Positions 1 to 32,875 are shown, counted from the first letter of the stretch. The stretch is 32,875 nucleotides of DNA from Candidatus Woesearchaeota archaeon (GCA_016205905.1 JACQSP010000031.1:1-32875); one strand, 5' to 3'. The notes: generated from the letters alone by a model not told the origin. A program made the numbers and translations.

Positions 1-65
1 GAAGCCGTTCGCCGATCGAGACGCCGAATCGTATAATATCGCTCATAGCGCTGTCCCACCGTTGG
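1..65. repeat. Partial GC-rich element at window edge, possibly a degenerate copy of the gene-3'-end repeat family
   Basis: GC-rich island in AT-rich DNA. 40-65 reads CGCTCATAGCGCTGTCCCACCGTTGG, resembling the CCGCTCACAAC...GTCCACCGTT core at 31192-31227 and 32777-32814, but without the GGAC-GAA-GTCC mini-hairpin. Confidence 0.25.
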
Positions 66-138
66 TAATATATAATATGTTGGTTATATAAATATTGTGA
101 AGTTTTGCTCAATTCTTTTGCTTAAGAAAAAAGAAAGT

Positions 139-1131
139 TTAATTGCCTTCAATTTTCTTACTTGGACAAAAATTATACTTATGCACTTGGTAAATCTGCA
201 AAGCTGAATAATCTTTAAGTATATCATTAAACTTTGTTTTAATGTTCATCATTATTTCCCTGAATTTTTCAGCTGTTTCTACTTCCATGTCTATTTCAAA
301 TTCCCATGGCCCTAATGCTTTTACAATGTAAATTATGTTGGGATTAACACGGCAATATTCTATTAATGATTTATCTCTATCTTCAGTAAGATTTTTCAGG
401 CCGATAAGGACTTTATAATGTATATATGGATAGGCTGACTCATTTGGTACAAAATTATAATGCCTGATTACACCTGATTTTTCTAATTTCTTGATTCTTT
501 CAGCAACAGCATCAGCGCTGATACCCACGATTTCACCCATATCAACAGAAGTTATCCTTGAATTGTTTGCCAGCTCCATTAAAATCTTCCAGTCTTTTGC
601 ATCCATTTTAACAGGAGCAGGAACAGCGCCGAAAAAAGATGTTCTGAAAGCACTTGGTTTTGTTTTACTGATAAGATAATCACGAACAAAATATTCGCCT
701 CTGATAATTGTTGCAATCTGCCTTTCTGAAATATATTCTCCAAACAGTTTATTTAGCTCGTTTAGGGTTTTGTCAAGATAAGCCATGTCAGTTGCCCATG
801 TTCCAAAGGCAAGGTCATACTTACCGTCACAGCTTACCACCCAAACAACATTTTGATTAGTTTTTAAGAATGTAATAAGCTCATTCTCTTTTTCTTTAGT
901 TAAATTCTGCAGCCTCAAAAAGTTTTTATGAATAGTAAACCCTAACTTAGAAATATCAATAACAGTGTAAAACGAAGAAATAATCCCTTCTTGAATTAAT
1001 CGCTTTATCCTAAAACCAACAACCTGCTTTGAAAGGCCTACTTTTTTCGCTATCTCTGAATTAGAATGCCTTGAATTAATATCTAATTCGTACAATATCT
1101 TTCTGTCTTTTGCATCTAACGTAATAACCAT
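139..1131 (-). CDS. Two-module (fused tandem) Lrp/AsnC-family transcriptional regulator
   Basis: Two successive HTH_AsnC-like plus RAM-like modules: LDAKDRKILYELDINSRHSNSEIAKKVGLSKQVVGFRIKRLIQEGII...CDGKYDL and MDAKDWKILMELANNSRITSVDMGEIVGISADAVAERIKKLEKSGVI. Start moved to the internal ATG (1131-1129), because the first 55 codons of ORF 139..1296 are low-complexity hydrophobic read-through of the AT-rich promoter region. Confidence 0.8.
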   Translation of the reverse strand: MVITLDAKDRKILYELDINSRHSNSEIAKKVGLSKQVVGFRIKRLIQEGIISSFYTVIDISKLGFTIHKNFLRLQNLTKEKENELITFLKTNQNVVWVVSCDGKYDLAFGTWATDMAYLDKTLNELNKLFGEYISERQIATIIRGEYFVRDYLISKTKPSAFRTSFFGAVPAPVKMDAKDWKILMELANNSRITSVDMGEIVGISADAVAERIKKLEKSGVIRHYNFVPNESAYPYIHYKVLIGLKNLTEDRDKSLIEYCRVNPNIIYIVKALGPWEFEIDMEVETAEKFREIMMNIKTKFNDILKDYSALQIYQVHKYNFCPSKKIEGN

Positions 1132-1339
1132 CCATTTAGTATAAAATGGCTTTTTATATATAAATTTAACGATTTTGTAAAAAATAATCGTAAAAAGCTT
1201 TATATACTTAAGAGTGAAGTAACTACACAATAGTAAAAACAGAGAAAGATAATAAACAGAAAAGTAAAGTAAAATTGAAATCTCAAGTAAAAACATCTAA
1301 AACAAATGAACAATAAAATAAACATAAGGTGAAATAATT

Positions 1340-2374
1340 ATGCACATAAAATCTAATGAGAAAAAGCTTGAAATAACAAAAAGATTGGAAGAACTTGCTG
1401 AAATGGGAATGTTAGACAATACAATTACCATTTTAAATCTGCCTGCAGCAAATTACTGCGAAAAAAGAGCTGAAATGGTTGAACAACCAGATGGAACATT
1501 GGAACAATCTTGCAAAGGATGTGTTACACAAGGCATAATTTCAAAAAATAGGTTAACATTAGAACAGATAAAAAATATTATTGATTTCTTTGCAGATAAT
1601 TATGGAACGAGGTTTATAACAATTAATGGCAGGGGAGATCCATTTGAGCCGCGACTAAAAGAAGAAACATTAGAAAAGATAAGATATGCGTATACAAAAG
1701 GAATCCAAGCATATGTTTTTACTGCGGGCAATAATCTTGATGAAGCTACATGCAAATTTCTGGCAGAGCACAGGGTTAATGTAATGATTAGCCTTTATGG
1801 CAATCAGTTTATTGACGCTGATTTCTTCTCAGGAAAAGAATATCCTTCACCAAACAAACCATTACAAAATAAAGCGGAGATTGCAGCTAATTTAAGAAGA
1901 TTAATTGATACTTATCTAAGCACGGAAGGTCAAATTAAGGATAGAGCAGATAAAACAGATATAACAACAAGAATTGGAATGAATTATGTTGTGTCTGTAA
2001 AAGATTTAAGTGATCAGACAAAAATAAGAGCATTAAAAGAAGCTGCAAATCTCAATGGGATTTACTTTGTATCAAATACCAATTTTGAGCCGCATCCAAA
2101 TGCAGATATTCAAACACAATTGGAAAAATTAACTATTGAGTATAATAATTTTCATTTAAGGCATAGCACTGTTGTGAATGGCCAATGTCAAATGGGTGCT
2201 GGCTCATCTGCAACAGTTGACTTTGATGGTGAATTGTATAGGTGTCCATACATGAGTGGAAAAGGAGATGGAAATTTCATAAAGCTGACAACAGAAGCAG
2301 TTAAAAACATAATTGAAGGATATATGCAAAACAGGCAATATGTATGTGTAATGCGAAGAACATTGAAAAAGTAG
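1340..2374 (+). CDS. Radical SAM / SPASM-twitch fold-like protein with non-canonical CX17CX2C motif
   Basis: AAGGTGA SD 7 nt upstream of ATG. ITINGRGDPF resembles the GGEPL motif, and FTAGNNL/MISLYGN resemble TNG/iSldG strands. C-terminal GQCQMGAGSSATVDFDGELYRCPY resembles a SPASM/twitch cysteine motif. The N-terminal cluster site reads ANYC-x17-CKGC (1457-1522) instead of CX3CX2C. Confidence 0.55.
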   Translation: MHIKSNEKKLEITKRLEELAEMGMLDNTITILNLPAANYCEKRAEMVEQPDGTLEQSCKGCVTQGIISKNRLTLEQIKNIIDFFADNYGTRFITINGRGDPFEPRLKEETLEKIRYAYTKGIQAYVFTAGNNLDEATCKFLAEHRVNVMISLYGNQFIDADFFSGKEYPSPNKPLQNKAEIAANLRRLIDTYLSTEGQIKDRADKTDITTRIGMNYVVSVKDLSDQTKIRALKEAANLNGIYFVSNTNFEPHPNADIQTQLEKLTIEYNNFHLRHSTVVNGQCQMGAGSSATVDFDGELYRCPYMSGKGDGNFIKLTTEAVKNIIEGYMQNRQYVCVMRRTLKK

Positions 2375-2378
2375 TAAT

Positions 2379-2409
2379 CTTTTCTTTGTTTTGAAATTTG
2401 TTTTTTTTT
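2379..2409 (+). terminator. Oligo-T tract (archaeal-type terminator candidate) after the radical-SAM-like gene
   Basis: T-rich run ending in nine consecutive T (2401-2409), starting 5 nt after the TAG stop at 2372-2374. Confidence 0.35.
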
Positions 2410-2410
2410 A

Positions 2411-2766
2411 GTTCCTGGGCGAAGCCACCCGTCTTACGAAAAATGTTTGAAAGTTAGAAAGCTTGACAGCTTGAAAGTGCTGCCTATATAGCGTACATTC
2501 GAGCTTTCAGACTTTCAAGCTTTCAAACAGTTTCATGTGACGGTGGACTGCGTCCTATAGTAAGTGACCTTAAGGTTTTATATAAATCGTGTCACTTACT
2601 ATATATAACAAACACAGTAACTTTCAGTAATAACTTGTTGTGTTTGTTATATTGAACGAACTGAACAATATTGATCAATAGTTTCAGTTCGTTAGCTATT
2701 CGCGGACTTTAACAAAATTAATCCAAAAATTAAAGTCCGCCACTACACATACGTGCTGTGAGCAAA
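2411..2766 (-). repeat. Gene-3'-end composite structured element, copy 1 (expanded by four nested hairpins)
   Basis: Read on the minus strand: TTTGCTCACAGCACG box (2766-2752), hairpins 2740-2557, GGACGCAGTCCACCGTCACATGAAACTGTTTGAAAGC (2555-2519), long rod palindrome (2444-2530), then GGCTTCGCCCAGGAAC (2426-2411). Same order of blocks as copies at 23051-23217, 31188-31360 and 32772-32875. Confidence 0.6.
2557..2740. repeat. Array of four consecutive, mutually unrelated perfect hairpins
   Basis: Four perfect stems: ATAGTAAGTGAC/GTCACTTACTAT (2557-2568/2591-2602); ATAACAAACACA/TGTGTTTGTTAT (2605-2616/2639-2650); AACGAACTGAA/TTCAGTTCGTT (2655-2665/2683-2693); GCGGACTTTAA/TTAAAGTCCGC (2702-2712/2730-2740). 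Loops are 17-22 nt. Confidence 0.65.
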
Positions 2767-2849
2767 TAACTCGCTATGGACCAGAAAAGATAATAAGAAA
2801 CAGAATTTTAGCTAAACAAATACAAAGAAAGTTAATAAAACAAATAAAT

Positions 2850-5375
2850 TCATCTATTCAAATACTGCTGCTTATAGACTTCCACAGCACCTTCTAATCC
2901 AAGCAAGATTGCCCTGTCAACTGCCATTGAAATAGTCATTGTATCTGCAAATAAAGGATTTTCTGAACGTGATGGATCTCTTGGATTGTTGACAACTGCC
3001 ATTATACCGCCAACTCTTACATCATATCCCTTAAGTTTTGCAAGATGAGCAACAGCAGACATCAGTGCAATCTCCATTTCTGAGCCATAAACAGTATCAT
3101 GCATAACCTTGCCTCTGGTAATCAGTCTTTTCTTTCTGACTCCCTCTGGCTCTATTTGAAATGCCTGATAAGCCTCACTAAATAATGTTGTTTTTGAGAA
3201 AACAGGGCCAACATGAAATTTGTCTTCGTCAAATCCAAGCCTTTCGACAGCGGTTAGTATACAATTTCTTATTTCAGAATCACACAAATAAGATTTAACT
3301 ATTTCTGCCTCTGATAATTTATAATCTAAACTGTCTGAAAAATATTTAATCAAATCTGCAGTATGTGCTGCAAATTTGTTATATGCATTATCAAGAGGAG
3401 AATTATGGAATATGCTTCTTATCCTGCTTCTTACGCTGGTTGCAGCGCCAGTACTATTTAATTCTAAAACACAGTCAACAAGATTTTCAAGTATCAGCAG
3501 AGCACCAAGCCTTAGATGGTTGGCAGCGGTATCATGCGGAGTTTCAATTAAATCACTCACACTTCCAAACGGACAGTAGGTTTCAGTTGCAACAATTAAA
3601 TCACCGCCATAAACTTTTTTATTGTGCGAACCGCATGTTCCTATTCTAATTAAGTTCAATGGCATTCCGGGATTGGCTTTCGCACTTCTTTCAATTTGAG
3701 CAAACAAATTTTTGAATGCATTTTTGGCATTTATGTAAGTATCAACTATTTCCATAGTTGTAATTTCTGTGCTTCCAAAACCCATTCCTGATGTTGCAAC
3801 TGCAATAGGGATTTTGTACTCTTTTCCGTCAATGATTCTGATAAGATAACCTTTGCCTATCGGCAGGCCTCTTCCTGTCTTTACGTGCCTGGTCATTATA
3901 TCCAGCATCCTGTACAGCCTGTTAGTTCTGTCAGGCTCTCCACTTATAAGAATAGTTGTTGGCTCATTGTTCTCAATAAATTCAGTTGTCATACCAAGAT
4001 GATGCGTTGGTTTAGAGACAATCTTTAATGGTTCAGTCTGTGCTGTAGTAAAAACTGTTGCATTAGATGTTGTTCCAGTGGAAGTTGCTGCAGAAGGAGT
4101 TATTGCATCTGAAGCAGGTTCATGTTTTTTACCAGTTATTTCAACCACGCTTGAAACACCACCTGTTTTTGCATTTATTTCTCTTATTCTTCTTTCGCAC
4201 AATTCTTCTAACGCTTTTGATGTGTTCGGACATCCTGCAAACAAGAAATCTTTTTGTTTTATCAAGTCTTGAATTATACTGTCTTCAATCTCCTTCCATG
4301 CTGAATGAATCTCACGCCATTCTTGGACTGTTGAAACATTGCCTAAAGGATAGCGCTCATTAATTGCATCTTGGAGAGCAAACCCACCTTGTGCAAGTTT
4401 TTTTAGCTGCTCCCATGATTCAGCAACCTCTTTTAAATGGCCTCTGAATGCGCTTCTTCTTTTTCCGCCGTCATAAATTACACAAGATTCAAGAACATAC
4501 TCTGGCCTCGTCAATAATTCTCGCACAAATTCAGGTGTTGTTAGCGCATCTTCATGATAAGTAAGGAAATCAGTATCTGGAATTTTTATTTTCACAGGCG
4601 ATGTTTTTTTGGCTAAACCGAATCTTCCTTCCATATATAAAACATTTGCCCTGAGATTAGCAGCAAACACATCATTAAATTCTTCTTTTCCAAATAGTTC
4701 AGCAATAATTTCCTCTGTTTTGTTGACACCGATACTAAAAAAATTAAGTGAGTTTAATGTGTAACCCCTTTGCTTCATTTCTGAAAGAAAATTAATTAAA
4801 CCATGCTGCAATGAAGTTCCTGTTGCTACAATATCCCCGAAAAACAAGTCAACACTTCTCGGTTCTTTTTCTGCTTCAAATAATTTTTTGTATCCGTCAA
4901 GCACAATGGCCCAATCATCGCTTTCAGTATTTTGTGCATTTGGAATTCGTTTTCTTTGGCTGGATAAATAATGTTCAATTGTCCTTATTCCTATCTCACC
5001 TAAACCGCTTGTTGGATCAAAATTAAGGCCGCCTCTTAGAATAAACAACACGTCAGCAAAGTTCCTGCCAGCAACCAATGTTTGTTCTATAATCTCTCTT
5101 AATCCGCTTCTTGAGATTGCAGAGCCAATGCCCTGCTGAAGCATTCCTTCAAACTCAGGAGAAACAATATCTGATTGTGTTGTAATTTGCTGTGTCTGCG
5201 ATGTGGAAACAATGTATCTTTTTATCCTCGGATCGAGAGTATCATTTTTCTCAGTTCTTGGTTTCTCTTGTTTGGTATTTTTAACATCTTCAACATCTTT
5301 TTCGTCAGAAACAAGCTCGTACAAAGATACGCCCGGTGTTCTGCTTATTACTCTTAGCACATCTCTTTTTCCCAT
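2850..5375 (-). CDS. Fusion protein: uracil-PRTase-like phosphoribosyltransferase domain plus PNP/UDP-family nucleoside phosphorylase domain
   Basis: AAGGTGGA SD upstream of ATG. The N-terminal half has UPRTase-like VLFILRGGL and a PRPP loop VDLFFGDIVATGTSL. The C-terminal half has PNP_UDP_1-like ILISGEPDR, ATSGMGFGS, LIRIGTCGS and GSEMEIALMSAV. A serine/threonine-rich linker (PSAATSTGTTSNAT) lies between them. Confidence 0.7.
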   Translation of the reverse strand: MGKRDVLRVISRTPGVSLYELVSDEKDVEDVKNTKQEKPRTEKNDTLDPRIKRYIVSTSQTQQITTQSDIVSPEFEGMLQQGIGSAISRSGLREIIEQTLVAGRNFADVLFILRGGLNFDPTSGLGEIGIRTIEHYLSSQRKRIPNAQNTESDDWAIVLDGYKKLFEAEKEPRSVDLFFGDIVATGTSLQHGLINFLSEMKQRGYTLNSLNFFSIGVNKTEEIIAELFGKEEFNDVFAANLRANVLYMEGRFGLAKKTSPVKIKIPDTDFLTYHEDALTTPEFVRELLTRPEYVLESCVIYDGGKRRSAFRGHLKEVAESWEQLKKLAQGGFALQDAINERYPLGNVSTVQEWREIHSAWKEIEDSIIQDLIKQKDFLFAGCPNTSKALEELCERRIREINAKTGGVSSVVEITGKKHEPASDAITPSAATSTGTTSNATVFTTAQTEPLKIVSKPTHHLGMTTEFIENNEPTTILISGEPDRTNRLYRMLDIMTRHVKTGRGLPIGKGYLIRIIDGKEYKIPIAVATSGMGFGSTEITTMEIVDTYINAKNAFKNLFAQIERSAKANPGMPLNLIRIGTCGSHNKKVYGGDLIVATETYCPFGSVSDLIETPHDTAANHLRLGALLILENLVDCVLELNSTGAATSVRSRIRSIFHNSPLDNAYNKFAAHTADLIKYFSDSLDYKLSEAEIVKSYLCDSEIRNCILTAVERLGFDEDKFHVGPVFSKTTLFSEAYQAFQIEPEGVRKKRLITRGKVMHDTVYGSEMEIALMSAVAHLAKLKGYDVRVGGIMAVVNNPRDPSRSENPLFADTMTISMAVDRAILLGLEGAVEVYKQQYLNR

Positions 5376-5598
5376 CTTTCCACCTTTTTTAAGTGTTATT
5401 TTTTATTAAATATTTAGTTAACATATCTGTTATTATATTAAGTAGTTAACACCGAATTGATAGAAAACTTAAAATTGATATATAAACATTATTAGTTTCT
5501 ATTATATTCAATGAGTTGTATGTAATGATTTATATATAAGAAAATCATTCTTTATTATACGACAGGAATTTATATGATTGGAATTTATATAATTAACA

Positions 5599-6054
5599 AT
5601 GAATAATATGATTAATACCCTATCTGACAAAAAGAATGTAATTGAATTATCAGGATGCGCAATCATAAAAGACAACAAGCTTTTATTACTTTACAGAACA
5701 ACACATAAGCATTATGAGTTCCCTGGCGGCAAAATCCAGCCAAATGAAACCATTGAAAGGGCTGCAATAAGAGAAGCAAAGGAAGAAATAGGATGTGATG
5801 TTGAGCTTGTTAAATATCTTGGCTTTAAGGAATTTACTGCAAATATTAGCACAGCAAATACAGGCTCTCTTAAAGGTATGCGCAATCTTAAAGGCCATGT
5901 ATTTCTCGCGAATATAACCAAAGGTGAGCCATGTGTTAATGAACCAGAATCATTTGAAAACGTAACTTGGATGCCGTTAAGTGAACATAAACAATATAAT
6001 CTTGCTGAGAATGTGAAGATGTTTATTGATGAGATTGTGAAGTTAAAGAGATAG
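5599..6054 (+). CDS. NUDIX hydrolase
   Basis: Canonical Nudix box GGKIQPNETIERAAIREAKEEIGCDV (GX5EX7REUXEEXGU). GGAATTTATAT TATA-like box about 25-30 nt upstream of the ATG suggests a leaderless transcript. Confidence 0.85.
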   Translation: MNNMINTLSDKKNVIELSGCAIIKDNKLLLLYRTTHKHYEFPGGKIQPNETIERAAIREAKEEIGCDVELVKYLGFKEFTANISTANTGSLKGMRNLKGHVFLANITKGEPCVNEPESFENVTWMPLSEHKQYNLAENVKMFIDEIVKLKR

Positions 6055-6324
6055 ATTAACCTCTTTTCTTGTATTAATAAGCCTTGATTTGTAAATATCT
6101 TTCAACAATGCTTTTGTATCCATATCAGCCCAACCACCTGCACAGCTCATCATTCTTTTTCTCCTTTCCATTTGATCTAGAGAGTTGTCTACTGCATAGG
6201 TTATTGCATTAGTTATCTTGACTTTACTAAGTCCTTTCAGTGTTTTATTTTTTTCTAACATTTTTTGCAGTTTTAATATTTCTTTGTATGTATCTTCTGA
6301 TACTTTTATTGTTTTTAGTTTCAT
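6043..6324 (-). CDS. Small ribbon-helix-helix/VapB-like antitoxin-type protein (93 aa), no cognate toxin gene adjacent
   Basis: Internal ATG at 6324-6322 is preceded by AAAGGTGGT SD. MKLKTIKVSEDTYKEILKLQK... followed by CAGGWADMDTKALLKDIYKSR resembles archaeal RHH antitoxins with a G-W-x-D tail. The upstream 81 codons of ORF 6043..6567 are low-complexity promoter read-through. Confidence 0.45.
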   Translation of the reverse strand: MKLKTIKVSEDTYKEILKLQKMLEKNKTLKGLSKVKITNAITYAVDNSLDQMERRKRMMSCAGGWADMDTKALLKDIYKSRLINTRKEVNLSL

Positions 6325-6550
6325 ATTACCACCTTTAGTGGTATAAAAGTGGTAATAGTATTTATATTTTCCCATAGTCATAGAGTAGAACTGCTTAATA
6401 TAAATATCGCCAAAATTTCCGTAAGATTTTCGAAAGTTAGTTGTAAGTATTATTGTTTTCCGAAAAGTGTATTTAAATGTCGTGAAATTATACGAAAAAT
6501 TTTTGCCAAAACTGAAAAATTTCCGTAAAAAACTTTGGTGCACCATCATC

Positions 6551-6560
6551 TTTAAATATA
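6551..6560 (+). promoter_or_regulatory. TATA-box candidate for alaS (leaderless or near-leaderless)
   Basis: TTTAAATATA centred about 28 nt upstream of the ATG at 6583; no SD between. Confidence 0.4.
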
Positions 6561-6582
6561 AAAACATACTTTGTGATTAAAC

Positions 6583-7851
6583 ATGACAGATAAAGAACTG
6601 AAAAAAGAATTCAAGGCAGTTGCAAGCAAGGCACCTGACAAATATTACGCTACCTCTGTTCTTAAACAGGAAGGTTTTGCCAGGAAACAGTGCAAATGCG
6701 GCACATTTTTCTGGACAGTTAACAATGAACAAAAAACATGCGGTGATCCAAGTTGCTCAGGCGGATTTAAATTCATTGGAGAAGGTCTTGTTAAAGAAAA
6801 GTTAGATTACATAGAAATATGGAATAAATTTTCTCAGCATTTTAAAAAATTAGGCTACACACCTATCCAAAGATATCCTGTAACAGCCAGATGGAGAAAT
6901 GATACTGATTTTGTCCAAGCTTCAATTTATGATTTCCAGCCTTATGTTGTTTCAGGCGAGGTTAAACCGCCTGCTAATCCATTAGTTGTCCCGCAATTCT
7001 GTTTAAGGTTTAATGATATTGATAATGTAGGCGTTACAGGAGCGCATTTTACAGGGTTTGTAATGATTGGCCAGCATGCATTTATGCCGCCTGATAAATT
7101 TGACCAGAAGAAATATTTCAGCGATATTCATTCTTGGCTTACTAAAGGCCTAAAACTTCCAAATAAAGAAATAACATACCATGAGGACGCATGGGCTGGC
7201 GGCGGTAATTTTGGGCCGTGTATGGAATTTTTCAGTCGTGGCTTAGAATTAGGAAACCAAGTTTATATGCAGTACGAAGTTCTGCCAAACAGCCAGAAAA
7301 AAGAGCTTAATCTAAAAGTCCTTGACATGGGTATGGGGCATGAAAGAAATGCATGGTTTGCATCAGCAACTTCGACAAGTTATGACGCTGTTTTTCCAAC
7401 TGTTTGTAAAAAACTTTACAGTGCAACTGGTGTTAAAGTAGACAATGAACTTATGAAAAAATTCCTGCCGTATGCGTCATATCTAAACGTTGATGAGGTG
7501 GAAGATATAAATAAGGCATGGCAAAACGTCGCAAAAAAAGTTGGCGTAACTCCAAAAGAGATTAAAGAGTTTGTTCTGCCTCTTTCAGGAATTTATTCTA
7601 TTGGCGACCACACAAGAAGCCTGCTTGTCGCATTAAACGACGGCGCACTCCCAAGCAATGTTGGTGGAGGATATAATTTAAGAGTAATTTTAAGACGAGC
7701 TCTTGGATTTATTGACAAGTATGGTTGGGATATTGATTTAATAAAAGTTGCAGAATGGCACGCTGAATATCTGAAAAAATTATTTCCAGAGCTAAATGAA
7801 AATCTTAACGAAGTCAGCGAGATATTAAAGGTAGAACAAATAAAATATTAA
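6583..7851 (+). CDS. alaS: Alanine--tRNA ligase, N-terminal (catalytic) segment ending at an in-frame TAA
   Basis: Archaeal-type AlaRS N-terminus (GFARKQCKCGTFFWT...CGDPSC) and class II core (FCLRFNDIDNVG, FTGFVMIGQHAF, MGMGHERNAW, PSNVGGGYNLRVILRRA). Confidence 0.9.
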   Translation: MTDKELKKEFKAVASKAPDKYYATSVLKQEGFARKQCKCGTFFWTVNNEQKTCGDPSCSGGFKFIGEGLVKEKLDYIEIWNKFSQHFKKLGYTPIQRYPVTARWRNDTDFVQASIYDFQPYVVSGEVKPPANPLVVPQFCLRFNDIDNVGVTGAHFTGFVMIGQHAFMPPDKFDQKKYFSDIHSWLTKGLKLPNKEITYHEDAWAGGGNFGPCMEFFSRGLELGNQVYMQYEVLPNSQKKELNLKVLDMGMGHERNAWFASATSTSYDAVFPTVCKKLYSATGVKVDNELMKKFLPYASYLNVDEVEDINKAWQNVAKKVGVTPKEIKEFVLPLSGIYSIGDHTRSLLVALNDGALPSNVGGGYNLRVILRRALGFIDKYGWDIDLIKVAEWHAEYLKKLFPELNENLNEVSEILKVEQIKY

Positions 7852-8037
7852 AACACTAAACAAAAATCTCATCTAATTGTTGAGAAATTAATCAAGGAAA
7901 AAAAGAAGATAACAACAGAAAACCTGCTTGAGCTTTATGATACTCAAGGCATTTCTCCTGAGCTTATAAGAGACGAAGCTTTAAAACAAAGCATTAATGT
8001 AAAAGTTCCTGATAATTTTTATGCGAAGATTGCAGAA

Positions 8038-9096
8038 ATGCATGAGAAGAAAGAGCAGGTTCATGCAACACAGAAAGAGGAAAGGTTAAACTTAAACGGG
8101 ATTCCTGAAACAAAATGCCTTTATTTTGACGACTGGAAATTAACTAAATTTAAGGGAAAAGTTCTGAAAGTAATTGACAACAAAGTTATTCTTGACCAGA
8201 CTGCATTTTATCCGACATCTGGCGGCCAATTGCATGATACAGGAACATTGCAAAATGAACAAGTGATAGATATATTTAAGCAGGGCAATGTAATTGTGCA
8301 TGTTTTAGAAACCAAACATGAATTTCCAGTTGGAGAATCATTGGCAGGGGAGATTGACTTAAACAGAAGACAGCAACTAGCACAGCATCATACTGCAACA
8401 CATATTATTAATGCTGCTGCCCGAAGAATTCTTGGAAAACATATTAATCAGGCTGGCGCAAAGAAAACACCTGAAAAAGCGCATATTGACATCACACATT
8501 ATAATTCTTTAAACAATGAAGAAATAAAAAAAATCGAAGACGAAGCAAACAAAATAGTTAATGAAGATATTGAAGTAAGAAAAAAGTTTTATTCTAGAGA
8601 TGAAGCAGAAAAGAAGTTTGGAATGAGCATTTATCAGGGTGGTGCTGTGCCTGGAAACAGATTAAGGATAGTAGAGATTCCAGAAGTGGATGTAGAAGCA
8701 TGCGGAGGCACACATTTAAACTCAACCAAAGAAACAGGAGAAATAAAAATCCTAAAAGCTTCAAAAATACAGGATGGCATTGTAAGGATAGAATTTACTG
8801 CAGGAAAAGCAGCAAAGAAAGAAGAGCATTGTCAGGAAGCATTATTAAGCGAACTTTGCAGGGAATTATATTGTAAAGATATTAAATTAATTCCTTCAAG
8901 AGCAGAAGAGTTGTTTGGCTTGTGGAAAGACGTTGTAAAAAAGAAAAAACAGGTTGATAAAAAACTATTGACATCAACAAAAGAAGTCAATGGTTCATGC
9001 GATGACCTCCTCGCAAAAACCTGCGAAGTTCTCAGAACACAGCCAGAGCATTTAACCAAAACAATAAGAAGGTTTAAGAAAGAGATTGGGATGTGA
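8038..9096 (+). CDS. alaS: Alanine--tRNA ligase, C-terminal segment (editing domain); AlaRS homology already begins at 7852 in the same frame
   Basis: Same reading frame as 6583..7851. Editing-domain motifs HHTATHIINAAARR and CGGTHL. Codons 7852-8037 (…NLLELYDTQGISPELI…VPDNFYAKIAEM) are AlaRS-like but contain no ATG/GTG/TTG. Confidence 0.85.
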   Translation: MHEKKEQVHATQKEERLNLNGIPETKCLYFDDWKLTKFKGKVLKVIDNKVILDQTAFYPTSGGQLHDTGTLQNEQVIDIFKQGNVIVHVLETKHEFPVGESLAGEIDLNRRQQLAQHHTATHIINAAARRILGKHINQAGAKKTPEKAHIDITHYNSLNNEEIKKIEDEANKIVNEDIEVRKKFYSRDEAEKKFGMSIYQGGAVPGNRLRIVEIPEVDVEACGGTHLNSTKETGEIKILKASKIQDGIVRIEFTAGKAAKKEEHCQEALLSELCRELYCKDIKLIPSRAEELFGLWKDVVKKKKQVDKKLLTSTKEVNGSCDDLLAKTCEVLRTQPEHLTKTIRRFKKEIGM

Positions 9097-9152
9097 AAAT
9101 TAGATGATTGTATGATTAAACCCCCTAATTATATTTTTAGAAAAATATTAAG

Positions 9153-9620
9153 ATGATAATTGAAACAAACGTCACTAAACTATTAGATTCAAAAGGAATT
9201 AAATATAAACTTCTTCCTCATACCAAACCTGTTTTTACTTGTGAAGAGGCTGCTAAAGAAAGGAATGTCCCTGTTGATGAAATGATTAAATGTATTCTTT
9301 TAGTAGATAAAGAGAAAAAATATTATTTGGCGTGCTTAACATCTGATAAAAAGTTAAATCCACAAAAAGTAAGAGAATTAGTAGGATGTTCAAGATTAAG
9401 TTTTGCGCCAAAAAATGATATTGAAGAGGTATTAGGATATCAATTAGGCGCAATCCCGCCATTGTTATTAAAAACAACAATTCCTATTCTCTTTGATAAG
9501 ATTATTCAAAAAAAAGAAAAAGTAAACATTAGCTCTGGCAACCCATTAGCAGGTATAGAATTAGATTCAAAAACCCTGATTAACTTAATAGAACCATTTA
9601 TTGGGGATATAAGCGATTAA
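9153..9620 (+). CDS. YbaK/ProX-type aminoacyl-tRNA trans-editing deacylase
   Basis: Pattern typical of the YbaK/EbsC family: MIKCILLVDKEKKYYLACLTSDKKLNPQKVRELVG...VLGYQLGAIPP...ISSGNPLAGIEL. Confidence 0.75.
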   Translation: MIIETNVTKLLDSKGIKYKLLPHTKPVFTCEEAAKERNVPVDEMIKCILLVDKEKKYYLACLTSDKKLNPQKVRELVGCSRLSFAPKNDIEEVLGYQLGAIPPLLLKTTIPILFDKIIQKKEKVNISSGNPLAGIELDSKTLINLIEPFIGDISD

Positions 9621-9757
9621 TTCTCTTACACTCCATTTTTCAGAGATGCATTCTTTTTCATAAAAGTTTCTTTCTAAATCTTCATCTATCTCTAGTAGCT
9701 CCGTATAATGACTCCATGTTAATTGGTCAGACAGTGTCTGCAATTTCTGTACCAACT
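9621..9757 (-). pseudogene. Fragment of a DUF1016 (YhcG-like PD-(D/E)XK nuclease) gene
   Basis: Translates to ...QTLSDQLTWSHYTELLEIDEDLERNFYEKECISEKWSVREL. 9630-9740 is a ~111-bp near-identical direct repeat of 10744-10854. It lacks both the N-terminal and the nuclease parts and abuts or overlaps the end of the YbaK-like gene. Confidence 0.7.
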
Positions 9758-9908
9758 GTAAGTAAAAAGTCTGCCTCAAATTTGTCAGCTTTGCTTTTAT
9801 GTCTCATTAGACATGAAGGGTAGCGAAAACCTATGATAAACTTTGCTATTTTGCAGTGTATTATTTTGCGGGTTTTCGCCAAAGCTGACTGGCAGACTTT
9901 TTACTTAC
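9758..9908. repeat. 151-bp rod-like palindromic element
   Basis: 18-bp perfect termini GTAAGTAAAAAGTCTGCC (9758-9775) / GGCAGACTTTTTACTTAC (9891-9908). Inner pairs are GTCAGCTTTG/CAAAGCTGAC and CGAAAACC/GGTTTTCG. Confidence 0.7.
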
Positions 9909-9949
9909 CTAGTTTTAAAGCAAAGCTACTTGCTCATAGGAAGCCCAAT

Positions 9950-10462
9950 TTACTCTTTCCCAATCAATTTCTGTACTTTTTGGTAAACATGGTCAGGATT
10001 ATTTAGATATTGAAGAGCAATCCCGCCACCTGCTTGAGATGAATAACCACCATAATTAGCAGCGCCCATATGTCCAGCTGTGATTAATCTAATTGTTCCA
10101 GTGCCAAAAAGCCTGTCCCATATACTTTTAGTAAGAACACAATCAGTTACCTTGTCATATTGCACAGTTCTTTGCACGATATTAAGAAAACCTTCAAAAA
10201 ACTCTGCTTTTTTCTGATAAAAAAGGTAACGCCTGGCATTCAGATTCATCAATCGGAAAAAGATTATTACAATTGCCAGAATCATTGCAGTAACAATTCC
10301 AAAAACAAAACTATAAGCAATTAATTTATTAAGAATTGTCCAAACAAAAAATCCAATAAATATTCCTGCTATTAAAGCGCCAACTATTACTGGAATTATT
10401 GCCACAGATATATTTGGCCTTAATATAAAAAGTGGGTTTTCTTTATTTGTCTCTTGTTTCAT
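9950..10462 (-). CDS. Membrane protein with two N-terminal TM helices and a bacterial-PH (bPH_2/YdbT-like) domain
   Basis: GGTGA SD. Hydrophobic stretches VAIIPVIVGALIAGIFIGFFVW and FVFGIVTAMILAIVIIFF. YLFYQKKAEFFEG...VQYDKVTDCVLTKSIWDRLFGTGTIRLITAG matches the bPH_2 pattern. Confidence 0.65.
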   Translation of the reverse strand: MKQETNKENPLFILRPNISVAIIPVIVGALIAGIFIGFFVWTILNKLIAYSFVFGIVTAMILAIVIIFFRLMNLNARRYLFYQKKAEFFEGFLNIVQRTVQYDKVTDCVLTKSIWDRLFGTGTIRLITAGHMGAANYGGYSSQAGGGIALQYLNNPDHVYQKVQKLIGKE

Positions 10463-10509
10463 TTTGAATCACCAATGCATATAAATGCTTAATGATTTAT
10501 ATATTTTAT

Positions 10510-10692
10510 TGTAAAATAGGCTCTGTCCCGAATGGAGGTTAGCAGCATAAAGGTCAAATCCTTTTCATATTACTTGTGAGCTGACAAGGGGGACTTGCCC
10601 CCTACGGGGAACGTCAGCATTAACCTTACACAGCGAGGATTTGAAGCTGCTAACCCGAACGAAGTGAGATTTGGGACAGAGCCTGTAAAATA
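10510..10692. mobile_element. MITE-like palindromic element (165 bp) with 11-bp terminal inverted repeats and a 9-bp direct flanking duplication
   Basis: TIRs GGCTCTGTCCC (10519-10529) / GGGACAGAGCC (10673-10683). Inner pairs are GGTTAGCAGC/GCTGCTAACC, CAAATCC/GGATTTG and GCTGAC/GTCAGC, with a central GGGGG-ACTTG-CCCCC. Flanked by identical TGTAAAATA at 10510-10518 and 10684-10692. Confidence 0.65.
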
Positions 10693-10728
10693 TGTTGAAA
10701 TTTAAGCTATTTATTTTTTTAAGAATTA

Positions 10729-11163
10729 TCAACTAATTCCTTTACTCCATTTTTCAGAGATGCATTCTTTTTCATAAAAGTTTCTTTCTAAATCTTCATC
10801 TATCTCTAACAGTTCTACATAATGACTCCATGTTAATTGGTCAGACAGTGTCTGACTTTTCTGATATTTCAAATAAAATATTCTCATATATATGACATTG
10901 CTTCTGCTGAATCCCTTTCCATATCTATTCTTTAAATCAAATGCAATTCTTTCAAATAGCTTACTTCCATATCCTACATTTTCACCTACTCTTTGTTCAT
11001 ATTCAACAATCTGCTTGCCAATCTCCCAGTATGTGTTCACAAGAATTGTATTGACAGCATAAATTGCTTTTGTTCTGCCTAATTCTAATATTCTACCTAT
11101 TTTAAGGATTAAATGTTGATAATTTCTTTTGTCTGTTTTTTTGTGTAGTTTAATTAGTTTCAT
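10729..11163 (-). CDS. DUF1016 N-terminal-domain protein (truncated YhcG-like gene; nuclease domain missing)
   Basis: AIYAVNTILVNTYWEIGKQIVEYEQ...YGSKLFERIAFDLKNRYGKGFSRSNVIYMRIFYLKY...LTWSHYVELLEI matches the DUF1016 N-terminal domain. The ORF stops right after EKWS, where full-length homologs continue (VRELERQI... and the PD-(D/E)XK domain). Confidence 0.7.
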   Translation of the reverse strand: MKLIKLHKKTDKRNYQHLILKIGRILELGRTKAIYAVNTILVNTYWEIGKQIVEYEQRVGENVGYGSKLFERIAFDLKNRYGKGFSRSNVIYMRIFYLKYQKSQTLSDQLTWSHYVELLEIDEDLERNFYEKECISEKWSKGIS

Positions 11164-11374
11164 TTTATTTATCCTATTGATTCTATTATTCTCCGTAAAT
11201 CTTCCGTAATTCTTATTTTTCCAGTTGAATTCAAATTTATGATAAAGTGAAACAGATTAATAAAAGTTCACACACAAAAACCGAAAATTTTCCGACGAGA
11301 AATGAATTATCCAATCGTCCAAAGAAGCAGGGTAAAATTAGGCAAATCTACTGTTTTATAGCAAATCATAACAA

Positions 11375-14062
11375 TCAAGACAGAGGTTGTGGTGTCTGCT
11401 TTATCTCAATCCCAATCTTAATATTCTCATTAATTATAATATCTGCATTGCCTTCAAACTCAATAGTATCTGCCTTGCATACAGCAAGAAGATCTTCTTT
11501 TACAAATTCTACTTCCTTTCTTGTTTTTTCGTCGCAGATGATAATTAATTTGCTTAACTCTGCTTTCAAACTTAGTTTTTTCTCTGACTTATATTTTCTG
11601 ACACCAGCAAGCACAGCTACAAATTTATCGCCAATCTCTTCTGCAAATTCATCAACAAATTGTTCATTATACACAGGCCATTGTGAAATATGAATGCTTT
11701 TAACACCTTCTTTTTTTTGCCAGTATAACTGATAAACAGCTTCGGTGATATGCGGCATTATTGGAGCGCTTAATTTCAGTAAATTAAGATACACATGATA
11801 CAAAGTAAACTGTGCAGAAACCCTTTTTTCCTTTCCGTTAGGGCCTCGCTTATCAGGATTATATAATCTGTCCTTGACAATCTCTAAATAATTATCGCAC
11901 AATTCATGCCAGAAGAATTTTTCTGTTTCAATCTTTGCTTTAGAGTATTCATAACATTCAAAACTTTCTGTAGAATGTTTGATTAATTTATGCAGTTTTG
12001 ATAATATCCATTTATCCATTAATTCTAGATTCATTAATTCCATATTTGTTAAGCCTAACATTCCACCATGTAGATGCTCATTATTGTAATCTTGAAGGTG
12101 CATGATTGCAAATTTAGAGGCATTCCATAATTTAGTTACCATTTTTTTGCCTGTAACCAAATCCTTCTCTTGGTATGGCAGATCTTCGCCGAGTTTCGAG
12201 CCAGCTGCCCAAAATCTTAAACAGTCTGCGCCATAAGCATCAAGCACAGGCCTTGGCTCAACAGTATTGCCTAAACTTTTTGACATCTTTTTACCGTGAG
12301 GATCAAGCGCCCATCCGCTTATCATTACATTCTTCCAAGGAAAAATATTATCTTGCAAATGAGCTTTTACAACTGTGTTAAAGAGCCAGAAAGTAATAAT
12401 ATCATGCGCTTGCGGCCTTAAACTCATAGGATACATTTGATTATACAATTTACTATAACAAGGCTTGCCTTTCATTAATTCAATTGCAAGATGTGGTGTT
12501 AAAGATGATGTTGCCCATGTATCAAGAACATCTTTTTCTGGAACAACCTCCTTAAAGCCGCATTTTGCACATACTGCTTCTTTTCCGTTCTTTCCAGCCG
12601 GCTTATCAACAATCGGATCAACAGGCAGTTGTTTCTCGTCTGCAACAATAACAGATTCGCATTTCTTGCAGTACCATACTGGGAAAGGGACACCAAAATG
12701 CCTCTGCCTTGAAATGCACCAATCCCATTGCAGGCCATCTATCCAATTATCAAATCTGTGCCTCATAAAATTAGGATACCAAGTAATTTCCTGCCCTCTT
12801 TTAAGGAATTCTTCTTTTAAGTCAAGATATTTAATAAACCACTGTTTAGAATTAAGTATCTCTACTTCTGTGCTGCATTTGTCGTGGACATTGACCATGT
12901 GTGTGATGGGCTTTTCCTTTATTAGCAAACCTGCTTCTTTGAGGTCATTGATAATTTGTTCTCTAGCTTCTTTAATTTTAAGGCCTTTATACCTTCCGGC
13001 AATTTCTGTCATAAACCCGCCTTGGGTGATAGAAATTTTCAACTGCAGATTATGCGCTTTATACCATTCAATATCTGTTTGATCTCCGAAAGTGCAGCAC
13101 ATAACAATACCTGTGCCTTTTTCAGGATTTGCCCTTTCATCTGCCAAGATAGAAACAGAATGATTGAATAAAGGCACTCTTGCTTTTTTGCCAATGAATT
13201 TAGTGTAACGCTCGTCAGAAGGATGCGCAAACACTCCAACACAGCTGCCCAACATTTCTGGCCTTGTTGTAGCAATGACTAAGTCTTCAGATGTTTTATT
13301 TTTGCCTTCGCCTGTTTCAACTTTAAATATAATATCAACGAATTTGCTTGGCTTTTCTTTGTCAACCAGCTCAACCTGTGCTATAGCAGTTTGGCAATGA
13401 GGACACCAAATTGTCGGAGCCTCTTTTTGATATTCCCGCCCTGCTTTATATAGGTCAATAAAACTTTTCTGCGACAATTTTCTGCAATGCTCATTGATTG
13501 TGCTGTAATATATATTCCAATCACAGCTCATGCCGATTCTTTTCCAGTCACTTATGAAATCCTCTCTTATTCTCTCAAGTGTTGCAAGGCATAATTTAAT
13601 ATACTCTGTTCTGTCCATGTGGCTGGAACGCACATTGTTTATCTTTTCAACCAGTCTGTCAGTCGGCAAGCCATTATCATCTGTACCAAACGGATAAAAC
13701 ACATTCTTGCCTAACATTCTTTGGAATCTTACAACAAAGTCCTGTTGAGAATAGCTGAAAGCATGTCCTATATGCATATTGCCAGAAATAGTTGGAGGTG
13801 GTGTGTCAATAGAATAAATTTCCCGTTTAGTATCATTAGTATCAAACTTATAGATGCCCTCTTTTAGCCAGAATTTCTGCCATTTAGGCTCATCTGTCTT
13901 GAAGTTGTAGTCTTGTGGTCCTTGTTTATTTTCATTGGTCCCACTGCTTTGTTCCCTTCTTTTTTTGTGGGGTTTATCTGCAGATATATCTGATTTATTT
14001 AATTTATTGTTTATACCTTCAACTGTTTTTGTGTCTTTAGTATTTGCCTTAGCTTTACCCAT
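11375..14062 (-). CDS. valS: Valine--tRNA ligase
   Basis: Class I motifs PPPTISGNMHIGHAFSY (HIGH) and KMSKSLGN (KMSKS), plus archaeal ValRS-like FGTDDNGLPT and WCISRQRHFGVPFPVWYC. Start placed at the MGKAKANT... ATG (14062-14060); the ORF extends to 14134, so the start is uncertain by 24 codons. Confidence 0.9.
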   Translation of the reverse strand: MGKAKANTKDTKTVEGINNKLNKSDISADKPHKKRREQSSGTNENKQGPQDYNFKTDEPKWQKFWLKEGIYKFDTNDTKREIYSIDTPPPTISGNMHIGHAFSYSQQDFVVRFQRMLGKNVFYPFGTDDNGLPTDRLVEKINNVRSSHMDRTEYIKLCLATLERIREDFISDWKRIGMSCDWNIYYSTINEHCRKLSQKSFIDLYKAGREYQKEAPTIWCPHCQTAIAQVELVDKEKPSKFVDIIFKVETGEGKNKTSEDLVIATTRPEMLGSCVGVFAHPSDERYTKFIGKKARVPLFNHSVSILADERANPEKGTGIVMCCTFGDQTDIEWYKAHNLQLKISITQGGFMTEIAGRYKGLKIKEAREQIINDLKEAGLLIKEKPITHMVNVHDKCSTEVEILNSKQWFIKYLDLKEEFLKRGQEITWYPNFMRHRFDNWIDGLQWDWCISRQRHFGVPFPVWYCKKCESVIVADEKQLPVDPIVDKPAGKNGKEAVCAKCGFKEVVPEKDVLDTWATSSLTPHLAIELMKGKPCYSKLYNQMYPMSLRPQAHDIITFWLFNTVVKAHLQDNIFPWKNVMISGWALDPHGKKMSKSLGNTVEPRPVLDAYGADCLRFWAAGSKLGEDLPYQEKDLVTGKKMVTKLWNASKFAIMHLQDYNNEHLHGGMLGLTNMELMNLELMDKWILSKLHKLIKHSTESFECYEYSKAKIETEKFFWHELCDNYLEIVKDRLYNPDKRGPNGKEKRVSAQFTLYHVYLNLLKLSAPIMPHITEAVYQLYWQKKEGVKSIHISQWPVYNEQFVDEFAEEIGDKFVAVLAGVRKYKSEKKLSLKAELSKLIIICDEKTRKEVEFVKEDLLAVCKADTIEFEGNADIIINENIKIGIEIKQTPQPLS

Positions 14063-14142
14063 AACTGTATAGAAATAAGGTAAATCTTTATAAATATTAT
14101 TGATTTTTAGTAAACGGCATAAATAATTGGACAATATTTGTG

Positions 14143-14290
14143 GTAAGCGGTATAAGATAAGAAGTAAGAGGATTAAATAGTTTAGTTAAAAGTTAGAGGT
14201 AGGAGGTAAGAGGGAACAACTACGATGATAACATCGTACCTCTTACCTCATACCTTTTACCTCCTACTATTAACTCCTCTTACCTTTTAC
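14143..14290. repeat. Rod palindrome of the GGTAAGAGG type in the valS/rfcL divergent intergenic region
   Basis: Imperfect arms ...AAGAGGATTAAATAG...GTTAGAGGTAGGAGGTAAGAGG / CCTCTTACCTCATACC...CTATTAACTCCTCTT. Central mini-hairpin TACGATG-ATAA-CATCGTA. The 15-mer GATGATAACATCGTA (14224-14238) recurs at 23110-23124. Confidence 0.6.
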
Positions 14291-14308
14291 ATTTAATTTT
14301 TCAGCAAA

Positions 14309-14319
14309 CTTAATAAATT
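14309..14319 (+). promoter_or_regulatory. TATA-box candidate for rfcL (leaderless)
   Basis: CTTAATAAATT centred about 26 nt upstream of the ATG at 14340. Confidence 0.35.
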
Positions 14320-14339
14320 CAGGCAATTTCTGCGTTTGT

Positions 14340-15572
14340 ATGAGCAGCATAAACAGGCAGGAATTTGTACCATGGATACGCAAATATCAGCCGACCTCAA
14401 CAAAAGATGTAGTTGGACAGGATACTTCTATTAATGCTATAAGAGATTTTATAAAAAATTTCAAGACCCAAAGAAAAAAAGCAATTCTTATCTATGGCTC
14501 AAGCGGTGTTGGCAAAACAAGTTCTGTATATGCATTGGCAAATGAGTTAAATTTAGAAATTATTGAAGTGAATGCAAGTGATTTCAGGAATGCACAGCTG
14601 ATAAATCAGACAATCGGCCAAGCATCGAAACAAATGAGTTTGTTCATGAAACAAAAGGTTATTCTTGTTGACGAGGTTGATGGATTGTCTGGAACACAGG
14701 ACAGAGGCGGTATTCAGGCGATAATAAGTATAATAGAAAGTACTTCATTTCCAATAATATGCACAGCAACTAATCCTTATGACCAGAAATTAAGTTCTTT
14801 GAGGAACAAATGCGAGGTTGTTGAATTCAGCTCATTAAATTATCTTACTGTTTACGAAAAGCTCAGTGATATCTGCAAAAAAGAAGGCATTAAATTTCAG
14901 GAGCATGATCTTAAGTCCCTTGCCAGAAGAGGAGATGGAGATTTAAGGGCTGCAATTAATGACCTTCAAGGCCTTGTGCAAAATAAGAAAGAACTGGAAA
15001 GAGCAGATCTTGAGCAATTAAGCGAACGAGATAAAAAAGAGAGTATAATAGATGCGCTTGTAAGAATATTTAAGATAAAAGATCCAAAAATAGCGTCAAT
15101 GGCATTTAACAATGTTGAAGAAGAAACAGACCAGTTATTTTTATGGGTTGACGAAAACCTGCCAAAAGAATATACTAAGCCAGATGACCTTGTAAGAGCA
15201 TATAATATGTTAAGCAGAGCAGATGTTTTCAGGGGTCGAATATCAAGATGGCAGCATTGGAGATTTTTAGTGTACATTAATGATCTGCTGACAGCAGGAA
15301 TTGCAGTATCAAAGGACGAGAAAAATAAAGAATTTGTAAGTTATTGCCAGACACAAAGGCTGTTAAAAATATGGAGAGCCAACATGAAATACCAGCAGAG
15401 AAAAGCTATTGCTGAGAAGATTGCTGCAAAAACACACACTTCTGTAAAGGATACTATAAAAAGTACATTTCCTTATGTTCAGTTCATGATGAAGAAAAGC
15501 AAAGGACACAGAAAGCAGATTACAGAGTTCTTTGAGCTTGATAAAGAAGAAGCTGAGTGGATGATTGGGTAG
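14340..15572 (+). CDS. rfcL: Replication factor C large subunit
   Basis: PWIRKYQPTSTKDVVGQ, Walker A YGSSGVGKTSS, Walker B ILVDEVDG, and a sensor region ICTATNPY; archaeal clamp-loader architecture. Confidence 0.85.
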   Translation: MSSINRQEFVPWIRKYQPTSTKDVVGQDTSINAIRDFIKNFKTQRKKAILIYGSSGVGKTSSVYALANELNLEIIEVNASDFRNAQLINQTIGQASKQMSLFMKQKVILVDEVDGLSGTQDRGGIQAIISIIESTSFPIICTATNPYDQKLSSLRNKCEVVEFSSLNYLTVYEKLSDICKKEGIKFQEHDLKSLARRGDGDLRAAINDLQGLVQNKKELERADLEQLSERDKKESIIDALVRIFKIKDPKIASMAFNNVEEETDQLFLWVDENLPKEYTKPDDLVRAYNMLSRADVFRGRISRWQHWRFLVYINDLLTAGIAVSKDEKNKEFVSYCQTQRLLKIWRANMKYQQRKAIAEKIAAKTHTSVKDTIKSTFPYVQFMMKKSKGHRKQITEFFELDKEEAEWMIG

Positions 15573-15721
15573 AATGTTTCACACTTTTTCTTATGAAAGA
15601 TTATAGTAATTAACATTTCTTGGTTTTTTTGTAAAGTAGTTTACAAAAGGTTAATATTCTTGGTATGCTTAATAAGATTATAATGTTCAATTATCTTAAT
15701 TAAAATTAGAAAGGTGAAAAC

Positions 15722-16051
15722 ATGAGTGGAACAGAACTAGAAGATGGTTATTTTGGAGTTAGTGAAAGACGAGAAGGTAGACCATTAGTAGGAGAATTTA
15801 ATTATGACAGCGCTCCAGAACGTGGTGGAGAAGTTCCAACACAAGATTTAGTAGAGGTAGGTATTCTTCTTCATATCCAAAGAAGCGTTACACGAGAATA
15901 CACTCACAGAATGTATATAGCCGTAGATTTGTTAAATCAAGGAAAAATTGCACTTTCACAATTAAATTTGAGAACAGGTGAAGTAGATATGTTAGAGCAA
16001 AGAGTAACTGATAATTATTATTTGAATAATGTTGTCAGAAGCAGAGAATAG
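15722..16051 (+). CDS. Hypothetical protein (109 aa), paralog of the N-terminal module of 19444..20523
   Basis: AAGGTGA SD 6 nt upstream of ATG. Shares EDGYFG, ERGGEVPTQDL, VTREYxHRM and VDLLN blocks with the 359-aa protein. Confidence 0.6.
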   Translation: MSGTELEDGYFGVSERREGRPLVGEFNYDSAPERGGEVPTQDLVEVGILLHIQRSVTREYTHRMYIAVDLLNQGKIALSQLNLRTGEVDMLEQRVTDNYYLNNVVRSRE

Positions 16052-16112
16052 GTAATATTGATTCATAATAATTTTTAGAGTGTATTACTTAGAAAAGGCT
16101 GAATGTTGTAAT

Positions 16113-16134
16113 CTTCAAATTGCAGATTGTTGGC
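16113..16134. repeat. Left copy of an imperfect inverted repeat bracketing the 16.1-20.6 kb block
   Basis: CTTCAAATTGCAGATTGTTGGC, followed by AGGTTTTTT. Partner at 20529-20555. Confidence 0.45.
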
Positions 16135-16286
16135 AGGTTTTTTATTTGTGTTCTTTATTATATTAAGACGTTTGTTGAAGATTCTCTGTGATGATTTGAG
16201 ATTTGGTGGAACACAACTAAAATGATAATACTCTTCATAACTAAAACTATAAGAGGTTTGTGGTCTGCTATACTATAAAATCGTGT

Positions 16287-16763
16287 TTATTCATAAGAGC
16301 GACCGACTACAGCCCATAGGTTTACTCGTGGTTGAACACACTTTTCTTGTAGTTGAACCCACTCTTCAAAGTCACCTGTTGTTAATTCTGATTTTTTTAT
16401 TTTATATGTTCTTAACCCATTAAAAGCACAATCTGGACCAGCTATTGTCCATCTTATCCTGCCTTTTACTCTAACAACAAAATTAATATCATCTTCTATT
16501 ATATCTTCAATTTCCAAATATCCAGCTGATTTTACAATCTCTTTATAATTCAACCCCTTCTCGTACCAGAAAAAATATGCAAAATCCATACCTGGCATTA
16601 ATCTATCAAGACTTAATGCTGTTCTTGTACTTCTTACTATTGCACATATATCTTTTCTGTGTGATGGAAACACAGGCTCATATGTTGTACCATAACCATA
16701 CCTTGGAGAAGGATTTAATCTTTCAACCAAATATCTTATTTCATCGACTTTCATTTCATTCAT
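16287..16763 (-). CDS. Hypothetical protein (158 aa), last gene of the DapF-like operon
   Basis: ATG at 16763-16761 preceded by GGAGG (10-nt spacer); the ORF-track start at 16772 is GTG. No family recognised. Confidence 0.6.
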   Translation of the reverse strand: MNEMKVDEIRYLVERLNPSPRYGYGTTYEPVFPSHRKDICAIVRSTRTALSLDRLMPGMDFAYFFWYEKGLNYKEIVKSAGYLEIEDIIEDDINFVVRVKGRIRWTIAGPDCAFNGLRTYKIKKSELTTGDFEEWVQLQEKCVQPRVNLWAVVGRSYE

Positions 16764-16807
16764 TTTAATCACGCCTCCAATAAGCTATATATGCGTTTGC
16801 TATATTC

Positions 16808-16846
16808 GTGGACTTTAACTAAATAAATTCAGATATTAAAGTCCAC
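16808..16846. repeat. Intercistronic hairpin GTGGACTTTAA-N17-TTAAAGTCCAC
   Basis: 11-bp perfect stem. Homologous to hairpin 2702-2740 (GCGGACTTTAA/TTAAAGTCCGC). Its GTCCACCG tail matches the core of the 3'-end repeat family. Confidence 0.55.
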
Positions 16847-16861
16847 CGCAATAATGTTCGA

Positions 16862-17902
16862 TTATTTTGCAATTTTAGTATATATCTCTTTCGCCTTATT
16901 AATAATATCTTCTCTATTTGTCACATCAATATTCATAATTAGCAAATTTAACGACGCTGTTAACTCTGGCCTAGCTGCACTAATCCTTAATTTATACAAA
17001 TGCTGCTCGTCTTGAGTATCAATTTTAGCTTTTGTTATGTTTTCTAAATAAAATGCACTTGCCAAACAATATGCGCTATTTGCAACTCTTATTGCATGCT
17101 GCTGCTCTTCTGAAAATTGTGAAAATGGTTTTGAATATTCAATAGGATTAAAATTTTTATCAGGATTTAATCCGTACATAAAATCAATTATTATAACTTC
17201 TTTTCCATAATGCTGCGACAAGGAAACTTCAAGTGATGGCTGTATTTGCTTAAAATATCGGCCATTTCCATATAAGAATAGATAATCCTCATCATAGCCG
17301 GTAAATAGAATTACATTACGATTATTGCTTATTACTTTGCGATTATTATTTAGATGTTCTTTTGCTGTATAAGTTATATGTTTCATTTTTTCATAATAGA
17401 CTATCAACTCAGCTATTGTACATTTTAATCTGCCTTGTTCACGAATATCAGTTACCATGCCATCTACAATTATCAAATCGCGAGAGGGGAATCTTTTATC
17501 ATCGTCTATTTTTCTAAGCAAATCTAAATCAAGTGTGTTTAAGAAAGACACCCATTCTCTTATTGAGTCATTATATTTTTCTTCATGTCTCGGCTGTTTT
17601 ATAGCTGCCTCATCAATCAGCCATAAATCTGTATGAGCCAAACCAGCAAATCTTTCAAAATCGTTATACATTTCAGGGAGCATACTTTCGAAATTAAGCG
17701 GTTTTGCGTCGATAACAGGTGCAACCATTGAAACCGGATATTTTTCCCTTAACATTGCATAAAGATGAAGTACAGGTGTATGCCTTTTGAAAGTTCTGCT
17801 TGGCCATGGATTAGAATTCTGGATAGTAATTGGAGCTCCATCCATTAAAATAGTTACATTTTCTATAATATTATTTATTGTGTTGCCAGCCATAAGAATC
17901 AT
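16862..17902 (-). CDS. Hypothetical protein (346 aa), translationally coupled to the DapF-like gene
   Basis: The ATG (17902-17900) lies 3 nt after the upstream TGA (17908-17906), with GTGAGG just upstream. No family recognised. Confidence 0.65.
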   Translation of the reverse strand: MILMAGNTINNIIENVTILMDGAPITIQNSNPWPSRTFKRHTPVLHLYAMLREKYPVSMVAPVIDAKPLNFESMLPEMYNDFERFAGLAHTDLWLIDEAAIKQPRHEEKYNDSIREWVSFLNTLDLDLLRKIDDDKRFPSRDLIIVDGMVTDIREQGRLKCTIAELIVYYEKMKHITYTAKEHLNNNRKVISNNRNVILFTGYDEDYLFLYGNGRYFKQIQPSLEVSLSQHYGKEVIIIDFMYGLNPDKNFNPIEYSKPFSQFSEEQQHAIRVANSAYCLASAFYLENITKAKIDTQDEQHLYKLRISAARPELTASLNLLIMNIDVTNREDIINKAKEIYTKIAK

Positions 17903-17905
17903 GCC

Positions 17906-19042
17906 TCACTTTCTCAACAGATTAACTTGATAATTTGCACTGCCTATTTTCTTCGCAGAACCTATCATAGAAATATTGTTCTTTGAGAATTTGAGGTAAA
18001 TGTCTCCACCATCATTAATTACTCTAATTTCATTGTTGTCATGATTATTGTGATTAGGGTTATTGTTATTATGATTATTGTTATCCTGATTAGTGTGGTC
18101 ATGGTTATTATTATCATTGGTTGGATTACAATAGTGATTACAAGAAGAATTTAACATCCACATCAATGTTGCGCACGATGTTGAGCCTGTGCCGCAGCAT
18201 AATGTTGTCGCCCACAAACCGCGCTCTAAAGTTCTGATTCTGATATTTCTGTCGTCGATAATTTGCATTGCATTCAAATTAATGCCAAATGGAAATATAT
18301 CTCTATTTTGGATAAAAGCTAAAAATCCCGTTAAATCAACATTATTTACATCGTCAACAATCAGCACGCCATGCGGCTCACCAGAGTTTAATAAATATAT
18401 CGAACAATTTTTATAAGCGAAGACTGCACAAAAAGTGGTTAGCAGATTAAATACTGCTTTTTGTAAATTAACATATTTTAAAGGATCTTGTGGAAAACCC
18501 ATATCGACCGTTACAGTGTCGCCTATTACTTCTGTTAAAAATATACCGCTGTTTGTTTCGATGTTTATTTTTTGATTTGGAATGTTTGTTTTTTGTTTAG
18601 AAGCTTTTGTTTTGGGTTTTGAAACAGTTATTTTATTATATAAATTGCCTATTTCAGAACTTAGACAAAATTCATGTTCAAGATATTTTGCAATACACCT
18701 TAATCCATTACCGCACATATCTGACTCTGAACCATCTTTTTCAAATATCCGCATTTTTATATCTGCAACATTTGAAGGTTGGAGAAAAAGTAAACCATCT
18801 ATCCTTTTATTCTGTATTTGGCTTGAGTTGCATACTTCTCTGCTTAACTTACTTCTTGTTTCATCATTGGATATATTATGAATTCTTTCGTCTATTATTG
18901 CAAAAACATTGCCGTTTCCTTCAAAGATTTCAAAAGAAACTTGAGGTACAAGCGTATGATAATTATTATTAAGAAAATTAAGATTATCTGTGTTATTATT
19001 TATATCGACGACATTTCCGACAATCATCCATGCATGTTCCAA
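17906..19042 (-). CDS. DapF-fold (diaminopimelate epimerase-like) two-cysteine PLP-independent epimerase/racemase with N/H-rich insertion
   Basis: FEGNGNVFAIIDE (GNDF-like), FEKDGSESDMCGNGLRC and TLCCGTGSTSCA (the two catalytic-Cys motifs), and SGEPHGV. The track start is TTG at 19042; an alternative ATG is at 19027. Confidence 0.7.
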   Translation of the reverse strand: MEHAWMIVGNVVDINNNTDNLNFLNNNYHTLVPQVSFEIFEGNGNVFAIIDERIHNISNDETRSKLSREVCNSSQIQNKRIDGLLFLQPSNVADIKMRIFEKDGSESDMCGNGLRCIAKYLEHEFCLSSEIGNLYNKITVSKPKTKASKQKTNIPNQKINIETNSGIFLTEVIGDTVTVDMGFPQDPLKYVNLQKAVFNLLTTFCAVFAYKNCSIYLLNSGEPHGVLIVDDVNNVDLTGFLAFIQNRDIFPFGINLNAMQIIDDRNIRIRTLERGLWATTLCCGTGSTSCATLMWMLNSSCNHYCNPTNDNNNHDHTNQDNNNHNNNNPNHNNHDNNEIRVINDGGDIYLKFSKNNISMIGSAKKIGSANYQVNLLRK

Positions 19043-19189
19043 TTTCTGCCCTTAAGTTAAGATATGTTCTTGTGTTCATTATTATCACCAGTTCATTATA
19101 TCACCTAAATTTATACATGAAGATATTATATTAGGATAAACTATTTTAGATTAATGTAAACTATACAACAAAAAGATACTTATTTGTTA

Positions 19190-19308
19190 TTGCAGATTAA
19201 ATGTAAAATATTCTATATTATGCCCTATTTAATCTGCAAGATTGTAAATTTATAGGTACAGACATTAATAATTGTAAAAATCGGTAATCGTGCCTATAAA
19301 TTTACAAT
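19190..19308. promoter_or_regulatory. Two adjacent long perfect or near-perfect hairpins in the divergent promoter region
   Basis: TTGCAGATTAAAT/ATTTAATCTGCAA (19190-19202/19227-19239; 13 bp). ATTGTAAATTTATAGGTAC/GTGCCTATAAATTTACAAT (19241-19259/19290-19308; 18 of 19 bp). Confidence 0.5.
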
Positions 19309-19443
19309 AAATAAAATGAAAATTAAAATACTGCTTTCAGAAAAGTTACAAAAAGTATAATTATAAACTTTTTTTTAAAAATGTGTATATTAGTTTACGT
19401 CAAGCTTATCTATGAAAACTGCTATCTTCTCATTGTGATAAAT

Positions 19444-20523
19444 ATGACAGCACTTCAAGCACAAGAACAAAGAAAGGAAACAAAAAGACAGGAACCAGAA
19501 GACGGATATTTTGGAAGAGATAGTGATGGCACTTATTGTTATGAATCTGCTCATGAGCGTGGTGGAGAAGTTCCTACACAAGACTTAATAGAGATGAATG
19601 AGATAATTCATATAACACGCAATGTCACCAGAGAATATTCTCATAGAATGGGTTGTATTGTTGATTTATTAAATAATAAAAAGATAGAATTGGAACAAGT
19701 AGATCAAGAAAGCGGTTTGATAGAATTTGTGAGTGGACAATTGCTTTATGATAGGCTTTGTGATGGAGATTCATTAGATAAAATTTTTTCTTGTTTGGAT
19801 ATTACGAAAATACCACATGCAGATGAAATTATGGAAGCCACGATGATAATGGAAGAGAAATGCTATGATGAATTGATTAAACACAAAAATCTTCACGGCT
19901 CATACTTAACAGCGGATTTCCCATTATATGTTTTTGAAAATGGGGAAGCCATACTTTATCTTGCAAAAAGAGAGAATAATCCTATGTTTTATAGTGCGGA
20001 TAATTTAAGAGATGCATTATATCAATTATTGAGAACACATAATTATAAACCAAAAAAAGAAGATGTTGAAAGAGTGATTAATACAGACAGCACATTAAAA
20101 ATTCCACTGTCAAAGCTTAATTTAGAAAATCGTGGTGGGTTATTTAGGTGGAGTGATGATGAAATTGTGTTTTGCTATTTCAAAATAGATGTAGCACACA
20201 TTGAGCAACTTAACCCAACTCAAAGAGCACTTGCAGAAAGGGTTTATGGAAAAGGAGAGAATTTTGACAGAATAACTCATAATCTTAAGGAAATGATTGA
20301 CAAAAAAAATGCAGAACGGAGAATAACAGACCAAATTGGAACAAAACAAATTAGTCTTGCAGTTCTAACACCAGAATATGTAGAACATAGATGGATTAAC
20401 TATGGAAAAAGAGCAATAAGCCGCCCTTCTATTTTGGGCAATTATAGAGATGAATCTTCATTTGATGTTAGAAAATGGACTCTTGATGATCATTATCTAC
20501 TATTACATACAATTATAAAATAA
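19444..20523 (+). CDS. Hypothetical protein (359 aa) with an N-terminal module paralogous to 15722..16051
   Basis: MTALQAQEQRKETKRQEPEDGYFG...HERGGEVPTQDLIE...VTREYSHRM...VDLLN. The C-terminal ~270 aa are unrecognised. The track start at 19381 adds 21 hydrophobic AT-rich codons, judged unlikely. Confidence 0.65.
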   Translation: MTALQAQEQRKETKRQEPEDGYFGRDSDGTYCYESAHERGGEVPTQDLIEMNEIIHITRNVTREYSHRMGCIVDLLNNKKIELEQVDQESGLIEFVSGQLLYDRLCDGDSLDKIFSCLDITKIPHADEIMEATMIMEEKCYDELIKHKNLHGSYLTADFPLYVFENGEAILYLAKRENNPMFYSADNLRDALYQLLRTHNYKPKKEDVERVINTDSTLKIPLSKLNLENRGGLFRWSDDEIVFCYFKIDVAHIEQLNPTQRALAERVYGKGENFDRITHNLKEMIDKKNAERRITDQIGTKQISLAVLTPEYVEHRWINYGKRAISRPSILGNYRDESSFDVRKWTLDDHYLLLHTIIK

Positions 20524-20528
20524 AAAAA

Positions 20529-20555
20529 GCCAACAATAAATACTGCAATCTGAAG
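20529..20555. repeat. Right copy of the imperfect inverted repeat
   Basis: The reverse complement reads CTTCAGATTGCAGTATTTATTGTTGGC. 21 of 22 aligned positions are identical to 16113-16134, with one 5-nt indel. Confidence 0.45.
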
Positions 20556-20657
20556 GCCACAGCATTCGCTTTTTCAAATAAAAAAATCTGCCTTTTTTAA
20601 GTAATATTGCCTTTAATCAACTAACAATATATTAACATAATGTTAACTATTTAACAT

Positions 20658-20670
20658 AAAATATATAAAC
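20658..20670 (+). promoter_or_regulatory. TATA-box candidate for the ACT-domain gene
   Basis: AAATATATAAAC about 30 nt upstream of the ATG at 20695. Confidence 0.35.
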
Positions 20671-20694
20671 TGTTAACAATTAGATCATGTTAAT

Positions 20695-21354
20695 ATGGTA
20701 ACAATCGCAAGAACAGTTGAAAAAATCGTTGAAAGAAAGCCATTTCTTCAGGAAGCATTAGTCAGAGGAGTAATTAATGTAGCTGCATTAGCAGAGGAGA
20801 TTTTGCCAGAAGTAGAAACAGAAATGAAAGAAAAAGTTAAATTTGGAGCAGTGATGATGGCGATAAGGCGGTTGAGTGAGAAATTAAACAAATCATTCAT
20901 AAAAACTGCAAAGTTTGACATAAGTTCAGATATTAGTGTTAAATCTGATTTATATGAGATTACATTAAGAAAACTTCCAAGTATACAGGCAAAAATTAGC
21001 AAATTATATGATAAAATAAATTCAGAGAATGATTTTCTTACTGTAACCCAAGGCATTAATGAAATAACCTTGATAACAAACAGAAGGAACAAGACAAAAA
21101 TAAGGTTATTATTTGATTCAAAGGAAATTAAGTCAGAAGTAGAGGATATTGCCAGCGTCACAATAAATATTCCTGTAGAAGCAATACAGACTATTGGCCT
21201 GTTTTATATAGCCACAAGAGCATTAAACTGGGAGAATATAAATATAATAGAAATTGTTTCAACATTTACAGAGCTGACATTTATTATAAAAGAAGAAGAT
21301 GCGCCAAGAGCATTTGCAACATTAAAACAGTTAATAAGAGAACAAAGCAAGTGA
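20695..21354 (+). CDS. ACT-domain protein (ACT_7-like, archaeal family)
   Basis: N-terminus IVERKPFLQEALVRGVINVAALAEEILPEVE and C-terminus GLFYIATRALNWENINIIEIVSTFTELTFIIKEEDAPRAF are typical of small archaeal ACT-domain proteins. Confidence 0.55.
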   Translation: MVTIARTVEKIVERKPFLQEALVRGVINVAALAEEILPEVETEMKEKVKFGAVMMAIRRLSEKLNKSFIKTAKFDISSDISVKSDLYEITLRKLPSIQAKISKLYDKINSENDFLTVTQGINEITLITNRRNKTKIRLLFDSKEIKSEVEDIASVTINIPVEAIQTIGLFYIATRALNWENINIIEIVSTFTELTFIIKEEDAPRAFATLKQLIREQSK

Positions 21355-21419
21355 TAATCTGTCTTAGAAAACATACTTCTTCTTATACTTCTTCTACAAG
21401 AGATTAAAACAACAAAAAA

Positions 21420-21430
21420 TTATATAAATA
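21420..21430 (+). promoter_or_regulatory. TATA-box candidate for glyS with a purine-rich BRE-like tract
   Basis: AAAAAA then TTATATAAATA, about 35 nt upstream of the ATG at 21461. Confidence 0.4.
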
Positions 21431-21460
21431 GGACTAAACTAACCAAAAGAATAATTAAAA

Positions 21461-23008
21461 ATGGCTGAAAAATCAATAATATCAATCGAAGAAATGTCAA
21501 CCTTTTGCAAAAGAAAAGGATTTGTTTATTCTAATAGTGAGATTTATGGCGGAATGTCTGGTTTTTTTGATTATGGTCCTTTGGGCGTTGAAGTAAAAAA
21601 CAATATTAAACAGGATTGGTGGAAAACATTTGTAAAGAGCAGAGACGATGTTGTTGGTATTGATGGTACAATTATTTCACACCAAAAAGTTTGGCAGGCT
21701 TCTGGCCACGTCAGTTGTTTTGCTGATTTAATGGTTGAATGCACAAAATGCAGGGCAAGGAAGAGAGCAGACCAGCTGATAGAAGATGAGTTAAGTATTG
21801 CAGCAGAAGGGCTTTCTAAAGAAGATATCAATAAACTAATCGAGCAGAATAATCTTAAATGCCCTTTTTGCAAAGGCAGCCTGAGCAAGCCAAAGGAATT
21901 TAATCTAATGTTCAAAACCTTTGTTGGTCCTGTTGAATCTGAAGAAGCTGTTGCATATTTAAGGCCTGAAACAGCACAGCAGATGTTTACAAATTTCAAG
22001 ATTATTGCAGAAACTTCAAGAGTGCAGCTGCCGTTTGGGATTGCACAGATAGGCAGAGCTTTCAGGAATGAAATTTCTCCAAGAGATTTTCTGTTCAGAT
22101 GTCGAGAATTTGAGCAGATGGAATTAGAATATTTTACACATCCCGACGAGAAAAAGTGCAGTTTATTGGCAAAGGATGATCTAAATTATGAATTTCAGAT
22201 TTTAACAGCAGAAACACAGGAAAAGAAAAGCTCACATGAAAAGAATCAAAAAAAGGATCTGCATGAAAAAGTCCATATTCAAAAATTAAAAATAAAAGAT
22301 ATCTTAAAAATGCAGTTAATGGAAGAATGGCATGCTTATTGGCTGAAACAGCAGTACCAATGGTTTGTTGATTTAGGAATAAAAAAAGAAAACTTAAGAT
22401 TAAGGGAGCATAGAAAAGACGAGCTTGCGCATTACAGCTCAGCATGTTTTGATATTGAATACAATTTTCCGTTCGGCTGGAAAGAAATTCATGGCATGGC
22501 AAACAGAGGCAGCTTTGACCTAGAACAGCATCAGAAACATTCGAAAAAAAGTTTTGAACTCTTTGACGAGGCAACAAAGAAAAAAGTATTGCCAAAAATA
22601 ATTGAGCCTTCTCAGGGTGTAGACAGAGCTTTTCTGGCATTCATGTTTGACGCATATCATCATGAACCAGATAATAAAGAAAGAGATTGGATTGTGTTAA
22701 AACTGCATAAAAAACTTGCGCCAACACAAATCGCAGTATTGCCGCTAGTAAACAAACTTGAAGACAAGGCAAAGGAAGTTTACAATATGCTTAAAAATGA
22801 ATTTGTTTGCTTCTATGACAGGTCAGGAGCAATAGGAAGAAGATATGCAAGAGCAGACGAGATAGGAATTCCATTATGCCTAACAATTGATTTTGAAACC
22901 ATTGAAAAAGATAATTGTGTAACAATAAGAGACAGAGATACAACGAAACAAGTAAGAGTAAAGATTACTGATTTAAAAGAAAAGCTGAGAGAAAAGTTCT
23001 GCGGATAA
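21461..23008 (+). CDS. glyS: Glycine--tRNA ligase (archaeal/eukaryotic alpha2 type)
   Basis: FCKRKGFVYSNSEIYGGMSGFFDYGPLGVEVKNNIKQDWW, YLRPETAQQMF, GRAFRNEISPR, FEQMELEYF and EPSQGVDRAF. Confidence 0.9.
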   Translation: MAEKSIISIEEMSTFCKRKGFVYSNSEIYGGMSGFFDYGPLGVEVKNNIKQDWWKTFVKSRDDVVGIDGTIISHQKVWQASGHVSCFADLMVECTKCRARKRADQLIEDELSIAAEGLSKEDINKLIEQNNLKCPFCKGSLSKPKEFNLMFKTFVGPVESEEAVAYLRPETAQQMFTNFKIIAETSRVQLPFGIAQIGRAFRNEISPRDFLFRCREFEQMELEYFTHPDEKKCSLLAKDDLNYEFQILTAETQEKKSSHEKNQKKDLHEKVHIQKLKIKDILKMQLMEEWHAYWLKQQYQWFVDLGIKKENLRLREHRKDELAHYSSACFDIEYNFPFGWKEIHGMANRGSFDLEQHQKHSKKSFELFDEATKKKVLPKIIEPSQGVDRAFLAFMFDAYHHEPDNKERDWIVLKLHKKLAPTQIAVLPLVNKLEDKAKEVYNMLKNEFVCFYDRSGAIGRRYARADEIGIPLCLTIDFETIEKDNCVTIRDRDTTKQVRVKITDLKEKLREKFCG

Positions 23009-23050
23009 ATTGTTTCGATGAATAGAATTATTTTATTTGTTTCATTCATG

Positions 23051-23217
23051 GCATGTCCAACAGGTTCACGAATAAAAGTAAAAGGTAAGAAGTATAAGGT
23101 AAGAGGTAGGATGATAACATCGTAGTCATTCCCTCTTACCTTATACCTCTAACTTCTTACCTTTTTATTCATGTGACGGTGGACTTCGTCCCACACACGG
23201 ATTGGGAGCGGTAAAAA
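23051..23217 (-). repeat. Gene-3'-end composite structured element, copy 2 (central rod is a GGTAAGAGG-type palindrome)
   Basis: Minus-strand reading: TTTTTACCGCTCCCAA (23217-23202), then CGTGTGTGGGACGAAGTCCACCGTCACATGAA (23199-23168), then rod 23162-23078 containing GATGATAACATCGTA, then CGTGAACCTGTTGGACATGC (23070-23051). Confidence 0.6.
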
Positions 23218-23269
23218 GATTGAGAGAAACAGAATCTCCGCTAAACAAGTATGAATTATTAAACCAAAA

Positions 23270-26200
23270 CTATCCAGGACCACTACCTCCGCCGCCTGAA
23301 GATGATGCTGGTTTTTCCATCGGAGCAGTAGATTCGCTCTTACACATATTAGTTTGGTCATTAGTATCTGCACAAGCATCACCTATATAATTCCCTTCAG
23401 CATCGCAGAATTCTCGACAAGTTTTGCCTTCTTCACAAGTTATTATATCATATTCAGGATAAATTTTTTCACCTTCTGGTGTTAAAGCCATACAATATAA
23501 CTCCCCTACTTTAGAATCCCATTTACAATGATCAAATTCGGACTCAGTATCGCCAAATTCAGAAGTGAAAGTTACTTTACCTGGTACGTTTGGATCCTTA
23601 CCATCATCAGTATCTTCACATTTCATTTCAGTAACTGGCTGTTGGCATATATCTTTCCAATCATTGCATTTCATTCCATAATCATTGCAGTCAATTAATT
23701 TTCCTGCAAGTTCATTTCCTTCACAATAAGTTTCGTAAAGCATAGTGTTAACAATATCATAATTTCCTTTATCACAATTATCTCCACTCATATCTTCAAA
23801 CCCAAATTCATTTGTGTAAATATTCTTGCCCTCTATGAATGGATCATCCGGCGCAGATTCAATCGGATCATTAGTGCAACTTTTTAATGACTCATCTTTT
23901 ACTAAACACTTTCCATTATAACAAACCTTGCCTTGCTCTTTGCAATTGATGACGTCATAAGCAAGATTATTTTCATCGCATTTGTAATTAAGGAGAATGT
24001 CTGTTTCTTGAGGAGTATATCCTACATTAGGAATATCTTCTATATCCTCTTCTTCAATACAATTATTTGAGAAATAATCTGTGTAACCAAACTCATTTGT
24101 ATATATCATCACCTGCCATTCCTCGCCTTCATTTTGGATTTCGCAGGATTTAAGGCTTTCATCAGGCATGACACATTTTCCGTTATAACATTTCATATCA
24201 TAATCAGCGCAGTTAATCAACACTTCCTGTTGTGTATTTCCATCACAATAAGATTCTGATAATAGTTCTTCATTTTCACAATAATCATTGTAACCATCTT
24301 CTTCACCAAAACCATTAGTGTATAAAGTTATGCCCTTTACAAAGGGATTTTTATTATCTTCTTCAGGCTGAGTTTCTTGCGATTCTTGCTGCGGTTCTGA
24401 TTGTGTTTGATTTGTGGTTTCACCAGCTGTTTCAGTAGTTTCTATAGCAACAGCAACCTCAACCTTAGGCACTGCAATATCTTCGCATTTAACTAAGCTA
24501 GTATCCTCAACCAAACATTCTCCTTTATAGCATTTCTTTCCTTCTACAGTGCAGTCAGTTATGCTGTAAGCAGGCTCATTTCCATTGCAATAAAATTGTG
24601 CCAGATAATTGCTTTCTTTTTCCCAGTTAAATGCCTCAATACTTGACACTTCATTAGTTTCACTGCATTCAAATTCAGCATCCTGTTCTTCGTCGCCAAA
24701 TTCATTAGTGTAATGAATAACATTCTCACCTTTTTTTTCAAACATATCGCATGACTTCAAACTTTCATCAACAACCACGCATCTACCATCATAGCAAGCC
24801 ATACCTTCTGAAGAGCAGTCGTAAGGCTCTGTCATCTTAAGCTCATCTCCATTGCAATAAAATTCTACTAATAGATTTGAATTTTCATTTTTTGAGTCTT
24901 TAATACAAAAATCATCATTATAATCTTCCAAGTTATATGCATTGACAGAATGAGTAACGCCATATTCATAAAAATTTAATCCATTATCTCCGCCATCTTC
25001 ACACACCATTAAGCTAGGATCAGGATAAGTGCACACACCATTTGCGCACATAGCTGCGCCATTTTCATTTTGATATTGGGTGCAGTCTGTAGTGCTTGCT
25101 TCGGGATAATTATTTTTTCCTGCTGAAAATTGTTGAACCTCATAATTTTTCCAGAGGCAATCATCATTATACTCTTCAGTTTCTCCGTTTAATTTAATAA
25201 ATAATCCAGTGCCATATACAAAAGGGTCATTATCTGGATCAGAATCCTCAAACTCATTTGTTTTGTCTGTTTTAACGCATTTTCCGTCTTTGCAGACTGC
25301 ATTTTCATAGAAACAACTTAACACATCGGATTCAGCTAATTCATCATTTTTGCAATAGTATTCTAATAAATATTCTTCATTTTTACATACATCTTTTAGT
25401 TTCATTTTTTCGCCGTCAATAGATGTGTAATCAACCTCACCATAAGTAAATATGCTTTTCATGCCTTCTTTATCCTGACAATTAAGATAATTGTTTTCAA
25501 TCAGCACGCATTTTCCATCCTTGCATTTAGCATCTAATAACGTGCAATCAATAACTTTTTCTCCCTGCGGATATACATAAAGGCCATTATCTAACTTATA
25601 AATTGGTGAAATACAGTATTGTTCATAAAGATAAACTTGATTATCAAAATCGCCGTACTTGTTGCACTGGTCTTTGTCATTATAAGCCTGGCTGGTATAA
25701 ATCCAGTTAATATCTCCGCTTTTCCAATAATTTTTTCCGTCATCTGTATCAAAACACCATGTGTTACAAATATTTTCTTCAGAGAAATCATTAGGCGTGT
25801 AATAATAATTGTCACCGAAATAAACTGTTTGGGATTTTTCATTGTTGTCCTCACCGCCTGCTCCAACTGCATCTTCTTCAGTACTATCTGAGGTTTCCTC
25901 AATATCATTCCCCGTATCTAGCACTATTGACACTTCATGGCTTTCTCCTAAAGTGCCAAATTTAAGGATGTTTGTTTTTGTAGGGTTTTTGACGAGGACA
26001 CATTCTCCCATATTAATTGGCTGCTCCTCTGCATCATAAGTAAATACAGACTTCTCGCTGTTCGCATATACAGCTATCTTGAAATTATCCTTTACATCTG
26101 CGTTTCCTTGATTGCATATTTCAAACTCAAAAAAGTTAACGCATGCCTCGCTTACAACATTTTCATTTATCTTGCCAATTACTAAATCAGGCAATAATGG

Positions 26201-27049
26201 CTCGTTTTTGCATTCTTTGTCACATCCATCACCATTAAGATTATTCCCATCATCGCATTCTTCTCCAATAAGATTTACTAAACCATCACCGCAGATTTTT
26301 AGAATACAAGCGCCTTTTATGCAAACATAATCTTCATCGCCAAAAATCTCTCTGCAGTCGAGCATTTGCGCAGGCTGCATTTGCGCAGGCAGTCCTGTTT
26401 TGCTGTCGCAATACGCTTCGTAAATATAAGGCATTCCATCTTTTTTGCATGTATCATATTCGACAACACATTCTTCTTTTATTTCATCATATTCTCCTGC
26501 ATACATATCTATCCAGTATCCAAAAGCACCAGAAGCTATTTTTAAGTCATCACCTGTTGGGTCAATACATGATTTCGCAAAAAGGTTTTGTTCAGTTATT
26601 TTAGAATATGCCTCATCTTTTGCTAATGAACAATACATTTCCTTTTCCTTTTGAATTTTTATTTTATTTATCCGATTTATTTTATCCTTAATTCTACTAT
26701 TGGTAGATTCTCTTGTTACCTTTTCTTTTATTCTGGTCGACATTGCGGTTTGTGTTTCTATAGCTTTTTTTCCGCCCTGACTCATTTGGTTAATCATCTT
26801 TATGACCATATCAGCAATGGAAGGAGTATTTTCTTCGTCTCTTTTAGAGTCTTGCTCATACTTCTGAGCATTTGATGCCATCATTATTACTTTTCTCGCC
26901 ATTCCAGCGAGGTTTGAGTTATTAGATATAATGTTGGATATAAGGATAAAGAGGGAGGATAAAACTAGCAAAATTATTAAAATAATTACAATGGTTAATA
27001 CGAGATTATGTCTTCTTTTTATGTAACTCATAACATTCTTTTTTTTCAT
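23270..27049 (-). CDS. Giant secreted/surface cysteine-rich modular protein (1259 aa)
   Basis: AAGGTGA SD. N-terminal signal-anchor LVLTIVIILIILLVLSSLFILI. CGDGLVNLIGEECDDGNNLNGDGCDKEC (Myxococcus-type Cys-rich repeat/DUF4215-like). A CARDB-like beta domain (PDLVIGKINE...FEFEICNQGN). About nine Cys-rich modules ending C-x-(D/N)G-x-C-(V/L). Confidence 0.85.
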   Translation of the reverse strand: MKKKNVMSYIKRRHNLVLTIVIILIILLVLSSLFILISNIISNNSNLAGMARKVIMMASNAQKYEQDSKRDEENTPSIADMVIKMINQMSQGGKKAIETQTAMSTRIKEKVTRESTNSRIKDKINRINKIKIQKEKEMYCSLAKDEAYSKITEQNLFAKSCIDPTGDDLKIASGAFGYWIDMYAGEYDEIKEECVVEYDTCKKDGMPYIYEAYCDSKTGLPAQMQPAQMLDCREIFGDEDYVCIKGACILKICGDGLVNLIGEECDDGNNLNGDGCDKECKNEPLLPDLVIGKINENVVSEACVNFFEFEICNQGNADVKDNFKIAVYANSEKSVFTYDAEEQPINMGECVLVKNPTKTNILKFGTLGESHEVSIVLDTGNDIEETSDSTEEDAVGAGGEDNNEKSQTVYFGDNYYYTPNDFSEENICNTWCFDTDDGKNYWKSGDINWIYTSQAYNDKDQCNKYGDFDNQVYLYEQYCISPIYKLDNGLYVYPQGEKVIDCTLLDAKCKDGKCVLIENNYLNCQDKEGMKSIFTYGEVDYTSIDGEKMKLKDVCKNEEYLLEYYCKNDELAESDVLSCFYENAVCKDGKCVKTDKTNEFEDSDPDNDPFVYGTGLFIKLNGETEEYNDDCLWKNYEVQQFSAGKNNYPEASTTDCTQYQNENGAAMCANGVCTYPDPSLMVCEDGGDNGLNFYEYGVTHSVNAYNLEDYNDDFCIKDSKNENSNLLVEFYCNGDELKMTEPYDCSSEGMACYDGRCVVVDESLKSCDMFEKKGENVIHYTNEFGDEEQDAEFECSETNEVSSIEAFNWEKESNYLAQFYCNGNEPAYSITDCTVEGKKCYKGECLVEDTSLVKCEDIAVPKVEVAVAIETTETAGETTNQTQSEPQQESQETQPEEDNKNPFVKGITLYTNGFGEEDGYNDYCENEELLSESYCDGNTQQEVLINCADYDMKCYNGKCVMPDESLKSCEIQNEGEEWQVMIYTNEFGYTDYFSNNCIEEEDIEDIPNVGYTPQETDILLNYKCDENNLAYDVINCKEQGKVCYNGKCLVKDESLKSCTNDPIESAPDDPFIEGKNIYTNEFGFEDMSGDNCDKGNYDIVNTMLYETYCEGNELAGKLIDCNDYGMKCNDWKDICQQPVTEMKCEDTDDGKDPNVPGKVTFTSEFGDTESEFDHCKWDSKVGELYCMALTPEGEKIYPEYDIITCEEGKTCREFCDAEGNYIGDACADTNDQTNMCKSESTAPMEKPASSSGGGGSGPG
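23345..25768 (-). repeat. In-frame tandem array of ~60-75-aa cysteine-rich modules within the 1259-aa gene
   Basis: Recurring pattern ...YTNEFG...D.C...L.E.YC.GNE(L/P)A...DC...G.(K/V)CY.G.C(V/L)..DESLKSC, in 9-10 copies. Interrupted by a T/E/Q-rich linker at 24350-24475. Confidence 0.6.
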
Positions 27050-27086
27050 TCATTCACCTTAAATTTATAGTCCGCCTCCTAATAAT

Positions 27087-29591
27087 CTAAGTTTTACTGG
27101 TTGATAATTCTAACTCCTCAATCTTAATACATTCACCATCTTGACAAACCTTACCTTCTGCACATTCATTAATAATATATGCTAAATTATTTTCGTTGCA
27201 GGATATTTCTGCAATGTACTTATTCATGTAAGCAGAGTCAAACACTTCTTTGCTTTCACTGCATTCAAATTCATTGTACCACATATCATCACCAAATTCA
27301 TTAACATAATTAATGGTTGTTTCACCATTTTCTTCATCATCAATTACTTCACAAAACTTCTGGCTTTCATCAACATTTACACATTTTCCATAATGGCAAA
27401 CCATGCTTTCCTGTGAGCAGTCATAAGGCTCAGTCATCTTAAGCTCATTGCCATTACAATAAAATTCTACCAACAAGTTGGTGTTTTGTTCTACATTATC
27501 GCTTTCACTTGTATCTTCAACACAATAATCATAAGCATAATCTTTCATACCATATTCATTTACAGAATCAATATCCCCTAAATTATAATAATCTAATCCA
27601 TTATCACCTTCTTCTTCACAGCTCTTTAAAGAAGGGTTCGGATATGTACACACAGCATTTGCGCAAAGAGCAACACCAAATTCATTTGTGTATTGTGTAC
27701 AATCAATCTCTGTAGAATAAAGGTTATTATTTTGGTCAAGAGAATATTCAATTAATTTGTAATAATTCCATGAACAGAAATCTTCGCTGCCGGCAACAAA
27801 AGGATCATTCTCTGTATCTTCAGTCTTTGAGCCGTCTTTATTGTCAGGTTGCTCATCAGGTGGTTCAGATAATTCTACACATTTCCCATTTATACAAACA
27901 CCTTTTTCTGAGAAACAATCATATTCTTTAACATTAACAAGCTCATCATCTTTACAATAATATTCTTTTACATATTGATAGTCAATACATTCATCCTTTA
28001 ATAGCATCTTTTTTCCGTCAATAGAAGTATAATCCACTTCGCCATAAGTAAATGCATCCTGCCCTCCTTCCAAATCTTTACAGTTAAGATTATTTTCTTC
28101 AATAGGCACGCATTTACCATCTTCGCATTTCGCATCCATTACTGTACAGTCAACTTTTTTCTCGCCGTGAGGATAAACATAAAGGCCACTGTCTAATTGG
28201 AATATTGGTGAAATACAATACTGCTCCCAAAGAAAGACTTTATTATCAAAATTTCCTGTTTCGCAAGTATCTTCCATATTATTACTCATTCCAATATACA
28301 GCCAGTTTGCTGTTCCCTTATTCCAGTAATCTTTTCCATTATCAGTATCAAAACACCAGTTATCACAAATATTTTCTTCTGAAACGTCATTTGGTTTAGA
28401 ATAATAATTATCTCCAAAATAAATCTCTTGAGATTTTATATTATTATCCTCGTCTATCTCAGCAATATTATTGTCAACATCAATACTAAATATTACTTCA
28501 TATGTATCTCCAAGCTGGCCAAACTGCTGTATACTCATTTTTTGGGGATTTTTTACATTGACACATTCTCCTGCCTCAATCGTCTGTTCTTTGGAATTGT
28601 AAGAAAATGTTGAGCTTTTCCCATTCGCTTCAACATTAATGTTGAAATCTTTTGTTACAGTATCTTCTCCATAATTGCATATTTCAAACACAAAAGAATT
28701 AATGCAATTCTCGCTTAAGGCAATCTCATTTATCTTTCCTATGACTAAATCAACATTTGAAGATTCAACCTCAACCACAACTTCTGTTTTGCATTCTTCA
28801 TCGCAACCATCACCTGCAATGTTATTTCCGTCGTCGCATTCCTCTTCAACACCATCTATTACATTAACCAAACCATCGCCGCATTTCTTCATGACACAGG
28901 CGCCTTTAATGCATACATAATTTTCATCGCCAAACATATCCCTGCAATCTATCAAATTAGGTGAAAGTGTTGGCAGTTCTGTAACACTGTCGCAGTATGC
29001 TTCATAAAGATAAGGCAATCCTTCTTCTTTGCAGGTATCATACTCAACAAGGCATTCTTCTTTTTGCGGCTTGTCATAAGTATTAATCCAGTATCCAAAA
29101 GCACCAGAAGCAACCTTTAAATTATTATTTAATGGATTCACGCATACTTTTGAGAAAAGATTGTTTGTACTTATTTTTTTAGAAGCCTCTTCTTTCAATA
29201 CTGCACATATCTGCTCTTTTATTTCTTGTTTCTTTTTTTTCTCCTTTTCTTTATTTGACTTTTCTAATAGCTCGTTACGATTAAATTTGTCTAAAGCTCT
29301 TCTTTTTTCTTTGTCAGCTTCAAATGTGTTTTTATTGTAATTAGAAATACCTGTTTGTTTATCATTAATAAAAGTATTTGACTTTGTATATTTTTTTTCA
29401 GAATCTGTTGCTTTATGTTGACTGTTGTATGAAGAATAAGCAGGCAACATTTTTCTTGCAAAACCAGTAAGGTCTATTTTATTCTCTAAAACAAAAGAAC
29501 TGATTACAGCGCCGAATAATACGATTACAACAAAAGCTATGAAAATTAAATCTCTTCTTTTAAATCGTATTTTAGCAGGATATTTCATCAA
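27087..29591 (-). CDS. Giant secreted/surface cysteine-rich modular protein (834 aa), paralog of the 1259-aa protein
   Basis: Signal-anchor LIFIAFVVIVLFGAVISSFVL. The same ASGAFGYWI...YDTCK...YEAYCDS...CGDGLVN...EECDDGNN..GDGCDEEC block, CARDB-like domain, and 5 Cys-rich modules. Block NLLVEFYCNG(D/N)ELKMTEPYDCS is identical in both paralogs. Confidence 0.85.
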   Translation of the reverse strand: MMKYPAKIRFKRRDLIFIAFVVIVLFGAVISSFVLENKIDLTGFARKMLPAYSSYNSQHKATDSEKKYTKSNTFINDKQTGISNYNKNTFEADKEKRRALDKFNRNELLEKSNKEKEKKKKQEIKEQICAVLKEEASKKISTNNLFSKVCVNPLNNNLKVASGAFGYWINTYDKPQKEECLVEYDTCKEEGLPYLYEAYCDSVTELPTLSPNLIDCRDMFGDENYVCIKGACVMKKCGDGLVNVIDGVEEECDDGNNIAGDGCDEECKTEVVVEVESSNVDLVIGKINEIALSENCINSFVFEICNYGEDTVTKDFNINVEANGKSSTFSYNSKEQTIEAGECVNVKNPQKMSIQQFGQLGDTYEVIFSIDVDNNIAEIDEDNNIKSQEIYFGDNYYSKPNDVSEENICDNWCFDTDNGKDYWNKGTANWLYIGMSNNMEDTCETGNFDNKVFLWEQYCISPIFQLDSGLYVYPHGEKKVDCTVMDAKCEDGKCVPIEENNLNCKDLEGGQDAFTYGEVDYTSIDGKKMLLKDECIDYQYVKEYYCKDDELVNVKEYDCFSEKGVCINGKCVELSEPPDEQPDNKDGSKTEDTENDPFVAGSEDFCSWNYYKLIEYSLDQNNNLYSTEIDCTQYTNEFGVALCANAVCTYPNPSLKSCEEEGDNGLDYYNLGDIDSVNEYGMKDYAYDYCVEDTSESDNVEQNTNLLVEFYCNGNELKMTEPYDCSQESMVCHYGKCVNVDESQKFCEVIDDEENGETTINYVNEFGDDMWYNEFECSESKEVFDSAYMNKYIAEISCNENNLAYIINECAEGKVCQDGECIKIEELELSTSKT

Positions 29592-29689
29592 AACCCTCTT
29601 TTTTAAGCAAATATATAATTATTAGAAATGGATATATATATGTATTACTATTTTTAAAGAATTTTCAAAGAAATCAGTTTATAATAGAA

Positions 29690-29884
29690 TCAGCTTACAA
29701 ACACAAAATACAATATTGTTAAAGAACCCCACATCTTAAACCTTAAGCCCCAGTCACCAAAGAATAACACCGCAAGCATAGATATTATGAAAACTAATGT
29801 AAGCCCCATATTGTTATGTTTAGAACACTCTTCTTTGCAAACTCTTTCATAAACCATGCCCATTGCAGGATATAAATTAGTCAT
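29690..29884 (-). CDS. Small membrane protein (64 aa) upstream of the giant-protein genes
   Basis: Strong SD GGGGAGGT 7-8 nt upstream of ATG. One or two predicted TM segments (LTLVFIISMLAVLFFGDWGL, WGSLTILYFVFV). Confidence 0.55.
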   Translation of the reverse strand: MTNLYPAMGMVYERVCKEECSKHNNMGLTLVFIISMLAVLFFGDWGLRFKMWGSLTILYFVFVS

Positions 29885-30213
29885 ATTATACCTCCCCTTT
29901 ATCAGGAATTAAGGAATTTAATAGCTTTTAAATAGTAAAATTAATGTAATCTCTCTTTTGGTTACAGATATAAGTTAAATGTGATCCTAAGACAAAAATA
30001 AAAAGATTAATTGTGATTAATGTATTAATGTAATCTTAAATCTTCTGACTGCCCCTACAAAAGTAATATGGTTGAAATATTATATATATCTTGTCCTTAT
30101 AATTTATATAACCTGTGAAAATGGAGCCTTACTCATGATATTATATTCTAAGCCACAATTAAAATTATATTGACCACAATATTTATTAAAAGAGCATATA
30201 AATGCATTAATCT

Positions 30214-31098
30214 ATGCTTTGGCTAATACTAGGATTAATCTGCGCATTTTTTTATGCATTATATCATTTGGCTAATAAAAAGTATATAAAAAATGCTGAT
30301 GCTACTTATTTTGCATTTTGCGGCATATTAATGACTGCAATTATCACTCTGCCTTTGTTACCATTATTATGGTCAAGGTTTGTGTTTAACTGGACTGTTA
30401 TTATCTCTTTTTTTATTGTGGGAATAATGGTAGTTATTACAAGACAATTGTATATGCATTCAATAAAGATAGAAGATGTTTCTATAACAACACCATTGTT
30501 AACAATAACACCATTATTTACTTTGATTCTTGGGATGGTATGGATTAAGGAATTTCCATCTTATATTGGGATTATAGGAATTGTTCTTTTAGTAACAGGA
30601 ACTTATTTCTTAAACTACAAAAGAAGAAAAGATGGACTTTTAGAGCCATTCAAGCTAATATTCAGAAACAAAGGCTCGTTATATATGTTTATTGTTGCAT
30701 TTATTTTTGGCATTGGCTCTATAATGGACAAGTTTATCATAAATAACTCTAATTATATTACTCATGTATTGATTTACAATTATTTTGTTATTCCGGTATT
30801 CGTTGCTTATCTTCTATTTAAAGAGAAACCGTCTTCATTTATCTCTAAAACAAAAAATATATTCAAAACTAATTGGAAAGGGTTGTTAATTACAACACTT
30901 ATTTATTTTGGAGTAATGTTATCATATGTGATTGCGATAAGTTTAACTTATACTGTTTATATTATATCACTAAAAAGAGTTTCAGCAATTTTCACTATAA
31001 TTATGGCTTATTTTTTATTTAAAGAAAAAAAGAATTTCTGGCACATTCTTTTCGGCACAGTGCTTATGGTTCTAGGTGTTGTGTTGATAGTTATATGA
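30214..31098 (+). CDS. EamA/DMT-superfamily transporter (10 TM)
   Basis: Two EamA-like halves of about 5 TM helices each; hydrophobic throughout. The ending LFKEKKNFWHILFGTVLMVLGVVLIV is typical of the family. Confidence 0.8.
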   Translation: MLWLILGLICAFFYALYHLANKKYIKNADATYFAFCGILMTAIITLPLLPLLWSRFVFNWTVIISFFIVGIMVVITRQLYMHSIKIEDVSITTPLLTITPLFTLILGMVWIKEFPSYIGIIGIVLLVTGTYFLNYKRRKDGLLEPFKLIFRNKGSLYMFIVAFIFGIGSIMDKFIINNSNYITHVLIYNYFVIPVFVAYLLFKEKPSSFISKTKNIFKTNWKGLLITTLIYFGVMLSYVIAISLTYTVYIISLKRVSAIFTIIMAYFLFKEKKNFWHILFGTVLMVLGVVLIVI

Positions 31099-31187
31099 TT
31101 TGCTGTTAATATGTGGCGAATGACATTTGTTTGGCTGAGGTTCTGTTTCTCAATCTTCTTTATATCTTTTTTTCGCTCTCAATCCTG

Positions 31188-31360
31188 TTTTCCGCTCACA
31201 ACTCGTTCGTGGGACGAAGTCCACCGTACCATGAAAAAAAACTGTTTGTCGTAAGTCGTTTGTCGTCTGTCGTAAACGGAAAAACAAAAAACGCAAAAAA
31301 CTGCTGACGACAAACGACCTACGGCTAACGGCTTACTCGCTCTTGGCTGCGCCCAGGAAC
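31188..31360 (+). repeat. Gene-3'-end composite structured element, copy 3 (complete)
   Basis: TTTCCGCTCACAAC, GGGACGAAGTCCACCGTACCATGAAAAAAAACTGTTTG, a rod with a 13-bp perfect pair GTCGTTTGTCGTC (31255-31267) / GACGACAAACGAC (31306-31318), and terminal GGCTGCGCCCAGGAAC (31345-31360). Confidence 0.65.
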
Positions 31361-31369
31361 TATATAAAA
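31361..31369 (+). promoter_or_regulatory. TATA-box candidate for purA, directly abutting the repeat element
   Basis: TATATAAAA. purA then has a ~55-nt leader with a GAGGTG SD 6 nt upstream of the ATG at 31445. Confidence 0.4.
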
Positions 31370-31444
31370 AGAACAATTAGATAGTTCAGAACAACAAACT
31401 ATTAAAACCTTCGCAGTTTCCTGAGGTTTGCAGAGGTGTTAAAT

Positions 31445-32746
31445 ATGCCAAATATTCTTGTAGTGGGCTCGCAGTGGGGAGACGAAGGAAAAGGCAAGAT
31501 AGTAGATTTCTTATCAAATGATGCAACTGTTGTTGTAAGATATCAAGGCGGTGCCAACGCAGGCCATACTTTGGTAATCAGTGGAAAAAAATATGTTCTT
31601 CACTTAATCCCTTCGGGCATTCTAAATAAAAAAATTTGTGTACTTGGCCAGGGCATGGTAGTTGATTATAACGAATTCATTAAAGAGATAAGTGAACTAT
31701 CTAAATTAGGTATAAGCACCACCCCTGAAAATGTAATTCTTGATGAAAATGCTCATTTGATATTACCATATCATTTGATAATTGACGCGATTACTGGCAA
31801 AGAAATAGGGACAACTGGAAGAGGCATTGGCCCTGCATATATTGATAAAATAGCAAGAAAAGGTATTAGGGCAAAAGATGTCGGAAGTATGGGTTTAGAA
31901 GAAAAAATAAATAAAAATGTAGGATATAGAAATCATCAAATTAATTTTTATTTAACAGATGAGATTACAAGAAGAGAAACAATCAGAACTCTTTGTAGAA
32001 AAAATCCATTTTTAGAGCAATTTATAGATGACAATTGTTATATTGATGCAAAAAAGGTTTATAATGATTTAATGGAAAAGAAACAATTATTCAGTCTGTT
32101 TATAAGAGATGCTAAGCCAATTTTAATTGAGGCTGCAAGTAGATGTTCTTTGTTGGCTGAAGGAGCGCAGGGCATTCATCTTGACATTGATAATGGATCA
32201 TATCCCTATGTTACATCATCAAACACAGGTATTGGCGGAGCATTAAATGGGCTTGGCATTTATGTTGACTTTGATTATAGAATAGGAATAGCAAAAGCTT
32301 ACACTACAAGAGTGGGAGAAGGGCCTTTCCCGACTGAATTAAATAATCCTCTTGGAGAAGAATTAAGGCAAAAAGGCGGAGAATTTGGAGCAACAACAGG
32401 AAGGCCAAGAAGATGCGGCTGGTTAGATTTAGAAGTCCTGAAAAAATCCATATTAGCAAGCGGCATTAATTATATTGCAATGACTAAGATTGATGTACTA
32501 AGCAGCTTAAATTCAATTCCTGTTTGCGTTGGTTATAACAAATCAGAAGGCGCATCAGAACAACCATGTTATGAATACCAGAACGGATGGAACCAAGATA
32601 TAAGCAATGCTAAAACATTTGATGAATTGCCAACAAATTGTCAAAAATATGTTAAAAAAATTGAAGAACTATTGAAAACTAAGATTGGCATAGTAAGTGT
32701 AGGTGCAGATAGAGATAAGACAATTGTCATAAAAGAATTAAATTAA
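31445..32746 (+). CDS. purA: Adenylosuccinate synthetase
   Basis: P-loop GSQWGDEGKGKIVD, GGANAGHT, TTGRGIGPAY, GAQGIHLDIDNGSYPYVTSS and GATTGRPRRCGWLD. Start placed at the ATG with SD, rather than the GTG at 31436. Confidence 0.92.
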   Translation: MPNILVVGSQWGDEGKGKIVDFLSNDATVVVRYQGGANAGHTLVISGKKYVLHLIPSGILNKKICVLGQGMVVDYNEFIKEISELSKLGISTTPENVILDENAHLILPYHLIIDAITGKEIGTTGRGIGPAYIDKIARKGIRAKDVGSMGLEEKINKNVGYRNHQINFYLTDEITRRETIRTLCRKNPFLEQFIDDNCYIDAKKVYNDLMEKKQLFSLFIRDAKPILIEAASRCSLLAEGAQGIHLDIDNGSYPYVTSSNTGIGGALNGLGIYVDFDYRIGIAKAYTTRVGEGPFPTELNNPLGEELRQKGGEFGATTGRPRRCGWLDLEVLKKSILASGINYIAMTKIDVLSSLNSIPVCVGYNKSEGASEQPCYEYQNGWNQDISNAKTFDELPTNCQKYVKKIEELLKTKIGIVSVGADRDKTIVIKELN

Positions 32747-32771
32747 TAAGATTTGTTTAGCATTAATGTTC

Positions 32772-32875
32772 TTTTTCCGCTCACAACACGTAACTAAGGA
32801 CGAAGTCCACCGTTACATGAAACTGTTTGAAAGCTTGAAGGTTTGAAAGCTCGAAAGTTATCTGCGTAAAGCGCA
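32772..32875 (+). repeat. Gene-3'-end composite structured element, copy 4 (truncated by window end)
   Basis: TTTTTCCGCTCACAACACG, GGACGAAGTCCACCGTTACATGAAACTGTTTGAAAGCTTGAAGGTTTGAAAGCTCGAA. Nearly the reverse complement of 2500-2555. Confidence 0.65.

Follow-up and report, generated by a model that had tools for sequence, protein, structure and literature searches.

A coupled dapF-orfB gene pair and a divergent ACT-domain gene form the conserved core of a chromosomal cluster in Woesearchaeota-type archaea

The locus was analyzed within a 32,875-nt stretch of DNA (the window) from Candidatus Woesearchaeota archaeon (GCA_016205905.1, JACQSP010000031.1:1-32875). A 109-aa ORF, P1 (15722-16051, plus strand), was followed by a minus-strand operon, in which dapF (diaminopimelate epimerase family; 17906-19027 from an ATG, or 17906-19042 from a TTG) was read first, orfB (16862-17902, 346 aa) lay directly downstream of it, and orfC (16287-16763; 158 aa from its ATG, or 161 aa if started at a GTG upstream) was the last gene. 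On the plus strand, P5 (19444-20523, 359 aa) was located between dapF and a DUF7523/ACT-domain gene (20695-21354, plus strand, 219 aa) whose product resembles the regulatory domain of aspartokinase. The two arms of an imperfect inverted repeat were placed 3' of the stop codons of P1 (16083-16142, ending in a T-run on the plus strand) and P5 (20529-20606, with a T-run on the minus strand). The GC content of the block (0.28-0.34) was the same as that of the remainder of the window. The ORFs, DapF motifs, gene junction, hairpin, Shine-Dalgarno sequence, paralogy and repeat reported by the first-pass annotation were all recovered at their positions.

The dapF product scored 161.2 bits against the NCBIfam equivalog TIGR00652 (cutoff 114.65) and matched Pfam DAP_epimerase (PF01678; 3.9e-32, 111 bits vs 34.7) in two stretches corresponding to two domains, and its nearest PDB sequences were all DapF (1e-26). 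Each domain carried one of the catalytic Cys motifs, SDMCGNGLRC and LCCGTGSTS, and the GNGN, GEPH and ERG segments conserved in known DapF were likewise present. In an alignment of five lineages, four kept these Cys motifs, while the L011 protein read DMSGNG, with Ser replacing the first catalytic Cys. Large, lineage-specific low-complexity inserts were found in the window protein, and a dN/dS of 0.30 indicated purifying selection. Different from known dapF, the gene was always directly followed, in the same operon, by a synthetase-like orphan. Neither the window nor the relatives' flanks examined showed lysC, asd, dapA, dapB, dapL or lysA, which agreed with the earlier description of a lone DapF-like enzyme.

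As the start of dapF, the ATG at 19027 is more likely than the TTG at 19042, because the same start was called in L001, a locus of the sister species described below, and the N-terminus of that protein aligns with that of the window. An upstream ORF of 27 codons (18996-19079, minus strand) with a GGTGAT Shine-Dalgarno sequence overlapped the dapF start codon; it was conserved, with an in-frame 18-nt deletion in the L009 copy, and may encode a peptide. The divergent control region between dapF and P5 (19028-19443) was strongly conserved across three lineages, except for a window-specific insertion of ~118 nt, in which a hairpin with a 19-bp stem was identified (19241-19308, z -5.8).

The dapF/orfB junction read TGAggcATG, and the tight coupling of dapF to a 346-aa orphan, proposed by the first-pass annotation, was confirmed as a real pair conserved across lineages. 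The orfB family was very small and without Pfam coverage: a Pfam search of 13 members gave no match for any of them (0/13), a PDB profile search with orfB gave none either, and an hhalign comparison with the CysRS and TyrRS of E. coli returned a probability below 1%. The AF2 model of orfB had a pLDDT of 85.2 and a pTM of 0.87. In Foldseek against the PDB, the top matches of this model were TyrRS, CysRS, MshC, MetRS, GluRS and ArgRS (E ~1e-4), with probabilities of 0.9-1.0 but TM scores of only 0.31-0.40 and RMSD above 10 Å. The top matches in the BFVD library were likewise class I aminoacyl-tRNA synthetases (aaRS) or MshC, and in both fold libraries the model matched only class I aaRS and MshC. 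Judged from this model, the predicted fold of orfB appears to resemble that of class I aaRS. The earlier statement that neither operon orphan could be placed held as far as family assignment of orfB and orfC is concerned, and was superseded for orfB by a predicted class I aaRS-like fold.

The sequence signatures of these synthetases were also looked for. No H-x-G-H was present in the orfB family, only a single conserved H41 ([RA]H[TL]P) ahead of the first long helix (42-54), and no KMSKS followed the last predicted strand (235-243), where N246, three residues past this strand, was nearly invariant and P247 was usual, followed by variable K/G. Invariant polar residues (D21, D65, D97/E98 and T201-G-Y-D-E205) were positioned at the C-terminal tips of the parallel strands in the model, and the dN/dS of orfB was 0.24, which indicated purifying selection. 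The loss of HIGH and KMSKS, together with the synthetase-like helical C-terminal domain kept in the model, might fit a pseudoenzyme, that is, a non-catalytic scaffold for tRNA or DapF binding through which the epimerase is regulated or localised. This is considered improbable, given that many invariant polar residues gather at the place where ligands are bound in Rossmann-type folds, a pattern typical of active enzymes.

The relatives compared included a sister Woesearchaeota species (L001-L008, L015 and L016), with housekeeping proteins 85-98% identical to those of the window, and more distant archaeal lineages. The sister species had the order rfcL, orfC-orfB-dapF, P5, ACT-glyS, as in the window. 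An orfB homolog was found immediately after dapF in four or five more distant lineages, and dapF adjoined or overlapped orfB in the window, L001, L009, L010/L018, L011, L013 and L019. Where the contig reached, dapF was also divergent from the DUF7523/ACT gene in distant lineages: in L010, L011 and L013 the ACT homologs were 53-56% identical, and the other neighbours there all differed. In these distant lineages, dapF-orfB-ACT was situated among ribosomal and other informational genes. These results showed that the conserved core consists of the translationally coupled dapF-orfB pair and the divergent DUF7523/ACT gene, and that orfC and P5 are fast-evolving additions specific to the window's clade. 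The four-gene association that the first-pass annotation had suggested looking for across genomes was found for dapF-orfB, and for orfC and P5 in the window's clade only; the ACT gene, a conserved third member, had been left outside its block.

The N-terminal part of the ACT-gene protein reached 25.6 bits against Pfam DUF7523 and 16-17 bits against ACT_9 and ACT_7 (threshold 27 in each case), and the DUF7523/ACT matches of the relatives' homologs were also graded weak or faint. A match to positions 260-404 of TIGR00656, the ACT pair of aspartokinase, was obtained at 1.1e-5. One source names the protein aspartokinase. A sequence search gave no relative with a solved structure. By its match to the ACT pair, the protein would resemble the regulatory (beta) subunit of aspartokinase and stand-alone ACT regulators, and it has no kinase domain. 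A dN/dS of 0.04 indicated purifying selection. It is conceivable, though rather unlikely, that the locus is a relic or minimal lysine or DAP-salvage locus, in which DapF and the aspartokinase-like ACT protein are remnants of the DAP pathway or serve DAP scavenged from bacterial cell walls, and orfB is an unrelated neighbour with another function. DapF above the equivalog cutoff, the TIGR00656 match and the aspartokinase name would agree with such a locus. Against it, the start/stop coupling of dapF and orfB was kept in every lineage while all else was shuffled, dapF, orfB and the ACT gene were all under purifying selection, and no further pathway gene was present in any flank examined.

Compared to this core, orfC and P5 evolved fast. 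The orfC product was 75% identical to the sister-species copy, with a dN/dS of 0.56, and was detected by tblastn in L001-type loci only; the short L009 contig ends before the orfC position. No match to orfC was obtained in Pfam, NCBIfam, PHROGs, PADLOC or PDB. A GGAGG was located 9 nt ahead of its ATG, and a hairpin with an 11-bp stem (16813-16851, minus strand; GTGGACTTTAA/TTAAAGTCCAC, z -3.8) was identified in the orfB-orfC spacer. This spacer of ~86 nt was missing from the sister species in the blastn comparison, and only 5 nt separated the orfB stop from the orfC ATG in L001. P5 was composed of a conserved N-domain of ~80 aa and a C-terminal part that evolves fast; a longer ORF is possible from 19381, although L009 is without that upstream ATG. 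It was 48% identical to its sister-species copy, vs 85-98% for housekeeping proteins, with a dN/dS of 0.65, and a cluster search in 5.8e9 proteins found only 3 clusters. The AF2 model of P5 was poor (pLDDT 44.7), and fold and family searches gave no match. The synonymous divergence of P5 (dS 0.51) equalled that of the neighbouring genes, which argues for rapid evolution in place and not for import.

P1 was a stand-alone copy of the P5 N-domain, and the paralogy claimed earlier was supported by an alignment of 87 aa at 52% identity (E 3e-26, P5 residues 17-96). The invariant motif of this domain, EDGYFG...ERGGEVPTQD...VTREY.HRM..VDLLN, was kept in P1. With a dN/dS of about 0.31-0.39 and a dS of 1.1-1.3 against P5 N-domains, P1 is an old paralog of this domain and is maintained by selection. 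P1 fell within a window-specific segment (about 15579-16275) missing from the sister species, and the rfcL and orfC genes were 35 nt apart in L001, where P1 is absent.

The inverted repeat reported by the first-pass annotation was reproduced, as 21 of 22 identical positions between its 22-nt core and the reverse complement of 20529-20555 with one 5-nt indel, and it extended to about 52 vs 78 nt (16083-16142 vs 20529-20606). Over this length the arms were only ~80% identical, with indels, and the right arm held an internal insertion or duplication of ~26 nt. The local score of the repeat was 26, vs 14.3 ± 2.1 for shuffled sequences, none of which (0/1000) scored as high, and one of 977 random window pairs reached it (p ~0.001); the repeat is thus more than chance. 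No stable fold was obtained from either arm alone (z -0.9 and +0.15). No DNA match to 20270-20620 and no bracketing repeat were found in L001, and bracketing by the repeat is known in the window genome only. The repeat may be a small lineage-specific 3'-flank element, either a dispersed repeat or a sequence resembling a terminator or sRNA, rather than a transposon end. Since its arms directly follow the stops of two paralogous genes and P5 is hypervariable, they might be imagined as sites of recombination at which the 4.4-kb segment is inverted or P1/P5 sequences are exchanged, giving phase or sequence variation of P5. We regard this as extremely unlikely, as no recombinase gene was nearby, the arms differed by ~20% and by indels, and an inversion would fuse or switch no coding sequence. 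Moreover, P1 was far diverged from P5 (dS >1), and therefore no recent exchange between them had taken place.

The first-pass annotation had interpreted the whole block as an accessory or conflict module bracketed by P1, P5 and the repeat. Such a module, horizontally acquired, with the repeat and the paralogs as its ends and a D-amino-acid-containing molecule made or modified for conflict, would be in keeping with a repeat beyond chance, the high dN/dS of P5 and orfC, several lineage-specific insertions of the window at this locus and the tiny families of P1, P5 and orfC. The reading fails because the sister species has the block at the same site without P1 and without the repeat, and it is largely refuted by this synteny. 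Synteny in a relative lacking boundary repeats had been named beforehand, in the first-pass annotation, as evidence against the module, and this is the arrangement seen in the sister species. No presence/absence polymorphism of the repeat-bounded segment was detected, the sister species having the whole segment minus P1 and the repeat arms. Among the ORFs between 14.3 and 23 kb, none had a recombinase or transposase domain, no compositional shift was seen, PADLOC at E <= 0.1 with P1, orfC, orfB, P5 and DapF gave no match, and PHROGs and viral-contig searches of the block gave none. With dapF-orfB-ACT kept amid informational genes in distant lineages and the dS of P5 at the level of its neighbours, an acquired module is quite improbable, and no evidence was found for mobility, defence or viral origin of the cluster.

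On balance, we favour with moderate confidence a vertically inherited chromosomal cluster of a narrow Woesearchaeota-type (DPANN) group, not a mobile or defence island, that combines an epimerase with a synthetase-derived amino-acid-activating enzyme. The latter combination is the most likely function as judged from the predicted structure of orfB. DapF would act on diaminopimelate, or on a close analogue of it, by inverting a stereocentre. The orfB protein would be a synthetase-derived Rossmann/HUP enzyme without canonical HIGH and KMSKS, which may bind the DapF-linked amino acid and then activate it or ligate it to an acceptor. The ACT protein might sense the amino acid and control the divergent promoter, a regulatory role that is a guess.

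Paralogs of synthetases, such as MshC, GluQRS and EpmA/PoxA, are known to activate amino acids or ligate them to an acceptor. MshC is paralogous to CysRS, GluQRS/YadB is a truncated paralog of GluRS, and both are amino-acid ligases repurposed from synthetases that retain the HIGH and KMSKS signatures. In predicted architecture the orfB model appears to match them, with a Rossmann-type catalytic domain that carries an insertion and precedes a helical C-terminal domain; the MshC structure 8hfn was among its top fold matches, and the size of GluQRS is comparable to that of the orfB family (~300-346 aa). It differs from both in the absence of HIGH and KMSKS, in having no detectable sequence similarity and in TM scores of only 0.31-0.40. 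In EF-P modification, EpmB (YjeK), a radical-SAM aminomutase, makes an unusual amino-acid isomer, which EpmA (PoxA), a LysRS paralog of class II, ligates to a macromolecule. By analogy, the dapF-orfB pair would follow the same logic of linked genes for an isomerase and a synthetase paralog, but with a class I-like partner and a PLP-independent two-Cys epimerase as the isomerase. The dapF-orfB cluster hints at an undescribed amino-acid-handling step.

The contig was complete (32.9 kb, about 33% GC) and carried archaeal informational genes, including those of the RFC large subunit, an archaeal-type GlyRS, ValRS and a two-piece AlaRS, and the tRNA and Rfam scans of the window returned no tRNA gene and no Rfam family. 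The AlaRS was encoded by two ORFs (6583-7851 and 8038-9096) with a 186-nt gap between them, the first matching positions 1-358 of Pfam tRNA-synt_2c and the second positions 470-551 plus tRNA_SAD, and this is a split or a disrupted gene. An ORF of 841 aa (2850-5375) had PNP_UDP_1 (phosphorylase superfamily) as its sole Pfam match, located in the C-terminal third, with a large N-terminal region without match.

All the elements that the first-pass annotation had listed at the locus, i.e. ORFs, motifs, junctions, paralogy and repeat, were recovered. The ORFs were P1 (15722-16051, plus strand), orfC (16287-16763, minus, 158 aa counted from the ATG), orfB (16862-17902, minus), dapF (17906-19042, minus) and P5 (19444-20523, plus), and the DUF7523/ACT gene was located at 20695-21354. 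The DapF motifs DMCGNGLRC and CCGTGSTS were both present, the dapF stop and orfB start formed the junction TGAggcATG, and the orfB-orfC spacer contained a hairpin with an 11-bp stem (z -3.8), followed by GGAGG 9 nt ahead of the orfC ATG. P1 aligned with P5 residues 17-96 at 52% identity (E 3e-26). The ATG at 19027 is the likelier dapF start, since the gene in the sister-species locus L001 was called from the same start and the N-termini of both aligned.

A 27-codon upstream ORF (18996-19079, minus strand) with a GGTGAT Shine-Dalgarno overlapped the dapF start codon. It was kept in the sister-species locus L001 and in L009, the latter with an in-frame 18-nt deletion, and the intergenic DNA around it was about 87% identical to L001. 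About 118 nt of the dapF/P5 intergenic region (19190-19307) were an insertion specific to the window, not found in L001 or L009, which held a hairpin (19241-19308) with a near-perfect 19-bp stem (z -5.8).

The core of the inverted repeat agreed with its earlier description (21 of 22 positions identical, one 5-nt indel), its sequence being CTTCARATTGCAG-N0-5-ATTGTTGGC. The repeat was longer than this core, extending over 16083-16142 and 20529-20606, and its right arm was interrupted by an insertion of about 26 nt. Under strict scoring, the arms aligned in inverted orientation with a score of 26, which none of 1000 shuffles reached (14.3 ± 2.1) and which only 1 of 977 pairings of randomly drawn window segments attained, indicating that the repeat is real. 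A structured-RNA reading of the arms was unsupported, as RNA folding gave no stable structure on either strand. Because neutral DNA as old as the P1/P5 split would keep no similarity, the arms, about 80% identical, must be either younger than that split or constrained.

The repeat and the P1/P5 pair had been taken as the brackets of an accessory or conflict module at 15722-20555. P5 homologs formed 2 clusters only among 5.8 billion proteins, on the contigs L001-L009 of a sister species, whose housekeeping proteins were 85-98% identical to those of the window (tRNA-editing protein 90%, bPH-domain protein 85%, RFC-L 91%, ValRS 89%, ACT 98% and GlyRS 95%). The gene order of the sister species matched that of the window (rfcL, then orfC-orfB-dapF, P5, and ACT-glyS), and its rfcL-orfC gap was 35 nt only, so that neither P1 nor the left repeat arm is present there. 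The DNA 3' of P5 in the sister species was unrelated to the window counterpart and carried different hairpins, and the bracketing is therefore peculiar to one genome. The GC content was flat across the block, no recombinase was found at it, PADLOC and PHROGs scans of P1, orfC, orfB and P5 gave no match, and neither did viral-contig scans with P5/P1, orfC or the repeat core. These results contradicted a repeat-bracketed mobile or defence island; the "island" is accidental to a single genome and is neither a mobile nor a defence element. The accessory or conflict module is thus very unlikely, and an invertible or variation cassette with the repeat arms at its ends is scarcely credible.

Sister synteny stopped just past glyS, and the L001 genes corresponding to window positions 23081-29591 were unrelated. 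Past glyS, the window encoded two very large proteins, of 1259 and 834 aa, in which DUF4215 and CARDB domains were recognised; they are probably surface proteins. A DUF1016/YhcG-type gene at 10729-11163 encoded the N-terminal domain only (144 aa), and its sister-species counterpart was full length (341 aa, with the YhcG_C domain) and 55% identical over the part kept in the window.

The rates of evolution were estimated pairwise between the window and L001. The dN/dS values were 0.04 for both ACT and GlyRS, 0.07 for RFC-L and 0.12 for ValRS, rising to 0.24 for orfB and 0.30 for DapF, 0.56 for orfC and 0.65 for P5 (N-domain 0.47, remainder 0.69). The dS of P5 (0.51) was similar to that of neighbouring genes, indicating that its divergence arose in place, with no import. 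Compared with all three P5 N-domains, P1 showed a dS of 1.1-1.3 and a dN/dS of about 0.31-0.39, and the P5 orthologs differed among themselves by a dS of 0.35-0.75. P1 is therefore an old paralog under selection, which ruled out a recent truncated duplicate of P5; it was either lost by the sister species or acquired by the window.

The orfB family was tiny: a set of 5.8e9 proteins contained 9 clusters of it, and another of 1.84e9 contained 7 representatives below 1e-30. Its distant members (about 34% identity, about 300 aa) lay on other archaeal contigs beside ribosomal-protein, RNA-polymerase-subunit and elongation-factor genes, and in each of these loci (L010/L018, L011, L013 and L019) the end of dapF either overlapped the orfB start or lay only a few bases from it. 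L010, L011 and L013 also had a gene of about 220 aa, 53-56% identical to the window DUF7523/ACT, in divergent orientation to dapF, and the neighbours other than these three genes all differed. The conserved unit is thus the ACT gene divergent from dapF-orfB, and the limits of the block were redrawn accordingly, with the ACT gene, which had been left outside, belonging to the core. Two genes are additions of the window clade, P5 separating dapF from the ACT gene and orfC following orfB; neither was found by tblastn in the distant loci.

The DNA upstream of the ACT gene (20621-20694) was 95% identical to that of the sister species and contained many GTTAAC-type palindromes. A motif, GTTAATATACTAT(A/T)TAAA, was common to the ACT-dapF intergenic regions of L010 (3465-3598), L011 (9081-9177) and L013 (7676-7737) and may be a promoter or operator. 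A metagenome scan with P0015 gave no match.

The DapF protein exceeded the NCBIfam equivalog cutoff (161 versus 114.65 bits), its best structural-database match was to solved DapF structures (1e-26), and both Cys motifs and the GNGN, GEPH and ERG segments were kept. Its identity to the sister species was 61.5%, which was partly due to lineage-specific low-complexity inserts. Two inserts were observed (18032-18121, 18579-18674): one was Asn/His-rich and consisted of tandemly repeated 15-nt units, and the other was Lys-rich and missing from the sister protein, which had an Asn/Cys-rich insert of its own close to the N-terminus. In L011 (9178-9999), the first catalytic Cys was replaced by Ser (DMSGNG) with the second Cys motif intact, which could reflect altered chemistry in that lineage or a sequencing variant. 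The ACT protein resembled the paired regulatory ACT domains of aspartokinase (1.1e-5) and was named aspartokinase by one source; it lacked a kinase domain, and a sequence search revealed no solved relative. A relic or salvage lysine locus, in which orfB would be an unrelated neighbour, is rather unlikely.

The families of orfB, P5 and orfC had no Pfam model and were annotated as hypothetical proteins. Pfam and NCBIfam scans of P1, orfC and P5 yielded no accepted match, and a weak RAMA match of P1 (E 0.028) was dropped because no P5 homolog has it. Profiles of P5, orfC and ACT, searched against PDB sequences, found no match. The P5 model was poor (pLDDT 44.7), and its fold search, with E > 1 only, was meaningless.

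The orfB model, built on an 8-sequence alignment, reached a pLDDT of 85.2 and a pTM of 0.87. Essentially all significant Foldseek matches in the PDB were TyrRS, CysRS, MshC, MetRS, GluRS, ArgRS and TrpRS, with E of about 1e-4 and probability of about 1, but TM-scores of only 0.31-0.40; the BFVD fold search independently returned ArgRS, CysRS, MetRS and GluRS of giant viruses. The predicted order of elements (strand, helix, strand, helix, beta-hairpin insertion, two strand-helix units and a four-helix C-terminal domain) appears to fit class I synthetases. The conserved polar residues D21, H41, D65, D97/E98, T201-G-Y-D-E205 and N246 would lie where the parallel strands end or immediately ahead of the first helix, as read off the secondary-structure string rather than a superposition. 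A cyclodipeptide synthase (CDPS) identity was rejected, with no solved CDPS structure among the fold matches. The family has neither the HIGH nor the KMSKS motif, Pfam/NCBIfam scans and a PDB search with the orfB profile gave no match, and hhalign against E. coli CysRS and TyrRS gave no signal; orfB is therefore called synthetase-like in fold and not filed in that superfamily. A non-catalytic synthetase-like partner is quite unlikely.

Overall, dapF-orfB is a conserved and constrained operon with start/stop coupling, facing a conserved divergent ACT-domain gene and joined by clade-specific, fast-evolving additions. In the mechanism proposed here, DapF would fix the configuration of an amino acid of the diaminopimelate type. 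As a derived synthetase paralog, orfB would bind this amino acid and activate or ligate it, and the ACT protein would sense an amino acid and act on the shared promoter region. Ligase-acting synthetase paralogs are a known kind of enzyme, and the activation or ligation step is likened to MshC, GluQRS and the EpmA/EpmB pair, which are analogues for it. We lean towards this package of operon and mechanism as a whole, the uncertainty lying mostly in the biochemical part. More tentatively, and with low probability, dapF-orfB could be an undescribed two-step system, in which the epimerase yields one particular stereoisomer of diaminopimelate or of a related amino acid, a strongly derived class I synthetase paralog, of a new family lacking HIGH and KMSKS, attaches it to a tRNA, protein or cell-envelope acceptor in these host-dependent archaea, and the ACT protein is its amino-acid sensor. 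Literature searches on DapF in DPANN/Woesearchaeota, on DUF7523, and on DapF with synthetase-like proteins found no relevant paper; a class I-like ligase that has no signature motifs and is tied obligately to DapF would be a new form of such paralogs.

DPANN archaea have very small genomes, and genes that stay linked and constrained in them usually matter to their lifestyle. The dapF-orfB pair is not the novel mobile module first proposed; it is a moderately interesting lead for DPANN enzymology. If the proposal is true, the constant coupling of DapF to a synthetase-shaped enzyme, apparently outside a lysine pathway, would indicate a new archaeal use of diaminopimelate-type amino acids and a new branch of synthetase-derived enzymes.

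Follow-up and report, generated by a model that had tools for sequence, protein, structure and literature searches.

'Ca. Mancarchaeum acidiphilum' Mia14, a DPANN archaeon available in culture, encodes strain-specific surface-layer proteins in which CARDB is fused to PKD and beta-propeller (Kelch/YVTN) domains, and which have been proposed to act in cell-cell contact (PMC5498576). In Nanoarchaeota, hypothetical cell-surface proteins display an elevated density of non-synonymous SNPs (PMC6142677). Cys-rich acidic repeats of an extracellular kind also typify proteins with the DUF4215/TIGR02232 'Myxococcus cysteine-rich repeat'. We analyzed a 32,875-nucleotide stretch of DNA (the window) from a Candidatus Woesearchaeota archaeon (GCA_016205905.1 JACQSP010000031.1:1-32875), which encodes two giant proteins, A and B. 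The best reading is that these are membrane-anchored fibrillar adhesins or envelope proteins; more specifically, we lean toward membrane-tethered Woesearchaeota surface proteins forming a fibril for attachment to a host cell, a surface or a matrix. The DPANN provenance of the DNA is supported by its gene content: the window carries archaeal markers, namely an RFC-type clamp loader and DUF7523, and the nearest relatives of the A and B genes are all named Candidatus Woesearchaeota. The organism is probably a tiny, groundwater-type symbiotic archaeon, and we assume that its lifestyle is episymbiotic.

The three reading frames of 64, 834 and 1259 amino acids reported in the original prediction are all present, and they and every feature discussed below lie on the minus strand. 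Gene A (23270..27049) starts with ATG and encodes the long paralog of 1259 residues. Gene B (27087..29591) encodes 834 residues from a TTG, and its database call, P0005, has 833 residues, consistent with an ATG one codon downstream. The public calls P0001 (A, 1204 residues) and P0003 (an A ortholog, 1218 residues) lose the transmembrane (TM) segment; we judge their starts to be too late because the segment recurs in other homologs and, at the DNA level, in the related locus L001. A and B are by sequence paralogs (48% identity over ~880 aligned positions, E=0) and share the order TM anchor, stalk, degenerate module M0, DUF4215 and CARDB, followed by modules M1-M9 and a G/S tail in A, and by M1-M5 and a short tail in B. 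Both are very acidic (21% D+E), poor in His (0.3-0.4%) and rich in Cys (5.3-5.6%). N-glycosylation sequons number 2 in A against 11.4 expected and 0 in B against 8.4 expected, a near-lack that archaeal surface proteins do not typically show.

The three genes had been proposed to form an operon, a proposal that is weakly supported at best as regards all three. The spacer between B and A (27050..27086) is 37 nt long and contains GGAGG and GGTGA Shine-Dalgarno-like motifs; the pair is kept in the closest relative (L001/L002), and A and B are probably co-transcribed. The same does not extend to the 64-residue protein (29690..29884), a small product with one hydrophobic segment whose gene lies upstream of B and has a GGGGAGG Shine-Dalgarno motif. 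Between this gene and B lie 98 nt, in which a TATA-like TTTAAAAATA box occurs. The gene is 80% identical to its counterpart in L001 (dN/dS 0.21), and it was found only in L001/L002 and is absent from the other related loci, including the neighborhood of P0007. That it is part of the A/B unit is doubtful.

A and B have basic N-termini, with 6 K+R among residues 1-14, where A has 0 D+E; in A the basic N-terminus (27005-27049) is predicted to be cytoplasmic. It is followed in each protein by one hydrophobic segment of 21-26 residues, and hydropathy reveals no second TM-like window in either. In A the segment spans residues 16-41 (26927..27004) and is kept in homologs; in B (29487-29549) AlphaFold models residues 12-36 as a 25-residue helix. 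Next comes a charged stalk (A residues 42-139, 26633..26926; B 29208-29486) with 20-22 K+R and 12-13 D+E per 88-100 residues, which in the B model is disordered over residues 37-82 and then forms helices at 83-101 and 105-138. These features agree with the predicted N-terminal signal-anchor and charged coiled region. The further description of the proteins as secreted is less well supported: the hydrophobic segment is longer than the roughly 7-15 residues of a cleavable h-region, which a small-x-small site would follow, and no AxA-type cleavage site comes after it in A or B. Its length together with this lack favors an uncleaved signal anchor, so that A and B are probably membrane-tethered. 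A type-II anchored topology is more likely than secretion. An L-A-G-M-A-R-K motif just past the TM segment of A (26891-26911) is conserved in the homolog alignment as L-[AT]-G-x-A-R-K, and could be a processing site.

The head of both proteins opens with the ASGAFGYWI...YEAYCDS...CIKGAC block (A residues 140-250, 26300..26632; B 28890-29207). It had been regarded as a conserved block distinct from the repeated modules. Conserved it is, being the most constrained region of A (dN/dS 0.05), but a module HMM built without it matches it at domain E = 0.002-0.006 (E=0.006 for A 158-250), which points to a degenerate module copy, M0. The single Myxococcus-type repeat per paralog is upheld by scores beyond the cut-offs of two models: DUF4215 (PF13948) gives 29.6 bits in A and 29.4 in B against a cut-off of 27, and TIGR02232 ('myxo_disulf_rpt') gives 34.3 and 32.8 bits, respectively, against 20.8 (A residues 251-285, 26195..26299; B 28776-28889). 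The predicted CARDB-like domain is likewise recovered in B (28380-28775), where PF07705 scores 27.7 bits over residues 281-387 against a gathering cut-off of 22.7. The corresponding part of the B model (pLDDT 76-83) matches solved CARDB or archaeal surface-protein domains, each at probability 1.00: 3idu_B (TM 0.69, rmsd 3.7), 2kl6 (TM 0.65) and 2l0d (TM 0.75). In A itself Pfam reports no CARDB at E<=1. Three A-type relatives (P0002, P0007 and P0009) have a precomputed PF07705 annotation, and from this and collinear homology to B we infer that A residues 286-423 (25781..26194) form a CARDB-like beta-sandwich with an acidic insertion.

The remainder of each protein is a C-terminal train of Cys-rich modules, for which a periodic six-Cys pattern is confirmed. 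The trains of five and about nine modules that had been predicted are indeed there, although the totals rise to 6 in B and 10 in A once M0 is counted. The module length had been underestimated at 60-75 residues; measured modules have 72-114 residues, with a family median of 84. In A, M1-M5 (residues 424-847, 24509..25780) comprise M1 (25502-25780), M2 (25271-25501), the degenerate M3 with 4 Cys (25025-25270; E=7e-4), M4 (24773-25024) and M5 (24509-24772), and except for M3 they have HMM domain E-values of 1e-21 to 4e-28. They are cognate to M1-M5 of B (27123-28379) at 45-64% identity. A further four modules (residues 848-1238, 23336..24508; domain E=7e-17 to 1e-23) are absent from B. In the alignment of the two proteins, M6-M7 of A pair with M4-M5 of B (34% identity). 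These are M6 (24167-24508), M7 (23900-24166), M8 (23639-23899) and the extended M9 (23336-23638), which has extra Cys. An acidic T/Q/E-rich stretch (24374-24484) that might be taken for a linker is an insertion inside M6, past the first Cys. All six Cys are kept in M1, M2 and M4-M8 of the window, counting C855 before the insertion in M6, and are spaced by about 31, 11-27, 12-13, 7 and 5 residues. As predicted, A ends in SSSGGGGSGPG, within a Gly/Ser-rich tail (residues 1239-1259 plus stop, 23270..23335) kept in P0002, P0003 and P0009, and neither C-terminus is hydrophobic, in keeping with the lack of a recognizable C-terminal anchor.

The module was said to match no named domain, and it has no sequence match in Pfam-A 2025, NCBIfam 20.0 or the PDB. 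Pfam yields nothing at E<0.03 or near a cut-off, and when all of B is scanned, the module region matches nothing better than DUF7107 (E=0.75). Searches of PDB sequences give at best E=0.13 (alignment A2) and 0.93 (alignment A5, the canonical repeat described below). Foldseek with the confident all-beta AlphaFold model of M4 (pLDDT 93.1) finds no match in either of two databases, giving at best E=1.8 and TM 0.2 in the PDB, and E=0.79 in BFVD. Yet a profile of the window modules alone retrieves 1,369 protein clusters at E<=1e-3, and the carriers that are named come almost exclusively from DPANN archaea; by these matches the module is a widespread DPANN repeat and not peculiar to A and B. Of 779 full-length instances, 753 retain the complete set of six Cys, and each Cys column is 98.6-99.7% conserved. 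The canonical form, C-x-D-[ST]-D-G-G...D-x-C...L-x-E-Y-Y-C...C...C-x-x-G-x-C, is exemplified by P0040 and P0178 of Ca. Bilamarchaeum dharawalense, and profile comparison (hhalign) links it to the A/B family modules at a probability of 99.3% (E=1.6e-20). Common to both are the six-Cys framework along with D-x-C and L-x-E-x-Y-C motifs, but the window modules are longer (median 84 versus 75 residues), have partly lost the N-terminal D-x-D-G-G motif, and contain inserts specific to their lineage as well as a P-[DN]-[PE]-S-L motif between modules. Most canonical carriers have 300-700 residues and do not have the CARDB/DUF4215 head, and in canonical carriers, too, the module matches no curated family. 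Other carriers also bear Kazal, TSP3, FG-GAP, PKD, Big_13 or endostatin-like domains, and many of those in Micrarchaeota start with a Kazal-type protease-inhibitor domain.

The six invariant Cys could in principle coordinate metals or Fe-S clusters, giving A and B a metal-binding or redox role, and the invariant acidic residues of the canonical repeat (D12, D37 and E46 in alignment A5) and the di-metal ions bound in the CARDB structure 3idu are compatible with this. Moreover, relatives were recovered in metagenomes of groundwater and of oxygen-deficient marine water (Saanich Inlet); such habitats are anoxic, and anoxia would make extracellular disulfides less obvious. We nevertheless regard this role as very improbable. 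The Cys spacing is unlike that of CxxC-type metal sites, His is almost absent, the module co-occurs with the classic disulfide domains Kazal and DUF4215, and M4 is confidently modeled without cofactors. M3 lacks both C1 and C3 in A and in the two orthologs closest to it, which together represent one lineage; such a joint loss is expected for a disulfide. Each module probably contains three disulfides.

Among 185,579 species representatives searched, no more than four genomes, all from Woesearchaeota, were found to encode full-length members of the A/B family. A is 77% identical to its ortholog in L001/L002, and dN/dS against the ortholog is 0.167 for A and 0.187 for B, values that indicate real, functional genes. 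That A and B are decaying repeats of a low-GC genome, and as ORFs non-functional or called in error, is scarcely credible: the reading frames are long and uninterrupted, orthologs occur in several MAGs from different sites, and dN/dS, the homolog alignment and the invariant Cys framework effectively refute this candidate. Both genes are under purifying selection, with dN/dS below 0.35 everywhere and no signal of positive selection. Regionally, it is 0.05-0.12 in M0, CARDB and M1 against 0.25-0.31 in the distal modules (0.18-0.31 over A M6-M9). The family diverges faster than its neighbors; in L003 the giant protein is ~38% identical, against 76% for the flanking GlyRS and 74% for DUF7523. At least two independent tandem duplications are seen (A/B and P0031/P0010), and copy number and length vary among members. 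Faster divergence, the regional dN/dS contrast and tandem duplication together suggest evolution of a surface or interaction type. The rapid divergence, recurrent duplication and less constrained distal modules fit an envelope or structural role equally well.

One such role would be an S-layer-like coat or spacer canopy with no specific partner, which we consider rather unlikely though worth serious attention. It would accommodate the N-terminal anchor, stalk and repetitive beta-rich ectodomain, the purifying selection overall, and the position next to GlyRS, which distant relatives share and which would suit a core gene; the Mia14 CARDB proteins, too, are described as surface-layer components (PMC5498576). 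Against it stand the restriction to four genomes, the divergence far faster than that of neighbors, and the variable copy number and length. Nor do A and B resemble archaeal S-layer glycoproteins, having few sequons (A 2, B 0), no C-terminal hydrophobic segment and no PGF motif, and neither lattice-forming nor PGF-CTERM-type features were observed. The fast divergence and recurrent duplication would also suit an arms race, in which A and B form a defensive or decoy coat against viruses, proteases or predators, as receptor decoys or in the manner of protease inhibitors; the Kazal-type domain with which many of the module's carriers in Micrarchaeota begin could be read likewise. We think this improbable, since A and B lack inhibitor domains, Kazal included, the window ORFs scanned against Pfam include no defence genes, the module has no viral homologs that we found, and dN/dS is nowhere as high as 0.35.

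We return to the attachment fibril. The DUF4215/TIGR02232 and CARDB matches beyond cut-offs, the CARDB fold and the extracellular-type partner domains suggest that A and B lie outside the cell, and an architecture of extracellular, adhesin-like modular proteins is supported. The analysis shows paralogy, the gene structure, module homology, the domain content, a predicted fold, and rapid divergence under purifying selection; from there we infer the topology, disulfides, extended shape and adhesion. The basic N-terminus would stay in the cytoplasm while a single TM helix, left uncleaved, would hold the chain at the membrane in a type II topology, and the disordered-then-helical charged stalk would raise the ectodomain off the membrane. 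The ectodomain would resemble beads on a string, with the constrained membrane-proximal head (M0, DUF4215, CARDB and M1) first, then small all-beta modules, each probably locked by its three disulfides, and the less constrained C-terminal modules at the distal end. The fibril most likely attaches to another cell, a surface or a matrix component, and that cell may be a host. As A has four more distal modules than B, the tandem pair would display one scaffold at two lengths.

By description, A and B are akin to the Mia14 proteins in being large, lineage-specific, extracellular multi-domain DPANN proteins with CARDB that occupy an appreciable part of a small genome and for which cell-cell contact is proposed. 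Unlike in Mia14, CARDB here lies within a train of six-Cys modules and is accompanied by a DUF4215 repeat and an N-terminal TM anchor. P0007 and P0008 have two to several DUF4215/TIGR02232 copies; A and B have one bona fide copy each, a minor component of ~35 residues out of 1259 or 834, and HMMs reveal no relation between this repeat and the module that dominates both proteins. With bacterial giant adhesins they share the beads-on-a-string logic and an acidic, possibly Ca-dependent character. The full-length B model weakly matches arrays of this type (SiiE 2yn5, the ice-binding adhesin 5irb and RbmA 4be5) at TM ~0.1, which in our judgment of the models reflects generic beta-sandwich arrays and not homology; those adhesins consist of Ig-like (BIg) repeats without disulfides, use type I secretion and are anchored differently. 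A and B are instead built on a module that is unnamed, yet common across small DPANN archaea.

Protein A (1259 amino acids; 23270..27049), its shorter paralog B (834 amino acids counted from a TTG; 27087..29591) and the small hydrophobic protein C (64 amino acids; 29690..29884) are encoded on the minus strand by ORFs lying at exactly the coordinates originally assigned to them. In B an ATG preceded by AGAGGG stands one codon after the TTG, and the database call (P0005) has 833 residues. The paralogy of A and B was borne out by 48% identity across ~880 aligned positions. The three genes had been taken for one operon. For A and B co-transcription is likely: they are separated by 37 nt with Shine-Dalgarno-like motifs, and their pairing is preserved in the closest relative. 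C is a real gene, but its membership in this unit is doubtful; a 98-nt gap with a TTTAAAAATA box separates it from B and it is found in the closest relative only. The window has a GC content of ~33%, is free of tRNA and Rfam features, and surrounds these genes with archaeal housekeeping functions, namely glycyl-tRNA synthetase (GlyRS), an EamA transporter, adenylosuccinate synthetase (AdSS), an RFC-type clamp loader, DUF7523 and a class I aminoacyl-tRNA synthetase. Further along the minus strand (2850-5375), we observed an 841-residue ORF whose sole Pfam match, to the phosphorylase-superfamily domain PNP_UDP_1, covers residues 519-806 within the C-terminal third, the first ~500 residues being without a Pfam match. 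The convergent intergenic region 23009-23269, between the stop codons of A and GlyRS, contains a long imperfect hairpin (23074-23164) with 33-nt arms that are 85% complementary; it is composed of GGTAAGA-like short repeats, has an RNA minimum free energy of -54 kcal/mol (z=-6.05), and may serve as a bidirectional terminator or else be a small element of the mobile or repeat type.

The nearest relatives of both A and B are in every case from Candidatus Woesearchaeota MAGs, which supports the DPANN assignment of the source; its episymbiotic lifestyle is assumed. Protein searches recovered about nine full-length relatives, and among 185,579 species genomes four Woesearchaeota genomes have such relatives, with two further loci giving partial, module-level matches. 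Samples that hold relatives come from Rifle groundwater and Saanich Inlet (RIFCSPHIGHO2_02_FULL_33_21, SI074_bin25, SI047_bin129). The closest relative, a Rifle groundwater MAG (L001/L002), retains the whole C-B-A block together with EamA and AdSS, while more distant relatives have one long gene that still adjoins GlyRS and DUF7523. These two neighbors (window 14340-23008 region) stay near the giant gene in a more distant Woesearchaeota locus, L003, and on the 274-kb contig carrying the relative P0007, where an RFC-like AAA+ gene is also present a few genes beyond. Retention of this neighborhood in distant Woesearchaeota marks the locus as a stable chromosomal position rather than an island. 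In the comparison of L003 with the window the neighbors are 76% and 74% identical, whereas the giant protein is only ~38% identical.

Comparison with L001 gave dN/dS ratios of 0.17 for A, 0.19 for B, 0.21 for C and 0.13 for EamA and AdSS, values that mark all five as functional genes under purifying selection. Within A and B constraint is graded, from a tight head (0.05-0.09 in M0, the most N-terminal module) to looser distal modules, where the ratio reaches 0.25-0.31. Identity between A and B is 45-64% for cognate modules but 22-45% for non-cognate pairs, and the two proteins form sister clades; B is thus a lineage-specific duplicate of the whole gene without modules M6-M9. An independent long and short tandem pair of the same family occurs in Woesearchaeota NC_groundwater_1848 (JACRKF010000009.1, 375-6018). 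Its members, P0031 (1150 residues) and P0010 (746 residues), are mutual closest relatives with 49% identity in the head, so that pairs of this kind have had more than one origin.

Both proteins begin with a basic stretch (6 K+R per 14 residues) followed by a single hydrophobic segment of 21-26 residues, which is conserved in homologs; hydropathy analysis revealed no further TM-like windows in either. By the positive-inside rule the segment would be a signal anchor of type II, and the remainder of the chain probably lies outside the cell. The database call of the A ortholog (P0003, 1218 residues) is truncated, starting at an internal Met, although the TM segment is still encoded in the ortholog DNA (L001 7854-8000); that of A itself (P0001, 1204 residues) likewise begins at an internal Met and misses the anchor (window 26885-27049). 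Conservation supports the longer ORF in both. Directly behind the TM segment the family conserves an L-[AT]-G-x-A-R-K motif (residues 47-53 of A, 26891-26911; residues 41-47 of B, 29451-29471; both minus strand). In the unrelated module carriers P0044, P0049, P0064, P0066 and P0163, comparable [IL]-[TS]-G-[KR]-[AVPT] motifs stand behind the hydrophobic N-terminus. Motifs of this kind may represent a DPANN processing or sorting signal. The charged coiled region expected after the anchor agrees with the AlphaFold model of full-length B, in which a helix (12-36) is followed by a stretch of very low pLDDT (37-82), helices at 83-101 and 105-138, and then beta-rich domains.

One copy of the predicted Myxococcus-type repeat (DUF4215/TIGR02232) scores over threshold in A and in B. 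The CARDB-like domain does so in B, where its modeled fold is similar to 3idu, 2kl6 and 2l0d (TM 0.65-0.75), which are solved structures of CARDB and archaeal surface-protein domains, while in A its presence is suggested by collinear homology with B. The CARDB matches were the only domain-level ones in Foldseek searches with the full-length B model; those to complement C3, transglutaminases and fibronectin (TM ~0.1, rmsd 15-33 Å) reflect generic beta-sandwich arrays, and homology was rejected. As anticipated, a C-terminal anchor is lacking from both proteins, and the last residues of A form a conserved G/S tail. The conserved ASGAFGYWI...YEAYCDS head block is present, but rather than being a separate element it is a degenerate module copy, M0 (domain E ~0.002-0.006). 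A module HMM, built from 12 window modules with M0 and M3 left out, detects 10 copies in A, including a degenerate M3 (E ~7e-4), and five in B, whose own degenerate M3 is recognized solely through collinearity with that of A. An acidic T/Q/E-rich stretch in A is an insertion within M6, behind its first cysteine.

The module was originally described as matching no named domain, and indeed neither Pfam-A nor NCBIfam has a match in A, in B, in single modules (E<=10) or in canonical copies elsewhere; PDB sequences likewise gave no match to the family or canonical profiles. Relaxed-threshold Pfam matches of single modules (PITM1-3, 0.18; DUF7559, 0.25; DUF2095, 0.06; DHFR_2, 0.03; TSP_1, 1.5) and of whole B (DUF7107, 0.75) were judged to be chance, as they lie far under the cut-offs and do not recur across modules. 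Chance was also taken to explain the PDB sequence matches of module profiles, with polygalacturonase at E=0.13 and with VP3 chains of viral capsids at E=0.93. With an input alignment of 54 family modules, AlphaFold2 yielded a confident all-beta model of module M4 of A (residues 676-759; mean pLDDT 93.1, pTM 0.78). Foldseek found nothing similar to it in PDB (best E=1.8, TM ~0.2) and no fold match in BFVD, so that the module is possibly a new fold, the sensitivity of this tool being low for small disulfide-rich domains.

Family modules are homologous to the canonical repeat (hhalign 99.3%, E=1.6e-20), with the consensus C-t-D-s-D-g-G-x-D-y-y-x-k-G...D-x-C...L-x-E-Y-Y-C...C...C-x-d-G-a-C, and all six cysteines are retained in 753 of the 779 full-length instances. 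In M3, C1 and C3 are missing jointly, which is the sole hint of disulfide connectivity. This paired loss also bears on the alternative that the cysteines bind metal. A recent survey of archaeal 'dark' domains mentions small, putatively metal-binding, Cys-rich domains, and the passages searched contain nothing identifiable as the six-Cys module (PMC13607799). Besides the joint loss, the near absence of His from A and B and a Cys spacing unlike CxxC make metal binding unlikely.

The module, of 75-85 residues, occurs far beyond this locus. When 1.84 billion cluster representatives were searched exhaustively with its profile, the 50%-identity clusters that contain it numbered at least 1,369 (E<=1e-3), 341 of them reaching E<=1e-10, and single proteins carry as many as 21 copies; the failure of a word-index search with a short module alignment to find any match is, given these clusters, a limit of that method. 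All named carriers save one are DPANN archaea, spanning Woesearchaeota, Micrarchaeota/Bilamarchaeaceae/Anstonellales, Diapherotrites, Aenigmarchaeota and Nanoarchaeota. The exception, P0058 (MBI5728257.1), lies on a 5.5-kb contig binned as the CPR bacterium Candidatus Magasanikbacteria, and is explained either by an error of binning or by the module having been transferred or shared between the two ultra-small radiations. Viral origin or sharing is unsupported, with 0 IMG/VR matches to the exact back-translated CTDSDGGK[DN]YY pattern and no fold match in BFVD. The domains with which the module is combined elsewhere all belong to extracellular types, namely Kazal, CARDB, DUF4215, TSP3, FG-GAP, PKD, Big_13 and endostatin-like.

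The best-supported reading of A and B is that they are membrane-tethered, disulfide-stabilized, acidic fibrillar surface proteins. N-x-S/T sequons are strongly depleted in them relative to compositional expectation (A, 2 versus 11.4; B, 0 versus 8.4), and near-absence of N-glycosylation sequons is unusual among archaeal surface proteins. Some Micrarchaeota module carriers show many such sites by eye, uncounted.

The genomes of DPANN archaea are very small, and a life attached to other cells is presumed for these organisms; to our knowledge, the means of attachment are largely obscure and large surface proteins are mostly labeled 'hypothetical'. A and B are themselves already in public databases under that label, and what is new is, more than these genes, the unnamed, widespread six-Cys module and the CARDB/DUF4215-headed Woesearchaeota architecture. 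The locus singles out one module with a confident in silico fold and no solved relative, recurring in considerably more than 1,000 clusters of DPANN proteins, and its definition as a domain family would improve the annotation of many DPANN genomes. Residues 676-759 of A, for example, offer a small expressible unit for structure, disulfide, Ca2+ and binding work, and which end to probe for partner binding is hinted at by the tandem arrangement of a long and a short paralog and by constraint that declines from the conserved head to the variable distal modules.

The original observation thus stands with corrections, and its interpretation in part. The structural part of the fibrillar reading is well supported; the distal modules would then contact something outside the cell. 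The main rival is a purely structural role of A and B in the envelope, while a role in adhesion or host contact is suggested by analogy and evolutionary behavior. We propose tentatively, with more doubt than confidence, that the module is a fold absent from solved structures and a signature extracellular building block of DPANN, serving as a scaffold, locked by disulfides, through which cells attach to a host or partner, and that A and B are a Woesearchaeota-specific elaboration of it in which a CARDB/DUF4215 head is joined to a distal tip that evolves fast. Comparable CARDB surface proteins of the cultured DPANN archaeon Mia14 have been proposed to act in cell-cell interaction (PMC5498576), and in Nanoarchaeota populations no class of proteins varies more than that of the cell surface (PMC6142677).
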